A DNA stretch of 64,000 nt from Gemmatimonadaceae bacterium (GTDB lineage Bacteria; Gemmatimonadota; Gemmatimonadetes; Gemmatimonadales; Gemmatimonadaceae), in NCBI GenBank assembly GCA_041499635.1, contig JBGQKT010000001.1, positions 2,195 to 66,194 of the forward strand, written 5' to 3'. Shown here piece after piece: positions 1 through 64,000 of the stretch. The notes beneath the pieces are model-generated. The model worked only from the letters and a program-made list of their open reading frames with translations, ran no database searches and was not told where the DNA came from. Positions within the stretch are counted from its first letter, which is position 1. Each line of letters opens with the position of its first letter. Both the position numbers and the translations under genes were made by a program.

Positions 1-1
1 G

Positions 2-1429
2 GATGCGAAGCACTCGCACAAACTCTGGGGCGGGCGGTTTGCTGTGCCCACTGATCAGGCTCTCGATGCGCTTAATCGTTCCATCGCGGTGGATTACCGG
101 TTGTGGCCCGCCGACATTCGACTGTCGCAGGCGTGGGCAATGGCTCTCCGGGACGCGGGCGTTCTCACCCTTGAGGAAAGCCAACAGATAGAACGCGGAT
201 TGGAAGCTGTGGCAAAGCGTCTTGGTAGTGGAGAGAAGCCCGACCCTTCCGACGAAGACGTTCACACAATGATCGACCGAATGCTCCACGATGAGATCGG
301 TGACCTGGCATCGAAGCTACATACAGGTCGAAGTCGAAACGATCAGGTTGCAACAGCGACGCGGCTTTGGACTATCGAGGCGGCAAGCAGCGTCGATGTT
401 TCGATTCGGAAGCTGCAACAGACTCTGATCGATCACGCAGGAAAGCTGGAACAGAGTTACATGCCGGCCTATACGCATCTCCAGCGAGCACAGCCCGTTT
501 CGGCTGCACACTGGATATTGTCGCACTTTTGGCCGCTCGATCGCGATCGCGCACGATTGTCGTCGGTCGCACGCTCTGCAGCTGTATTACCGCTCGGCGC
601 CGGTGCAATTGCCGGATCTGCTTATCCGATCTCGCGCGTCCTGTTGCAGGACAGCCTCGGCTTCACTTCCCTTTCGCAGAACAGTATCGATGCCGTGGGT
701 GATCGCGATTTTGTCGCCGAAATGCTTTTTAGCATTGCGCTGTTGGCAGCTCACCTCTCACGTCTAGCCGAAGATCTCATTCTGTACGGTTCAAGCGAAT
801 TTGGATTCGCGAAATTCGGGGAAGCCTTTACGACCGGATCGAGCATGATGCCGCAAAAGCGCAATCCCGACGCGCTCGAGCTGGCGCGAGCTTCCGCTCC
901 TCGCGTGCTTGGCGATCTCGTAACGATGCTTGGTCTATTGAAGGGACTTCCCAGCGGGTACAACAAGGATCTTCAGGAAGACAAGCGAGCTCTCTTCGAT
1001 GCGGTCGATCTCATCGCGCTGGTTCTGCCCGCCGTGAACGGAACCGTTGCAGAGATCACATTCGACGAGAAGCGAATGGCCGGAGCCATCTCGAGCAGCA
1101 TGATGGCAACAGACCTCGCGGACTATCTGGTCAGAAAAGGAAGTACGTTCCGGCAAGCCCATGAAGCAGTCGGCTCACTTATCCGTGAATCAGAAAAGAA
1201 AGGATGTGAGCTGGGGGCCCTCGAGCTTGAATCCTTCAATTCGGCCCATGCACTGTTTGACGCCGATGTCTATGACTGGCTTGCGCCCGCTCGCTCGGTT
1301 TCCGCTCGAAACCTGTCTGGTGGAACCGGTCCGGACGCAGTGAGAGCGCAACTCGAAGCAGCTCGCGAATCGTTGTCCCCTTCCAACAACGCTCAGCGCG
1401 GTAATGCGCTGAACCTTCATACAGTTTGA
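2..1429 (+). CDS. argH: Argininosuccinate lyase (5'-truncated by window edge)
   Basis: Frame is open from position 2 and reads HKLWGGRF (canonical ArgH N-terminus). Also LHTGRSRNDQ and the fumarase-family signature GSSMMPQKRNPD. Confidence 0.96.
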   Translation, partial: DAKHSHKLWGGRFAVPTDQALDALNRSIAVDYRLWPADIRLSQAWAMALRDAGVLTLEESQQIERGLEAVAKRLGSGEKPDPSDEDVHTMIDRMLHDEIGDLASKLHTGRSRNDQVATATRLWTIEAASSVDVSIRKLQQTLIDHAGKLEQSYMPAYTHLQRAQPVSAAHWILSHFWPLDRDRARLSSVARSAAVLPLGAGAIAGSAYPISRVLLQDSLGFTSLSQNSIDAVGDRDFVAEMLFSIALLAAHLSRLAEDLILYGSSEFGFAKFGEAFTTGSSMMPQKRNPDALELARASAPRVLGDLVTMLGLLKGLPSGYNKDLQEDKRALFDAVDLIALVLPAVNGTVAEITFDEKRMAGAISSSMMATDLADYLVRKGSTFRQAHEAVGSLIRESEKKGCELGALELESFNSAHALFDADVYDWLAPARSVSARNLSGGTGPDAVRAQLEAARESLSPSNNAQRGNALNLHTV

Positions 1430-1456
1430 TTCTTATCTAACCAAGCTACAGGCCAC

Positions 1457-1488
1457 AAAAAAGGCACCTGCAATCGCAGGCGCCTTTT
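1457..1488. terminator. Bidirectional intrinsic terminator between argH and the convergent OMP gene
   Basis: AAAAAA-GGCACCTGC-AATC-GCAGGCGCC-TTTT: hairpin with A/T tracts on both sides. Confidence 0.85.
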
Positions 1489-1498
1489 CTATCGAGCG

Positions 1499-2038
1499 TC
1501 AGAACTGAACGCCGAATACGACAGGGATGAATTGAGTCGCGTTGTTGTCTGTGAATACGTGATGAAACCGCGCCTCGACAAACGTGTTGAACCCGCTGAG
1601 CGGGAAAACGGCGCCGATTCCGCCATTCACCCCAAACTTATTGATCGATTCGTCATTCGGACGATCCAGCTTTAGCCCGTAGTAGCCAGCTCCGCCGATG
1701 AGATAGGGGCGAATTCCCTGCCCCGGCAAGCTGTATAGGAGATTTGCAGTGCCGGCTATGATCCTCGCATCCGGCTGATTTTGCACGAGATCGGCGCGTC
1801 CGCCAAATTTGTTGTACATCCCCTCGAAACGAATGCCAACAGGCGATCCAATTGAATTCAGCTCGAGCCCCGCCGTTCCATTGAATCCGGTATTGAATCC
1901 ATCCGAGAAATCACCCACTGGAATGGCAGCTCCAACAGCTAAGTCAAGCGACACGGGTTTGGGGGACTGCGCCGAGAGTTGGGAGGCGAAAAGAGTCGCT
2001 CCCGCGACGATAAGTCCTGTCCAGATTTGCTTTACCAC
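1499..2038 (-). CDS. Outer-membrane beta-barrel protein (OmpA-like transmembrane domain)
   Basis: GTG start at 2038 after AGGAG; signal peptide ending LSAQ; amphipathic strands (PYLIGGAGYY, FVEARFHH); C-terminal Phe (VFGVQF). Confidence 0.85.
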   Translation of the reverse strand: MVKQIWTGLIVAGATLFASQLSAQSPKPVSLDLAVGAAIPVGDFSDGFNTGFNGTAGLELNSIGSPVGIRFEGMYNKFGGRADLVQNQPDARIIAGTANLLYSLPGQGIRPYLIGGAGYYGLKLDRPNDESINKFGVNGGIGAVFPLSGFNTFVEARFHHVFTDNNATQFIPVVFGVQF

Positions 2039-2200
2039 GATTTGCTCCTGTTTGGGACGAGATTCTATTCTTCGAGACCGGCTCGACTTCTTTGGCTGAG
2101 CCCTTCGAACACACGACACTTGCCTCGATCGTCCCCGGCTGTTGCACAACCTGTGCTTGAAGTCGAAGTTAAATATTCCTAACTAAAAAGGTTAATTAAC

Positions 2201-2575
2201 GTGCGAGCCTATACCGTTACAGCCACTGCCGTTACACTGGGTGTAACTAAAAAGTGGATCGACAACGTCCTGTCTCACCATAGCGTCGAAGGCGTCCTCC
2301 ATGAGAAACAGGGAATTCAGCGTCAGGTGACACCCATTGGCCTGCTCACCCTTGAGATCGCCATCGGTCTTGGACGCTCGATGAACGTTCCGATTGGTCG
2401 AGCACTCGAGATGTCCAATCACTTGATTGCAGCGAAGGGAGGGGAGGTGGCATTCGGGCCATCCCTTAAGCTCCGAGCAGACGTTGAATCCATCTCTCGA
2501 CAGCTCAACCACCGACTTGAGCGCGCATTGGAGATGACTCCCGCACCAAGGCGGGGACGGCCGAGATCCAAATAA
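2201..2575 (+). CDS. Hypothetical protein, MerR/Xis-like HTH N-terminus and C-terminal RRGRPR motif
   Basis: 124-aa ORF followed directly by a terminator. YTVTATAVTLGVTKKWIDN resembles a MerR/Xis-type helix-turn-helix start. Confidence 0.7.
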   Translation: MRAYTVTATAVTLGVTKKWIDNVLSHHSVEGVLHEKQGIQRQVTPIGLLTLEIAIGLGRSMNVPIGRALEMSNHLIAAKGGEVAFGPSLKLRADVESISRQLNHRLERALEMTPAPRRGRPRSK

Positions 2576-2607
2576 GCAGCGGGACGCCTTGCGACGTCCC
2601 GCTGCTT
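2574..2607. terminator. Hairpin terminator between the HTH gene and csp
   Basis: AAGCAGCGGGACG-CCTTGCGA-CGTCCCGCTGCTT, 13-bp perfect stem. Confidence 0.8.
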
Positions 2608-2639
2608 CTGCCGGCAAAGATGCGGAGCGAGCCCGCGTC

Positions 2640-2849
2640 CTAGCTGCTCTTTGTGACGTTCTCTGCCGCGGGGCCCTTCTGCCCTTCGACGATGTCGAAT
2701 TCGACAGCATCCCCTTCTGCTAGCGACTTGAATCCATTCCCTGTGATTGCGCTGTAATGGACAAAGCAATCTTTCTGCCCATTGTCAGGGGTGATAAAGC
2801 CGAAGCCCTTCGCATCGTTGAACCACTTTACTTTGCCGGTCGTACGCAT
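2640..2849 (-). CDS. Cold-shock protein (CspA family), copy 1
   Basis: [19 protein letters not shown]...FVHYSAI (RNP1/RNP2); AGGAG SD before ATG 2849. Confidence 0.96.
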
Positions 2850-2997
2850 TCCTGCTCCTGGTAAAGAATGTCCGACACGGCAGAATTGCCGCAGCGGACA
2901 CAAGCCGGTGGCGAATCCCATTTCCCAAAAAAATTCGCCGAATGAAACGCCCTGACGTTCGGTCTAACTAGACCGACGGGGCGGGTTGCTGGGCGAC

Positions 2998-3026
2998 ATT
3001 ATATCACGGTCTGGCGGAGCGGACAA
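2998..3026 (-). promoter_or_regulatory. Sigma70-type promoter of csp copy 1
   Basis: Minus strand TTGTCC (3026-3021), 17-bp spacer, TATAAT (3003-2998). Confidence 0.7.
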
Positions 3027-3037
3027 TAGAAAACTGT

Positions 3038-3439
3038 TCACGGATTTACAAGTCGCACATTTGTGATGTAGTACTCGGTCTCCGCAAAACATGAGGTCGG
3101 CACTCCGCGATGTTGATCATACGTGAGTGACACCCTCTTTCCGACATTTTTTTCGAGGATGCGCGCAACCGAATCGTCCCGTACACTAAAACGAAAAATC
3201 TCTGGCATTGTCCCAGGAAGATTCGCCATCGCCAGTTCACCTTCCCACGTTTTACATACCCAACCCTTCTTCGAAATCTTCTGCACGTAGCCGGCGCGTT
3301 CGCCCTTCGAATATGAGTAGTTGAGAGTAACCCACGACCACGTGCCGAAAACCAGAGAAGGTACGAGTAGGATGAGCAGCAAAGCCAACAATCCCAAACG
3401 TCGCGTGCGGTGAGATGTTTCGGGTGTATTGTTTGACAT
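3038..3439 (-). CDS. Conserved membrane-anchored hypothetical protein
   Basis: One N-terminal TM helix; GERAGYVQKISKKGWVCKTWEGEL motif of a widespread uncharacterised family. Confidence 0.7.
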   Translation of the reverse strand: MSNNTPETSHRTRRLGLLALLLILLVPSLVFGTWSWVTLNYSYSKGERAGYVQKISKKGWVCKTWEGELAMANLPGTMPEIFRFSVRDDSVARILEKNVGKRVSLTYDQHRGVPTSCFAETEYYITNVRLVNP

Positions 3440-3544
3440 GGAGTTTCAAATCCTGTTTGACGAAAGTGGCCGCTGATAGAGAAGGGAATTCATCTATTAC
3501 CGCTCCACGGAATTAGCTTTACTCTGCAACTCGACAAGATACCC

Positions 3545-4780
3545 ATGGTGCTCGGCAATCGCAGAAAAACAGTAACGGTTATGGTCGGCGATGTGGCCGT
3601 TGGCAGTGGCCAGCCCATCGTCGTTCAGTCGATGACCAACACCGATACCGCTGATCCTGTGTCGACGGCGGCGCAAGTTGCCGATCTCGCAAATGCCGGA
3701 TCCCAACTCGTTCGCATAACCGTCAACAACGACGAGGCTGCCGTTGCGGTTCCAGAAATCGCGGCTCGAGTCAGCGATCTCGGTGTCGACGTTCCCCTGA
3801 TAGGAGACTTCCACTACAACGGTCACCTTCTGCTCGCGAAGTACCCTTTGGCAGCCACAGTTCTCGCTAAGTATCGAATCAACCCGGGCAACGTTGGAAG
3901 TAAGCGGCGGGACGAGAACTTTCGAACGATAGCAAGAGTGGCTGCGGAAAACGGTAAGGCAATTCGTATCGGAGTGAATTGGGGATCGCTTGATCAGGAT
4001 CTCCTGACTGAAATGATGGAAGCCAACGCTCGACTGTCCGACCCACGTGAGTCAAACGAGGTCTACATCGAGGCAATGCTCGAAAGTGCTCTTCGTTCGG
4101 CGACCCTCGCTGAGGAGAGTGGAGTCCCGCACGACCACATCATTCTTTCTGCAAAGGTTTCTGGCGTTCAGGAGTTGATCCGAGTTTATCGCAGTCTTGC
4201 AGACCGCTGTGATTATCCGCTGCACCTCGGACTGACTGAGGCGGGGATGGGAAGCAAAGGCATCATCTCGAGCACTGCCGCCTTATCCATCCTCCTATCG
4301 GAAGGCATCGGTGACACAGTCCGCGTGTCACTGACGCCAAAGCCGAATGGCGATCGCACCGAGGAAGTTCAGGTCGCACAGCAGATATTACAGTCACTCG
4401 ATCTTAGGCGCTTTAACCCGCAGGTGACTGCATGTCCGGGCTGCGGACGCACCACTTCGACTTTCTTCCAGAAAATGGCGGAGGACATTGAGACTTACCT
4501 TCGCGATCAGATGCCCGCATGGCGATCAAGATATCCCGCCATATCGGACTTGAGAGTTGCAGTGATGGGCTGCGTGGTCAATGGACCAGGTGAATCCAAG
4601 CACGCAAATATCGGAATCTCTCTTCCTGGAACTTTCGAGGAGCCAAAAGCACCGGTCTACGTGGACGGCAAGTTGTTCGTAACACTGAAGGGCGACACGA
4701 TTGTCGCGGACTTTCTCGAGATCCTCGACGATTACATCGAGCGGCGCTACGGTGAGCCGGTTAGCGCAACGGTGTCTTAG
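3545..4780 (+). CDS. ispG: (E)-4-hydroxy-3-methylbut-2-enyl-diphosphate synthase
   Basis: [36 protein letters not shown] and Fe-S ligands ACPGCGR...[11 protein letters not shown]. Confidence 0.97.
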
Positions 4781-5403
4781 GGCTGCTTCTCGAGCTCGTC
4801 GACTGCGACCCCCAACTCTTCCATGATCGGCGCGTTGAATCCGAGAGCCCTCAACCTCTCGTAGACATCGCGATACCAGGCAACCGTAGTCGCTCGGCCA
4901 CCGCTGAATCGCGACCATATCGTTTGTGAATCCACAGTCCGCTTTAGATCCGAAAGTATTGAGCGAGCGTTGTGCAACTTGTCCGCTGCGCAAACCCATT
5001 TAGCCGTCTCGCTCGCTTCAGAGAGCCGTTGGACATAGTCACTCTTTCTATCCGCCGAGGACAATTCCACTCCCTCGTCATCCAAACGCCGGTAAGTGAC
5101 TTGAAGAATCGTCTCCAGTACCGTCTCGCCAAACTTCTCGCCGATTCTTTGTCCCAGCATCTCTCTCGTGTATCCGTCACGTACGCAGTCTTCAACCACG
5201 TCGTGGAGAATCCCTGCTACGACCGTTTCATCGTCGCAGCCATAGCGCGTTAGAATCACGGCGACATTTGCCGGATGGGTGAGGTACGGAAGCTTGGTAC
5301 CTTTTCTTACCTGCCGATCATGATGCTTCGCGGCAAACGCAAAAGCGTGGTTGATCGCGTCCGAATATCCTCGCGGCAATTTCAGAGCGTCCGCTTGAAC
5401 CAT
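4777..5403 (-). CDS. HD-domain protein, Mesh1/small alarmone hydrolase-like
   Basis: [27 protein letters not shown] and ADKLHN motifs of the RelA/SpoT hydrolase domain; no synthetase domain. Confidence 0.85.
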
Positions 5404-5873
5404 TTAACGATTCCTTCGAGGCCGGTGCGGTCTTCATCGCTGAACGAGCCTCGCTCCTCGGAATCAACATCGAGTACCGCTATCAGCTCATTTCGCCGAT
5501 TGAAAACAGGAACCACGATTTCGGACCTCGCCCTCGCGTCACATGTGATGTGACCAGGAAAAAGTTCTACATCCTCTACGATGACAGTTCGGTTTTCCGC
5601 GGCCGCGGTGCCGCAAACACCCCTCCCGACCTCGATTTCGAGGCAGCCGAGGCTCCCTTGGTATGGACCTATCCGCATCAGCTTCCCAGGTTCGACTACC
5701 CGATAAAATCCAGTCCATAAGAAACCGAGAGAGCTTTGAAGCAATGCCGAGATCGTCGCCATTGCGCTGATCGGATCATCGATGCCGTCGAGAACCAAGT
5801 TGACCTGCTCCGTCAGCTCGGCGTACGCGGCAGAGCGGGGAAGTCCCCTCAGGTCTACGATAGTTTCAGCCAT
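5382..5873 (-). CDS. msrC: GAF-domain protein, free methionine-(R)-sulfoxide reductase-like
   Basis: WTGFY, GPYQGSLGC, GRGVCGTAA, FPGHITCD, SEIVVP and VLDVDS motifs. Confidence 0.8.
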   Translation of the reverse strand: MAETIVDLRGLPRSAAYAELTEQVNLVLDGIDDPISAMATISALLQSSLGFLWTGFYRVVEPGKLMRIGPYQGSLGCLEIEVGRGVCGTAAAENRTVIVEDVELFPGHITCDARARSEIVVPVFNRRNELIAVLDVDSEERGSFSDEDRTGLEGIVKWFKRTL

Positions 5874-5888
5874 GGATTGACTGTGACT

Positions 5889-7595
5889 CTAATAGGTTCC
5901 AACAAGCTGCGACGATTCTTTCTTCGAACCCGACGAGACGTCGCTCCTTTCTGCCCATGATTCGATTTGCGGAGGATCGTCGTCCCAAAGAACAATTCCG
6001 TGAACGCGGAGGTCGAGCTTGCGAAGCCGCTCAACTGATTTCCGTAAGTCGGAGATTCGCGTGTGGCCGATTCGCGCGCACACGACAACATCGGGACTTG
6101 GAATGACTGCCGTCGATTGCTTCAGCATGTAACCGGTCGGCGCAGCAATGACGATCAAATCGTAGCGACGCTCCAGCCGCGCAAAATCCTCACGAATCCT
6201 TTCTGCAATCTCGGGCGAAGCAATGCCTGCTGGACGAGTTCCACTCGGCACAACATCGAGAGGTCGATCCCTCCCGATCGTCGTCGAGACGATTGAATCC
6301 GCCCAGTCAGAAACTCCAGCAATGATTCCGACGAAACCCGGCGTGGGACGAACGCGCAATACGCTCGCGACTACGCAGCTCGCCGGATCGACATCAACGA
6401 GGAGGGTGCTTCTCGCTTCGTAAGCAGCGGAGGCAGCAAGGTTCGACGCAATGGTTCCGACAATCTCTGCGTCATCACCGACGACGGTGACGATCGGTAC
6501 GTTCGCTTCTGTAGCAGCCAGATGCAAATAAAGTCGCCGGTAATTCTCCGATACGACGTCGATCAGCGGCGGCGCTTCTGCATCGGCCTGTCGACGGCTG
6601 CGCTCTGACCCGGCTTCGGCAGGACGGATTACGGAAAGCACTCGAGCTGCTGTCACTTGCTCCGCTTCCCGCGCATCCGCAATGCGAGGGCTCCGAAGCT
6701 CGAGCGCAAATGCCACGGCGAACCCAAGAGTAAGAGCGAGTACGATTGCTGCTCCGAGCATCGCTAACGGAGGAGCACCGACATTGGCCAGATCACGAGC
6801 CTTTGATGCTTCGCCATCTATTTTTTCATCCGCTGCTCGTATTTGAGCCAACTGACGCGCTGCTCCGGCGTAGCTCTGCTGAGCCTGTTGACGTTGCGCC
6901 AAATACTTCACCGTGTCGATTTGTGTTTGCGGCACCGCAACAGGAGCAGCAGGACGCAGAAGTGCCAGCTGCGACCTGGCGGCGGCTCGTTTCGTCTCGG
7001 CAGTTGCCTGGATTTGTCGGCCTAGCGCTGTAGCTCTCGACGTCAGTGCTACGAAAACTGGATCCACTCCACCGACTGCGCCAAAGGCATCCCGCTCCTG
7101 TTCGATCGACGCAAGCGAATCAAGAAGCGTCCTCACCGCTTGGTCGTTCGCCATTACTGTAGCAGACCCAAGCGCTTTGTACGACGCCGGAAGGGGCGCA
7201 TTCTCAGCACGATCGATCAAGCGATTGAGTGTGGAGACAACTGCGGACAATGAGTCACGTTGCGCCACCAGTTGCGGCGGAAACGTATCTATCGGCGCCG
7301 CGGCTATCGGAGTGACTGTCCGACGAGCAACGCCCAGCATTGAGTCTGCGTCCGCAATTTGTACAATCGCTCGCACTCGCGTCGCAGCGAGGCCTGATGA
7401 ATCCGGTTTTTCCTGCAACGAGGCAGCAACTGCGACAGCAGCTCTCGATGCTTGCCTGGGGACGAGAACGAATGCTATCAGCGCGCAGATGAAAACAAGT
7501 CCGCCAACGATTCCCATCACGGCAAATCTTCGTGAGGCGTTCAACGCCCGCGCTGAAGTCCACAGATAATTCAAGCTCGTCGAGGCTCTACTCAT
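5889..7595 (-). CDS. Wzc/chain-length-determinant-like membrane protein with degenerate BY-kinase domain
   Basis: Two TM helices flank a coiled-coil region, followed by PRIADAREAEQ, SNLAASAA..RSTLLVDVD and YDLIVI; the Walker A lysine is absent. Confidence 0.75.
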   Translation of the reverse strand: MSRASTSLNYLWTSARALNASRRFAVMGIVGGLVFICALIAFVLVPRQASRAAVAVAASLQEKPDSSGLAATRVRAIVQIADADSMLGVARRTVTPIAAAPIDTFPPQLVAQRDSLSAVVSTLNRLIDRAENAPLPASYKALGSATVMANDQAVRTLLDSLASIEQERDAFGAVGGVDPVFVALTSRATALGRQIQATAETKRAAARSQLALLRPAAPVAVPQTQIDTVKYLAQRQQAQQSYAGAARQLAQIRAADEKIDGEASKARDLANVGAPPLAMLGAAIVLALTLGFAVAFALELRSPRIADAREAEQVTAARVLSVIRPAEAGSERSRRQADAEAPPLIDVVSENYRRLYLHLAATEANVPIVTVVGDDAEIVGTIASNLAASAAYEARSTLLVDVDPASCVVASVLRVRPTPGFVGIIAGVSDWADSIVSTTIGRDRPLDVVPSGTRPAGIASPEIAERIREDFARLERRYDLIVIAAPTGYMLKQSTAVIPSPDVVVCARIGHTRISDLRKSVERLRKLDLRVHGIVLWDDDPPQIESWAERSDVSSGSKKESSQLVGTY

Positions 7596-7647
7596 TCTTC
7601 TGAAATATACGCGCCGTCGAAGGAGTCTCTGCCACGGGGGAGTGCAA

Positions 7648-7680
7648 TAAAAAGGGGAGCATCAATCGATGCTCCCTTCA
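7648..7680 (-). terminator. Intrinsic terminator of the blue-copper gene
   Basis: GGGAGCATC-GATT-GATGCTCCC followed by a T-rich tract on the minus strand. Confidence 0.85.
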
Positions 7681-7697
7681 ATGTCCGGAACTGGTCG

Positions 7698-8231
7698 CTA
7701 TTGAACCGTTATCTCTCCCTTCATGCCAAGCGCCAAATGAGGCGTGCAGTGATAGGGATATTTTCCCGGTTTGATGTTGCCGAAAGAGATCGTCACTGAT
7801 TCTCCCGGATTTGTTTTCAACGCGCTCGAGAGCTCGCCCATTTTGTCCGAGCCCATGTTTGCATCGAGTTGACTTTTTGAGTCGGCCGGAATGGTCGCGG
7901 GATCGAATGCCACGTTGTGAGGACCGCCGGTGACTACCGTGAATTTGATGCCGTCGCCGGTTTTGATGGTGAGGTTTGCCGGCTCGAAGCGATATCCCTT
8001 CGCGTCGCCGATCATCTTCACCTCGTGCGTGGCACCCGTAATCGGTGCCATGGTTCCACTGCCGGCTGCTGGAGCCGTGGCGGGAGCGGGTGACGCTGGT
8101 GCCGGTGCTGCAGCAGTGCTCGATGTATCAGTCGCTACTCCAACTGTATCTGCAGCGTTGCTCTTGTCCCCGCCTGCACAAGCGCCCAGAAATACTGTAC
8201 CGGCCGCAAGCGCTAATCCAAAGAACCGCAT
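7698..8231 (-). CDS. Plastocyanin/azurin-family blue-copper lipoprotein
   Basis: Lipobox FLGAC, Ala/Pro/Thr linker, type-1 Cu ligands PHNV and YHCTPHLALGM (C-x2-H-x4-M). Confidence 0.92.
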   Translation of the reverse strand: MRFFGLALAAGTVFLGACAGGDKSNAADTVGVATDTSSTAAAPAPASPAPATAPAAGSGTMAPITGATHEVKMIGDAKGYRFEPANLTIKTGDGIKFTVVTGGPHNVAFDPATIPADSKSQLDANMGSDKMGELSSALKTNPGESVTISFGNIKPGKYPYHCTPHLALGMKGEITVQ

Positions 8232-8293
8232 TCTAAAAAACCTCCGTACTGGTTACATCTGGTTAAGTGTTGCCAGCGACGATAGTCGCAAGA

Positions 8294-8329
8294 TCTTGTG
8301 AATTTATTCACAAGAGATGCATAAAGCAA
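8294..8329 (-). promoter_or_regulatory. Promoter of the blue-copper gene overlapped by a Rex/CRP-type operator
   Basis: TTGCTT (8329-8324), 17 bp, TAAATT (8306-8301); palindrome TCTTGTGAAT-TT-ATTCACAAGA at 8294-8315. Confidence 0.75.
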
Positions 8330-8414
8330 CACGGTCGACTCTCCGCTACTGCAGTCGGCAATGTTCGTGCGAGATCAACATTGTTGTTGCGATGGGCCCT
8401 TCTCAGTGAGCCTG

Positions 8415-9677
8415 TCAGAACAGCGAGATGAGATCCCGTTTCAGTTTGGAGGGATCGCCGACGTATGCGAACCGAATCCCTTTCATGTATCTCTGCGCTA
8501 CTCTCCTCACCGCTTCCGGGGTTACGCTCTTCAACTCGTCCACAAACTTCTCGGCCTCTCGATAATCCCCGCGATACAGCTGAGATCTCGCGAGAAAATC
8601 TGCCTGGGCACCGTTGGTTTCATTGTCCAGAAAATATTCAGTCAGGAATTGCTGCTCGAGACGTTCGAGACCGTCTCGATCAAGCAATCCACGCTGGAGC
8701 TCTGTCACAGCGCTCCGCATGAGCTTGAGCGTCGTGTCGGGGGAGACAGTCGACACATATAGTCCGCCAGCGCTCGCCGCACGATCAACAAATGGTGCAT
8801 GGACATCGTACGTCAAATTCTCTCGCGTTCGGATTTCCGCGAATAGCCGACCCGTTAAAACAGAAGTGGCAATTCGAAGAGCTTGATAATCATCGGAGTT
8901 GGCAAGCGGTCCGCTGTAGTAGCCGACGAGATAATTGGTAGGTAGCATCCGCGACTCGACAACCAGTGCAGCGGGCCGTTCCGGAAGCCTGGGAGGCGGT
9001 GTCCATTTGTAATTGCCCGCTGGAAGCTGCGCGAGAGTACTCCTCACGAGTTTTTCGACGTGAGCGCGATCGACGTTGCCCACGACAACGAGAAGCATTC
9101 GCGATTTGACGATTTGACTGTCGTGGTAGGCTTTCAGCGCCTGTGTATCAATAGCTGATATCGAAGCTTCCGTGCCCGAAACGGGAATCCCGTATGGGTG
9201 ACCACTGAAGGCAATGCTATCCGCCAGAAATTCGGCGAGTGCATCAGGATCATCGCGGCGTTGGTGAATTCCCGAAAGGAATTGCGTTTTAATAAGAGCT
9301 ACGTCGACGGGATTGAGCGTTGGCTCCATCAACCGATCAGCAAAGATGGCCCAGGTCGAGTCCAATACCTCTGTGGTCGCGCGGATTCCAAACATCGTCC
9401 AGTCATCGCTCGGCTCCGTAACTATCTCGCTCCCGAGTGCTGACATTTTACGACGGAGGGTTGCTCTCGGGTACTTCGACGTTCCCCTGTCGGATACCTC
9501 GAGCAGGAGTGATTCAATCCCGGCGTTTGATTGGTTTATTTGGCGGGCGCCACCCAGGAGATAAAGATTCGCAGCGACAACATTGTTGGCGGTGCTCTGT
9601 CTGAGAATGACCTGAACGCCGGAGACATCGAAGCTGCTGGTCAAAGTGGAAAACGCGACTGCGACGGCAAGTAGCAT
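8415..9677 (-). CDS. M16 (pitrilysin) peptidase family, non-catalytic partner subunit
   Basis: ATG overlaps the upstream stop (TGATG); M16 domains; HxxEH replaced by GIESLLLEV. Confidence 0.85.
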   Translation of the reverse strand: MLLAVAVAFSTLTSSFDVSGVQVILRQSTANNVVAANLYLLGGARQINQSNAGIESLLLEVSDRGTSKYPRATLRRKMSALGSEIVTEPSDDWTMFGIRATTEVLDSTWAIFADRLMEPTLNPVDVALIKTQFLSGIHQRRDDPDALAEFLADSIAFSGHPYGIPVSGTEASISAIDTQALKAYHDSQIVKSRMLLVVVGNVDRAHVEKLVRSTLAQLPAGNYKWTPPPRLPERPAALVVESRMLPTNYLVGYYSGPLANSDDYQALRIATSVLTGRLFAEIRTRENLTYDVHAPFVDRAASAGGLYVSTVSPDTTLKLMRSAVTELQRGLLDRDGLERLEQQFLTEYFLDNETNGAQADFLARSQLYRGDYREAEKFVDELKSVTPEAVRRVAQRYMKGIRFAYVGDPSKLKRDLISLF

Positions 9678-11083
9678 CAGTTCGGCTCTCCCGCACCGAG
9701 CTCCTGAGGCGAAAGCTTGATCGCGCCTCGATCCGACGGAGAAATGAGCACTCCGGTAACACGCGGTTTGCCGATTATATACTTGCGCGCATAAGCGCGG
9801 AGATCGGTCGTTTTCTGCTGCGCCATGTTGTCGACATACCCCATGTAGTACTCGAGGCTCGCCACACTCCACCAGAATCCAAGTGTATGAGCAAAGCCTG
9901 ACGCTCGTTCGCGGTCGAATGCGGAAGTTACGGCCCTGTGCGCCTTGACCGCCTCCAGCTCGACCGCGTCGAAATAATTTGGATCGTCGAATTTAGCGAT
10001 TTCGGCGTCGAGCGCTGCGATCGCCTTGCGAAGGTTTTCAGGCGACGTCTGACCGCTGATTGTGATTGGTCCAGTGTGATTGAGCGTGTAATAATTGACG
10101 CCAAGATTCTGCCAGAGCCCACTATCCACGAGTCGTTGCTGAAAATTTGAGCCTGGATCATTGAGTACATCCGAAAACACATCCGCTGCATAGGTAGACG
10201 CCGGATCTTTGCCCACGCTTGGCCCCTGCCACTGGACGAAGACAGAGACGGCACCTACTTCCGCCTCGACGACGACTGCCTCGTTATGAGTCAACGATGG
10301 AATTGGTGGGATCGGATCAGCAACAAAAGGATCTGATCCTTTCTGCCAGCCTCCCAGCTCCTTCTCCGCAAGCGAAAACACCGTTGCGGGATTGATGTCT
10401 CCAGCGACAATCAGTGCAGTGTTGTTCGGCACATAATACTTTCGCTGGATCGTCCTCATTTTTTCGGGAGTCGTCGTCAGAACCACATCCCGATCACCGA
10501 TGATGTTCTTCCGGCTGAAATTTCCAGGGTAGAGAAGCTGATCCATCTCTCGATTCAATCGAAAGAAAGGACTCGATTCATTTCGATCGTACTCGCCGAT
10601 GACAACTTGTCGCTCGCGCTCGAGCTCGTCTTGACGGAATAGCGGACCCTTCAGCGCTGCAGCTAGAAACTGAAGGCCGCCTGCCAGGCTGTCCGCGGAC
10701 ACCGTGAGGTAATAATTCACGCGTTCCTCCGATGTCGTTCCGTTGTAAACCGCACCGAGATCTCCGGCTCGATCAATGAATGATTCCGGCTGCGAATAGG
10801 CCGAGTTCGCCCGAAAGAACATGTGCTCGTACATGTGAGCGAGGCCGGCGTATTCCGGCGGCTGTGTGAACGATCCGTTCTTCACATCGGCTTCGATCGT
10901 TACCAGCGGTACTCCGTGGTTCTCGACAGCGATGACCTCGAGACCGTTTGAAAGCACTCGGCGTTGGATGATCTTTTCGAGTTCAGCGCGTTGCGCCATT
11001 GCGACAGTGGGAGCAACGAAACAGACCAGCGCTGCGATTATGAGAGTGGCGCGCCGGCCACCGGCTCCATTTCTTTGTGACAT
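9677..11083 (-). CDS. M16 (pitrilysin) zinc peptidase, catalytic subunit with signal peptide
   Basis: GLAHMYEHM (HxxEH), NGTTSEERVNYY, ERQVVIGE; hydrophobic signal peptide ending AMA. Confidence 0.9.
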   Translation of the reverse strand: MSQRNGAGGRRATLIIAALVCFVAPTVAMAQRAELEKIIQRRVLSNGLEVIAVENHGVPLVTIEADVKNGSFTQPPEYAGLAHMYEHMFFRANSAYSQPESFIDRAGDLGAVYNGTTSEERVNYYLTVSADSLAGGLQFLAAALKGPLFRQDELERERQVVIGEYDRNESSPFFRLNREMDQLLYPGNFSRKNIIGDRDVVLTTTPEKMRTIQRKYYVPNNTALIVAGDINPATVFSLAEKELGGWQKGSDPFVADPIPPIPSLTHNEAVVVEAEVGAVSVFVQWQGPSVGKDPASTYAADVFSDVLNDPGSNFQQRLVDSGLWQNLGVNYYTLNHTGPITISGQTSPENLRKAIAALDAEIAKFDDPNYFDAVELEAVKAHRAVTSAFDRERASGFAHTLGFWWSVASLEYYMGYVDNMAQQKTTDLRAYARKYIIGKPRVTGVLISPSDRGAIKLSPQELGAGEPN

Positions 11084-11104
11084 GTCGGACAACAGAAAGC
11101 CTCG

Positions 11105-12043
11105 ATGATTGAAAGCTACAAAAAACTCGCCGCGTGGCTGAATCAATCCCAGCTCAAACGAGACGAGCCACTTGCTCCATACACCACATTCCGCATCGGT
11201 GGTCCAGCAGATCTCATGTACAATGCCACGACTGCTGATGATTTAGCAAATGCAGTGCTTGGTGCCCGTAAACTGGACGTCAACTACTTCGTACTCGGGC
11301 TGGGCGCGAATATTCTCATCGGTGACAAGGGCTTTCGCGGCTTAGTCATAAGAAACACATCGAGCTCATTCAATTTTTCAGATGACGGAAGACTATCAGT
11401 CGAAAGCGGAGCCGTCGTCGGCGAGATTATACCAAAAGCAGTTGAACGCGGTTGGTCGGGCCTCGAGCATTACGTCGGTATTCCAAGCACGATTGGCGGC
11501 GCAGTGTGGCAGAATCTGCATTTTCTCGAGCCCGAGCCAGAGCGCAAGCGAACGATGTTCATAGCAGATGTTTTTGAATCTGCGGACATTTTTTCCGAGG
11601 AGAGCGAGCGTCGCGTTGTCGATCGTGACTACATGCAATTCGGTTACGACACGAGCATTCTGCATACGCGCAAGGACGTAGTGCTCAGCGCAACCTTCAA
11701 GTTGTCTCCCGGAGATACCGCGGTCATGCATCGCATCATGCAGGAGAACTTGAGCTGGCGTGGAAGCAGGCATCCATGGCTTCAGTTCCACCCTAGTGCT
11801 GGCTCCATTTTCAAGAAGATCGAGGGTGTCGGCGCGGGCAGGCTTGTTGATCAGTGCGGGCTAAAAGGTTTTCGGCATGGTGACGCGCAGATATCCCATA
11901 TTCACGCCAACATCATGGTCAACCTTGGAAACGCCACAGCCAAAGACGTTCGCGAACTGATTGCAATCGCACAGCGTGCCGTTGAAGATCGATTCAGCTT
12001 GCATCTAGAGCCGGAGATCAGCTTCGTCGGAGAATTCGCTTAG
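11105..12043 (+). CDS. murB: UDP-N-acetylenolpyruvoylglucosamine reductase
   Basis: TTFRIGGPAD, GLGANIL, GIPSTIGGA, PSAGSIFK, HANIMVN, LEPEI. Confidence 0.95.
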   Translation: MIESYKKLAAWLNQSQLKRDEPLAPYTTFRIGGPADLMYNATTADDLANAVLGARKLDVNYFVLGLGANILIGDKGFRGLVIRNTSSSFNFSDDGRLSVESGAVVGEIIPKAVERGWSGLEHYVGIPSTIGGAVWQNLHFLEPEPERKRTMFIADVFESADIFSEESERRVVDRDYMQFGYDTSILHTRKDVVLSATFKLSPGDTAVMHRIMQENLSWRGSRHPWLQFHPSAGSIFKKIEGVGAGRLVDQCGLKGFRHGDAQISHIHANIMVNLGNATAKDVRELIAIAQRAVEDRFSLHLEPEISFVGEFA

Positions 12044-12060
12044 GTCGGAGCGGGCGTCAG

Positions 12061-13158
12061 TCAATTTTTCAGCGCCCATCGACAGGCATCGAGACAACGC
12101 TCGAGCGTTAACGGGGAATGATCTCCCATATGGCCTATTCTGAATGTGCTTGACTTGAGCTTGCCATATCCAGTCGCGACAGTGATTCCCCGCGAGCGGA
12201 CTTTCCCTAAAAAAGCTTCTGGGTTGATATCCTTAGGCAGCTGAAGAGTAGAGACGGTCGGAGATCTCTGACCTCTCTCAACAATGTTGGTGATGTCGAT
12301 CCCGTCGGATTGGCATTCGACAAGCCACGCGTCCATGGTCTGCGACATGGCGGCGTGACGTTTCCATCGATTCTCGATACCTTCGGCAATAATGGCTTCG
12401 AGTTGTTTGTCGAGAGCATAGAGAAGGGAAAGCGCCGGCGTGCTGGGTACCTGTCCCTCGGTTGCGAAGCGATGCATTTCAACGAGGTCGAAGTAAACGC
12501 CACGACCTGGCGCTTTATCTGCGGCTTCGAGAAAGCTTTTCGAGGCAACCCCAAAAGCCAGTCCCGGTGGTATAGCAATAGCTTTCTGCGAACCGGTTAG
12601 GATATAATCGAACCCACTCTTGTCTGTTCTCGCTTCGGCTCCGCCAAGCCCGCTGACGCTGTCGACGAGGCACCACACGCCGTGCCTGTGAGCGACATCC
12701 GAGATCTGAACAATGGGATTCAGCGCGCCGGTTGATGTCTCGGAATGAACTACCGTAACCCCACAGTAGTCGCTCTTCGTTAGGTAGTTAGCTAGCCTAT
12801 CCGGCCGATGAGTCTCGCCCCAGGGAACCTCGTAACGATCGACTTCATGCCCGCATTTTTCGGCAATGCTGGCAAAGCGCTCCGAGAAGGCGCCATTAAC
12901 CAGCGACAAAACCTTGCCCTGCTGCAAGCAACGGATTCCCGCTTCCATCATTCCAGTTGCCGAGGCAGCACTGACAAAAACCGGTCGCGACGTTTGAAAC
13001 ACGCTTTGCAACCCAGCCTGCAAGCGTGCAAACATCTCTTCGAACTCGGTGCTGCGATGAGGTATCATCGGCCTCAACATCGCCTCCAATACCTCGCGCC
13101 TTACCTCAGTTGGGCCCGGAAGAAAGAATGTCCCGAACGTTTCCGATTGACGTGTCAT
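12061..13158 (-). CDS. Class V PLP aminotransferase (alanine-glyoxylate/serine-pyruvate type)
   Basis: FLPGPT, SATGMMEA, VHSETSTG, VDSVS, GSQKAIAIPPG, FRIGHMG; ATGA overlap with the upstream gene. Confidence 0.92.
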   Translation of the reverse strand: MTRQSETFGTFFLPGPTEVRREVLEAMLRPMIPHRSTEFEEMFARLQAGLQSVFQTSRPVFVSAASATGMMEAGIRCLQQGKVLSLVNGAFSERFASIAEKCGHEVDRYEVPWGETHRPDRLANYLTKSDYCGVTVVHSETSTGALNPIVQISDVAHRHGVWCLVDSVSGLGGAEARTDKSGFDYILTGSQKAIAIPPGLAFGVASKSFLEAADKAPGRGVYFDLVEMHRFATEGQVPSTPALSLLYALDKQLEAIIAEGIENRWKRHAAMSQTMDAWLVECQSDGIDITNIVERGQRSPTVSTLQLPKDINPEAFLGKVRSRGITVATGYGKLKSSTFRIGHMGDHSPLTLERCLDACRWALKN

Positions 13159-13502
13159 TGCTCCATCCATTTCTTCCACGTTTCTTCATCGTCGCCCACA
13201 GACAGCTGGGCGGAATTTCTCACCAGCGGCACCCTGAGTAGCATCGGCTCGGTGCTCAGCCTGTCCAACCAACTTTCCTCGGATAGTCGGGCATATCGGA
13301 GTCCAAGCTCCTGAAATCGTTTCGACTCCGTATCCAAAATCGCGTTGATCCCGAACTTCTGGATGAAGCGGCGTAACTCTCCCTTTGCAGCCGGACGCTG
13401 CATCAGATCGACAAAATGCGTCTTCACACGCCGCTCTGCGAAGAATCGCAGTGCCTTTCGAGTGTCTGCACTTTTCCGCACTCCAAAGATTTGAACTTCC
13501 AT
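13155..13502 (-). CDS. ArsC/Spx/YffB-family protein lacking cysteine
   Basis: IFG..S.DTRKALRFF, GELRRF, PMLLRVPLV pattern of the family. Confidence 0.8.
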   Translation of the reverse strand: MEVQIFGVRKSADTRKALRFFAERRVKTHFVDLMQRPAAKGELRRFIQKFGINAILDTESKRFQELGLRYARLSEESWLDRLSTEPMLLRVPLVRNSAQLSVGDDEETWKKWMEQ

Positions 13503-13579
13503 AGATTTCAAAACACCTCGTTCAGAATACCCTGGCCGATTGAGTTCTCATCTCTTTTGAATTTGGCGCCCGCCCGACG

Positions 13580-14605
13580 ATGACAAGATATAACGCTGCC
13601 TGGTGGCTTCCTGGAGCTCACGCGCAAACGCTCTGGGGGAAACTCGCCCGGCGTGAACCGGAACAACCGACGGCCGTCGAGCGCTGGATCACGCCAGACG
13701 ACGATTTTCTGGACATTCATCGGCTCGTGGGCACTCCGAATAAAGCCCGTCTTCTCATCCTTCACGGACTCGAAGGAACCGTCCGGTCTCAGTATGCACA
13801 GAAACTGTTGGGTGAAGCTCGGAGACGAAGCTGGTCGGCAGACATCTTGATTTTTCGCTCGTGCAGCTCTGAAATGAATCTGACAAAGCGATTCTATCAC
13901 TCTGGCGAGACGTCAGACCTGGGCTTTGTCATTGATCGCATTGTCGAAGAAAACCCTCAGCAGCCGCTCCTTCTAGCAGGCGTTTCGCTAGGCGGCAACG
14001 TTCTGCTCAAGTACCTTGGGGAAAGGGGTGTTGCTGTCGCCCCCCAAATCAAAGCTGCTGCGACAGTATCAGTTCCGTTCGACCTCGCGTGTGCCTCGAG
14101 GAAGATTAATCAAGGGTTCGCACGCGTTTATCAGAGGCATTTTATCAAGTCGCTAAAACAAAAAGCTCTGAAAAAACTCGAGCGATTCCCCGACCTGATC
14201 GCGCCTGAACGAGTAACGCGAATTAGAACCATGTACGAGTTCGATGACGCGGTTACCGCACCAGTACACGGCTTTCGTGACGCGGACCATTATTACTCTT
14301 CATCGAGCTCGCTGGCATGGATCGAGAGAATTAGTATCCCGACGTTACTATTAAATGCAAGAGATGATCCGTTCCTTCCCAGAGCTGTGCTCGACGACGT
14401 TTGCCAAGTCGCACAAAGGAATTCGCGCCTCGAGTTGGAGTTCCCCCTACATGGAGGTCACGTCGGATTCGTAACAGGATGGAATCCATTTCGTCCGGCG
14501 TACTACGCGGAACAGAGGGTTTGTGACTTTCTTGCCAAGCACGTCCATCGAAGCGTAGCATTACCAAACATTGACGCAGACCGAGGTCGACATGTTCCCG
14601 CTTAG
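13580..14605 (+). CDS. YheT-family alpha/beta hydrolase
   Basis: HAQTLW, HGLEG, FYHSGET, GVSLGG nucleophile elbow, ARDDPF, GGHVGF. Confidence 0.92.
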   Translation: MTRYNAAWWLPGAHAQTLWGKLARREPEQPTAVERWITPDDDFLDIHRLVGTPNKARLLILHGLEGTVRSQYAQKLLGEARRRSWSADILIFRSCSSEMNLTKRFYHSGETSDLGFVIDRIVEENPQQPLLLAGVSLGGNVLLKYLGERGVAVAPQIKAAATVSVPFDLACASRKINQGFARVYQRHFIKSLKQKALKKLERFPDLIAPERVTRIRTMYEFDDAVTAPVHGFRDADHYYSSSSSLAWIERISIPTLLLNARDDPFLPRAVLDDVCQVAQRNSRLELEFPLHGGHVGFVTGWNPFRPAYYAEQRVCDFLAKHVHRSVALPNIDADRGRHVPA

Positions 14606-15491
14606 ACTTGATTTCTTCCAAGGTATTGCCGTGACGCTGGGCCTCGTTGCATGTACAACGACTCAGACAGGGAATTCCGCCGGCGGCGGATCGGCTGCCG
14701 CATCGAGCAGCTCTACCACAGTTGCCTCACAAACACAAGGCCTTCCACCGGACGCCGACCATGCGCTCGCGCGCTTGAACAGTTCATCACGTCATGGCGA
14801 GTGGGTGATGATTTCTGTCCCGCCTTCCGACAGTGTCCGAGCGTGGGTCGTTTACCCAGAGCGTGAGACAAAGGCACCCGTTGTTGTAGTGGTACATGAG
14901 ATATTCGGACTTTCCGATTGGATTCGTGGAGTCGCGGATCAGCTCGCTGCTGATGGATTTATTGCCGTTGCTCCAGATTTTCTGACGATGAAAAACCTTC
15001 CGCGTGGATCCGACAGCGCCGCAACACAAGCGGCAGTAGCGGCCATCAGGACACTCGATGCATCACAAGTTCAACGGATGATTGACGCCGCGGCAAAGTA
15101 CGGCACATCGCTTCCATCTGCTCTTCCGCGCTATGGCGTTGTCGGCTTTTGCTGGGGCGGAGGCGTCTCATTCGAGCATGCTACTCACTCGCCATTACTT
15201 GGAGCCGCGGTCGTTTACTATGGAGTGTCACCGCAAACCGAGAAGCTGTCGATGGTGCGAGCACCAGTGCTCGGCCTCTACGGTGCAAACGACGCGCGTG
15301 TGGATGCAACGATACCGCCCGCCGACTCAGCTCTTCGCGCCCAGGGAAAGACCTATTCACATACTCTGTTCGAGGGAGCGGGGCATGGATTTCTTAGACA
15401 GCAGACAGGAATGAATGGCGCAAACATGACAGCAACTCAGCAGGCGTGGCCAGCAACTATAGCGTGGTTCAGGCGCTATCTCGGAACCTGA
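14592..15491 (+). CDS. Dienelactone hydrolase family lipoprotein
   Basis: LVAC lipobox, VHEIFGL, GFCWGG, D-x-x-V and GAGHGF. Confidence 0.9.
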   Translation: MFPLRLDFFQGIAVTLGLVACTTTQTGNSAGGGSAAASSSSTTVASQTQGLPPDADHALARLNSSSRHGEWVMISVPPSDSVRAWVVYPERETKAPVVVVVHEIFGLSDWIRGVADQLAADGFIAVAPDFLTMKNLPRGSDSAATQAAVAAIRTLDASQVQRMIDAAAKYGTSLPSALPRYGVVGFCWGGGVSFEHATHSPLLGAAVVYYGVSPQTEKLSMVRAPVLGLYGANDARVDATIPPADSALRAQGKTYSHTLFEGAGHGFLRQQTGMNGANMTATQQAWPATIAWFRRYLGT

Positions 15492-16022
15492 TTGGTGATC
15501 GCAAAAGTTTGCTTTCTCTCGGCTTTTGTAATCGGGCTTGGCCTTGCCGTTTACTCGATGTTGCACGGAGTAGAATCATCGAAAAACGGGAACACAAAAC
15601 GCCCTTCCGCAATTTTCAATGCGCCCTCGATGTCTGTGTTCGCCATTGTCCTTGGAGCGATTGGCTATCTCCTCGTGACGCGCACTACAGTTGGACTCGT
15701 TCCGATTGTTGCGATCGGAACTGGTGCCGCTTCTATAGCAACAACGATCGCCGCGATGTTGCTCGCCCGATGGGCATTGCCTCATTCCGGAAACGAGCAT
15801 GAGGCCGACACGCTGCAAGGTCTAGTTGCCCGCGTTACCCGAGCGATTTCCCCGTCTAGCCCCGGCGAGATTGCATTCCTCTCCAACGGAGCGAAACGAA
15901 CACTCGCTGCCCAAGGCATTGAGGAATCAGAAATCCCGCGCGATACAGAAGTCGTTATCGACAGAGTTGACAATGGCGTCGCGCGCGTTGAGCTGTGGTC
16001 TGCTGTTGAACAGCGACTTTGA
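15492..16022 (+). CDS. NfeD-like membrane protein (short NfeD, C-terminal OB fold)
   Basis: Three TM segments, then G..ARVTRAI...PGEI and IPRDTEVVIDRVDNGVARVE. Confidence 0.75.
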   Translation: MVIAKVCFLSAFVIGLGLAVYSMLHGVESSKNGNTKRPSAIFNAPSMSVFAIVLGAIGYLLVTRTTVGLVPIVAIGTGAASIATTIAAMLLARWALPHSGNEHEADTLQGLVARVTRAISPSSPGEIAFLSNGAKRTLAAQGIEESEIPRDTEVVIDRVDNGVARVELWSAVEQRL

Positions 16023-16033
16023 GATTCTAGCGC

Positions 16034-16318
16034 CTACGCCGCGTAAATCTCTAACCAATCCGGCCAGTTACCGCTCAATTCAAAAAAGTCGTCAAAATAG
16101 GTCAGGCCGGCGTTCTCGAGATACTCGATTATTGGGCCTATCATGTCATCGGCCGCCAACGGCCCGATAACCACAAGAGACCCCTCTGCACGGAATTCTT
16201 CATCCGTCAGACCAAAACGAGAATCGAGCTCCGGTCGAGTAAGCCCAGATTTCTCATACACGTCTCTGCGAATACAAATTCCGGGTTGGCCAGAAACAAT
16301 TTTGAGAGGCACAATCAA
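16034..16318 (-). CDS. Hypothetical protein (acidic, 94 aa)
   Basis: Fills the gap between NfeD and mnmG; natural composition ([23 protein letters not shown]). Confidence 0.65.
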
Positions 16319-16371
16319 CTCGTTGTGAATCTGAAGAAACGACTCCGAGGATTCAGCTTAGCTTTCAATCT

Positions 16372-18300
16372 ATGAATGGCGACCCTCTGCCGCAGTCCGC
16401 TGAAGCTGATTTCGACGTCCTTGTAGTTGGGGGCGGACACGCAGGAACGGAAGCAGCCGTTGCCGCCGCGCGCACTGGCGCAACTGTCGGCCTTATTACG
16501 AGCGCCCTCGAAACGATCGGACAAATGTCGTGCAATCCCGCGATTGGGGGCGTAGCCAAAGGAACCGTAGTCCGTGAGGTTGACGCACTTGGTGGAATCA
16601 TGGGTCGAGCCACCGATCTGGCGATGCTTCAGTTCCGCATGCTCAATCGAAGCAAGGGTCCGGCGGTATGGGCGCCTAGAGCACAGTGTGACAGAGGACT
16701 ATACCGACGCGCAGCACGCTCGCTCATAGAGCAGCACTCTCGCGTCTACCCAATTCAGGGAACTGTCGGTCGATTGGTGATGGACACTGCCGCGCCCAGG
16801 GTGCGTGGCCTCGTAACTCTTGAAGGACGGTGTTTCTCAGCGCGGGCTGTTGTCATAACAACCGGAACATTCCTCCGCGGAAGAATGCACATCGGAACGA
16901 CCACGCAGATGTCCGGAGGGAGAGCTGGCGATGCTGCCTCAGTTCACCTCGCTGAGCAGCTCGAGTCGTCCGGTCTTGTCGTCGAACGATTCAAAACCGG
17001 TACGCCACCGCGGATCGATGGCAGATTCGTCGACTATGCACAACTGCGACGACAGGAGAGCGAAATCGAAGATTTCGATTATTCGTGGTCCCACTTCTGG
17101 GAAGAGCCGAGACGAAACGGGACTGAGACGCGTCACCCCGAGCAGATGCCCTGCTGGATCACGCAGTTGGGCGCCGAGGGAAAAGCCATCATCGAACAGA
17201 ACATTCAAAGTTCCGCGATGTATGGTGGAGCGATTGCATCTCGCGGTCCGCGTTACTGTCCATCTGTAGAAGACAAGGTCGTAAAATTTCCAAACGCTGA
17301 GACACATCAGATCTTTCTAGAGCCAGAAGGAAGCGACACGAGCGAGCTTTACGTCAACGGATTATCAACGTCTCTCCCTGCGCCGATTCAATTGGAGATT
17401 TTGAAAACAATCCCCGGACTTGAGTCAGCGAGAATGACACGAGCCGGATATGCAATCGAATATGATTACTATCCTCCGACTCAACTGGATTTGACGCTTC
17501 AGGTAAAGTCGATCGAGGGATTGTTTTTTGCCGGCCAGATAAACGGAACGACGGGTTACGAGGAGGCGGCGGGACAGGGCGTCATCGCCGGCATAAACGC
17601 CGGAATGTTTTCCGCCGCGCGGACACCACTTGTTCTCGGACGCGAGTCATCATACATCGGCGTTTTGATCGATGATCTAGTCACGAAGGGCGTAGACGAG
17701 CCATATCGCCTCTTCACTTCGCGCTCCGAATTCAGATTGACCGTGCGACAGGACAACGCATTACGTCGTCTCGCAACTGTCGGAGAGGAGTTTGGGCTCT
17801 ACTCCAGCCTGGAGCGATCGATGATTGACGGTCGACTTGAGCAAGAGGATCGTCTCAGATTATTCGTCGACGCAACGAGTATTACTCCGAAACAAGCAGA
17901 GGCACACCTTGCGACGAATGCGAGCGCACCGCTCTCACATTCCGTCAAGCTTACCGAACTGACGCGAAGACCTGGTGTAAGCCTTGCCGAATTGTTGGAT
18001 GCGGTCGGTGCTGACCAGCCATCATCGAAAGAGGTGATCCTCAGCACCGAGCTCGAGATCAAGTATGCTGGATACTTCGACCGCGAGCGCATTCATGCCG
18101 ACCGAATGAGACAAATGGGAGATTTCCGACTTCCCGGCGATCTCGCTTATGAAAGCATGCAATCGCTTTCGTTCGAAGCGCGTCAAAAACTTTCGTCGAT
18201 AAGGCCACGCACGCTGGCTCAAGCATCTAGTATTCCCGGTGTCAGTCCAAGCGATTTGCAGAATTTAGTGATTGAAGTCGAACGAAATCGAAACACGTGA
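16372..18300 (+). CDS. mnmG: tRNA uridine-5-carboxymethylaminomethyl modification enzyme
   Basis: [66 protein letters not shown]. Confidence 0.98.
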
Positions 18301-19271
18301 GTTCTTCGATTTCCAGCGACGCCTCCTCTCGACGGTCGGTCGTCGACGATCCATCTCGTGATCTCGGATTCGGATCTGAAGTAGGACGAAATGTCTACAA
18401 GCGTCTCCTAAACAGGGACGGGACATTCAATGTCGTTCGGTTCGGACTGAATCCACTTTCAGCGCTCAGTCTTTACCACTGGTCGCTTTCAATCTCCTGG
18501 CCAGTTTTCCTCGGCTTTCTCTCGCTCAGCTTTCTTGCGATCAACACTATCTTCGCAATCGCATTCCTGGCGTGCGGAGTGGGCGCACTTACCGGTCAGC
18601 CTGCGGCGAGCGTGGGTGGAGATTTCTTCAGAGCTTTTTTCTTCAGCGTCGAGACGTTTGCAACCATTGGTTATGGAAACATTGTCCCGACTGGGATCCC
18701 AGCAAATCTGCTCGTTACACTCGAAGCTTTGCTCAACATCGTCGGCGTTGCACTTGCAACGGGTGTTGTGTTCGCACGCTTCTCACGCCCAACAGCGCGA
18801 ATCGCGTATAGCAACAACGCGATCATTGCCCCTTATCGAGACAAAACTGCGTTCGAGTTTAGAATTGCAAATACTCGGAGCAATCAGATCATCGAGCTGA
18901 ACGCAAAAGTAATTCTCAGTAGGCTCGAATTATCCGCAGAAGGTATGGTCCGTGAGTTCTACGATCTCAGGCTCGAGAGAAGTAGCGTTGTATTCTTTCC
19001 GCTGAGCTGGACTCTTGTGCATCCTATAGATGCCGATAGTCCGTTGTCCGGGTGGAGCAGTTCCGATCTTCTTTCGGCAAGTGCCGAGATACTCATTCTT
19101 CTCACGGGAATCGATGAGACCTCATCCCAGACTGTTCATTCACGCTCTTCATACAAGGCTGATGAAATAGTATGGAATGCTGTTTTCGGCACTGTTTTCC
19201 GTCGCGATGAGCGGGTGGGCATTCTTGGAATGGACATCAAGCGGTTACACGACATCCGGCCAGTGGCTTGA
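18297..19271 (+). CDS. Inward-rectifier potassium channel (KirBac-type)
   Basis: [15 protein letters not shown] selectivity filter, FARFSRP bundle crossing, SWTLVHPID and [14 protein letters not shown] cytoplasmic domain. Confidence 0.93.
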
Positions 19272-19359
19272 TTCAGGACATTTTCACGGAATGTGTGCAA
19301 GGATTTAAGGCAAGATTCGTCACCTTTATTCGTTACCAGCAGACTTACTTCGAGGGCTT

Positions 19360-20073
19360 ATGCGAAATCACATCATAGTGGCAGCAGTGGCAGTTTTAGC
19401 GCCAATATCAGCGCATACTCAAGCCATTAATGCGCCATTTGAACCCCAAGTTGCAGTCTCGGCACATGGCGAAGTTCATGTCTCGCCAGATCGAGCAACT
19501 ATTCAAGTCAGCGTACAGACGCGAGCTACGACTGCTGCCACAGCTGCTAGCGAAAACGCGACAAAACAAGCAGCCGTAATCCAGGTTTTACGCAATTTGG
19601 GACTAGGCAACGATCAGATCTCTACTATTAACTACAGCGTCTATCCTGAACAGCGTTACGAGCCGAACAAAGAACCGGTAGTCGTCGGCTACAACGTCAT
19701 GAATACAATCTCCATTGACGTGAAAAAACTCGACCAGGTTGGGACTGTCATCGACGCTTCTCTGAAGAACGGGGCCAATATGATTACGTCGCTTCAATTT
19801 TACGCCTCAAGTACAGAGGAGGCCCGTCGCACTGCCATCGCATCCGCAGTGCAGAAGGCTCGCTTGGACGCTGACGCAGCTGCACGAGCGGCGGGCGGCA
19901 CAATCGGTGGATTATTGGAAGTGAACGTTGGTGCTTACTATGCCCCTCCTCCGCGGCCGATGGCGATGCTCAAGACAACGGCAGCAGCCGATCAGGCGCC
20001 GACTCCTATCAACCCTGGCGACCAGACGGTTTCCGTCGACATAACTACGCGATGGAGATTCAACGCCAAATAG
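19360..20073 (+). CDS. SIMPL-domain (DUF541) periplasmic protein
   Basis: Signal peptide, VSAHGEVHVSPDRA, A..NA.K...V, G.N.I..L.F, PINPGDQTVSVDITTRW. Confidence 0.9.
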   Translation: MRNHIIVAAVAVLAPISAHTQAINAPFEPQVAVSAHGEVHVSPDRATIQVSVQTRATTAATAASENATKQAAVIQVLRNLGLGNDQISTINYSVYPEQRYEPNKEPVVVGYNVMNTISIDVKKLDQVGTVIDASLKNGANMITSLQFYASSTEEARRTAIASAVQKARLDADAAARAAGGTIGGLLEVNVGAYYAPPPRPMAMLKTTAAADQAPTPINPGDQTVSVDITTRWRFNAK

Positions 20074-20086
20074 AGCGCTTTCGCGA

Positions 20087-20102
20087 TTTTTCACGTGACA
20101 CA
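20087..20102. promoter_or_regulatory. Candidate parS site
   Basis: TTTTTCACGTGACACA has 2 mismatches to consensus TGTTTCACGTGAAACA and lies 75 bp upstream of parA. Confidence 0.65.
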
Positions 20103-20177
20103 TTGGCCAAGCTGAGGCCTGCCAACTGATCGCAACGGGGGCTACATTCTCCGCTTCGCAACTGTTCCGGGTTTGTT

Positions 20178-20969
20178 GTGGCCAAAATCATTGCTGTCGC
20201 AAATCAGAAAGGCGGAGTCGGAAAAACTACTACCGCAGTTAATCTGGCGGCAAGCTTGGCCGCAGCCGAACAACGAGTACTACTGGTAGACGGGGATCCA
20301 CAGGGAAACGCTACCAGTGGTGTCGGATTGAGAGCCGCTGATTTGTCCCGCACCCTCTACGACGTTTTAATATCGAAGGCCGCAATTGCCGATATTCGCC
20401 AGAGAGACGTAGCGCTAAGGCATCTCGATGTAGCGCCTGCAACCCCTGACTTGGCAGGCGCCGAAGTTGAACTGATCGATCTGCCTCACCGAGAGCACGT
20501 GATGCGAGACGCATTACGGCCAATATCTAATGAATACGATTTCATTCTGATCGATTGCCCTCCGTCACTAGGACTCTTGACCCTGAACATGCTGACCGCG
20601 GCTGATGCCGTTCTTATTCCGCTACAGTGTGAGTATTACGCGCTGGAGGGACTTTCACAGCTTCTCAACAGCGTACATCGAATTCAGCAGGGACCAAACG
20701 AGCAGCTATCGATCGCCGGCGTATTGCTCACGATGTACGACTCTCGCTTGAACCTGTCGAGACAAGTTGCAGAAGATGCAAGAGACTACTTTGGAACGAA
20801 GGTTTTTTCAAACGTGATTCCGAGAAATGTTCGCTTGGCTGAGGCACCGAGTTTCGGGAAACCAATAATCCTGTATGACATCGGCTCGGTAGGAGCAAAA
20901 GCATACATGAGTGTTGCAAAAGAATTGATAGAGCGCTCGAGTTCCAGAGGATCGACAAATGGCATCTGA
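20178..20969 (+). CDS. parA: Chromosome partitioning ATPase ParA/Soj
   Basis: NQKGGVGKTT deviant Walker A, DPQGNAT, DCPPSLG, EYYALEG, IPRNVRLAEAPSFG. Confidence 0.97.
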   Translation: MAKIIAVANQKGGVGKTTTAVNLAASLAAAEQRVLLVDGDPQGNATSGVGLRAADLSRTLYDVLISKAAIADIRQRDVALRHLDVAPATPDLAGAEVELIDLPHREHVMRDALRPISNEYDFILIDCPPSLGLLTLNMLTAADAVLIPLQCEYYALEGLSQLLNSVHRIQQGPNEQLSIAGVLLTMYDSRLNLSRQVAEDARDYFGTKVFSNVIPRNVRLAEAPSFGKPIILYDIGSVGAKAYMSVAKELIERSSSRGSTNGI

Positions 20970-21861
20970 AAAAACTCCAAGACGACTTGGTCGAGGTCTC
21001 GACGCTTTATTCAAGGCAACCCAGGATTCCGAAGAAGACACTGGTGGAGTACTCAAAGAGATTTCTCTGAGGGAGATTCGAAAGAATCCATTTCAGCCGA
21101 GGAAGGATTTCAGTCCACAGGCTCTCAAAGAGCTTCAGGATAGCTTGAGCTCATCTGGACTGCTGCAGCCAATAACGGTCAGACGCACACGTAAGGGCAG
21201 GGAGCAATACGAGCTGGTCACGGGAGAGAGACGTCTCCGCGCAGCAACCGAACTCGGATGGGCAACAATCAGCGCAGTCGTCAAGGAAATGGACGATCGT
21301 GATTTGTTGGCACTCGCCCTGGTGGAGAACCTACAGCGGAGCGACCTGAATCCCATAGAAGAAGCTGAGGGCTACAATCAACTAATCATTGAATTCGGAC
21401 ACACGCAGCAGACGATTGCATCGATGGTAGGACGGGATCGATCTACCGTGGCCAACATGCTTCGAATACTGCAGCTTCCCGACAAAGTCCGTCAAATGAT
21501 TCGAGACGGATCGCTTTCCACTGGACAGGCGCGGCCGCTTCTGGCATTGGCGGATGAAGCAAGAATCATCGAGCTGGCTCACGAGGTTGTCAGCAAAAGT
21601 CTCAGCGCCCGTGAAGTCGAGCAGCGCGTTCGCAGCGCTCCTAAGAAAAGCGCAGGACCCAAGCGTGGCCGCCCGCAGAAAGTCGACTCCAGACCTCCCG
21701 AAATTCGAAGCATCGAAGAGCGACTCAGACGCTTCCTGCAAACAGATGTTTTAGTGAGCTTCCAACTCCCAAACAGTGGCACCATCAAAATATCGTTCTA
21801 CTCCGCAGACGATCTCGAGCGGATCATCGAGCAAATGGGCGCTACTCAAAATCCACAATAA
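20959..21861 (+). CDS. parB: Chromosome partitioning protein ParB/Spo0J
   Basis: RRLGRGLDAL, NPFQPR, GERRLRA CTPase motif, ENLQRSDLNPIEEA, HTH GRDRSTVANMLR. Confidence 0.97.
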   Translation: MASEKTPRRLGRGLDALFKATQDSEEDTGGVLKEISLREIRKNPFQPRKDFSPQALKELQDSLSSSGLLQPITVRRTRKGREQYELVTGERRLRAATELGWATISAVVKEMDDRDLLALALVENLQRSDLNPIEEAEGYNQLIIEFGHTQQTIASMVGRDRSTVANMLRILQLPDKVRQMIRDGSLSTGQARPLLALADEARIIELAHEVVSKSLSAREVEQRVRSAPKKSAGPKRGRPQKVDSRPPEIRSIEERLRRFLQTDVLVSFQLPNSGTIKISFYSADDLERIIEQMGATQNPQ

Positions 21862-21972
21862 TTTCCACAATCGTTAATTCATTGACTGGTAACATCTTAT
21901 GAGCACGCGTCGACTTGAATGGAAGTGGATTTACACAGCGTCTGTCGATATTACCACCTTCGCCACAACGAA

Positions 21973-22776
21973 ATGAGTCAGCGAAAGAGGGGCGTTGGCA
22001 GAACACCACTTTCTAAAATCGTCATGTATCTCGACAAACTCCTCGAGACATCTAGTACGCCCGACTACCCAAATGCATTCAACGGTTTACAGCTTTCGAA
22101 CAGCGGCCTCGTAACGAAGGTTGCCGCAGCTGTCGATTTCTCTGCAAGAACTATTAGCGCCACGATCTCGGAAAAAGCAAATCTATTAATTGTCCATCAC
22201 GGAATGTTTTGGGCAGGGCTTCAGCCAATAACACAGAGAGCATACCAGCGTATTCATGATCTCTTTGATGCTGATATCGCTGTTTATTCATCGCATCTGC
22301 CGTTGGATCGTCACGCTTGCTTCGGCAATAACGTGTTGTTGGCGAAACAACTCGGCTTGGAGCCATCCCAACCGTTTGCAAGATTCAAGGACATTCACGT
22401 TGGCGTCCAGGGTACCTCAGGGCTACTGACATCGACGCTCATTCATCGCGCGAAACAATTCGCGCGCGCGCACGGTGGAGATATTGTCGTTACAGATACA
22501 TCGGACGCGAGTCGAATGACACGTCGTTGGGCAATCTGCACCGGTGCTGGTGCCTCTGCTGAAACATTGAATGAAGCTGACCACGGCGGGATTGATACGC
22601 TGATCGTCGGTGAAGGTCCACACTGGACGGCCATAGATGCGGCCGACCGTGGAATAACAATCATTTACGCAGGACACTACGCGTCCGAAACCCTCGGGGT
22701 TTTTGCACTGGCCGACGAGGTTAGTCGGAAATTTCAACTCGAATGCACAAGAATTTCCGCACCTACCGGACTATAA
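21973..22776 (+). CDS. Nif3-like dinuclear metal-centre hexameric protein
   Basis: DYPNAFNGLQ, LIVHHGMFW, YSSHLPLD, ICTGAG, IVGE, AGHYASE. Confidence 0.93.
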   Translation: MSQRKRGVGRTPLSKIVMYLDKLLETSSTPDYPNAFNGLQLSNSGLVTKVAAAVDFSARTISATISEKANLLIVHHGMFWAGLQPITQRAYQRIHDLFDADIAVYSSHLPLDRHACFGNNVLLAKQLGLEPSQPFARFKDIHVGVQGTSGLLTSTLIHRAKQFARAHGGDIVVTDTSDASRMTRRWAICTGAGASAETLNEADHGGIDTLIVGEGPHWTAIDAADRGITIIYAGHYASETLGVFALADEVSRKFQLECTRISAPTGL

Positions 22777-22894
22777 ACGAATTCGCAAAATCAGGACCAC
22801 GCCACTTGTAAGAACGACTGCTGTTGAGTTGAGCCATATCAGCAAAACACTGCATGTTCGTGTCATCGGTGACCATTTCAAGATTGATCATAGT

Positions 22895-23818
22895 TCAGCA
22901 GCCAGTGTACGCACTTTTCCAAATAAGTTGCCAAGAGCTCCCTGAGATTTTTTCCAGCAGTCCGACCTTTCCGCCATCTTCGTAGTCAAACGAAACCACG
23001 ATAGCCAAATGACCAGTCTTGGCAATTTTTATTGCTGCCAGAAGATCAGTGGTTTCGAGAGATTCCTCCGCGCCAGCAGAAATCATGTGAAACGCGAGCC
23101 GATAGCCACCGACTATTGATCGCCGCTCAGCAATAACGAGGACGTGTTCTTCCCTCGGGTTTGCTTCTTCGTTGATCTTCCGAACAACCTCTGCGACGAT
23201 CACTGGGAATTCCGGAACGACCAGCCGATAAGCGTTTCTCACTGAGAACGGAATTCCCCTGAACGCGGCATCCCCGTCCCGAGGGAGACGCGACGCAACA
23301 TCCAGCACGTCACCAATCAGTGTGATGGAGTCTCTGCTCTGCATCGCATCGATCGAAACCACCTCGATCGCTTGTGCTCTACCCGCTTTGAGACCAATTC
23401 TCCATTGAGTAGGAACGACACCGGCAAGTCGTCCTTCGGGCCAGGTCAGACAACCGGCAGCTTCAGCTGGTTGAGACGAAACGTGCAGTACCGAGCTACC
23501 AACGAATCCCCGTAAACTGAAAAGATCGAGAGCTGTATTCTCGAGACCACTTAGCTCGAAATGCTTCGTCGAGCTGAGCAGGCTATCTGTCAGCCCTGGA
23601 AGCACGATTGCAGCGTCAATTGAGTCGCTACCTGGTATGACCATAAACGACCCAGCAGCTGAATCCCATCCTGTTGCAGACGTCAAACCCGTTACTGTCT
23701 GACGCGCATTCATTACGGATGCAGAATCAGGATTGACGCGTGGCTTCTCACCACGGCATGCAGCAAAAACAACAATGCTCAATATAGAGCGATACAAAAC
23801 AGCACGGCTCGAGTTCAC
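22895..23818 (-). CDS. Hypothetical lipoprotein
   Basis: Long ORF with FAAC lipobox-like site near the N-terminus; start uncertain (GTG 23818 or TTG 23797). Confidence 0.7.
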   Translation of the reverse strand: MNSSRAVLYRSILSIVVFAACRGEKPRVNPDSASVMNARQTVTGLTSATGWDSAAGSFMVIPGSDSIDAAIVLPGLTDSLLSSTKHFELSGLENTALDLFSLRGFVGSSVLHVSSQPAEAAGCLTWPEGRLAGVVPTQWRIGLKAGRAQAIEVVSIDAMQSRDSITLIGDVLDVASRLPRDGDAAFRGIPFSVRNAYRLVVPEFPVIVAEVVRKINEEANPREEHVLVIAERRSIVGGYRLAFHMISAGAEESLETTDLLAAIKIAKTGHLAIVVSFDYEDGGKVGLLEKISGSSWQLIWKSAYTGC

Positions 23819-23884
23819 GAATGATAATTTGTGGGCTTCAATGCGCTGCCGTCGAGCAACGAACCAAGAACATGGACGATCATT

Positions 23885-25315
23885 ATGCCTCATGCCCCTC
23901 ATCCGAAGCCGATAATCACGACCGAGGGAGAGTTGGTTGCCACAAGAGCGCCAGCAAGGGAGCGATGGAGCTGGGCGTTGTACGACTTCGCAAATACGAT
24001 CTTTTCAATGAATATCGCGACGTTGTATTTCGCGGTTTGGTTAGTGTCAGATCTCCACGCATCAAACACAATGGTTGCGCTCGGCAATGGTATCTCGTCG
24101 GCTTTGATTGCTTTTTCGATTCCAGTTTTTGGAGCTATCTCCGATGCCACTCAACGACGTAAGCCATGGGTCGTTTGGTTCACTGTTCTGGCCTGCGTAG
24201 CGACGGCTGCAATGGGCGTCGTCGGCCAGATCTTCGTCCCGCTTATTGGAGATTCAATTCGCGATCCCGCTGCGATCACGACATACACGCTTAATGGAGG
24301 TGTCGCAGTTTTGATCGTTGCATCCTTTGTCCTGGCAAACTACGCATACCAGGGAGCGCTTCCATTTTACAATGCCATGATGCCTGAGCTCGTTCCAGTT
24401 GAGGAGCAAGGCCGCCTATCAGGAATCGGAACTGCCCTCGGCTACTTTGGCGCCATTGTCGGTGTCCTGCTGGTTACCCCCTTCTTCAGCAGCTCGATGC
24501 CATTAGTAGGAAATATTCCATCAAACGTGATGGATTTCCTCAGATTGATACTGCCGTTCACGTCACATGGTGGAAGAGTATCGACGTTTGTTCCAACAGG
24601 AGTGCTTTTTCTCGCATTCTCGCTACCCCTTTTCATTTTCTGCAAGGATCACAACGTACGCTCTGGAATAAGGGCGCCCTGGAGAGCCGCATTCGTTGAG
24701 GTCGGTCATACCGTGCGCGATGCGAAGCAATATCCGGGATCGCTTCGATTTCTTTTAGCGTCGTTCCTCTATCAAGACGCAATAGGGACAATCATTGCGA
24801 ACATGGCGCTCTATGCGGTCATGGCGATGGGTTTCAAGAAAGGGCTCGAGACAACTCTATTCGTCGTGCTTACCGTCCCAGCTGTTATTGGGAGCTATGC
24901 GATAGGTCGTTTGGTAGACAGGATCGGCCCGAAACGAAGTTTGGTTTTCACGATTGTGGCTTGGGTAATTCTCTTGTTCGCAATGATCATGGTGCCAAAT
25001 CGAACTGCGTTCTGGATCGTCGGCGCAGCGATTGGATTGATATTCGGCGGAGTGGCAACTGCTGAGCGTCCATTATTACTGACACTCATTCCAGACGTTG
25101 AGGCAGGACGATTCTTCAGCCTTATGGTTCTGTCATCGCGCGCTGCTGCGATCCTTGGCCCATTCATATGGGCTTTCACGGTTGACGGACTTCTCCTCTC
25201 GTTTGGAACAGCGGTCGCTTATCGTGCTGGAGTTGCAACTGTTGCCGTAGGAATGGTCGCGTCGCTCATTTTGCTGTGGGGCGTTCCGGACAACTGGAAA
25301 AGAAAAGAACTATGA
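23885..25315 (+). CDS. MFS transporter (UMF1/ATG22-like)
   Basis: SWALYDFANTIF, GAISDATQRRK, FYNAMMPEL, GRLSGIGTALGY, about 12 TM helices. Confidence 0.9.
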   Translation: MPHAPHPKPIITTEGELVATRAPARERWSWALYDFANTIFSMNIATLYFAVWLVSDLHASNTMVALGNGISSALIAFSIPVFGAISDATQRRKPWVVWFTVLACVATAAMGVVGQIFVPLIGDSIRDPAAITTYTLNGGVAVLIVASFVLANYAYQGALPFYNAMMPELVPVEEQGRLSGIGTALGYFGAIVGVLLVTPFFSSSMPLVGNIPSNVMDFLRLILPFTSHGGRVSTFVPTGVLFLAFSLPLFIFCKDHNVRSGIRAPWRAAFVEVGHTVRDAKQYPGSLRFLLASFLYQDAIGTIIANMALYAVMAMGFKKGLETTLFVVLTVPAVIGSYAIGRLVDRIGPKRSLVFTIVAWVILLFAMIMVPNRTAFWIVGAAIGLIFGGVATAERPLLLTLIPDVEAGRFFSLMVLSSRAAAILGPFIWAFTVDGLLLSFGTAVAYRAGVATVAVGMVASLILLWGVPDNWKRKEL

Positions 25316-28249
25316 CTCTTTTGTCTCGACCCAGTTCCTGCCTGTGCCTACATCTACGACGAGAGGCACAGAAAGAGTTGCTGCATTCTCCATCTCGTAA
25401 CGCACTATTTCTTCGAGCCGAGAAAGCTCATCAGAGGGTGATTCGAACACGAGCTCATCGTGTACCTGAAGAAGCATCTTGGCAGCAAGCTTCTCCTCAC
25501 GAAGAACCTTCTCAATTCTGATCATCGCAAGCTTGATGAGATCTGCAGCAGAACCTTGAATTGGTGAATTCGCGGCGACGCGCTCTCCGAACGCACGAAT
25601 ATTAGAATTCCGCTCTCTCAGCTCCGGAATGTATCGTCGGCGTCCAAAAATCGTCTCGACGTAACCATTCTCTCGTGCGAACTCGACCATGCTATCCAGA
25701 TAGCGACGAATACCACTGAAGCGCTCGAAGTAACGAGCGATGAAAGTGCGAGCATCAGCAAAGTCTATTTTAAGCTGACGAGAAAGTGCATGCGCTCCCT
25801 GACCATAGATTGTGGCAAAATTGATTGTCTTCGCCCTCGACCGCATTTCTGGAGTCACACTGTCGAGAGAAACGTCAAATACAATCGCTGCAGTTTGCTT
25901 GTGAATGTCGCCACCTGCGTTGAAAGCCTCCACAAATGCCGTATCTCCCGACAGATGGGCGAGAAGCCGGAGCTCTATTTGCGAATAGTCGGCAGCCAAC
26001 AGAGTCCAGCCTGAGCGCGGTACGAATCCTCGGCGGATGTCACGCCCAAGCTCTCTTCTGATAGGAATATTCTGGAGATTTGGATCGCTGGAAGACAGGC
26101 GGCCACTTGTCGCTACGGTTTGGTTGAATGAAGTATGCAGTCGCCCCGTAAGCGGGTTCACGAGTTCCGGCAATGCATCGAGGTAGGTGTTCTCCAGCTT
26201 CGATAGCTCCCGATACTCCATGAGCAATGACGGCAAGGCATGGCCGGCATTGGCTAACTCCTGCAAAACTGTCACATCAGTTGAAGGCCCCGTGCTGGTC
26301 TTCTTCAAAACAGGCAGCTCGAGTCGTGTGAACAGAATCTCTCGTAGCTGAAGATTCGAGTTGATGTTGAACTCAACTCCAGCTGCTTCGTATATCTGCT
26401 TTTCCACCGCTTCTCTTTCAGCGCGAAAGCGACGCTTCAGTGACCTGAACCACTCGAGGTCAATTGTGATTCCTGACCACTCCATATCAGCTAGCACACC
26501 TACCAACGGCATTTCCACATTGTCGAACAAACTGCGAGCATGCGTCGTTTCCAGCTGTAGCTCAAAGATCGAGCGCAGTTGCAGGGTCATATCAGCATCT
26601 TCGCAGGAGTAGTCTCTCGCTCCTTCTATCAAACACTCGTCAAATGGAATTGCCGATCGTCCTTTTCCACAGAGGTCACTATAGGAGACCATTGTATGGT
26701 CAAGAAATTCGAGAGCGAGCACATCCAGACCGTGTGACCGTCGGCTCGGATCTAATACATAGCTCGCCACCATTGTATCGAAGTCCAGTCCTCGAAGGTT
26801 GACGCCGGCTCTGCGCAAAACGAGCAAATCATATTTCGCATTCTGCGCAGTCTTCCTAACCGAAGGATCCTCAAGAAGAGTCTTCAGTGGTTGCATCTCG
26901 GTTGAATTGAGCGGCGGCAGGTTTCGAACTGCGCTTTCCTGGGAGCCCGCACCGTTCGTCAGCGTAGTCGAGAGCTTGGATTTACGTTTTGGCTTGGACG
27001 CAATCGGGTCATCTCCTCCACGGATTAAGCCACGCTCAGCTGGCGCATCGGTGGCCGCACGATCACCTGGTGCATCAATTAGCAACTCGCTTTGGATGCC
27101 TCTCCGTTGTACATGACCGAAGGGGAGATAGTAGGCCTTTCCCGGAGCGGTGGCGATCGCCAAAGAAACCAACTTCGATCGCAGCGGATCGCCCCTCGGT
27201 GGGTTGCCCGTATCAACGAGCGTTTCAGTATCGATCGAGATCATTCCCGTTTGTCTTGCAGCTTCTACCAACCTCAACACATCATCGGCGGTATCGACCG
27301 TTTGATATTGAGTTCGAGGCCGAGCAGGCGCTCCCTGTTGGGGGACAGACGGCACAACCACGGCCTTGGCAAGAGAATGAAATTCCAGCTCCACATAAAG
27401 ATCCCGTAGCCGACTTGTGTCCGGCTCCTGAACTTTCATGACATCGAGCTCGAGGCGAACCGGCAAATCATCACGAATTGTTACTAATTCTTTGGAAAGC
27501 CTAGCATTCTCCGCAAATTCAAGAAGGGCTTCACGAGGTCGCTTCTTGGGGATGTCTGCTGCGTGCGCAAGAATCGACTCCAGATGACCGTATTCATTGA
27601 CCAGCTCGCAAGCTGTCTTGTCTCCAATCCCCCGAACACCAGGCACATTGTCAGAGGAATCGCCAACAAGAGCGAGATAGTCTGTTACGTGATCTGGAGC
27701 GACGCCAAGTCGCTCCTTTGCGTTCTCACTGCTTACCCAGTGTTCCTCGACGGCGGCAGAGCCACCGCGTCCTGGATTGAGAAGCCACACGCCGGGCCGG
27801 ACAAGCTGTTGAAAGTCCTTGTCGCCTGATATGACCACGACATTCAAATTCTGAGCAACACTTTGAGTCACCAGCGTTCCGATTACATCGTCCGCCTCAA
27901 ACCCTGGTAACGTGATAATTGGAATTCGATAAGCGTCGAGTATCTGACATATCCGATCCATGCCGCGATCAAAATCAGCTTGCAGGTCCTCGGTTAGCTT
28001 TTGACGAGTTGCTTTATACGCAGGATATCTCTCGTGACGAAATGAGAGACCGGAATCATGAACCCACGCTAGGTACTCGGGTTTATGATTCGCCAGCAAT
28101 CGCTGAAGGAAATTCACAATTCCCCACGCTGCTGACGTGTTTTCACCTTTGCTGGTAGTGAGTGGTCGGGAGATGAGAGCGTAAAAGGCGCGATAAATCA
28201 GCGCGTACCCATCCACAAGAAACAGACGGGGTGACTCGGGAAGCTTCAT
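25310..28249 (-). CDS. polA: DNA polymerase I
   Basis: 5'-nuclease LVDGYAL, EADD, GDKD; 3'-exo IDTET, NAKYD, YSCEDAD; polymerase DYSQIELR, RAKTINFATIYG, QVHDEL. Confidence 0.98.
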   Translation of the reverse strand: MKLPESPRLFLVDGYALIYRAFYALISRPLTTSKGENTSAAWGIVNFLQRLLANHKPEYLAWVHDSGLSFRHERYPAYKATRQKLTEDLQADFDRGMDRICQILDAYRIPIITLPGFEADDVIGTLVTQSVAQNLNVVVISGDKDFQQLVRPGVWLLNPGRGGSAAVEEHWVSSENAKERLGVAPDHVTDYLALVGDSSDNVPGVRGIGDKTACELVNEYGHLESILAHAADIPKKRPREALLEFAENARLSKELVTIRDDLPVRLELDVMKVQEPDTSRLRDLYVELEFHSLAKAVVVPSVPQQGAPARPRTQYQTVDTADDVLRLVEAARQTGMISIDTETLVDTGNPPRGDPLRSKLVSLAIATAPGKAYYLPFGHVQRRGIQSELLIDAPGDRAATDAPAERGLIRGGDDPIASKPKRKSKLSTTLTNGAGSQESAVRNLPPLNSTEMQPLKTLLEDPSVRKTAQNAKYDLLVLRRAGVNLRGLDFDTMVASYVLDPSRRSHGLDVLALEFLDHTMVSYSDLCGKGRSAIPFDECLIEGARDYSCEDADMTLQLRSIFELQLETTHARSLFDNVEMPLVGVLADMEWSGITIDLEWFRSLKRRFRAEREAVEKQIYEAAGVEFNINSNLQLREILFTRLELPVLKKTSTGPSTDVTVLQELANAGHALPSLLMEYRELSKLENTYLDALPELVNPLTGRLHTSFNQTVATSGRLSSSDPNLQNIPIRRELGRDIRRGFVPRSGWTLLAADYSQIELRLLAHLSGDTAFVEAFNAGGDIHKQTAAIVFDVSLDSVTPEMRSRAKTINFATIYGQGAHALSRQLKIDFADARTFIARYFERFSGIRRYLDSMVEFARENGYVETIFGRRRYIPELRERNSNIRAFGERVAANSPIQGSAADLIKLAMIRIEKVLREEKLAAKMLLQVHDELVFESPSDELSRLEEIVRYEMENAATLSVPLVVDVGTGRNWVETKES

Positions 28250-28262
28250 CCAGTCAATATAC

Positions 28263-28298
28263 AAAGCGCCCCGACGTCACACTCTACATCGGGGCGTT
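28263..28298 (-). terminator. Terminator of csp copy 2
   Basis: CGCCCCGA...TCGGGGCG stem followed by CTTTGT on the minus strand. Confidence 0.7.
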
Positions 28299-28339
28299 AT
28301 TACATCAGCGAATTATGTGTTTCGAAATTTCAGCCGCAG

Positions 28340-28543
28340 TTAAGTCTGCGCATGCACATTAGTCGCATGTAGTCCCTTGGTTCCTGTCTCGATTTCGAAT
28401 TCCACTTCTTGCCCTTCTGCAAGAGTTTTGAATCCATCCATCGAGATTGCGGAGAAGTGAACGAAGACGTCCTCACCCCCCTCCTGTTCAATGAAGCCGT
28501 AACCCTTTGCATCATTGAACCACTTTACCTTTCCGCGGGCCAT
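28340..28543 (-). CDS. Cold-shock protein (CspA family), copy 2
   Basis: [18 protein letters not shown]...VFVHFSAI; GGAGG SD. Confidence 0.96.
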
Positions 28544-28576
28544 ATAACCGCCTCCGGCATTTATCCAGTGCGCGCC

Positions 28577-28605
28577 TATATAGAATCGGCCCGGAATTTT
28601 GTCAA
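28577..28605 (-). promoter_or_regulatory. Sigma70-type promoter of csp copy 2
   Basis: TTGACA (28605-28600), 17 bp, TATATA (28582-28577). Confidence 0.75.
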
Positions 28606-28648
28606 GGCAGTCTGAGGAGAGGCAAAAGCAGAGCTAACTGCCTATCTC

Positions 28649-30040
28649 TCAGTGCACCAGAAGACGTGCGTTTATAGACTGAAAATCAGCTTCACTGGCA
28701 GGTGTCAGGCGCCAACGCCCAGTCCCGGATTCATCGTAGAAAAGAAACCGCAGTCGATATTGAGCATACTCCCAGAACTGCACTCGACTCCTCTGCGTCA
28801 CCGAGGTGCTACTGAGCGGGACATTGGTGTTTTGCTCATATATCTGGTCTGGCTCCCCGAGTGACACGTATACCTTGCCTCGATCCGACAGCCAGCCAGA
28901 CCGACCACTTGACTCTTCCCGAAACCGTATGTTGGCTTGGAGTATTCGCGTGAAGTACGCTTGCAATCCTTCGTGCTCAGGAGTCCCAGGAACGGGATCT
29001 GTTGAACGCAGAAAATCTGCCCAGACTGTTCCGCGACGTTCAGGCGGAGCATCGCGAAGAGCCCGTATTCGATCAGGTGCAGCGTAGTACCTTAACTCAG
29101 CAAGCATTTCATCAAAGGACAAGAGAGGAATGTCGTTGCCGAAGCTGACAAATACCGGAGCCCTCACCGTGTCAGTGGCATCACCCCGCGTGAAGGTGAT
29201 ATTCGCGATCCCAATGCCAACCCTCGAGATCGGAACTTTCAACGATCCGCTCAATAAATTACCCTGACGCTGCAGCAGTACAGTGTCCCGCCACAGAACG
29301 GCACCACGATCATTCTGCACCACGAAGCCAACTGGAAGTCGCGACTGCATTCCATATCCTTCCAGGTAGACAGTGACTGTGCTGTCTTGCCCAAATACTG
29401 CACTCGATCTCGGGCTCGCGAGAATGCGTGGTAATGAATCCAACATTATCCGCTGAGATGCTTCGTAGACGATTACAGGAGTTGACAGCAATCCATTCTT
29501 CAACGCCGGAACGGTGATTTGTCCCTCCTGCGAAGTGCTACGAGCGCTTCCAGCGTCACGCACTTGAAATGAGATCGTGTAGTTCCCAGGACTGACCTTG
29601 AAGTAATGCTGAAAGATTACGCTTTCATCTGTACGATTGATTTCCTTGAAAGTAGGGACTCTGACAATCTCCATGCTGTTTACTGCTGCCACCTGATTCC
29701 CGGACTGAGAAAGGATCAGGTGAACTTCATAAGGCGCTCTATAGGAATCTCCCTCTCGGACGAAGCTGAGTGAACGATTCGGTATCGATACGCTGGCAAG
29801 GATCAGTGTCGCGTCGATCGACGGCGTGGCGAAGTATGCGATCTTCCCGACAAACGAGAGAGGACTGCCAGTGGCGATGAGTCCCATCTGGTGATACACG
29901 GCAGTCGGATCCTGCGGGGCCTGGCTTTCAACAGATGATCTTGCCGCAACAATTTGCTGGCCACCTTGCGGATGTGCACACGCATTCAGAAGAATCACAA
30001 TACCAAGGAGGACAGGACATGCGAGTGTCGTTGTCTGCAT
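28649..30040 (-). CDS. GWxTD-domain lipoprotein
   Basis: LLNAC lipobox; C-terminal RI..AN..F...GWLSDRGKVYVSLGEPD motif. Confidence 0.88.
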   Translation of the reverse strand: MQTTTLACPVLLGIVILLNACAHPQGGQQIVAARSSVESQAPQDPTAVYHQMGLIATGSPLSFVGKIAYFATPSIDATLILASVSIPNRSLSFVREGDSYRAPYEVHLILSQSGNQVAAVNSMEIVRVPTFKEINRTDESVIFQHYFKVSPGNYTISFQVRDAGSARSTSQEGQITVPALKNGLLSTPVIVYEASQRIMLDSLPRILASPRSSAVFGQDSTVTVYLEGYGMQSRLPVGFVVQNDRGAVLWRDTVLLQRQGNLLSGSLKVPISRVGIGIANITFTRGDATDTVRAPVFVSFGNDIPLLSFDEMLAELRYYAAPDRIRALRDAPPERRGTVWADFLRSTDPVPGTPEHEGLQAYFTRILQANIRFREESSGRSGWLSDRGKVYVSLGEPDQIYEQNTNVPLSSTSVTQRSRVQFWEYAQYRLRFLFYDESGTGRWRLTPASEADFQSINARLLVH

Positions 30041-30090
30041 TCGTCTATGTACCCTATCCGGCTTAGTCAGTTTCTATTACCTTCGGCCGC

Positions 30091-31029
30091 GTGTCTGAAC
30101 AGAGCTTGCTCGGCTCAAAGATAGCCGGGTACACCATCGAGAGTGAGGTTGGCGAAGGGGGAACCTCGGCAGTCTATAGGGCCACACACCAAACCCACGG
30201 GACGGTGGCTCTAAAGGTACTCCGGGAAAAACTTCGCCTCGATCGAACTGCAGTCGCGCGTTTTGTACGAGAGGCTCAGTATGGTGCCCGTGTCCAACAC
30301 CCTAACGTTGTCCGCACCATCGAGATCGGCGAGTCAGAGCGTGGGCTTCATTTCCTTGCCATAGAATGGGCAAGCGGTCAGCTCCTCGAGCGGTACGCGC
30401 GACAGCATGCACCATTACCGCCAGAAGAAGTCTCTACAATAATCACTCAGATTGGGGCGGCGGTACACGCTGCACATCAAGCAAACATTGTCCATCGAGA
30501 CCTGAAGCCTGAAAATGTCATGTACGATCCGGAAACACATCAGGTTAAGCTGCTTGATTTCGGAATCGCGACAGACACTCAGACAGGAGCAGACGAACGG
30601 CTCACCAGAGCAGGCTTCTTTGTTGGATCATTGATGTACGTAGCCCCAGAAGCTCTCTCTGGAGAACTTGTCACTCCCGCTGCCGACCAATACAGTCTTG
30701 CAACCATTGCTTACTATCTGCTGACACGATGTCTTCCCTATACAGCCAAAGCACCACGGGAGATGTTCACGCAGTTGCTTACCCTTCCACCAATTCCACT
30801 CAATTCAGCAAAGGAGAGACTCAGATTCAATAGTACGCTGGAGTCAGTTGTGATGCGAGCGTTGTCGAAACAACCAGCAAGCCGATTTCCCGATGTCATG
30901 GCATTTACAAAATCTTTCCAGGATGCAGTAACGGGAACTACAGCGGCACCTGCTGCAGCTGGAGAGCCCGAGAGTAATACCAGCGGGATCTTATCCCGGG
31001 TTCGAGGCATACTGCGGCGAAACAACTAG
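30091..31029 (+). CDS. Hanks-type Ser/Thr protein kinase, soluble
   Basis: GEGGTSAV, VALK, HPNVV, HRDLKPEN, DFG, YVAPE; no TM or sensor domain. Confidence 0.95.
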   Translation: MSEQSLLGSKIAGYTIESEVGEGGTSAVYRATHQTHGTVALKVLREKLRLDRTAVARFVREAQYGARVQHPNVVRTIEIGESERGLHFLAIEWASGQLLERYARQHAPLPPEEVSTIITQIGAAVHAAHQANIVHRDLKPENVMYDPETHQVKLLDFGIATDTQTGADERLTRAGFFVGSLMYVAPEALSGELVTPAADQYSLATIAYYLLTRCLPYTAKAPREMFTQLLTLPPIPLNSAKERLRFNSTLESVVMRALSKQPASRFPDVMAFTKSFQDAVTGTTAAPAAAGEPESNTSGILSRVRGILRRNN

Positions 31030-31929
31030 GTCGTATTCCTGAATTGGAAGCCACAGAGAGAACGTAGAGCCTCGCCCAAGATCGCTTACAAGCGAAATAT
31101 CACCACCGAGCAAACGAGCAAGGCGCCGGGAAATTGCGAGACCTAATCCCGTACCACGATTCGGCGAATCTGCACGTGGGCCCGCTCCAACTTGCTCAAA
31201 CTCTTCGAAAATTCTTTCCTGATCAGTAACTGCAATGCCAATTCCCGGATCCGTAACCTGTACTGACAGCCACATCTCTTCAGCCTGATCCACGCCTGAC
31301 AAGTTATTTGGCATGCCTAGTGTCAGAGCATCCGAGCGCGGCACCATGCGTGTTCGAACAACAATCGTGCCCTTGTGCGTGTACTTCACGGCGTTTCCAA
31401 TCAAATTGACTAAAATTTGACGAAGGTGAGTTGGGTCAGTCCGAATCTTCGGCAGGGCAGCTCCCATAGTCAGAGAGAGCGTAAGATTCTTTTCATTCAA
31501 AAGCGATTCAACTTCACTGGCGACATCCAGAATAAATGGCCGAATGTCCAGAACCTCGGTATGAACATCCAATCGGCCCGCAGCTATCTTAGCAAGATCC
31601 AAGATTTGATCAACAAGGTGCCGAAGGTGATTCGCTGAAGCTTCGATCCGCTCCACTGGTTTCACCTGACGAGGAGCGAGCTCGCCATACACGCCCTCAC
31701 GAAGCAAGTCGACAAACCCAACAATCGCATTGAGCGGTGTCCGTAACTCATGCGAAACGTTGGCAAGAAATTCATTTTTCATGCGGCTCGCTCTAAGCAG
31801 CTCGGCCGATAATCGCTCGAGTTCTTTTGATCGTTCTACAAGCTTTTGAGCTTGTTTGCGTTCGTGCTGCAGGAGAAGCCCTAGGGCAGCAAAAACCAAA
31901 ATCGCTAAGATTGAGGCTAGCGGCGTCAT
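30991..31929 (-). CDS. Sensor histidine kinase (one TM, HisKA, HATPase)
   Basis: FLANVSHELRTPL H-box, NLIGNAVKY N-box, DPGIG, FEEFEQV, GTGLGLAI. Confidence 0.95.
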   Translation of the reverse strand: MTPLASILAILVFAALGLLLQHERKQAQKLVERSKELERLSAELLRASRMKNEFLANVSHELRTPLNAIVGFVDLLREGVYGELAPRQVKPVERIEASANHLRHLVDQILDLAKIAAGRLDVHTEVLDIRPFILDVASEVESLLNEKNLTLSLTMGAALPKIRTDPTHLRQILVNLIGNAVKYTHKGTIVVRTRMVPRSDALTLGMPNNLSGVDQAEEMWLSVQVTDPGIGIAVTDQERIFEEFEQVGAGPRADSPNRGTGLGLAISRRLARLLGGDISLVSDLGRGSTFSLWLPIQEYDLVVSPQYASNPG

Positions 31930-31997
31930 TGATAGGAGTGGGACAATTACCCCTGACGAGTCAAGCTCGATGATATCTGCAGAGGCTGACAGATGCT

Positions 31998-32585
31998 ATG
32001 ACTGATTACCAATCTCTTGTACAGCTTCTCGCTCAAAAATCAGTCAGACGCGGGCGATTTACGCTTGCTTCAGGAAAGATGTCAGACATTTACATCGATG
32101 TTCGGATGACATCAATGAGTCCAGAGGGATTATCCCAGATTGGACCACTGGCTCTTCAGGCAATCAGATCCACAGGATGGTCAGTCGATTCCATCGGAGG
32201 AATGACGCTTGGAGCAGACCCCATAGCATATGCAATTAGCTACGCGAGTAGCCTTAACACTCCTGCTCTTCGTGCATTTACCGTAAGAAAAGACACCAAA
32301 CTTCACGGAACTGGAAAGCTCATCGAAGGGCCGTTCCGTCAAGGAGACAATGTTGTCATCGTTGAAGATGTCATAACAACGGGTGCTTCAGCTCTTCAGG
32401 CAATCGAAACAGTGACAAATGCCGGCGGCTATGTCCAAGGAGTGCTGGCCTTGGTAGATCGCAAGGATGGCGGACGAGAAACCATAGAACACAAAGGCTA
32501 CACTGTGATCTCGCTTATTCCAGTTGATGAGATCATCGCTGCATTGACTGCCGTAACCGCAACTCGAGCTTCTGCTGCCGAGTAA
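31998..32585 (+). CDS. pyrE: Orotate phosphoribosyltransferase
   Basis: FTLASGKMS, GGMTLGADP, VRKDTKLHG, VIVEDVITTGAS, VDR. Confidence 0.96.
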   Translation: MTDYQSLVQLLAQKSVRRGRFTLASGKMSDIYIDVRMTSMSPEGLSQIGPLALQAIRSTGWSVDSIGGMTLGADPIAYAISYASSLNTPALRAFTVRKDTKLHGTGKLIEGPFRQGDNVVIVEDVITTGASALQAIETVTNAGGYVQGVLALVDRKDGGRETIEHKGYTVISLIPVDEIIAALTAVTATRASAAE

Positions 32586-33444
32586 CCCACCCGGGATAGG
32601 TTACAGCAGGACGAAACGACCGTAGAGTATGAACGTACGGAAGAATTAGTTGCTCTCGAAAGTAGAGTAACATACCAGCCCCGTCATAAACTTCTCGAAA
32701 TTGGACTGGGGACATTTTCATCATTGTTCGAATGTGCCGCCCAAAGCTTTGAGGTGATGAGTAGTCCAGATAATTCGCTACGCTTGCAACCGAAAGACCT
32801 GGATTCTCAAACAACCTTGCCGCCCTAATCAACCGAGCTAGAGCAAGATACCGTTTGGGTGGGGGCAGCTGAGCCCGAAAGAAGCGGCTCATCAAGGTGC
32901 TCGGCAGAATACATAGCTGCCTCGAAAGCTGACGAACGGTGTGTACCTGTGGAGTCTGGCCAAAGAGAACTTCAAAGAATCGCCAGCAGTCGTTTGGCGC
33001 ACCGGTGAGATCACCGCTCAGATGTCCCAAGGCTGTACGCTGTAGATCGTTCGATCTCTCGGCCGTAAGAATGTCTCGAAGCGTTTGCCAACCTGATGGT
33101 TGCCGTGCATCGATAAGTATGCGAACGCCCAATTGACCAAGCGCCAATACCGATTGTGGCGTTGTATACTGTACTTCAGTAAGAAGTGCCATTGCAGGAA
33201 CTCGTGGGAATTCACGGACCATGGCTGCCATGCGAGCGCTGCTGTGAAGGCCATATCGCGCTATAGATACGAGTACAGCGCCAGCTCTACGCTCACGAAG
33301 ATCTGCAATAACTTCATCAAGAGATTCTCGGTGAAGAGCAGAGTAAAGTCCCTGAGCAGCAGCGTCGACACGTACGCGCTCGTTCGGAGTAAGAATTGTA
33401 GAGACTGGCATTGGAGGAAGGCCCCGCTTACGGAAAGCTGCCAT
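32533..33444 (-). CDS. AraC-family transcriptional regulator
   Basis: C-terminal double HTH: R..RAARLF..PGLSVASVANYLDYSSPQSFGR; ATG 33444 has a GGAG SD and an upstream TATACT. Confidence 0.85.
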   Translation of the reverse strand: MAAFRKRGLPPMPVSTILTPNERVRVDAAAQGLYSALHRESLDEVIADLRERRAGAVLVSIARYGLHSSARMAAMVREFPRVPAMALLTEVQYTTPQSVLALGQLGVRILIDARQPSGWQTLRDILTAERSNDLQRTALGHLSGDLTGAPNDCWRFFEVLFGQTPQVHTVRQLSRQLCILPSTLMSRFFRAQLPPPKRYLALARLIRAARLFENPGLSVASVANYLDYSSPQSFGRHIRTMMKMSPVQFREVYDGAGMLLYFREQLILPYVHTLRSFRPAVTYPGWVTRQQKLELRLRQSMQR

Positions 33445-33571
33445 TATAGGCTCCAGAGGTAGACGCCAGCCAGTATAAGACACACGCGTCAGCAGAGCGT
33501 CAGCGCCAAGGGATATACATTCAACGATTTCAGCAAAAGCGTCAGTCCGATGTATATATTTCGATTAGAAC

Positions 33572-33953
33572 TGCAATCAGCTGGATGGTCGCGCTTTGGT
33601 ATCTTAAGGATACTAAATCGAGGAAAGTCCGGGCTCCATGAGCAAGCTGCCAGGTAACGCCTGGGCGTTGTGGCTAATTAGTCACAGCGACGGAAAGTGC
33701 CACAGAAAACAGACCGCCATGATCTTCATGGTAAGGGTGAAACGGTGGGGTAAGAGCCCACCGCGGTTATGGTGACATAACCGGCACGGCAAACCCCAGT
33801 TGGAGCAAGGCCAAGCAGGCGGCGAGAGAAGCTCAACTCGAAAAAGACGTCGCGGGTAGGCTGCTAGAGGTTGCGAGCAATCGTAGCCCGAGAGAAATGA
33901 CCGTCACGACGGTTTACACCGTTGGACAGAACCCGGCTTACAGGCTGAGCGCA
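33572..33953 (+). ncRNA. rnpB: RNase P RNA, bacterial type A
   Basis: Universal GAGGAAAGTCC (about 33619) and ACAGAACCCGGCTTA (about 33926) P4 strands; GAAAGTGCCACAGAAA, GGGTGAAACGG, GCAAACCCC..GAGCAAG; P1 pairing TGC..TCAGCT/GGCTGA..GCA. Confidence 0.97.
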
Positions 33954-33998
33954 TTCAATGAACGGTCTCTTGCAAAACTTCGCAGGAGGCCGTTTATC

Positions 33999-34898
33999 AT
34001 GCAGATCTCATCACCGATACAAATGCTCCTCACACGAACCACACTGCTCGCCACTTCAGTTGCAATTGCCGGATGCAAATCTGCAACAGTACCAAGTTCG
34101 GTTTTACAGCCGGTAGCTACAGCCATCAGCAATGACACAGCAACTAAATCAACTGGCCTGTGGGTTTTAACACCAAATCGCCAACCGCATACATATCACT
34201 CGGTAAGCCAGACTACAGTCAAGGAACTTTCTAGTTCAACCAACCGACAAAATACAATCGAGACCGGCACGACTTTTACCATTTCGCTCGATCAATCAAG
34301 GACACCATTAATCATCTCAGGATATATAGACACGGTAAGATTCCGCCAGCAGAATCAGGCTCTGTCCGAGAATGACTCGTTTGCTCTACCCTTACTTTTT
34401 GAGGGACAGCTAACCTCCACAACACTAATAATCAGCGTAAAGAACTCTCAAGTCACAGATGGAGCGTGTAGTCCATCTATAAGTTCTATTCTTGGCGATT
34501 TGCGCGCTGTAATAACCGCTTACCCATTACGGTTAACTCCGGGATTTATATGGAGAAATTCAACAGTAGCTACGACATGCACTACAGGTGGAATTCTAAC
34601 AACAAGAAAAACCGTTCAGTCATTTAGGGTGATTGGGGAAAGAACTTTCAACACAATAAGAGCTCTCCTTCTACAACGGGTGGACTCGACTTACATCGTT
34701 GGGGATGGAGCCCAAGGCAACCATCAAATCCATCTAGAGGGGATTGGTAATGGTACAGCTAATATCTACATCAACCCAACTGTAGGGGTCACATTAGGAG
34801 TAGAGCTTTCTGAAAAATTAGAAATTACCATCATCAACTCCGGAAAGGCACGACACTTCATCCAGGAAGTAACCCAGAGAGTAGAGGCAAAAAATTAG
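33999..34898 (+). CDS. Hypothetical lipoprotein (Thr/Ser-rich)
   Basis: AGGAGG SD before ATG 33999 and IAGC lipobox; the ORF-track start (33897) lies inside rnpB and is rejected. Confidence 0.75.
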   Translation: MQISSPIQMLLTRTTLLATSVAIAGCKSATVPSSVLQPVATAISNDTATKSTGLWVLTPNRQPHTYHSVSQTTVKELSSSTNRQNTIETGTTFTISLDQSRTPLIISGYIDTVRFRQQNQALSENDSFALPLLFEGQLTSTTLIISVKNSQVTDGACSPSISSILGDLRAVITAYPLRLTPGFIWRNSTVATTCTTGGILTTRKTVQSFRVIGERTFNTIRALLLQRVDSTYIVGDGAQGNHQIHLEGIGNGTANIYINPTVGVTLGVELSEKLEITIINSGKARHFIQEVTQRVEAKN

Positions 34899-36007
34899 TC
34901 AACAAGGCGGAGTGGCATTACCAAGCATAAATACTCAGCCGAATCAGACCAATTTTCAGGCTCGAGAGTAGCGGCTCTTTCGGGAGCCTTGAAGGTCATC
35001 TTCACTTCATCTGTCGGTATGTATCTGAGGATCTCGAGTAGATAGCTGGCATTGAAGCCAATATCGAGCTGGTCACCTGTATAGCGAATTGGTAATTCAT
35101 CCTGAGCTTCACCTAAATCAGGCGTCTGAACGCTGAATTTAAGCATACCTGTATTGAACGAAAGCCGAATCCGATGAGTTTGATCCGATGCAATCACTGA
35201 CATTCGCTTCAAAGCACTTATCAAAGCAGCCTTATCTGCAACAGCTACTCGATCATTATCCCGCGGAATTACCAACTCATAATTTGGATAAGGCCCTTCA
35301 ATAAGCCGAGTAAAGACAGACGTAAAGGGTGACCGAAAACCGATGTGATTCTCCCCACGAGCAATTTCAAGTTCCTCCTCAGCTGGAAAAAGCTTTCGTA
35401 CCTGCTCCAAAGCTTTCGACGGGACTATTAAATCCTGGGAAGAACCAAGCTTAGATCCTACCGGAATACTCATCTTCGCTAAGCGATGACCGTTCGTTGC
35501 TACCATGGACATTTTGTCTGCTCTCAGCTCCCACAAAACTCCATTTAATATCGGACGACTCTCTTCTGTAGAAACAGCAAATGAGGTGTGTGCAATTAAC
35601 TTCTGCAAATCACTTGATTTAACTTGCCAGCTGTCACTAAAAGATACGTTTGGAAATGTCGGAAACTCATCACGAGGAAGTCCAAGAAGTTTAAACCGAG
35701 AACGTCCACATTCAAGCGTTATTCGTTGCTCACCAATAGCACCAATTTTTACAGGTGATGGTGGTAACTCACGAGCAATCTCAGCCAACTTCTTTGCTGG
35801 AATTGTTACAGCTCCTGCCATTTCAACATCAGCTTGAACCTCAGTACTAACAGCAATGTCCAAATCTGTTCCTGATAATCGAACCCCCCGCTCAATTGTT
35901 TCAACTAAAATATTTGCTAAGACAGGTAAAGTAGTCTTCGTAGGAATACTAGCACTTACTGTACTTAAACCCTCCTGAAGCTTTTCTCGAGATATCGTTA
36001 GACGCAT
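34895..36007 (-). CDS. dnaN: DNA polymerase III beta sliding clamp
   Basis: TTLPVLANIL, GTDLD, SRPILNGV, VATNGHRLA, RLIEGPYPNY, IGFNASYL, LVMPLRL. Confidence 0.98.
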   Translation of the reverse strand: MRLTISREKLQEGLSTVSASIPTKTTLPVLANILVETIERGVRLSGTDLDIAVSTEVQADVEMAGAVTIPAKKLAEIARELPPSPVKIGAIGEQRITLECGRSRFKLLGLPRDEFPTFPNVSFSDSWQVKSSDLQKLIAHTSFAVSTEESRPILNGVLWELRADKMSMVATNGHRLAKMSIPVGSKLGSSQDLIVPSKALEQVRKLFPAEEELEIARGENHIGFRSPFTSVFTRLIEGPYPNYELVIPRDNDRVAVADKAALISALKRMSVIASDQTHRIRLSFNTGMLKFSVQTPDLGEAQDELPIRYTGDQLDIGFNASYLLEILRYIPTDEVKMTFKAPERAATLEPENWSDSAEYLCLVMPLRLVD

Positions 36008-36196
36008 TTGATCGAAGGAAGAGTATCGAGGGAAGTGCTTGGAGTACTTTCTTCTTCTTTCTTTGTTAAAGAGAGAATTGCTAGTAGTAGTAGTAGGCAA
36101 TGTGAAATACGTGTAGAACGTAGTAAAGTATTCGTTTACCTCACGTTGTGCTATTAGATGTCTTGTAGATTAACTGTAGCTGGATGTTGATTTCTA
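36008..36196. other. Chromosomal replication origin (oriC) unwinding region
   Basis: AT-rich dnaA-dnaN spacer with (TAG)5 DnaA-trios at 36082-36096 next to degenerate DnaA boxes at 36101-36118; strand bias flips here. Confidence 0.8.
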
Positions 36197-37576
36197 TTAG
36201 CGAAGTGCTTCAAGTCGGTCTCTTATTTTGAAAATGCGTTGTTTTAATATCGGGTTACTACTTATTTCGGTTCTAGTTTTATCAATACTGTGAATAACTG
36301 TTGAATGATCTCGTCCTCCGAATGCGTTTCCAATCTCAATTAATTGAGTTCCTAGAAGATCTCGTGCTAGGAACATTGCAATTTGTCTTGGAATGGTAAG
36401 CAATTTGGTTCGCGTCTTGGAGCGAAGTCCTTCTGGTGTTACACCCCATTCCTGAGCTACGTGGTCTTGAATTGTTAAGATAGTTAATCCTGGTTGGGCA
36501 TTTACATGTTGTCCATTTGTTGGTTTTAGCTTGTCTCTCAGAGCATCTCGAGCAAGATCGATTGAAATGTCACGATGTTTTAGAGAGGCAAACGCTAAGA
36601 GCTTTATGATTGATCCTTCAAGTTCTCGTATGTTGGACCTAACATTCTCTGCGATGAGGCGAATTACCTCTTCTGGTATTGAATGTTCGAGATGATCGAT
36701 TGCTGCTTTTTGACGAAGAATAGCAACTCGGTGCTCAAAATCTGGCAGTTCTATATCAGCCACCATCCCCCACTGAAAGCGGCTTACTAAACGTCCTTCG
36801 AGGCCTGGAATTTCTGAAGGAGGTCGATCGCTTGTGAGCACTATTTGTCGTCCTGCTTCGTATAGTGCATTAAATGTGTGGAAAAACTCCTGCTGAGTTG
36901 CTTCTTTGCCCTTAAGGAAGTGAACGTCGTCAATTAGCAGTAGATCGGTTTCTCGAAATTGCCGGCGAAAGTTTGGTGTAGTGTGATTCTGTATGGAAGT
37001 TATCAGTTCGTTTGTGAACTGCTCTGTACCAATAAATGTGATACGGATATCAGGATGGAGGGCGATTATCTCATGTGCAATAGCCTGCATAAGGTGAGTT
37101 TTTCCCAGTCCTGTGTCGCCGTAGATAAAAAGTGGATTGTATACCTTACCAAGAGCCTGTGTTACTGCATGTGCTGCAGCAGCTGCAAGCTCGTTTGACT
37201 TTCCGATTACGAATTGATCGAAGGTATAACGTGGGCTAAGTGGTGCTTGGAGTGCAGACGTCTGGGTTCTAGCTGCGGCTGAAGGAGGAGCTACGAAAAA
37301 ATCCATCTGGGATCGCTTTTTTCGTTCCTCATTTACCTTAAAAATGACCTGGATCGGATGACCAAGAGCTATTGGCCCGTAGGATGTGAATAAGTCTGCA
37401 TGTTTTGATTCGTTCCAGTCTGCTGCAAATTGGTCTGGAACGCCTACGGATATAATATTTCCGTCGATACTGAGTGCTTCGGTTGGCTCAAGCCATGTGC
37501 GGAAAGTTTGCTCGGGGATATCTTGGCGAGCTCTGTCCAGCAGCCTTTTCCAAATTTCCGAAGCGGTAAGTGACAT
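36197..37576 (-). CDS. dnaA: Chromosomal replication initiator
   Basis: YTFDQFVIGKSN, YNPLFIYGDTGLGKTHL, LLIDDVHF, QQEFFHTFN, NIRELEG, IGNAFGGRDHSTVIHS. Confidence 0.99.
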   Translation of the reverse strand: MSLTASEIWKRLLDRARQDIPEQTFRTWLEPTEALSIDGNIISVGVPDQFAADWNESKHADLFTSYGPIALGHPIQVIFKVNEERKKRSQMDFFVAPPSAAARTQTSALQAPLSPRYTFDQFVIGKSNELAAAAAHAVTQALGKVYNPLFIYGDTGLGKTHLMQAIAHEIIALHPDIRITFIGTEQFTNELITSIQNHTTPNFRRQFRETDLLLIDDVHFLKGKEATQQEFFHTFNALYEAGRQIVLTSDRPPSEIPGLEGRLVSRFQWGMVADIELPDFEHRVAILRQKAAIDHLEHSIPEEVIRLIAENVRSNIRELEGSIIKLLAFASLKHRDISIDLARDALRDKLKPTNGQHVNAQPGLTILTIQDHVAQEWGVTPEGLRSKTRTKLLTIPRQIAMFLARDLLGTQLIEIGNAFGGRDHSTVIHSIDKTRTEISSNPILKQRIFKIRDRLEALR

Positions 37577-37585
37577 GGGGAGGCA

Positions 37586-37614
37586 ACCGTAGCGAAAGAT
37601 TGTGGAAAAGTCAA
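37586..37614 (-). promoter_or_regulatory. dnaA promoter with an embedded DnaA box
   Basis: TTGACT (37614-37609), 17 bp, TACGGT (37591-37586); TTTTCCACA at 37609-37601. Confidence 0.75.
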
Positions 37615-37721
37615 TGCACCAACGTGCGAAGTACTTTATGTAGCTTGATGTATGTTATGCTGGCGACTAGTTTTATGTGCTATTCTACCTTGTATATTCG
37701 CGCTGGATTTAGGATAAAGTT

Positions 37722-37886
37722 ATGGGCAAGCCCACATATAGACCTCGTAATAAACGCCGTGTTAGGACTCATGGATTCCGGGAGCGAATGGCAACGCGAT
37801 GGGGGCGTGAAGTATTGAGTCGTCGGCGTAAGAAGGGCCGGAAGCAGCTAGCAATTCGACTGCCGACTAAGTACGCTGGTTCGTAA
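37722..37886 (+). CDS. rpmH: 50S ribosomal protein L34 (54 aa, absent from the ORF track)
   Basis: Hand translation: [54 protein letters not shown]. Confidence 0.97.
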
Positions 37887-38232
37887 AAAACAGGGGTACT
37901 CCCGCCGATTTCGGCTTAGGGAGAGCGAGTTAGTGACTATCAAGGGAGTAGGGAAGAGGCTGAGAACAGAGCACTTGAGTGCTCGTGCTGCCTCCTCTCT
38001 GCTCCCTTATTGTCGGGTTGCAGTGATTGTTGGGAAATATGGTCATTCAGCTGTTGAGCGAAATAAGTTGAGGCGCAGGCTACGAGAATTAGTGCGACTC
38101 CATGTTATCCCTGATTTTACTGGGATTGATCTTGTTCTCTACGCCGGATCGAGTGCTTATGGCCTCGAGTTTGAAAAACTTGCTGGCGAAGCAATCAGCA
38201 TCAAAGCTCAGCTTACTTCCGTAGTGCAGTAG
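37876..38232 (+). CDS. rnpA: Ribonuclease P protein component (start uncertain: CTG 37876 or GTG 37933)
   Basis: [25 protein letters not shown] (RNR motif), DLV; sits between rpmH and yidD. Confidence 0.9.
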
Positions 38233-38237
38233 AGAAA

Positions 38238-38447
38238 ATGCGGAAAGCTCTCATTCTTGTCATTCGTGGTTATCAACTTTGGATCTCGCCGTTACTACCT
38301 TCGGCATGTCGCTACTACCCGACTTGTTCGGCCTATGCAGTTGAAGCGATCGAGAAACACGGTGCAGTTAGTGGTAGCTGGCTAGCTCTTCGAAGAATTA
38401 CTCGATGTCATCCTTTCCGCTCTGGCGGATACGATCCAGTCCCATAA
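38238..38447 (+). CDS. yidD: Membrane protein insertion efficiency factor
   Basis: [33 protein letters not shown]. Confidence 0.97.
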
Positions 38448-40088
38448 ATGGAAAAGCGCTTCTTTCTCGCACTACTCCTTGCAGCTGCTGTAGTTGCAAT
38501 TACACAGATTTTGTTCCCAGTTATACGTCCGGGGCCAGTCACTCGTGGTAAGAATGACAGCCTAAGCACGAGCAAGACTCAGAATCGATCGATTGCAGAT
38601 GTAGATCGGAGGCCAAGCGTAGCACAACCAGCCGGTGGTTCTACGTCTACCGTGACATCAGCAGCTGCACCGGAACTAACGACTCTGGTAACGCCAAAAT
38701 CCATCTACCGTTTTAGCAATATTGGAGCTACTCCCGTTTCGGTGGCCTTGCGGGACTACAAAAATCTTGCGCCTGCTGGTGGTGCTGTGGAGCTTGGTGT
38801 TCCAGGCCAACCACTCTTGAGTTATGCCCTCGTTGTAAATGGCGATACAACGCGATTTGATGGCATTCCCTTTCGCTCCCGAGCCTCAACCAATCAGGCT
38901 GCTTACGATGCAATCGTTGCGAACCATAGTGTTGAGATCTCCTATGAGGTTCTGCCTGACAAGTATGTCGTAAGGGTTGATGGCAAAGTTGAAGGCGCTG
39001 ACCAGAATACCTATCTACTGATACAGCTACCTACGAGCCTAAAACCGGCGGAATCGGATACGCTCTCTGACCTTCGAAATCTGGCATTCTCATTCAAATC
39101 GGAGCGTGAAAATGCACGTATTGTCCGATTTGGAAGTCTTGATCCTGGCGAGCAGCGTCTCGAGACAGGGCCATTGGTTTGGGCTGCCGTTAAAAACAAG
39201 TACTTCGTTCTTGGACTTCTAAATCCTCCAGGAGCGACGTTCAATGAAGTTGCCTTGAAGGGAGGTGCCAGAACTTCCAAAGTTGCTACGACCGCTTCAG
39301 CGATAATTGTCAAGTCATTGAAGACTGGCTCCTTTACGCTTGACCTCTATGCTGGGCCGCAGCAATCGACAGAGCTTATCGCAATGGGTCGCGATTTCGA
39401 TCATGTGAATCCGTACGGATGGCGATTTCTACAGGGCGTCGTTCAGCCCATTGCTGCACTTTGCATTCGGCTTCTCCTTTGGATGCACCAAGTACTTAGG
39501 CTAAGCTACGGGTGGGTGCTGATCATCTTCGGAATCCTCATTCGAGTTGCTCTCTGGCCGTTGAATCAGAGCGCGATGAGATCAAGCATGAAAATGCAAG
39601 AGATCCAACCGAAGCTTGCAGAGGTCCAAAAGAAATACAAAGACAAACCGGAAAAACAGCGAGAGGAAATAATGAAGGTGTATCGGGACGCAGGTGCGAG
39701 TCCGTTTACGGCCCTCACGGGATGCCTTCCAGCGTTGATCCCGATGCCTGTTCTCTTCGCGCTATTTTTCGTTTTTCAGAACACAATCGAATTTCGGGGA
39801 GTGCCTTTTATGTGGCTCCACGATATTTCCATCAAAGATCCGCTCTATATTCTGCCTGTCTTGATGGGGATATCGATGTATGTGCTGTCATGGATTGGTC
39901 TGCGGAACGCGCCACCGAACCCGCAGGCGAAAACTATGAGCTACATGTTCCCGGTTATGATGACCTTTATTCTGGCGAACATGGCATCGGGCTTGAACCT
40001 CTACTATACAGCTCAAAACTTGGCGGCCATTCCTCAGCAATGGCTACTGGCACAAGAACGTGCACGAAGGAAACCACCAAGTCGGTAA
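38448..40088 (+). CDS. yidC: Membrane protein insertase
   Basis: N-terminal TM, periplasmic domain, YGWVLIIFGILIR..LWPL, GCLP.LIPMP, DPLYILP, GLNLYY. Confidence 0.97.
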   Translation: MEKRFFLALLLAAAVVAITQILFPVIRPGPVTRGKNDSLSTSKTQNRSIADVDRRPSVAQPAGGSTSTVTSAAAPELTTLVTPKSIYRFSNIGATPVSVALRDYKNLAPAGGAVELGVPGQPLLSYALVVNGDTTRFDGIPFRSRASTNQAAYDAIVANHSVEISYEVLPDKYVVRVDGKVEGADQNTYLLIQLPTSLKPAESDTLSDLRNLAFSFKSERENARIVRFGSLDPGEQRLETGPLVWAAVKNKYFVLGLLNPPGATFNEVALKGGARTSKVATTASAIIVKSLKTGSFTLDLYAGPQQSTELIAMGRDFDHVNPYGWRFLQGVVQPIAALCIRLLLWMHQVLRLSYGWVLIIFGILIRVALWPLNQSAMRSSMKMQEIQPKLAEVQKKYKDKPEKQREEIMKVYRDAGASPFTALTGCLPALIPMPVLFALFFVFQNTIEFRGVPFMWLHDISIKDPLYILPVLMGISMYVLSWIGLRNAPPNPQAKTMSYMFPVMMTFILANMASGLNLYYTAQNLAAIPQQWLLAQERARRKPPSR

Positions 40089-40098
40089 TGAAGTTGCC

Positions 40099-40884
40099 AT
40101 GCGGATTACATATATTGGTCACGCAACGCTACTAATTGAACTTGCCGATCGGATTTTTCTTACCGACCCAAACTTTGATTCAAACCTGGGTGGTTTCCTA
40201 CCAAGAGTAAGCGCGCCTGGTGTATCGATTGGCTCGCTTCCACGGATCGATGCAATCGTATTAACACATGCACACGCCGACCACCTTTCATTTAAATCAC
40301 TCGATGCGCTCCCGCAGGACGTGCCGATTTATGCGCCGCCCGCGATAGCAAAGTGGCTGAAGAAGCGCGGTTATAGCATGGCGCAAAAAATCGCTCCAGG
40401 TGAGTCAGTTCAAAATGGACCGGTTGAAATCAAAGCAGGTACAGCGACTCACCGAGGCAATCGATATGCTGTGGATCGCTGGCGGAGCTCGGCGAATATG
40501 TACCTGTTCGATACTAATAACGTGTCCTGTTTTTTTGCAGGCGATACTGGATTGACTCCGGAGAGCACTCATCTAGTTGAACGTCATGTGGGTGCTGCAG
40601 GCCGCAGGCTCGATCTTGCTCTACTGCCGATTGGGCACGCGCCCTGGTGGAAGCCAGGATTCAGAAAAGGACATTTGACGAGTGGTGACGCACTCACATT
40701 GTTCGATCGGCTCGATGCGAGGTACCTGATTCCGTATCACTGGGGCACGTTCGATCACGTAACGTCGAAAGCTCACGACGCGATTCAACGTCTTCGAGCT
40801 CAATTGCCTGCACACCCTCGTAGTGAAACAGTGCAGATCCTCGAGCCTGGCATGAGCTTCGACCTACCAATTCCCGAGCAGTGA
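40099..40884 (+). CDS. MBL-fold metallo-hydrolase
   Basis: ITYIGHAT, LTDP, THAHADH (HxHxDH), FAGDT, LPIG, PYHWGTF. Confidence 0.9.
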   Translation: MRITYIGHATLLIELADRIFLTDPNFDSNLGGFLPRVSAPGVSIGSLPRIDAIVLTHAHADHLSFKSLDALPQDVPIYAPPAIAKWLKKRGYSMAQKIAPGESVQNGPVEIKAGTATHRGNRYAVDRWRSSANMYLFDTNNVSCFFAGDTGLTPESTHLVERHVGAAGRRLDLALLPIGHAPWWKPGFRKGHLTSGDALTLFDRLDARYLIPYHWGTFDHVTSKAHDAIQRLRAQLPAHPRSETVQILEPGMSFDLPIPEQ

Positions 40885-40901
40885 ATGGGAGTTAGCTGAC
40901 A

Positions 40902-42272
40902 TTGGGTAACATTGGTGTAAGCTCAAACACTATTGTTGCGCTCAGCACTCCCGCGGGCCGAGGAGCGATAGCAGTTATCCGCGTGAGCGGTGATAATGCG
41001 GTTGAGATTGCGCGACGTCACATAAATCCATGGCCCGGTCGCGCGCGTGAGATTTCGCTTTGCATGGTCAGCAGTGGTCTGACGATCCTCGACCAGGCAC
41101 TCATCACCTTCTACAATGGACCGGAATCGTTCACGGGTGAAGACGTAGTCGAGATCTTCACGCATGGCGGCCATGTAGTGCCACTGTCGATCGTGGCTGC
41201 CTTGATAGAATCTGGTGCCAGGCAGGCACTCCCCGGAGAATTCACCCGGCGCGCAGTCCTGAATGCAAAGCTCGATATCGTTCAAGCAGAAGCAATCGGT
41301 GATCTGATCGACGCGCGATCCGGTGTAATGCAGCAAGCGGCCCTGTATCAACTTGATGGAGGGCTGTCATCTCGAATAGCGTCGGTGCGAGAAGGAGCAC
41401 TACGTGTCGAATCGCTAATTGCGTATGACGTCGACTTTCCCGAAGAAGATGATGGGCCGATCTCTAAAAATGAAATTGCTACAGCTACTGATTCTCTTGC
41501 CCGTTCGCTCGACCTTCTGCTTTCTACCATCCCTGTTGGGCAGATTGCTCGAGAAGGCGCGATCGTCGTCATTGCCGGCGTTCCGAACGTTGGGAAATCC
41601 TCATTGTTCAACGCATTGATTGGTGAAAGTCGAGCTATCGTAGCCGACATTTCCGGCACTACCAGAGATGCAATCGAAGCGATGATTGATGCTGGTTTGT
41701 GGCCGATCCGTTTGATCGATACTGCAGGCCTTCGTGACAGCACTGATGTTGTTGAAAGACTTGGCATTGAAGTCAGCGAACAACGACTTGCTGCAGCGCA
41801 CTTAATAATTGCATGCGGCGATACTGAGCTCTCCCTTGAAAATGCAGCTGCACTGTCATCGTCGCTTTCACGAGCGCCGGTAATTCAGGTACTGACAAAG
41901 AGCGATTTACAAAGGAACTCCGATTCAGCGTCTGGAAAACCAAACTCGTCAATCCCAGTGAGAGTAAGCGCAATCACGGGTGATGGGCTTGGTGCTCTTC
42001 GAGCTAGAATTGATTCCGTACTGGATGAGAAGTACGGAGCGATAGCTCCGGAAACACCGATCCTAACGCGAGCCCGACATATTCATGGAATCAGCGTTGC
42101 TCGAAATGAGATTGAGCAATTCAAGAATGCTTGGGAGAAGGAGTCACTTCCTGCACCGGTGGCGGCTGTACACTTGAGAGCTGCTGTCGTCGCTCTCGAG
42201 GAGTTAATTGGAGCGGTAAGCGCAGACGATGTGCTGGAGAGAGTATTCAGCTCTTTTTGTGTGGGGAAATAA
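40902..42272 (+). CDS. mnmE: tRNA modification GTPase
   Basis: [54 protein letters not shown]. Confidence 0.98.
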
Positions 42273-42298
42273 GGCTACAGCGAGTAGCTCAGTTCTCG

Positions 42299-43237
42299 TT
42301 ATGCGGTTTCGGCAGCTTCGCTGCCAGCGGTGGTGATCTCGAGAGCACTCGCCCGAATCGTCCAGGCGTAACCTCTGGTTGCAATTGCATGCTCGACCAT
42401 CTTCGCGCCGAGATAGTAGCCACTTCTTTCTGGAAGAACTTGCTCGCCAGCGCGTCGTCGCTCGTCTGTCATTCCGTCTGACAGATATTTCAGGCGTAGC
42501 CCCAAACCGGTCTTATCAAGATTTCCAATAAGTGATCGCGAAATGATGGGTTCCATCTCTCGAACCCGTGCATATTCGCGGCGATCATATCCGAAGTATT
42601 CCCAGGCAGCATGACCGGGGCTGATTACCCTGGATACCTGGACTGAGATTCCCTCGTTCACGAGCAATTCTCTCAGGTTTACACGTTTCCCCGTCTCCCA
42701 ATACGAGTAGTAACCTTCCATATCAGCGATTGCCTGTCGCATATCGCTCCGGCTTTCCGGAGAGGTGTAGCGAACAGCGTGAGCGATCTCGTGAGCAAGC
42801 CATAAAGGAATAAGCTCAGGATCGAGGCCGAGCCCGTGAGTTTCCGGGTTGGTGATACTGGTGAAATGCTCGAGGCAAACGAAAGCAACACCGCGACCGT
42901 TTACTACAAGCTCACCGGCATTGGCTGCTCCGACTCCGACCATTAGCACGACATCGATGTCGGAGTCGACGTCGAGCAACGCTCGGCACTGCTCTTCGGT
43001 GTTACGAGCTAAAGAGACTACGTCGATTCTCTCGAGCATTGTGCGGAGATCGCCTCGTCCTGCAAGAGCTGCGGAGCGCGCAACATCAGCGAAGTGAGGA
43101 CCGTCAGGATCCAGGACGTAATTTGCCCAGTATGCCTGTAGAATATTGCGATGAGTGTCGAAGTAGCGATGGTATGCCGCGATGCGATCGGTGCTGTTAA
43201 GAACTGCGAAGAAATCAGGCAGCAGGTTAATCAGCAT
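42299..43237 (-). CDS. DUF2268-like putative Zn-dependent protease
   Basis: LAHEIAHA (HExxH), downstream NEG, and RSGYYLG motif. Confidence 0.7.
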   Translation of the reverse strand: MLINLLPDFFAVLNSTDRIAAYHRYFDTHRNILQAYWANYVLDPDGPHFADVARSAALAGRGDLRTMLERIDVVSLARNTEEQCRALLDVDSDIDVVLMVGVGAANAGELVVNGRGVAFVCLEHFTSITNPETHGLGLDPELIPLWLAHEIAHAVRYTSPESRSDMRQAIADMEGYYSYWETGKRVNLRELLVNEGISVQVSRVISPGHAAWEYFGYDRREYARVREMEPIISRSLIGNLDKTGLGLRLKYLSDGMTDERRRAGEQVLPERSGYYLGAKMVEHAIATRGYAWTIRASALEITTAGSEAAETA

Positions 43238-43397
43238 CAACGACCGGGTCGTGAGTAATGACAGAGCGCGGCGCGCTTTTGGATGCGAGAAAATACGCTG
43301 CAGGGAAATTCAGAACAAGAGCGATGTAGCTGGACTCTCGCGAAAAAACTGGCACAGAAATTTCCTCCCATGATTTCATGCATCGCGACGAGGTCTT

Positions 43398-44048
43398 ATG
43401 ACTACTCTCCGTCAAATCGAACTGAGCTGTCCAATCTGTGGTAACAGCTTTCATTCTCAGGCGGTCGTCTCGACGAATACCTTCAGAGGAAAGCGCACTG
43501 ATTTTCACGAACATGCTGCTGGGACCCAGCCGCTGGCGTACCTTGTCCATATGTGCAGCGAATGTGGCTACTCTGGAGGAGAACGTGACTTCTCGAGTGT
43601 CGCGGAGATCAGCCCGCTCCTGAAAGAACACGTTTTGAACGAACTTGCACCGAAAGCGCCGGTGACAGTAACCGGCTCAGACAAATATGAGACAGCTGCA
43701 AAGGTTGCCGAGTGGCAAGGTGGGGAAGCTCGTCAAATAGCAGATCTCCTGCTACGAGCAGCCTGGTGCTGTGTGGATGAGAATGACACTGAGGCAGAGC
43801 GCTACTTCCGGCGTCTTGCAGCCTGGGCATTCGAGCAAGCCTTGGGAAGCTACGATGGCGTCGTGACTGAGGAGCGAGCAGTTCTCACATATCTGGTGGG
43901 TGAGCTCTGGCGAAGGATTGGAGACGTTCACCAGGCTCGAGAGTGGTTCGATCGAGTCTCTGATGAAATTGTCGATTCGGAGGCGCAGCAGTGGATACTT
44001 GCTGTTTCAGAGCAACAGCGGACCGATCCTCAGGAATGGTTTGGCTGA
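43398..44048 (+). CDS. DUF2225-family protein (Zn-ribbon plus TPR-like helices)
   Basis: CPICG...TDF...VHMCSECGYS, LRAAWCC, LTYLVGELWRRIGD...A..WF. Confidence 0.85.
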   Translation: MTTLRQIELSCPICGNSFHSQAVVSTNTFRGKRTDFHEHAAGTQPLAYLVHMCSECGYSGGERDFSSVAEISPLLKEHVLNELAPKAPVTVTGSDKYETAAKVAEWQGGEARQIADLLLRAAWCCVDENDTEAERYFRRLAAWAFEQALGSYDGVVTEERAVLTYLVGELWRRIGDVHQAREWFDRVSDEIVDSEAQQWILAVSEQQRTDPQEWFG

Positions 44049-44052
44049 ATCA

Positions 44053-44676
44053 TCACCGGGTACCGAACAATCTGTCGCCGGCGTCACCTAGTCCCGGCAG
44101 AATATATCCGTGCGAGTTGAGCTCTCGGTCCAGAGCAGCGCAATAGATCTGAACATCAGGATGCTCTGCGCTCAACCGCTCAACGCCTTCTGGAGCAGCG
44201 ACCAGACAAAGAAATCTTATTCGGGTTGCACCCGCTCTCTTGAGTGATGAGACTGCGGCAGCTGCACTGCCGCCTGTTGCCAGCATTGGATCGAGGACAA
44301 AAAAATCACGCTCAGCTACATCACCAGGGATTTTGAAGTAGTAGTCGACCGGTTGGAGGGTGTCGTGATCCCGGTAAAGCCCAATGTGACCGACTCGCGC
44401 AGCCGGAACCAGACGAAGAATACCCTCGACCATTCCAAGACCGGCTCGAAGGATCGGAACCAGGGTGAGCTTCTTTCCGCTGATGTGCCAGCCGGAAGTC
44501 GTCTCGAGTGGAGTTGTGACTGGTAGTGGTTCGAGCGTCAGATCGATCGTTGCCTCGTATGCCATGAGCATAGCAATTTCATCCACGAGTTCCTTGAAGA
44601 TCTTTGTTGGCGTTTCACGATTGCGCACGATCGTCAGCTTGTGCTGAACGAGTGGATGCCGGATAATTGTGAGCAT
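44053..44676 (-). CDS. upp: Uracil phosphoribosyltransferase
   Basis: [53 protein letters not shown]. Confidence 0.98.
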
Positions 44677-44749
44677 TGGAAATTCTTCAGTGCGTTCGAT
44701 CATCAGTGTTTGATTTGGGCTGCGAAACTTACCTTCTATTCGCGCGTGC

Positions 44750-44926
44750 ATGAAGGAATATCAGGCGGTGGTGGTCAAGCTGACACGACACACACGCGAG
44801 GATGAGGATACGCTGACAGATCTTCTGAATGAACGGAGCCGTAGTGGATGGGAGCCGGCTCTCATGTCGCAGGACGATCAACGGTTGATAATTCTGTTCC
44901 AGCGTAGTGCGGTAGCAGAGGCGTAA
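44750..44926 (+). CDS. Small protein, DUF4177-like (58 aa, absent from the ORF track)
   Basis: [58 protein letters not shown]; ends 3 bp before the next gene. Confidence 0.75.
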
Positions 44927-44929
44927 TCT

Positions 44930-46312
44930 TTGGAAATCGAGTTTTATGGCGCAGCCCGTGAGGTTACGGGCTCCTGTCACATTCTGCGTGTAAATGGCAG
45001 CACGGTTCTTCTCGACTGCGGAATGTTTCAGGGAAAGAGGAGTGATGCGGAGCAGAAAAACAGAACTCTTCCGGTCCCCATCGCCGATATCGATAGCGTG
45101 GTACTATCACATGCTCATATCGATCATTCCGGGCGACTGCCTTACCTCGTAGCCGAAGGATACAGCAAGACAATCTGGGCTACCGCAGCGACGCGCGATC
45201 TCTCAGCAGTCATGCTCGCCGATTCTGCCCACATTCAGGAGAAGGACGCTGAATTTCTCGCCAAGCATAAAAAGGATTTCATCCAGCCGTTGTACGCGAT
45301 GCGTCATACGGTTCGCGCACTGGAGTTAATGGTAGCTGTTCCCTACAACAAACCATTTGACGTCGTTCCAGGTGTGCGGTGCAGCTATGTGGATGCGGGC
45401 CACATCCTCGGATCTGCTTCCGTGGTGCTCGATTGTGTCGAGGGAAGTGTCTCAAAAAGACTGGTGTTCTCCGGGGACATAGGTCGCTCCGGGCTTGCGA
45501 TCATTCGTGATCCTGTTCCGCCTACTGGCGCAGACGAAATCATTATGGAATCGACATATGGCGACCGCGACCATGAGTCGGTGGATGGAGCTCGTGCCCG
45601 ACTTGCTGAGGTAGTGAGGCAGACTGCTGCGAGGGGCGGGCGCGTTCTGATTCCAGCGTTTGCTGTAGGCCGGACGCAGGAGCTCGTGTACAACCTGCAT
45701 TCACTTGTTCGCGAGTCTGCAATTCCATCGATTCCGATATTTGTCGACAGCCCACTCGCAGTGGACACAACGACCGTCTTTGAAATGCATCCAGAGACAT
45801 TCGACGAGTCTGAAGATATGGTAAGAAAGGTCAAAGACCTTTTTGAATTTCCTCTGGTGCATTACACGCGAGACGTAGAGGAATCAAAAGCATTGGCTCA
45901 CATGAGCGGGCCGATGATCATCATTGCAGCTTCAGGAATGGTTGAAGCGGGACGGATACTTCATCATCTCGCGCAGGGGGCCTCTGATCCAAGGAACACG
46001 ATCTTGATTGTCGGCTTTCAAGCGGAGCACACGCTTGGTCGCCGCATAGTCGAGAAAGCACCCGTCTTGAAAATCTTCGGCGACGAAATTCCTCTGAGAG
46101 CTCATGTTGAAGTGATCAATGGATACAGTGCACATGCTGACCGCACTGAGCTCCGTGCCTGGTTGGACGCTGTCAAGGTCACATCGCCCAAACTCTCGGG
46201 CGTACACCTCGTTCATGGTGAGCCCAAGGCTCAGGACGAGCTACAGACTACGCTGGTCGCAAAGAGCTACAGCGTAACCTGCCCCGACCCGCACACGAGG
46301 ATTGCCTTCTAA
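44930..46312 (+). CDS. MBL/beta-CASP ribonuclease (YSH1-like)
   Basis: GAAREVTGS, LDCGMFQG, SHAHIDHSG, FSGDIG, MESTYG, PAFAVGRTQE, YSAHAD, VHGE. Confidence 0.93.
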   Translation: MEIEFYGAAREVTGSCHILRVNGSTVLLDCGMFQGKRSDAEQKNRTLPVPIADIDSVVLSHAHIDHSGRLPYLVAEGYSKTIWATAATRDLSAVMLADSAHIQEKDAEFLAKHKKDFIQPLYAMRHTVRALELMVAVPYNKPFDVVPGVRCSYVDAGHILGSASVVLDCVEGSVSKRLVFSGDIGRSGLAIIRDPVPPTGADEIIMESTYGDRDHESVDGARARLAEVVRQTAARGGRVLIPAFAVGRTQELVYNLHSLVRESAIPSIPIFVDSPLAVDTTTVFEMHPETFDESEDMVRKVKDLFEFPLVHYTRDVEESKALAHMSGPMIIIAASGMVEAGRILHHLAQGASDPRNTILIVGFQAEHTLGRRIVEKAPVLKIFGDEIPLRAHVEVINGYSAHADRTELRAWLDAVKVTSPKLSGVHLVHGEPKAQDELQTTLVAKSYSVTCPDPHTRIAF

Positions 46313-46325
46313 GTAGTTTCCTGCG

Positions 46326-46961
46326 ATGGCAAGCGCGGGGCACAGAATCCGTATGCTGTTAACCAGCACCATCGCAACGGTACTGGTGTTTTGGGTCGGC
46401 TGGATGATTGCGGTGCTGGTGTGGAGCACGCTCGATCAAGCTCGTCCGGCGGAATCCATTGTCGTGCTCGGCGCGGCCCAATATGACGGTCGCCCGTCAC
46501 CAGTACTGCGTGCAAGACTGGATCACGCCATCAACCTTTGGAATCGCCACCTGGCACATGTTGTGATTCTGACGGGAGGAAGAGGCTTCGGCGACACGAC
46601 GAGTGAAGCGGCAGTTGGCCGCGGCTATGTAAAGTGTCGTGGAATTCCAGACGAGGCAATCCTTCTCGAGAGCGAGGGACGAACGACACGAGCCTCGCTT
46701 GTCGCAGTCTCACGAATGCTAAGCGAACGCAGAATGAAAACTGCAATCCTCGTGAGTGATCCGTTTCATATGCTTCGGCTCTGGATATTGAGTCGGCGTT
46801 TGGGGTTTACGCCGTACACGTCACCAACGCGTACAAGTCCCATCTCACCCAACCGTGAAGAGCGGTGGAAATACATGCTCAGCGAATCGGTCAAGGCACC
46901 GATGACTTTCCTGTTCGAGAGTAAGAACGTAAGAGACGATGATCATGCAAATACCAATTGA
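46326..46961 (+). CDS. YdcF/DUF218 (ElyC/SanA-like) protein
   Basis: N-terminal TM, IVVLGA, RLDHA, TGG, E.EGRTT, VSDPFHMLR. Confidence 0.9.
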   Translation: MASAGHRIRMLLTSTIATVLVFWVGWMIAVLVWSTLDQARPAESIVVLGAAQYDGRPSPVLRARLDHAINLWNRHLAHVVILTGGRGFGDTTSEAAVGRGYVKCRGIPDEAILLESEGRTTRASLVAVSRMLSERRMKTAILVSDPFHMLRLWILSRRLGFTPYTSPTRTSPISPNREERWKYMLSESVKAPMTFLFESKNVRDDDHANTN

Positions 46962-48252
46962 GACCTTCCGGCTGAATAACGGATTGTTCGTGACTCTTTC
47001 TGAAGACCGAACAGCCCCAATCGTTGCCGTGAATCTGTGGTACCACGTTGGTTCTGCTAATGAGAGAGTGGGAAGAACTGGTTTTGCTCACCTGTTCGAG
47101 CACATGCTGTTCCAGGGGTCAGAGCACGTGGGATCCAACGAACACTTCGAGTTCATTCAACGTGCCGGCGGCACACTCAATGGATCGACGTGGCTGGAGC
47201 GGACTAATTACTACGAAACCGTTCCATCGAACCAACTTGCTCTTGCACTATGGCTGGAAGCGGATCGAATGGGATACCTGCTGCCTGCAATGACGCAAGA
47301 CAAGCTCGATAATCAGCGCGACGTTGTGAAGAATGAGCGGCGCTGGTCCATAGACAACCAGCCTTATGGGACGTGGATGGAGCGATTATCGGCGCTGACG
47401 TTTCCTGGGTCGCACCCGTTTCATCACTCCTTAATCGGGTCGATGGAGGATTTATCGGCCGCATCTCTCGACGACATAAAAGAATTCTTTGCCTCCTTCT
47501 ATACGCCGGATAATGCGGTGCTGTCGATTGCAGGTGATTTTGACCCTGCTGAGGCGAAGCAACTCGTTGAGCAATACTTCGGTGCAATTCCCCGCGGTAA
47601 AAACAGGCCATCACTTGCCAAAATGGATTTACCGGAAACGTTCGGTGAAGCTTTGCGAGTCGTCGTAGAAGACGACGTTGCGTTGCCTCGACTGTACGTT
47701 GCGTTCAGGTCGCCAATTTTTGGAAGCGACTCCTACTATGTGGCAAGCGTTGTTGGCGCAATTCTTGGGATGCGTCGCGGAAGCCGGCTTCATCGATCAC
47801 TGGTTCGAGAGCGTCAGATTGCTGCAGATGCGACCGCGTTCACTTTTGATCTGGCGAAGGGAAGTGATCTCCTCGTCGCTGATGTCGTTGGCCGGCCGGA
47901 AACAACGCCTGAGAAACTGGAACAGGAAGTAAATCGCGAGATAGATCTACTGATGACCAACGGCGCGACGCAGGAAGAAGTCGATAGAGCAGTTGCTCTC
48001 ATCGAAACTGACATGATCACTGCGATGCAGTCCGCGAGTGAACGGGCTGATCGGCTTTCAATGTTCGCGACTTTTTTTGGCGATCCGAAGCTGATAAACG
48101 AGCAATCTGACAAATACCGATCAGTGACACTCGCGCAGGTGAATGAGTTTGCGCGAATGAAACTTGGCGTTAACAACAGAGCGAGCCTGCTGTTTGTGCC
48201 GAAGGCTGAAAGAGCGGGTGAGGTTGAAAATGTCGAGCCTGCTGCAGCATGA
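46939..48252 (+). CDS. M16 peptidase, catalytic subunit (no signal peptide)
   Basis: WYHVGSANE, GFAHLFEHMLF (HxxEH), NGSTWLERTNYYE, VVKNERR. Confidence 0.92.
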   Translation: MIMQIPIETFRLNNGLFVTLSEDRTAPIVAVNLWYHVGSANERVGRTGFAHLFEHMLFQGSEHVGSNEHFEFIQRAGGTLNGSTWLERTNYYETVPSNQLALALWLEADRMGYLLPAMTQDKLDNQRDVVKNERRWSIDNQPYGTWMERLSALTFPGSHPFHHSLIGSMEDLSAASLDDIKEFFASFYTPDNAVLSIAGDFDPAEAKQLVEQYFGAIPRGKNRPSLAKMDLPETFGEALRVVVEDDVALPRLYVAFRSPIFGSDSYYVASVVGAILGMRRGSRLHRSLVRERQIAADATAFTFDLAKGSDLLVADVVGRPETTPEKLEQEVNREIDLLMTNGATQEEVDRAVALIETDMITAMQSASERADRLSMFATFFGDPKLINEQSDKYRSVTLAQVNEFARMKLGVNNRASLLFVPKAERAGEVENVEPAAA

Positions 48253-49607
48253 CGGTCGCATCTCGTCCATTACCGGCGCAGGCACGGGAATATCATTTTC
48301 CTCAGTTTTCGCGCCACACCCTCGAGAACGGCTTACGAATAATCGTCGCTCCGGTTCGAAAACTTCCGGTTGTTACCGTGTTGGCAGTCGTGGACGCAGG
48401 TGCGAACAGAGACAAGAACGGAATCGAAGGGCTAGCTCAGCTGACAGCAGAGATGCTGCGAGAAGGCACTGAGAAGCACAACGGGATAGAAATCCTCGAA
48501 GGGTTTGAAAGGCTCGGATCGTCAATCGAGACTGGTGCCGATTGGGACAGCACCATGGTAAGCATGACCCTTTTGCGAGATCATCTCATGACGGGGCTTC
48601 CTCTGTTCGCTGAGGTTCTCAGGACTCCTTCCTTTCCCTCACACGAAGTCGAGCGACTCAAAGCTGAGCGCCTCGCAGAACGTCTACAGATTCTGTCAGA
48701 GCCGAGAGGGTTAGCGGATGAAGCATTCTCGAGATTTCTGTACGCCTCCGGATCGCGCTATGCTGAACCGATCGGTGGAACAGGGAAATCCATCTCGGCG
48801 ATAACGCGCGATAATGTGATCGAGTTCTTCAGCTCGTTCTACGTCCCGACGTCGGCGACCATCATCATCGTTGGGGACGTAGATGAAGGTGAGGCGTTGG
48901 ATTTGGTGCGTGATGCTTTAGGGCAGTGGCATGGCGCGGCAGCGCCGGCAGTCGATTCAACTGCTACGGAGCACAGAGCCGGCCGCGCATTGGAAATAGT
49001 TGATAAGTCAGATGCAGCCCAGTCAGAGCTGCGTCTTGGACACGCGGGCATTCCCAGGTCGCACCCCGATTACTTCAAGGTTGTGATAATGAATGCGTTG
49101 TTGGGCGGGCTTTTTTCCTCCCGAATCAACCTCAACCTCAGGGAACGACACGGCTATACGTATGGAGCGTCGTCGTATTTTGACTGGCGACGCGCGCCGG
49201 GACCATTCGTTATCTCCACGGCAGTTCAGAGTGAGGTTTCAGCCGAAGCCATTCGGGAAACGCTCATCGAGATTGACGGGATGAGAAACAAGGAAGTTCC
49301 TGCTGATGAGCTCTCTCTAGCGACGAATTATTTGGAGGGAGTTTTTCCAATTCGGTATGAGACAACATCGGCCATCGCGTCGGCACTTGCCAACATCGTG
49401 ATCTTCAACCTGCGAGAAGATTTCTACGACACGTATCGTGACAATATCCACGCTGTAACTCCAAAAGACGTATTGGTCGCAGCGCAAGTGCACGTCCATC
49501 CAGAAAGGCTTTTAGGGGTCGTCGTTGGCGATCCGACTATTGTCAACAATCCCTTGGAATCACTGGGATTTGGCCCGGTTTCTCATCGGTTGCCAGCTGA
49601 CGCGTGA
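48249..49607 (+). CDS. M16 peptidase, non-catalytic partner
   Basis: LENGLRI, GLAQLTAEMLREGT (HxxEH lost), LGGLFSSRINLNLRERHGYTYG. Confidence 0.9.
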   Translation: MTVASRPLPAQAREYHFPQFSRHTLENGLRIIVAPVRKLPVVTVLAVVDAGANRDKNGIEGLAQLTAEMLREGTEKHNGIEILEGFERLGSSIETGADWDSTMVSMTLLRDHLMTGLPLFAEVLRTPSFPSHEVERLKAERLAERLQILSEPRGLADEAFSRFLYASGSRYAEPIGGTGKSISAITRDNVIEFFSSFYVPTSATIIIVGDVDEGEALDLVRDALGQWHGAAAPAVDSTATEHRAGRALEIVDKSDAAQSELRLGHAGIPRSHPDYFKVVIMNALLGGLFSSRINLNLRERHGYTYGASSYFDWRRAPGPFVISTAVQSEVSAEAIRETLIEIDGMRNKEVPADELSLATNYLEGVFPIRYETTSAIASALANIVIFNLREDFYDTYRDNIHAVTPKDVLVAAQVHVHPERLLGVVVGDPTIVNNPLESLGFGPVSHRLPADA

Positions 49608-50173
49608 TGGAGGATTCGAGCGAGACATTGTCGGCTCCCGGTAGAATTTCCTCGAGGTGCGTTTACTCCGGTAAAGTCATATCAGTTGATCTCGACGAGG
49701 TACGATTTCCCGGCGGTACAACCGGGGAGCTGGAAATAGTCAGGCACTCAGGCGCGAGTGCGGTGGTCCCATTGCTAGACATCGCGAAAGGACCACAGGT
49801 AGTTCTCGTGAGACAATATCGATATGCAGCAAGCGGGTACGTCTACGAGGTCCCGGCGGGTCGGCTTGACCCCAATGAGACCCCAGAATCGTGTGCGTCG
49901 AGGGAGCTCAAGGAAGAGACAGGATACTCGGCTGCCGTATTACGGAAACTCACGACGATTTATACGACTCCCGGGTTCACCGACGAGAGAATTCACATTT
50001 TCCTGGCGGAGCAACTAACTCCCGGAGAGTCGGCGCACGAGCCCGACGAATTCCTGGAGCTGTACCCGGTCTCTCTTTTGGAGGCGGTGGAGATGGTGAG
50101 GGCAGGCAAGATCGTCGATGCGAAGACTTGCGTTGCGCTTCTGCTGACGGAGCTAATGCTAAGCTCGAGGTAA
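49604..50173 (+). CDS. NUDIX hydrolase (ADP-ribose pyrophosphatase type)
   Basis: Nudix box GRLDPNETPESCASRELKEETG, VRQYRY, TPGFTDE, DAKT. Confidence 0.92.
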   Translation: MMEDSSETLSAPGRISSRCVYSGKVISVDLDEVRFPGGTTGELEIVRHSGASAVVPLLDIAKGPQVVLVRQYRYAASGYVYEVPAGRLDPNETPESCASRELKEETGYSAAVLRKLTTIYTTPGFTDERIHIFLAEQLTPGESAHEPDEFLELYPVSLLEAVEMVRAGKIVDAKTCVALLLTELMLSSR

Positions 50174-50427
50174 ACCAAAACGCCAGCACAGGCACACCAA
50201 TAAACGTATATGTGGTGGGTCGGCTGTCTTGAATTGAGGACAGCGTGCTGGGCCGTATAAGGACAGCGGCCAACGCCTTACCAGCTAAACTGTTGTTAAA
50301 TCGAGACTTATGAGATGCCTGGGAGCGGGCATATCCTCTGCATTTCAGAGCTACGCAGGACTTCTACACCGAGAGGCGTAGTCAGGTTCTAGTGTGGTCA
50401 GAGTCTTATCTTTTTCGGGAAGGATTC

Positions 50428-51066
50428 ATGAGAAGCATTGCTCGTAAACAAGAAGTTCCGAATCAAGGAGCGAGCGTAAGGGAACGACTGCGAGCGATGG
50501 ACGACTCAGCGGTTGTGACGGCGTTCCTTGGTGGTGAGGAAAGGGCGTTTTCAGAGCTCGTTGAACGATATCAGACGCGCCTGTTGAACTTTATCTATCG
50601 TACCATTGGCGACCGTGAGAAAGCTGAAGATCTCGTACAAGAGGTGTTCATCCGCGTGTATCGCCACTTGCATCGCTTTGACCGCTCGAAGAAATTTTCG
50701 ACCTGGGCATATACTATCGCGTCCAACCTGGCGAAGAACGAGCTACGAAACCGTTCGCGGAACCCGCTAGTGCTGATGCAGGCGGTCCAGAAAAACTGGC
50801 AGGATGATGATCGGCCGCTGCAGTTTGAGGACACTACCTCGAGGCCTGACGACATGTACCGGAAGCGACACCTCCGGGAGATTGTCGAGGAATCAGTGGC
50901 AAAGCTGCCCGAACATCACAGACACGTCTTTGTGTTGCGGGAGCTGGAGGGGAAATCGTACGAAGAGATCGCAGAGATCACAGACTGCAACCTCGGTACG
51001 GTCAAATCGCGGCTGAACAGGGCGAGGAATTCGTTCGCGGAGATTGTTGCGCCCTACATGGAATAA
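50428..51066 (+). CDS. ECF RNA polymerase sigma factor
   Basis: AEDLVQEVF, FSTWAYTIASN region 2; SYEEIAEITDCNLGTVKSRLNRAR region 4. Confidence 0.95.
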   Translation: MRSIARKQEVPNQGASVRERLRAMDDSAVVTAFLGGEERAFSELVERYQTRLLNFIYRTIGDREKAEDLVQEVFIRVYRHLHRFDRSKKFSTWAYTIASNLAKNELRNRSRNPLVLMQAVQKNWQDDDRPLQFEDTTSRPDDMYRKRHLREIVEESVAKLPEHHRHVFVLRELEGKSYEEIAEITDCNLGTVKSRLNRARNSFAEIVAPYME

Positions 51067-51134
51067 GGGTTATAAAATTCGGGAACCAGTGTCCATCAGG
51101 TGGGTACTGGTACCCGGACCCCGAACCCCTCCAC

Positions 51135-51662
51135 ATGGATTGCCGCGAGTTTCAGGAAAATCATTTTGCGTTCATTGACGACACACTCTCAGGGATAGAG
51201 CTCGTCGGCATGCAGCGCCACATCGCGGAATGTGAGAACTGCGCCAAACATGATGCAACGGTTCGGCGATCCCTCCTGCTATTTCGAAACCTGCCACGGA
51301 TCGAGCCCTCCGCTCAATTCTCCGAGCGCCTGAACGACCGACTTCGCGCATTGAGAGAAAGCGAGACTTCTTCTGCGTTTCATCATTCCGGAAAATTCGC
51401 TGCTGCTGTTGCGGTTGCAAGCGTGGTAATGCTTGGATACATCGGAAGCTCGTTGAGGGAGGTCGATACACCGCGTGACATTGTTTTTCCGCCGGTAGTT
51501 GCCAGTGTTCCGGAATCGGAAGCGGTGCCGCTCACTATGCCAGCGCCGGCGCTCGTCGCCTCTGCAGCGGCAGGATTACCCATCTGGACGGCGGCTCTCT
51601 ATGCCGAGCGACAGCCGCTTCATTTCGCAACGGCTGACCTGCAACTAGCCAGCAGTCACTAA
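51135..51662 (+). CDS. Zinc-binding anti-sigma factor (ZAS) with one TM helix
   Basis: MDC...HIAECENC (HxxxCxxC); TM AAAVAVASVVMLGYIG; directly after the ECF sigma. Confidence 0.9.
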   Translation: MDCREFQENHFAFIDDTLSGIELVGMQRHIAECENCAKHDATVRRSLLLFRNLPRIEPSAQFSERLNDRLRALRESETSSAFHHSGKFAAAVAVASVVMLGYIGSSLREVDTPRDIVFPPVVASVPESEAVPLTMPAPALVASAAAGLPIWTAALYAERQPLHFATADLQLASSH

Positions 51663-51663
51663 G

Positions 51664-51691
51664 ACCCCGGCAGCCCAGCCCGGGGTTTTTT
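51664..51691 (+). terminator. Intrinsic terminator after the anti-sigma gene
   Basis: CCCCGGC-AGCCCA-GCCGGGG-TTTTTTT. Confidence 0.9.
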
Positions 51692-51704
51692 CTATATTTG
51701 CAGG

Positions 51705-52763
51705 ATGCCCGGCGACGCCGCAAAAGCCCTTGTCCAAATTCTCAAGAGAAAATCACTCGATGGGGCTTATTACATCTGTGGTGACGACGAGTTTCAGAAA
51801 GAAGGCGCGACAAAAAAGCTGATTGCAGCCGGTCTCGATCCGACTGTACGTGACTTCAATTTGGACATACTTGGCGGCTCCGACGTCGACCCGAAATCAT
51901 TCGATGGAATTGTGTCGTCGTTGCCGATGATGTCAGATCGCCGTGTGGTCGTGATCAAGGATGTTGGTGGGTTGAGAAAGGAGGCGAGAAAGACGGTGCT
52001 GAGCTTTCTTGGAAAACCTTCATCGTCAGTAATGTTGTTGCTCGTAGAATCTGCTGGCGGAAAGAAGGACAACGATTTTGCAAACGCGACAACCCTGCTC
52101 GAGTTCATGCCACTAACTCCTGAGGAAGTTCCTGGCTGGATCAGTCACTGGGTTTCACGCGAGCTAAACCTCGAGATCTCAGTTGGTGCTGCTGAGCTAC
52201 TGCACAGTGCAGTTGGAAACGATCTGCATCAAATGGTGATGGAGCTCGATAAGCTCGCGAGCTTCACGGGAAATCGCATGATCACCGAAGATGCAGTAAC
52301 CGCTGTGGTGGGAGTACGTCGCGGTGAGACGATGATCGATCTTCTCGACGCAATTGGCCGCCGCGATGTAAAAGGCTCACTGGATTTGCTTGGTCACGTG
52401 CTGGCACAGCCCAAGACAACCGGCGTGCAGGTTGTAATGTTACTCGCCACTCAGACGGTTGCTCTTGCGTGGGGAAGAGCGAAGTTGGATGAAGGTGTAG
52501 CAGCGGGACGTCTGCAGGGTGAGTACTTCAGCCTGCTGAGACAATCCGGTTCGGCATACACTGGGCGGCCATGGGGAACGGCGGCAGCTGCCTGGGCTTC
52601 GGCAACCCATGCGTGGGATCGCGAATCGCTCGAACGTGCGTTCGGTGCACTGCTCACCGCCGATGTAGCGCTCAAGGAAACGAGATTGTCCTCCGAGGAA
52701 CAGATATTAACCACGCTCATTCTGGCATTATGTGCCGAGGATGAGCACAAGATTGCCGCATAG
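51705..52763 (+). CDS. holA: DNA polymerase III delta subunit
   Basis: YYICGDDEF, DFNLD, SLPMMSDRRVVVIK, GNDLHQMVMELDKLASF, AD..LK. Confidence 0.9.
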   Translation: MPGDAAKALVQILKRKSLDGAYYICGDDEFQKEGATKKLIAAGLDPTVRDFNLDILGGSDVDPKSFDGIVSSLPMMSDRRVVVIKDVGGLRKEARKTVLSFLGKPSSSVMLLLVESAGGKKDNDFANATTLLEFMPLTPEEVPGWISHWVSRELNLEISVGAAELLHSAVGNDLHQMVMELDKLASFTGNRMITEDAVTAVVGVRRGETMIDLLDAIGRRDVKGSLDLLGHVLAQPKTTGVQVVMLLATQTVALAWGRAKLDEGVAAGRLQGEYFSLLRQSGSAYTGRPWGTAAAAWASATHAWDRESLERAFGALLTADVALKETRLSSEEQILTTLILALCAEDEHKIAA

Positions 52764-52779
52764 CAGCAGGGGTGAAGAG

Positions 52780-53817
52780 ATGTTGAGGAAGTGGATGACG
52801 GTGGTGTGTCTCGCGATTCCAGCGATCACCAATGCACAGAGCAGCTCCGACAGTGCTGCATTCAAGAGGGCTCAATCGCTCGTCAACGATGGAAATGCTG
52901 TAACGGGCAGGGCGATTGTCGACTCTGTGATTGCGCGAAGCACGCCCGGAACGAACGCGCACGCCGAAGGCCTTTACTGGCGAGCAATCCTTTCAGCAAC
53001 AGCGGCAGATGCCGAGATGGACTACAGGAGAATAATCGTCGACTATCCTCTTTCGCCTCGAGTAGAGGATGTACTCCTACGATTGGCGCAGTTGGAACTT
53101 GCGAGAGCGGACTATGACGGAGCGCTGCAGCACCTCAACAGGCTGACGCTTGAACATCCGACTGGGGCGACGAGAGCGCGCGCGGGTTACTGGACCGCGA
53201 GAGTTCTATTCGAGAAGAACGATGCCCCCAGAGCCTGCGCAGCGAATGCAGATGCGCTCGCGCGCACAAGCCCGGATGACACCGAGCTGCGAAATCAAAT
53301 CTCGTATCTGAATCAGCGGTGTGTGGGAGTGGCATTGCCAACAGCTACCGTGACACCGCCTGCGGTGACACCTGTGGCTACGCCGGTGACGACTACGCCA
53401 GCGGCAACCACGCCAGTGACGACAACTGTAGCGCCGACAATTTCCGGGAATGATTCGACTCGACGCGCGAATCAGACGACAAAATCGGATACGACTACTG
53501 TGAAATCCGCACCAGCTTCGCCGAAACCGCTGATGAAATTGCCGTCGTCGCCGGCAGACGGAAAGCCGACGATGGTGATGGGCGGAATATCAGGAAGCGG
53601 TGAGTATTCCGTTCAAATCGCCGCATACAATGTGAAGTCACAAGCCGACGCGATGGCTACAAAGCTCAAAAAGAAGGGCTACGAAGCGCGTGTATCGGGA
53701 AGCAGCGCTCCGTTTCGAGTTCGCATTGGGCACTACGCAACGGAAGCGCAAGCAAGTGCTGTGATGCGTTCGCTCAAAGCGAAGCAGATCAGCGGATTCG
53801 TAGTGAAGGCTGAATAG
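52780..53817 (+). CDS. Periplasmic TPR plus SPOR-domain protein
   Basis: Signal peptide, TPR-like helices (YPLSPRVEDVLLRLA), Thr/Pro linker, C-terminal YSVQIAAY...RVRIGHY. Confidence 0.88.
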   Translation: MLRKWMTVVCLAIPAITNAQSSSDSAAFKRAQSLVNDGNAVTGRAIVDSVIARSTPGTNAHAEGLYWRAILSATAADAEMDYRRIIVDYPLSPRVEDVLLRLAQLELARADYDGALQHLNRLTLEHPTGATRARAGYWTARVLFEKNDAPRACAANADALARTSPDDTELRNQISYLNQRCVGVALPTATVTPPAVTPVATPVTTTPAATTPVTTTVAPTISGNDSTRRANQTTKSDTTTVKSAPASPKPLMKLPSSPADGKPTMVMGGISGSGEYSVQIAAYNVKSQADAMATKLKKKGYEARVSGSSAPFRVRIGHYATEAQASAVMRSLKAKQISGFVVKAE

Positions 53818-53819
53818 CC

Positions 53820-56471
53820 GTGAGTCGAGCTTCATCGACTCCGTTGATGCAGCAATACCGGGAGATCAAAGCCCGGCACCAGGACGCAATTCTTTTTTTT
53901 CGGATGGGTGAGTTCTACGAGATGTTCTACGAGGATGCAGAAGTAGCATCTCGTGCGCTCGGGCTGACTCTCACTTCAAGAAACAATGGTGGGTCCGCGG
54001 ATGTACCGCTCGCAGGGGTGCCGGTAAAAGCAGCGGGTGAGTACTTGCGCCGGTTGATACAGCAAGGGTTCAAAGTCTCGATTTGCGAGCAGACAGAAGA
54101 TCCGCGATTTGCCAAGGGAGTCGTTCGCAGAGAAGTCATCGAGACCGTTACTCCAGGCGCCGCGTATGCGGACGACATGCTCGACGGCTCACGAAATAAT
54201 TTTCTGTGCGCGGTCAATTCCTCAGGCGCGATAGTTGGCATTGCTGCGGCAGATGTCTCGACAGGTGAATTCAGGCTGATCATCGCTCCTCGAGACGATC
54301 TCGATGCAGTGCTGTCGCGACTGACTCCTCGGGAAATACTTGTTCCGCGCGAGACGAATCCAGAATCGCTCAGTTATCGCGGCAACGGCGGCGGTGCTCT
54401 TGTAACAGAGCGCGAATCATGGGAGTTCGACGCGAATCTCGCAGCGACAGAGTTGGCGCGTCACTTCGGAATAACATCAATAGAAGGAATGGGGATCGGT
54501 GATGCCGATGCACCGGCACTCGCTGCTGCCGGAGCGCTCATGCGGTACCTGCATGAGCTGCAGCCTGGTGGAATTCCGCATCTGACGAGACCCAAAGTCG
54601 AGCGGCCAGGTGGAACAATGCCGCTCGATGAGATGACCCGCCGAAATCTCGAGCTCGTCGAGTCTTTGCGTGGAAGCGAAGAGGGTGGAACTCTCATTGG
54701 AGTTCTGGATCGAACGCTTACGCCCATGGGCGCGCGGCTTCTTCGACAGTGGCTTCTCGCGCCCCTGACGGAGAAAATCGAGATAGAGAAACGGCTCGAC
54801 GTGGTAGCGGCGTTTGCCGCAAGCGCGATTGGACGAGAAGCCTTGAGGAGCGCGCTTGACGGAGTGCGAGATATCGAACGCCTCTCGAGCAAAAGCGCAT
54901 CAGGCCGAGCAAACCCCAGAGAATTGAAAGCCCTTGGTGATTCGATCGCGCGATTGCCGAATGTAAAAGACGCAGTGATGCAAGTCGTCGCTGGAAAGAA
55001 CGGCGCAAAATCAAATCCGTTATCAGCGCTGCTCGATCGATGGGATAATTGTGAAGATCTCGGGGATGACGTTGCGCGGACCCTCGTCGAGCGACCTCCC
55101 GTCACGCCCGGTGATGAACCGAGCATTCGCACTGGCGTCGACAACGAGCTGGACGAGTGGCGCACGCTGCGAGATGGCGGCAAGGACGCAATCGCGCGAA
55201 TCCAAATGGACGAGAGAGCGCGCACCGGAATCAATTCGCTCAAGGTTGGCTACAATCGCGTGTTCGGGTACTTCATCGAGATCACTCGCAGTCATGTGCA
55301 CCTCGTTCCTGCCGATTATCAGCGACGTCAGACGCTGACAGGTGCAGAGCGTTATGTGACACCGGCGCTCAAGGAATTCGAGGAGAAAGTCCTCACAGCT
55401 GCAGAACGCATTGAAGATCGTGAGAGAGACCTGTTCGAGGCACTTCGCCGACGAATTGGTGGTGAGATCGTGCGCCTCCAATGCGTTGGCCGATTAACGG
55501 CAGAACTGGATGTGCTGTCAGCGCTGGCAGAAGTCGCTGAGCGCGAGGGCTACGTACGACCTGAGATCACTGACGATTTCAGTCTCGAGATCACTGCGGG
55601 ACGACATCCCGTGGTAGAGCGAATGATGCAGCGAGAGAAGTTCATCCCGAATGATGTCAGGCTGACGGAAGATTCGAGGATGATCATCCTCACTGGTCCG
55701 AACATGGCTGGGAAATCGACGATTCTGCGACAGATAGGATTGATTGTGCTGATGGCCCAGATTGGGAGTTTTGTTCCGGCAGCTCGAGCCAAAATCGGGA
55801 TAGTGGACAGGCTGTTCACTCGTGTAGGTGCGAGCGACAATCTGGTGCGGGGTCAGTCGACTTTTATGGTGGAAATGTCGGAGACAAGTGCGATCCTCCA
55901 TACGGCGACCAGAAAAAGTCTTGTGTTACTGGATGAGATTGGTCGTGGGACATCAACGTACGATGGTGTCTCGATCGCGTGGTCGGTCAGCGAGCATCTG
56001 CACGACAAGGTAGGGTGCAAGACCGTGTTTGCGACGCACTACCATGAGCTCACGCAATTGCCAGATGAATTAGTATCAGCTTGCAACTATAGCGTTGAGG
56101 TTCGAGAGGTCGATGGCCGGGTCTTATTCCTGCACCGGCTGGTTCCGGGCGGTGCCGACCGGTCATATGGCATCGAGGTTGGTCGGCTCGCGGGATTGCC
56201 AGAGGACGTATTGCAACGCGCGCGATCTCTTCTCGCTCTTTTCGAAGGTGAGCAGATCGTATCTGCGCTAAGTCGGAGAGGCGAGAGAAACCCTGATGGA
56301 GCGAACACAAAAAAAAGGGAACAGGCAACGAGTGTCGATCAACTCGCTTTGTTCGGGCCAATGCTTCATCCGATAATCGACGAGCTCAAACATCTCGACC
56401 CCAACGAAATGACGCCGATGGACGCGCTGAAGCTTTTGAATCGCCTCGTTGACCGCGTAAAGCAGGGCTAG
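53820..56471 (+). CDS. mutS: DNA mismatch repair protein MutS
   Basis: TPLMQQY, FFRMGEFYE, TGPNMAGKST, STFMVEM, DEIGRGTST, FATHYHEL, SYGIEV. Confidence 0.98.
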   Translation: MSRASSTPLMQQYREIKARHQDAILFFRMGEFYEMFYEDAEVASRALGLTLTSRNNGGSADVPLAGVPVKAAGEYLRRLIQQGFKVSICEQTEDPRFAKGVVRREVIETVTPGAAYADDMLDGSRNNFLCAVNSSGAIVGIAAADVSTGEFRLIIAPRDDLDAVLSRLTPREILVPRETNPESLSYRGNGGGALVTERESWEFDANLAATELARHFGITSIEGMGIGDADAPALAAAGALMRYLHELQPGGIPHLTRPKVERPGGTMPLDEMTRRNLELVESLRGSEEGGTLIGVLDRTLTPMGARLLRQWLLAPLTEKIEIEKRLDVVAAFAASAIGREALRSALDGVRDIERLSSKSASGRANPRELKALGDSIARLPNVKDAVMQVVAGKNGAKSNPLSALLDRWDNCEDLGDDVARTLVERPPVTPGDEPSIRTGVDNELDEWRTLRDGGKDAIARIQMDERARTGINSLKVGYNRVFGYFIEITRSHVHLVPADYQRRQTLTGAERYVTPALKEFEEKVLTAAERIEDRERDLFEALRRRIGGEIVRLQCVGRLTAELDVLSALAEVAEREGYVRPEITDDFSLEITAGRHPVVERMMQREKFIPNDVRLTEDSRMIILTGPNMAGKSTILRQIGLIVLMAQIGSFVPAARAKIGIVDRLFTRVGASDNLVRGQSTFMVEMSETSAILHTATRKSLVLLDEIGRGTSTYDGVSIAWSVSEHLHDKVGCKTVFATHYHELTQLPDELVSACNYSVEVREVDGRVLFLHRLVPGGADRSYGIEVGRLAGLPEDVLQRARSLLALFEGEQIVSALSRRGERNPDGANTKKREQATSVDQLALFGPMLHPIIDELKHLDPNEMTPMDALKLLNRLVDRVKQG

Positions 56472-56480
56472 ATTAACGCG

Positions 56481-57008
56481 ATGTTGACGAAAGGCACGAG
56501 GTGGATAGCGGTGATTGTCGCGGGTCTTGTTTCAGTCGGCTGCAGCAAGAGTGGTGGAGGGGATCAGCAGTTCTCCGGCGTCGGTGCCAGACCCGACATA
56601 CTTCCCGTGATGTTGAACAAGGACCTGCCTTTCAGATACCCGACGTCGCTGTACGCGAAGAAAGTGCAGGCAAACGTGACCTTGCGCGTGTTCATCGACA
56701 AGGAAGGTGAAGTAGTCAGCGAGTCAACGCATGTTGCCGAAAGCTCGGGCATTCCTTCACTCGATTCTGCCGCTGTAAAAGGATCGGGCGAGCTCAGATT
56801 TATCCCTGCTAAAACGCGTGGTGAGCCAGTTCCGGTTTCGATTCTATTTCCGGTCTATTTCAGGCATCCGGAAGCGCCTCCTCTGCCCGGTGACACAATT
56901 TTGCGGAAGACGGGAGCAGCAACTGTTCTAAATCCGCCCCCGGTTGTGAAAGATTCCACAAAGCCGAAAACGCCCGCGACAAAGCCATCATCGACCAAGA
57001 AACGGTGA
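56481..57008 (+). CDS. TonB C-terminal-domain protein
   Basis: YP..LY..KVQANVTLRVFIDKEG.V, SSG..SLDSAAV, FIPA...G.PVPV; N-terminal hydrophobic anchor. Confidence 0.85.
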   Translation: MLTKGTRWIAVIVAGLVSVGCSKSGGGDQQFSGVGARPDILPVMLNKDLPFRYPTSLYAKKVQANVTLRVFIDKEGEVVSESTHVAESSGIPSLDSAAVKGSGELRFIPAKTRGEPVPVSILFPVYFRHPEAPPLPGDTILRKTGAATVLNPPPVVKDSTKPKTPATKPSSTKKR

Positions 57009-58408
57009 TGACAAAAGCGGAACGGAACCGGCATCCCTTCGAGAGCGTCCTCGAAACGATCGGGTGGACACCGCTCATTAGACTGAATTCTGTAACACGC
57101 GGAATTCGCACACCGGTTTATGCGAAGGCGGAGTTCTTCAATCCTGGTGGATCTGTAAAAGACAGAATTGCAATTCCGATTATTGAAAAAGCGGAACGAG
57201 AAGGAACACTTCGCCCTGGCGGAACGATCGTCGAAGGAACCAGCGGCAACACCGGAGTCGCGCTTGCCATCGCAGCGGCGCTTCGCGGGTATAAATGCAT
57301 CTTCACGATGCCCGACAAAATGTCGCAGGAAAAAGTGCGACTGCTCAAAGCATTCGGGGCCGAGGTCATCATCACGCCGACGGCAGTTCCACCTGATCAC
57401 CCAGACAGCTACGTGATGATGGCGAGGAGAATTGCGGCGGAAACACCGAATGCAATTCTTGCAGACCAGTTTTACAACCAAGCGAATCCGGATGCGCACT
57501 ACGCGCTAACGGGTCCAGAGCTTTGGGAGCAGACAGAGGGACGAATAACTCATTTTGTCGCAGGCGCTGGAACCGGTGGAACGATTACGGGCGTCGGGCG
57601 CTTTCTCAAGGAAAAGAATCCGAACATCAAAGTCATAGCCGGCGATCCCTTGGGGTCGATACTGGCGGATTACTGGCGCACAAACGGCGCCGAGATAAAG
57701 GAAGGTGTTCCATATAAAGTGGAAGGAATTGGTCAGGACAAAATTCCGGGGACGCTCGACATGAGCGTGATAGATGATTTCCAAACGGTGAGCGACAAAG
57801 ACTCATTCGCGATGGCGAGGCGGCTCACGCGGGAAGAAGGGCTCTTTGCCGGAGGGTCGTCAGGGCTGACCACCCACGTTGCGATTCAGGTCGCGCGTAA
57901 AGTGAACAATCCCGATGCATTCGTGGTGACGGTGCTGAGTGATACCGGTGAGCGATACCTCTCGAAGGTGTACAACGACGAGTGGATGCGCGAGAACCAG
58001 CTGCTCGATTCACCGCGGGTCACACTGCGCCACGTGCTTGGTGGAAAAGAAGCTGACGGAAGTCCGCCGGTAGTAAGCGTTGCGCCCGGTGCAAGTGTGC
58101 GACAAGCACTCGGCTTGATGGCATTGCATGACGTGTCACAGCTCCCGGTGATGGAAGGTTCAAACTGCATTGGATCGGTGAGCGATTGGTCGCTGTCGCA
58201 GAAGAGTCTCGAGAATCCAAAGCTTCTCGATTCGGCGGTGAGCGATATCATGGAATCGCCGTTCCCAGTCATTGCAGGCGATCAGCCCGTCGATAGTGTC
58301 GTCAAGCTTCTCTCGAAGTCGAACCCGGCAGTTCTCGTCCGCGAGAATGGAAAAGTGCAAGGGATCGTGACACGATCTGACATGCTGCGATTCATGATGT
58401 CACGATAG
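57005..58408 (+). CDS. Cystathionine beta-synthase (PLP enzyme with C-terminal CBS domains)
   Basis: IGWTPL, NPGGSVKDR, TSGNTG, NQANPDAH, GTGGT, YKVEGIG, YLSKVYNDEWM, CBS pair. Confidence 0.9.
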   Translation: MMTKAERNRHPFESVLETIGWTPLIRLNSVTRGIRTPVYAKAEFFNPGGSVKDRIAIPIIEKAEREGTLRPGGTIVEGTSGNTGVALAIAAALRGYKCIFTMPDKMSQEKVRLLKAFGAEVIITPTAVPPDHPDSYVMMARRIAAETPNAILADQFYNQANPDAHYALTGPELWEQTEGRITHFVAGAGTGGTITGVGRFLKEKNPNIKVIAGDPLGSILADYWRTNGAEIKEGVPYKVEGIGQDKIPGTLDMSVIDDFQTVSDKDSFAMARRLTREEGLFAGGSSGLTTHVAIQVARKVNNPDAFVVTVLSDTGERYLSKVYNDEWMRENQLLDSPRVTLRHVLGGKEADGSPPVVSVAPGASVRQALGLMALHDVSQLPVMEGSNCIGSVSDWSLSQKSLENPKLLDSAVSDIMESPFPVIAGDQPVDSVVKLLSKSNPAVLVRENGKVQGIVTRSDMLRFMMSR

Positions 58409-58421
58409 AATCCGATTACAG

Positions 58422-59468
58422 ATGAAGATCACTGTACTCATGGGTGGCGCGTCGGCTGAGAGGAATGTGTCGCTTGCGTCGGGGCTGAGAATTGTGAATG
58501 CGCTGCGATCACGCGGGCATGAGGTGACGGCGTTCGATCCATCGCGTGGGCTGATCGATGCTGATGCAGAGCGGGAGCTTGAAGAAAAAGGAGTCGGGAC
58601 GGAGCCGCCCTCACTTGAAGCGCTCGCCAATGCAACAGGCGGATCATTTCTTCCAGCGCTCGAGAGATATCCGGAATTAGCAGGGGCTGACGTCGTTTTC
58701 CTGGGATTGCATGGTGGACAGGGAGAGGATGGAACGCTCCAGGCGCTGCTGGACATGGCGCACATCGTCTACACGGGGAGCGGGGTTCTGGCCAGCGCGC
58801 TCGCGATGGACAAGGACCTATCGAAGAAATTGTTTCGTGCGGCGGGAGTGCAAACTGCGGATTGGCTAATGGCGCCAGCTTCGATAGAAGAGGTTGAGAA
58901 GAAGCTCGGGCTGCCGGTGGTGGTGAAACCGTCGAAACAGGGATCCACGGTGGGGCTCACGGTGGTGAAGCGACGGGAGCAATTCGACGCCGCGGTGGAA
59001 GAGGCTCTTCGCTACGATGATGAAGTGATGATCGAGGCCTTCATCGCGGGACGCGAAATCACGGTTGGAGTACTTGGCGATCGCGTGTTACCGGTAGGCG
59101 AGATTAAGCCGAAGCATGAGATTTACGATTACGAATGCAAGTACACGGCAGGAATGGCTGAAGAGGACTTTCCGGCCAAGCTTTCGGCTGCAGAAACGGC
59201 CGCGGTACAGGCTCAGGCGCTGGCTGCATTCAGGTCGTTGAAGTTAGGGGGATGCGCGCGCATTGATTTTCGACTCGCTTCTACCGATGATGGAGGCGCG
59301 CAAACCGGACAATTTTATTGTCTCGAGGCAAACACGTTGCCGGGTATGACTGAGCTCAGTCTAATACCGCAAGGCGCTGCAGCGCTGGGAATGTCATTTG
59401 CCGATTTGTGTGAAGAGATAGTCAGGCTGGCGACGGTCAGGAACAGACCACCTCAAGCTGTGTTATAG
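58422..59468 (+). CDS. ddl: D-alanine--D-alanine ligase
   Basis: GGASAERNVSL, LHGGQGEDG, MDK, KPSKQGS, YECKY, RIDF, EANTLPGMT. Confidence 0.96.
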   Translation: MKITVLMGGASAERNVSLASGLRIVNALRSRGHEVTAFDPSRGLIDADAERELEEKGVGTEPPSLEALANATGGSFLPALERYPELAGADVVFLGLHGGQGEDGTLQALLDMAHIVYTGSGVLASALAMDKDLSKKLFRAAGVQTADWLMAPASIEEVEKKLGLPVVVKPSKQGSTVGLTVVKRREQFDAAVEEALRYDDEVMIEAFIAGREITVGVLGDRVLPVGEIKPKHEIYDYECKYTAGMAEEDFPAKLSAAETAAVQAQALAAFRSLKLGGCARIDFRLASTDDGGAQTGQFYCLEANTLPGMTELSLIPQGAAALGMSFADLCEEIVRLATVRNRPPQAVL

Positions 59469-59503
59469 AACTAGTGCTCCATTTCAGTCGCAAAGGTTCA
59501 GAG

Positions 59504-60421
59504 ATGCCCGATACGCTATTCGATTCGCCGCAACGACCCAGAATGACACCGGTAGTGCAGTGGCTGCTGGCTGCGAATATCGGCGTCTATTTTCTGCAGT
59601 TGACGCTCATCGGGCCCGAACAAGTTTACCGCGCGCTCGGACTTTCTGTTGGAGATCTCGCATCAGGGTGGTGGACGCCATTCACCTACATGTTCGTGCA
59701 TGCCGGATTGTGGCATCTGGCGTTCAACATGTTTGCGCTTTGGATGTTCGGGCCACGCGTTGAAGAAAGCTGGAGCACTCGCGGATTCCTCTACTTCTAT
59801 CTGTGGTGCGGCTTGGGTGGAGCAGTCGCGCATCTGCTCTTGCAGCGAAATGCGGGATTGATTGGAGCCTCAGCTGCAGTGAGCGGTGTGATGCTCGCCT
59901 ATGCATTGAGATGGCCGGACGAAGAGGTCTATCTGTTCGGTGTCATTCCGATGAAAACGCGCTGGCTCGTAGTGTGGATGGTGGTGATCAATCTCGCGAT
60001 GGGAATGGCGGCAACTCCCGGTGGCTCGGGAATCGGATGGTTCTCGCATCTTGGCGGACTCGCGTTCGGCTGGATATATCTGCGAATGTCTTCGTTCGGC
60101 GGACTGGATAATTTCCGTCGATGGGTATCACCGGTGCCTGATGAGCCGGAAGATGCGTTTCGTGCGGTGCCTAAGATTCGACCGCGAAATCGGCAGCGGT
60201 CAAATCAGGGCGAGGTGGACGAAGTCGTTGCGAAGAGCAATGCAATCGTGACGCGTCCCGCCAGAGCTGCGTTGATGCCCCGTCCGGCAGACACTGTCGA
60301 GCGTTCTGCCGAGCGTCTCAACCTTGTATTGGATAAGATCTCCAAGCATGGAATCGAGAGTCTCAGCAGCGAAGAAGTGAGATTGCTCGAGGACATGTCA
60401 CGCAAGCTCCGAGACTCGTAA
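59504..60421 (+). CDS. Rhomboid intramembrane serine protease with soluble C-terminal tail
   Basis: HAGLWHLAFNM, GASAAV (GxS), SHLGG; tail LDKISKHGIESLSSEE. Confidence 0.93.
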   Translation: MPDTLFDSPQRPRMTPVVQWLLAANIGVYFLQLTLIGPEQVYRALGLSVGDLASGWWTPFTYMFVHAGLWHLAFNMFALWMFGPRVEESWSTRGFLYFYLWCGLGGAVAHLLLQRNAGLIGASAAVSGVMLAYALRWPDEEVYLFGVIPMKTRWLVVWMVVINLAMGMAATPGGSGIGWFSHLGGLAFGWIYLRMSSFGGLDNFRRWVSPVPDEPEDAFRAVPKIRPRNRQRSNQGEVDEVVAKSNAIVTRPARAALMPRPADTVERSAERLNLVLDKISKHGIESLSSEEVRLLEDMSRKLRDS

Positions 60422-60466
60422 CAAGCGACTGATTGATCCCGATGCTCGAGCGGTGCATTCTACGGA

Positions 60467-60862
60467 ATGCCCAAGCCCGAGCTGCTGGAGACGTTCGCGA
60501 ATCCTTATGCGAACAGGGATTACGAAATCCATATGGACTGCGACGAGTTCACATCACTGTGCCCGGTTGGCGGAATAGAAAGTGATGCGTCGGATCTCGA
60601 GTTGTTGAAGGGTGGCGCGCCGGATTTCGGTGTGATTCACATCACGTACATCCCGCGTGATCTCTGTGTCGAGCTGAAGAGTCTCAAGTTCTATCTATGG
60701 AGCTTCAGGAACGAAGGGACGTTTTATGAACGTGCTGTGAACCGTATTCTCGACGATCTTGTGGGGGTGGCGAAGCCCAAGTGGATGAAAGTGGTTGGAG
60801 ATTTCAACGTGAGGGGCGGGATCAAGTCGGTAATTACGGCGACGCATGGCGAGCGAAGTTGA
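60467..60862 (+). CDS. queF: NADPH-dependent preQ0 reductase, type I
   Basis: EFTSLCP...PDF, QueF motif ELKSLKFY, FYE, RGGI. Confidence 0.92.
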   Translation: MPKPELLETFANPYANRDYEIHMDCDEFTSLCPVGGIESDASDLELLKGGAPDFGVIHITYIPRDLCVELKSLKFYLWSFRNEGTFYERAVNRILDDLVGVAKPKWMKVVGDFNVRGGIKSVITATHGERS

Positions 60863-60900
60863 TAAGGGGCTCTCAGACCAATTAGTTTGCGCGACGTAGC

Positions 60901-60973
<73 letters not shown>

Positions 60974-60980
60974 TTCCTTT

Positions 60981-62918
60981 CTAGCTGGTTGTCGCTTCTG
61001 TGGCCTGAGCCCATGCTTCGAGCGCTTTGTCGAGCTGCCTCTTTAGACGCTCGAGGTCCCTTCCCAGATTTGCTGATCGAATCGCGCCGTCGCGCGTGAG
61101 ATAAAGTCCAGGATCAGCGAGCGCATCCGATATTTTTGCGATTTCGGATTCCAGCGACAACACGGTTTTTTCTGCATCTGCAGCACGTACCCGAGCATCG
61201 CGTTGAGCTTGCCTGTTTCCTTCCTTTTGTTTTTGTGCGCGTCTGATTTTCTGCTTCTCGTGCATTCGGCGCAGTGAAACTTCTTCCGAGGCGTTGACTG
61301 CGGCTGCTTGAGAGCGGGCTTCACTCACCTGCTCCCACTCGCTGAAGCTTCCCGCAAAATCAACGATGTGCGTATTGTGAAGCACCCACACTCTGGTCGT
61401 CAGTGAACGAAGCAGCTCGCGATCGTGGCTAACCAGTATCACCGTTCCGTCAAATTCCTCGATCGCGTCTTCCAGCGCTTCGATCGATTCTACGTCGAGA
61501 TGATTCGTCGGCTCATCGAGGATGAGCAGATTGGCGCCCGACAGCACGATCATCGCAAGGGCGACACGAGCTCTTTCTCCACCAGAAAGATTAAGCGCGG
61601 TTCTTTGTGCCTCGTCTCCGGAAAATCCAAAACGTCCGAGATGTCCCTGTACCTGCCTGCGTTCCCATGTCGGCTTGAGCTCGGAGATTATGTCATAGAG
61701 CGAGCGATCGAGCGGGACCTGACTCAAATCCTGCCTGTAATAGCCGGGAACGATGGAGTCTCCGAGGCGAATTTCTCCTGAACTTGGATTTCTCTCTCCC
61801 ATCAGTGTTTTAAGAAGCGTTGATTTTCCGGCTCCATTCGGGCCAAGAAATCCAAGTCTTTCACCGCGGCGCAGAGTATTCGAGAACCCATCGATCAAGG
61901 TCCGATCGCCAATTCTTATCGTGAGATCTTTCGCTGCGAGAACCTGATCTCCACCTCGGCTTCGTGATTCAAGGCTGAGCGCCATCGTGCCCTCTGAGCC
62001 GATGGGCGCGCTGAGGCGCGGCAATCGCTCGAGAAGCTTTCTGCGGCCCTTTGCCTGCTTTGAGTTTTGTCCAGCAATGTTACGGCGGATGTAGTCTTCG
62101 CGATCCACGATCATCGCGCGCTGTTTCTCGAATGCGTGCAGCTGAGCATCGCGACGTTGCTGTCTTTGCTCAACGAAACTCTCGTAGGAACCGCTATATG
62201 CGAATGCGGCTTCGCCCTCGAGATGAAGCACGTGATCGACAGTCTCGGACAGGAATGACCTGTCGTGACTGATGATCAGAAAGGTTTTGTCGCTCTCCTT
62301 GATAAAGCTCTCGAGCCATCGGGCGGTATCGAGATCTAGATGATTCGTCGGCTCATCGAGCAACAGAATATCGGCAGCGCTGACGAGCTGGCGAGCGAGG
62401 CCGAGCCGGCCTCGCTCGCCTCCGCTCAATTCAGATATCTGTCGAATGCGCGCCGCATCAGGATCAAATCCAAGTCCGTGAAGAACAGCATCCACCCGAG
62501 GCGCAAACTCGTAACCTCCCTCTCTCTCGAACCTCTCGAGGTCGCGGTCGTACTTCGAGAGCATTGCTGGTGTCGACCGTTCGCCGAGCTCACCGATACG
62601 TGTGCTTTGGTCGCTCAGCGACTTCTCGAGCTCGAGCAAATCGGAACGGCCTCCTGCTGCAGCTTCCCAGATCGAACGAGAGTCCGAGAAGTCCCGATTC
62701 TGCTCCATCATCGAGAGTCGAATCCCGGGCTGTCGTGCGATGCTTCCTGAAGTTGGCTCGGAGAGCCCGGCGAGGAGATTGAACAGCGTCGTTTTCCCGG
62801 ATCCATTCCGGCCGATTAGACCCCATCGCTCTCCCTTGGCGATGGTGAATGTGACATCGGTGAAGAGGGTGGTCGCGCCGAACCGCATGCTCAGGCTCGA
62901 CGTAGAAATCTGGGTCAA
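60981..62918 (-). CDS. ABC-F family ATP-binding protein (Uup-like C-terminal coiled coil)
   Basis: Two ABC domains (GRNGSGKT/LSGGE/DEPTNHLD; GPNGAGKST/LSGGE/DEPTNHLD), no TM; TTGA overlap with the upstream gene. Confidence 0.95.
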   Translation of the reverse strand: MTQISTSSLSMRFGATTLFTDVTFTIAKGERWGLIGRNGSGKTTLFNLLAGLSEPTSGSIARQPGIRLSMMEQNRDFSDSRSIWEAAAGGRSDLLELEKSLSDQSTRIGELGERSTPAMLSKYDRDLERFEREGGYEFAPRVDAVLHGLGFDPDAARIRQISELSGGERGRLGLARQLVSAADILLLDEPTNHLDLDTARWLESFIKESDKTFLIISHDRSFLSETVDHVLHLEGEAAFAYSGSYESFVEQRQQRRDAQLHAFEKQRAMIVDREDYIRRNIAGQNSKQAKGRRKLLERLPRLSAPIGSEGTMALSLESRSRGGDQVLAAKDLTIRIGDRTLIDGFSNTLRRGERLGFLGPNGAGKSTLLKTLMGERNPSSGEIRLGDSIVPGYYRQDLSQVPLDRSLYDIISELKPTWERRQVQGHLGRFGFSGDEAQRTALNLSGGERARVALAMIVLSGANLLILDEPTNHLDVESIEALEDAIEEFDGTVILVSHDRELLRSLTTRVWVLHNTHIVDFAGSFSEWEQVSEARSQAAAVNASEEVSLRRMHEKQKIRRAQKQKEGNRQAQRDARVRAADAEKTVLSLESEIAKISDALADPGLYLTRDGAIRSANLGRDLERLKRQLDKALEAWAQATEATTS

Positions 62919-64000
62919 CCTTTACCTACGCGATCGCCTGTTTCACGATCGAAGAGATGAGCTTTCGTGAGATCGAATGCGAGCGTGATCGGATCTCTGA
63001 GCTTCGGCAGGGGTCGTGGAGCGATGCGAGCCGTAATCACGTAAGGTCCTACGCTCGCGTAAATGAAAACTTCATTGCCAAGTGCTTCGACCAGATCGAG
63101 ACGCGCCGGCGCCGTTATGGGTGGATGGACAATCGCCGATTCACCGGCGAAGAGCGTTGGACCACCTTCGATTGCGACCGAAACATCCTCGGGACGAATG
63201 CCGAGTGTAAGAGGACGATTCTCGAGACCTTTAATTCGCTCTGCCAGCGCGGGCGGGACATCGAACGTGAAGGCATCGCCTTCGGCAACGAAGTGAAGTG
63301 AATCGCCGGCGACAATGCGACCATCGACAAAATTCATCGCTGGACTTCCGATGAATCCTGCGACGAATCGATTTCGCGGATGATCGTACAAGTTCATCGG
63401 TGTATCGATCTGCTGCACGAAGCCCTTGTTCATCACGACGATGCGATCGCCTAGCGTCATCGCCTCGACCTGATCGTGCGTGACGTAGATCATCGTCGCG
63501 CTCAACTCCTGATGCAGATGTGCGATCTCACGCCGCATTTGCACGCGAAGCTGAGCATCGAGATTTGACAACGGCTCGTCGAACAGGAATACCTGTGGCT
63601 GTCGGACAATCGCGCGACCGAGAGCGACACGTTGTCGTTGTCCGCCTGAGAGCTGTCGAGGAGTTCTGTCGAGAAATTCACTGATGCCCAGAATTCCAGC
63701 TGCCTGTTGAACGCGGCTCTCGATTTCGTTTTTGGGAGTTCCGCGAAGCTTGAGCGCAAAGGCAAGATTTTCGCGGACTGTCATGTGCGGATAAAGAGCG
63801 TAGCTCTGAAAAACCATGGCGATGTCGCGATTCTTCGGCGGAACATCGTTCACAAAGCGATCGCCGATGTAAAGCTTGCCAGCAGTTATCGATTCGAGTC
63901 CAGCGATCATTCGAAGAGTGGTGCTCTTACCGCATCCTGACGGTCCGACGAGAACGACGAACTCACCATCGGCAACATCGAGGTCGACTCCGTGAACGGC
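62915..64000 (-). CDS. Sugar ABC transporter ATP-binding subunit (MalK/UgpC type), 5'-truncated
   Basis: Frame open to the window edge: GPSGCGKSTTLR, VFQSYALYPH, LSGGQRQR, DEPLSNLD, YVTHDQ, TOBE domain. Confidence 0.95.
   Translation of the reverse strand, partial: AVHGVDLDVADGEFVVLVGPSGCGKSTTLRMIAGLESITAGKLYIGDRFVNDVPPKNRDIAMVFQSYALYPHMTVRENLAFALKLRGTPKNEIESRVQQAAGILGISEFLDRTPRQLSGGQRQRVALGRAIVRQPQVFLFDEPLSNLDAQLRVQMRREIAHLHQELSATMIYVTHDQVEAMTLGDRIVVMNKGFVQQIDTPMNLYDHPRNRFVAGFIGSPAMNFVDGRIVAGDSLHFVAEGDAFTFDVPPALAERIKGLENRPLTLGIRPEDVSVAIEGGPTLFAGESAIVHPPITAPARLDLVEALGNEVFIYASVGPYVITARIAPRPLPKLRDPITLAFDLTKAHLFDRETGDRVGKG

Follow-up and report, generated by a model that had tools for sequence, protein, structure and literature searches.

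A graded G+C trough centred on the replication origin of a Gemmatimonadaceae bacterium suggests a local mutational footprint of initiation

The DNA analysed here (the window) is a 64,000-nucleotide stretch of contig C1 in the 3.3-Mb assembly of an uncultured soil Gemmatimonadaceae bacterium. The dnaN gene (sliding clamp; 34895..36007, minus strand) encodes 370 aa from an ATG at 36007 and has a third-position G+C content (GC3) of 0.35, and dnaA (36197..37576, minus strand) has a GC3 of 0.34. The spacer between them (36008..36196, minus strand) contains a TCCACA-type box, a (CTA)5 trio run and an AT-rich stretch. It aligns with six relatives at the TCCACA box, the (CTA/CTG)n run and the AT-rich block, and is predicted from these motifs to be the basal unwinding module of oriC. 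The divergent spacer between dnaA and rpmH (37577..37721) holds one near-consensus DnaA box, TTTTCCACA (37601-37609), and may be a second part of the origin or an autoregulatory site. It is followed by rpmH (37722-37886, plus strand, as read from the sequence), rnpA, yidD, yidC, an MBL-fold hydrolase and mnmE, core genes that occupy 37722..42272 on the plus strand, the leading strand of the right replichore, with GC3 values of 0.37-0.49. On the dnaN side are rnpB (RNase P RNA; 33573..33956, plus strand) and a plus-strand partition locus (20087..21861) made up of a parS-like palindrome with two mismatches (20087-20102), parA and parB (parAB at 20178-21861).

Around these genes G+C drops steadily toward the origin across tens of kb. 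The genome background is 57.9% and very uniform (1-kb windows: mean 0.5787, SD 0.0194), although all the genomes compared are MAGs and binning itself favours such uniformity in the rest of the assembly. Within the window, 1-kb G+C is 0.55-0.57 at the ends and 0.50-0.53 at 18-33 kb, and reaches 0.452, 0.432 and 0.415 at 34-37 kb; the lowest 300-bp value is 0.360 (36000-36299), and the dnaA-dnaN spacer lies at 36-41%. At window sizes of 1, 3 and 5 kb the 15 lowest-GC windows of the assembly all come from C1, as do the lowest 12 when the size is 10 kb; the G+C of C1 itself, 0.532, is 5 SD under the mean contig value. A sequence-only reading of the window had proposed a GC trough centred on the replication origin in core genes, from hand counts that were exact on recount in ten of ten cases (eight of G+C, two of G+T), and the genome-wide windows place this trough far beyond chance. 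The same reading had named similar troughs at many non-origin loci as evidence against itself; a search of the rest of the assembly found none that was comparable, and none occurs in 220 kb of contig from the closest relative. In the literature, no published account of a trough on this scale was found.

The profile is left-right symmetric, is centred on the dnaA-dnaN spacer and has two length scales. The core (34000..38300), with 1-kb G+C of 0.415-0.48, amplified strand skew and raised silent divergence, corresponds to a first exponential of amplitude 0.123 and length about 1.3 kb (e-folding about 1.3-1.6 kb overall). The halo is a second exponential of amplitude 0.070 and length about 31 kb (e-folding about 20-30 kb overall). 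It fills the window (1..64000): GC3, 0.37 at the origin, has climbed to 0.57-0.59 at 20-40 kb, and neither window end attains the genome mean of 0.644. Graded models (two-exponential or logarithmic) beat the best step by a dAIC of 62-100 in the genomes G000, G031 and G014, which bears out the earlier description of the change as gradual rather than step-like or island-like. The 31-41 kb first assigned to the trough gives its location correctly but not its width, since the whole window is filled and the trough of the closest relative spans about +/-40-50 kb. Similarly, a decay over about 10-20 kb had been suggested, and decay there is, but on two scales (about 1.3 kb in the core and about 30 kb in the halo) instead of one. 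G+C at parS and parAB is 0.515-0.52, follows the general slope and shows no local minimum, and parAB and the only parS-like site are 15-16 kb away from the GC minimum. A ParB-parS zone as organiser of the trough is disfavoured on both counts, as is the idea of reduced repair under ParB/SMC that had been put forward with it.

Third codon positions carry the drop. The GC3 of dnaN (0.349) and dnaA (0.344) is below that of each of 1643 long ORFs elsewhere (0.644 +/- 0.041), and all 39 long ORFs on the contig fall under the genome mean. With distance from the origin, GC3 runs from 0.37 (0-2 kb) through 0.46, 0.52, 0.555, 0.55 and 0.57 to 0.59 (30-40 kb), against 0.644 for the genome. Near the origin GC3 is thus down by about 0.27-0.30, while GC1 and GC2 are essentially flat and amino-acid use is barely shifted, FYMINK/GARP exchanges being symmetric (11/7 and 13/12 at 0-2 kb). 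The rnpB gene, inside the trough, has a G+C of 0.555 against 0.45-0.52 in its flanks and acts as a built-in control, showing that sequence under constraint withstands the drift. In the core, TTAA and CTAG are less strongly avoided, and no motif-specific effect was seen.

The locus is inherited vertically. Gene order is collinear along the whole contig with four congeners (G002, G006, G007 and G014), and the closest relatives have the same trough; in the closest, G031, it lies within a 256-kb contig with a flat, normal baseline on both sides beyond about +/-40-50 kb. The combined DnaA and DnaN tree, in which discordance had been named as a warning sign, is fully supported, and trees of genes lying 2-8 kb and >10 kb away reproduce its topology with full support. 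Because gene order and gene trees agree with those of relatives, the trough is in vertically inherited core genes and is neither foreign DNA nor a mis-assembly. C1 has the lowest G+C of the 286 contigs in this fragmented MAG, which could point to mis-binning, a chimeric contig or an acquired low-GC island carrying dnaA and dnaN; against end-to-end collinearity, the trough in the relative's long contig, concordant trees, graded edges and a drop confined to silent sites, such an origin is extremely improbable.

The trough coincides with a switch in strand composition. The third positions of dnaN (T 0.38, C 0.12) have the leading-strand composition expected of them; those of dnaA (A 0.38, G 0.13) have a lagging-strand composition, despite the shared strand. 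From dnaN to dnaA, plus-strand G+T jumps from 0.464 to 0.568, a step larger than all 2077 between adjacent blocks in the rest of the genome (maximum 0.098, SD 0.026). Cumulative GC skew reaches its minimum at about 36.0 kb, and the GC minimum and the change of skew sign both fall within 36008-36196, the spacer with the conserved DnaA-box, (CTA)n and AT-rich elements. The leading/lagging switch that had been read from T-ending dnaN and A-ending dnaA codons, both genes being on the minus strand, is real. On the leading strand at 0-2 kb, third positions are C 0.147, G 0.224, T 0.371 and A 0.259, C having fallen from 0.27 and T having risen from 0.195 toward the core. With the coding-strand effect removed and G000, G031 and G014 pooled, the GC-skew term for replication stands at 0.27 over 0-2.5 kb and at 0.10-0.13 farther out (a 2.7-fold amplification), and the TA-skew term takes values of 0.20 and 0.11 inside 6 kb versus about 0 beyond. 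Extra strand asymmetry was looked for in the halo, and none was seen.

Trough amplitude varies among lineages. The trough is also found in another genus, where it is deep in G032 and G033 with a weak skew increase, an observation that runs counter to a mutational reading. A broad trough is absent from the other families of the order and from G004, a member of the same genus whose genome GC is equally low. Both MutS1 (PF01624) and uracil-DNA glycosylase (PF03167) are present in 17 of 17 genomes, trough or not, so that loss of either repair pathway was rejected as the cause. The genus is at about 58% GC, well under the other families of the order (67-70%), and silent divergence is higher by the origin. 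Both would be expected if lineage GC were falling everywhere and origin DNA, mutating faster, stood nearer to the new equilibrium. However, G014 is saturated at 4-fold sites relative to G000 and G031 (p4 0.65-0.69) and all three share the same profile of GC4 against distance, which makes the gradient an equilibrium property. With G004 free of a trough and the rise limited to GC-to-AT and A<>T changes instead of extending to all classes, a gradient of rate alone is very unlikely.

Silent-site divergence bears on the remaining explanations. Relative to G031, 4-fold divergence climbs toward the origin (p4 from 0.36 to 0.52, LogDet from 0.50 to 1.38), an increase of 1.5-2.7-fold within about 6 kb. 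In three related pairs lacking a GC4 trough, core/flank p4 ratios are 1.00, 1.03 and 1.06; dnaA and dnaN are thus not intrinsically fast at silent sites. Under a reversible, stationary substitution model applied to one moderately diverged pair, the sole basis on which mutation and fixation bias are separated here, core rates per site, expressed relative to those at 15-40 kb, are 2.35 [1.95-2.86] for S>W transitions, 1.90 [1.28-2.64] for S>W transversions, 1.23 and 0.99 for W>S changes, 1.9 for A<>T and 1.0 for C<>G. In the halo the change is small (S>W transitions 1.24 [1.08-1.45]).

These rates bear first on direct selection for an AT-rich origin domain, in which silent sites would be recruited to make the duplex less stable, to curve it or to bind a nucleoid or partition protein that prefers AT-rich DNA. 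The centring on oriC and the recurrence in related lineages, including another genus, agree with it, as do published remarks that link low-GC genes by oriC to helix opening (PMC8495750). However, such constraint should cut silent divergence, which instead climbs originward and does so in none of the trough-free relatives. Moreover, tens of bp, not tens of kb, suffice for unwinding, and the extra strand asymmetry is not predicted. The lack of a broad trough in G004 and the order's other families, and of a minimum at parS and parAB, also speaks against this selection, which is distinctly unlikely. A weaker GC-restoring force near oriC (silent-site selection, or GC-biased gene conversion via recombination) is unlikely as well, if less so. 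As an example, rejection of imports that span the origin or dnaA would leave a recombination shadow whose length reflects tract lengths. The halo would suit it, being strand-symmetric, 20-30 kb long (a plausible recombination-tract scale) and little changed in silent divergence, as would the differences in amplitude between lineages. In the core, however, AT-to-GC rates are 1.23 and 0.99 relative to far sites, where a simple weak-selection calculation gives about 0.6; A<>T changes, which are GC-neutral, are up about 1.9-fold; and strand asymmetry is amplified. A survey of 145 species, in which recombination peaks near the origin and correlates positively with GC (PMC11879095), predicts the opposite. 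The sequence-only reading had offered a mutational or selective regime without choosing; silent divergence that climbs originward through GC-to-AT rates, alone among the G+C-changing classes, favours the former, and selection for a melting domain fits poorly with it.

The trough is thus best regarded, with somewhat better than even confidence, as the product of an origin-anchored, AT-biased and partly strand-asymmetric local mutational input tied to initiation. It would be the equilibrium footprint of an input whose anchor is the unwinding site of oriC, within the dnaA-dnaN spacer; extra GC-to-AT changes (C>T/G>A, but also G>T/C>A) would peak there and then decay with distance on both replichores. 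In the steep core the input would be replication-strand-asymmetric, leading-strand sequence gaining T and losing C, and in the shallow halo strand-symmetric. In rnpB and at the first two codon positions purifying selection would mask the pressure, leaving silent sites to reveal it, and amplitude would be an evolvable, lineage-specific trait. The most likely molecular source is that origin-near DNA is single-stranded for longer, or is synthesised atypically, at each initiation; candidates are a helicase running ahead of the polymerase, slow replisome establishment, abortive or repeated initiations and a transient in dNTP pools. Prolonged single-strandedness with deamination, as first suggested, fits the C>T gain in the core, but simple cytosine deamination is insufficient because transversions and A<>T changes rise too. 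The halo may have a different cause, given its small rate change and lack of extra strand asymmetry. A counterpoint comes from E. coli mutation-accumulation data, in which replication is most accurate near the origin (PMC6606806). A bolder version can be advanced tentatively: initiation itself may be locally mutagenic in these bacteria, each firing, or each abortive or repeated one, exposing or mis-synthesising DNA as far as tens of kb away, with a probability that decays, and leaving a stable gradient in essential genes. The depth and length of that gradient would be a sequence-only readout of an initiation physiology that evolves fast between sister lineages.

The fall in G+C toward the origin, nearly all of it at silent codon positions in core genes of vertical descent, suggests a mutational footprint left locally by the initiation of replication. 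This bears on two long-standing questions: what sets and maintains the G+C of bacteria, and whether the input of mutations differs from place to place on the chromosome. The genome is a natural experiment, in which core genes at equal population size span equilibrium GC3 values of 0.34-0.64 by oriC distance alone, and sister lineages that differ in amplitude extend it. Mutation and fixation bias are separable with existing methods (population SNV spectra, mutation accumulation), and the biochemistry of initiation (ssDNA exposure, abortive initiation, dNTP transients) becomes tied to a sequence signature for which any genome can be scanned. In metagenome assemblies, origin contigs are at risk of being mis-binned or flagged as foreign, and dnaA and dnaN, genes that often serve as markers, are compositionally atypical in such lineages and evolve faster at their silent sites.

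Several known systems resemble the trough in part. Replication strand asymmetry is familiar as GC and TA skews that switch at oriC (PMC3269016). As in that case, the sign changes at the origin and the leading strand is G/T-rich, in third positions of co-oriented and head-on genes alike. However, classical skew has a roughly constant amplitude along the replichore and leaves G+C unchanged, whereas the trough combines a 2.7-fold rise in skew amplitude within 2.5 kb, a TA skew confined to about 6 kb and a loss of up to 27 GC3 points. The DUE/DnaA-trio unwinding module of oriC shares the same centre, the dnaA-dnaN spacer, but is tens of bp long, non-coding and functionally selected; the trough is 100-1000 times wider and affects silent sites over >64 kb of mostly coding DNA. 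Low-GC horizontally acquired islands show a comparable local drop of >15 points, but the trough has graded edges, core genes, retained synteny and concordant trees, and is limited to silent sites. Daubin and Perriere (2003) are said to have found the replication terminus AT-enriched and G+C3 structured along bacterial chromosomes; there too GC3 varies regionally in core genes with replication coordinate, but at the opposite end, and the effect is much broader and shallower. The origin-anchored wave of base-substitution rates in mismatch-repair-deficient E. coli and other bacteria is likewise origin-driven, position-dependent relative to oriC and replichore-symmetric, and dNTP transients at firing were proposed as a cause of it (PMC6606806). 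That wave extends over hundreds of kb with the polymerase most accurate by the origin, and was seen in laboratory lines defective in mismatch repair with no compositional trough reported (PMC6606806), whereas mutS is present in the trough genome. In vertebrate mitochondrial DNA, mutation gradients scale with the time spent single-stranded during replication (PMC3787671). Here too silent-site composition and skew vary continuously with origin distance, the mitochondrial cause being replication-linked damage, and the core matches that expectation in its loss of C, gain of T and 2.35-fold S>W transitions, but not in its S>W transversions (1.9) and A<>T changes (1.9), nor is skew raised in the halo. 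The mitochondrial case is that of an organelle with strand-displacement replication and a gradient along one strand over the whole genome, whereas the trough is symmetric about a bidirectional origin.

The G+C content of the window falls gradually towards the dnaA-dnaN spacer, forming a trough with a steep core and a broad, shallow halo. At 1-kb resolution, GC is 0.55-0.57 at the window ends, 0.50-0.53 at 18-33 kb and 0.452, 0.432 and 0.415 at 34-37 kb, and the lowest 300-bp value (0.360, at 36000-36299) lies on the spacer. The genome under study, G000 (286 contigs, 3.33 Mb), has a very uniform background (1-kb GC mean 0.5787, SD 0.0194; contig GC SD 0.009), and its longest contig, the origin-bearing C1 (67.8 kb, of which the window covers 2195-66194), holds all 15 of the lowest-GC windows genome-wide at 1, 3 and 5 kb and all 12 of the lowest at 10 kb. 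G000 is a MAG, and since binning tends to select for uniform GC, outliers may sit unbinned. The hand counts on 60-bp samples that first indicated the trough were all exact on recount which, together with the placement of the lowest windows on C1, confirms that it is real. When the baseline is set to the genome mean, two exponentials (amplitudes 0.123 and 0.070, lengths 1.3 kb and 31 kb) fit the profile best, with a logarithmic curve nearly as good. The two arms of the trough differ by no more than 0.02 in any distance class. The best step model is worse than the graded fits by a dAIC of ~80, so a step-like profile is rejected and the graded shape noticed earlier stands.

The central genes of the window, called from Pfam, Rfam and direct sequence reading, comprise mnmG (16372-18300), parA (20178-20969), parB (20959-21861), polA (25310-28264), rnpB (RNase P RNA; 33573-33956, plus strand, Rfam 294.6 bits), dnaN (34895-36007) and dnaA (36197-37576), both on the minus strand, rpmH (37722-37886, plus strand), rnpA, yidD and yidC (the last ending at 40088), mnmE (40902-42272) and mutS (53820-56471). 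The rnpB gene is flanked by dnaN and a gene for an AraC-type regulator. Third positions on the coding strand are T 0.38, A 0.27, G 0.22 and C 0.12 in dnaN, and A 0.38, T 0.28, C 0.21 and G 0.13 in dnaA. These T-ended versus A-ended codons, with a step of 0.104 in the plus-strand keto fraction between the two genes that exceeds all 2077 adjacent-block controls, bear out the leading/lagging switch proposed in the sequence-only reading. Three elements of the spacer align among relatives: a TCCACA-type box, a (CTA/CTG)n run and an AT-rich block. This is the layout of a predicted DnaA-box/trio unwinding module. Given the strand switch and this layout, a putative bidirectional replication origin is best placed in the spacer, and dnaA would then be head-on and dnaN co-directional with their forks.

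The coding-strand effect cancels out when co-oriented and head-on genes are compared. The remaining replication terms, pooled over G000, its closest relative G031 and the congener G014, are 0.272 for GC3 skew and 0.200 for TA3 skew at 0-2.5 kb from the origin, 0.131 and 0.109 at 2.5-6 kb, 0.108 and -0.003 at 6-12 kb, 0.109 and 0.017 at 12-20 kb, and 0.102 and -0.034 at 20-40 kb. From the 30-40 kb bin to the 0-2 kb bin, the leading-strand sequence of G000 loses C (0.27 to 0.147) and G (0.31 to 0.224) and gains T (0.195 to 0.371) and A (0.22 to 0.26). The trough core is strongly strand-asymmetric and the halo is symmetric.

GC3, the G+C content of third codon positions, is 0.349 in dnaN and 0.344 in dnaA, under that of all 1643 long ORFs outside C1 (0.644 +/- 0.041, minimum 0.414), and all 39 long ORFs of C1 lie under the genome mean. 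Counted from the dnaA-dnaN spacer, GC3 is 0.371 at 0-2 kb, 0.463 at 2-5 kb, 0.522 at 5-10 kb, 0.555 at 10-15 kb, 0.553 at 15-20 kb, 0.573 at 20-30 kb and 0.587 at 30-40 kb, with equal values for co-oriented and head-on genes in every distance bin. GC1, GC2 and the FYMINK and GARP fractions hardly change along the trough; amino-acid exchanges against relatives are symmetric, and no AT drift was detected in them. At 2.2-2.5 kb from the origin, rnpB holds a GC of 0.555 between flanks at 0.45-0.52, and its orthologues have 0.54-0.59 regardless of trough depth. The compositional pressure thus shows itself only at weakly constrained sites.

Gene order is collinear with four congeners over the whole of C1, and maximum-likelihood trees from three sets (DnaA and DnaN; nine genes 2-8 kb away; ten genes >10 kb away) gave one fully supported topology, ((G000,G031),G014),G007 | (G006,G002) | (G033,G032). 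In G031 (DnaA 88% identical), the origin lies on a 256-kb contig where GC stays level at 0.56-0.58 on both sides, between -140 and about -50 kb on one and between +40 and +77 kb on the other. Between these flanks is a single symmetric trough (4-kb minimum 0.469), and GC3 climbs from 0.38 to 0.59 (30-45 kb), 0.61 (45-70 kb) and 0.64 (>70 kb). Collinearity, concordant trees and the same trough in G031 contradict foreign DNA or an assembly artefact; likewise, the agreement of the dnaA/dnaN tree with those of near and far genes upholds the earlier view that these two genes are core, not foreign. The trough is real and vertically inherited.

Within the genus, the trough runs from 0.60 to 0.453 in G014 (halo length ~26 kb), is moderate in G007 and G006 (to 0.507), shallow in G002 and absent from G004. 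G033 and G032, which the gene trees place outside the genus clade of G000, have a deep, narrow trough (0.64 to 0.48, single length ~5 kb), and in six genomes from two other families of the order (67-70% GC) GC dips by just 3-6 points, over 2-4 kb. The mean GC of 39 Gemmatimonadaceae loci, taken with +/-10 kb flanks, falls from 62% to 54.6% at dnaA/dnaN. The trough is therefore a widespread trait of the family, its amplitude and width shifting quickly between lineages. Its depth correlates weakly with the skew jump over these loci (rho 0.30, p = 0.06; rho 0.48, p = 0.002), values that carry no phylogenetic correction and come from flanks too short for broad troughs. A long frame (580-850 aa; e.g., G020:C8:174390-176336 and G025:C290:9206-11083) occurs in G019-G030, G032, G033 and G035, which include some Gemmatimonadaceae besides members of the order's other families; most other-family copies contain two segments with 30-44% identity to DnaA domain III. 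The distribution of this frame follows that of the trough imperfectly, and no such paralogue was found in the G000 genus, G031 or G034. In a six-frame search of same-order genomes, the dnaA frames G026:C4:123415-124803 and G028:C1:778717-780105 each contained one in-frame TAG.

Divergence between G000 and G031 at 4-fold sites (p4) climbs with nearness to the origin, from 0.360 at 30-40 kb (LogDet 0.50) to 0.388 at 5-10 kb (0.58), 0.444 at 2-5 kb (0.79) and 0.518 at 0-2 kb (1.38); dnaN alone reaches 0.605 despite 93% protein identity. Direct selection for AT-richness, which would also lower GC near the origin, should not raise silent divergence in this way. Three related control pairs of similar divergence that lack a trough at 4-fold sites give core/flank p4 ratios of 1.00, 1.06 and 1.03; the rise therefore goes with the trough and not with dnaA and dnaN as genes. 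Against every outgroup, 4-fold sites are saturated (p4 0.64-0.73), and the other trough-bearing pairs (G033/G032, G002/G006 and G031/G014) are near saturation at silent sites. G014 is saturated against both G000 and G031, yet has the same profile of 4-fold G+C against distance. This shared profile marks the gradient as an equilibrium property: a faster clock alone would not produce it, and a substitution bias that depends on position is needed.

Rates per site were estimated by GTR decomposition with bootstrap and expressed as the ratio of the core (<6 kb) to the 15-40 kb range. Changes from G/C (S) to A/T (W) are raised 2.35-fold for transitions (95% interval 1.95-2.86) and 1.90-fold for transversions (1.28-2.64), and A<>T 1.92-fold (1.06-3.34); the ratios are 1.23 (1.04-1.46) for W>S transitions, 0.99 (0.66-1.36) for W>S transversions and 1.03 (0.57-1.52) for C<>G. 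At 6-15 kb, S>W transitions alone are raised (1.24, 1.08-1.45). A relaxed GC-favouring fixation bias could move GC3 from 0.64 to 0.37, but the simple weak-selection model calculated here then predicts W>S rates cut to ~0.6 and A<>T unchanged, and neither is observed.

An origin-anchored mutational regime is favoured, with moderate confidence, as the best explanation of the trough. The sequence-only reading of an origin-proximal mutational or selective regime is supported by the tests that it suggested itself, namely profile shape, gene trees, relatives' profiles and divergence against distance. Extra GC-to-AT mutational input anchored at the origin, partly strand-asymmetric nearby, would fit the core best. 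Its putative signature combines C>T/G>A, G>T/C>A and A<>T changes, and since the latter two classes are also raised, plain cytosine deamination is insufficient as the sole source. A candidate source is damage or misincorporation in an atypical early phase of synthesis, which might take the form of ssDNA exposure, helicase run-ahead, abortive or repeated initiation, or a dNTP transient. For the halo, either a tail of this process or a weaker GC-restoring force may be responsible. The ParB-linked cause also proposed earlier is disfavoured, and ParB/parS is rejected as the trough centre on position, as parAB and the only parS-like site lie 15-16 kb off with no local GC dip. That site, the palindrome TTTTTCACGTGACACA at 20087-20102, is 75 nt upstream of parA and has two mismatches to the consensus, a match that chance alone could give in the window. 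Loss of MutS1 or UDG is rejected as a correlate, both families being present in 17 of 17 genomes, troughed or not. In a check for motif- or methylation-linked depletion, no 4-mer or palindrome departed from base composition in either direction (136 tests, |z| <=3.1), and GATC was not clustered. The genome-wide avoidance of TTAA and CTAG is merely relaxed near the origin: TTAA observed/expected is 0.51 genome-wide versus 0.77 in 30100-42100 (core +/-6 kb), with 19 copies in the central 4-kb bin versus 2-6 elsewhere.

Several individual loci of the window also stand out. A mechanical ORF at 33897-34898 (plus strand, 333 aa, no Pfam match) adjoins dnaN and overlaps the 3' end of rnpB by 60 nt, so its real start is probably further downstream. 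It evolves fast, with 58% identity to G031 (neighbours 88-96%) and only 26-30% to the syntenic proteins of other congeners. Two cold-shock-domain genes lie at 2640-2921 and 28340-28543 (both minus strand); the former differs from G031 at only 4.4% of 4-fold sites (neighbours ~36%), which suggests either very strong constraint on its silent sites or a recent exchange. A small ORF at 44729-44980 (minus strand), overlapping the start of a beta-CASP gene, shows no differences from G031 at 30 4-fold sites, yet its amino-acid identity is only 78%; this ORF is unlikely to be a real gene and could instead mark conserved non-coding or regulatory sequence. The origin lies on unusually long contigs in several fragmented MAGs (67.8 kb in G000, where the median is 8.7 kb; 71-256 kb in G014, G007, G006 and G031), possibly because strains are less heterogeneous there, copy number is higher or lower-GC DNA assembles more easily.

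The trough is classed as replication-linked compositional structuring, and full-text literature searches turned up no published account of a compositional trough centred on the origin and tens of kb wide. It shares its sign switch with classical GC skew, which lacks the distance-dependent amplitude and net AT gain, and its centre with the oriC unwinding element, which differs in scale. The regional GC3 effect known from bacteria is an AT-enriched terminus. In a 145-species survey, recombination peaks near the origin and correlates positively with GC (PMC11879095); both this and the terminus effect predict the opposite of an origin trough. The mutation-rate wave of MMR-deficient E. coli, where a dNTP transient was proposed, is likewise origin-anchored, symmetric about oriC and moves with it, but extends over hundreds of kb with fidelity best close to the origin (PMC6606806). 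The nearest analogue is the mutation gradients of vertebrate mtDNA, and the trough core may work in a similar way.
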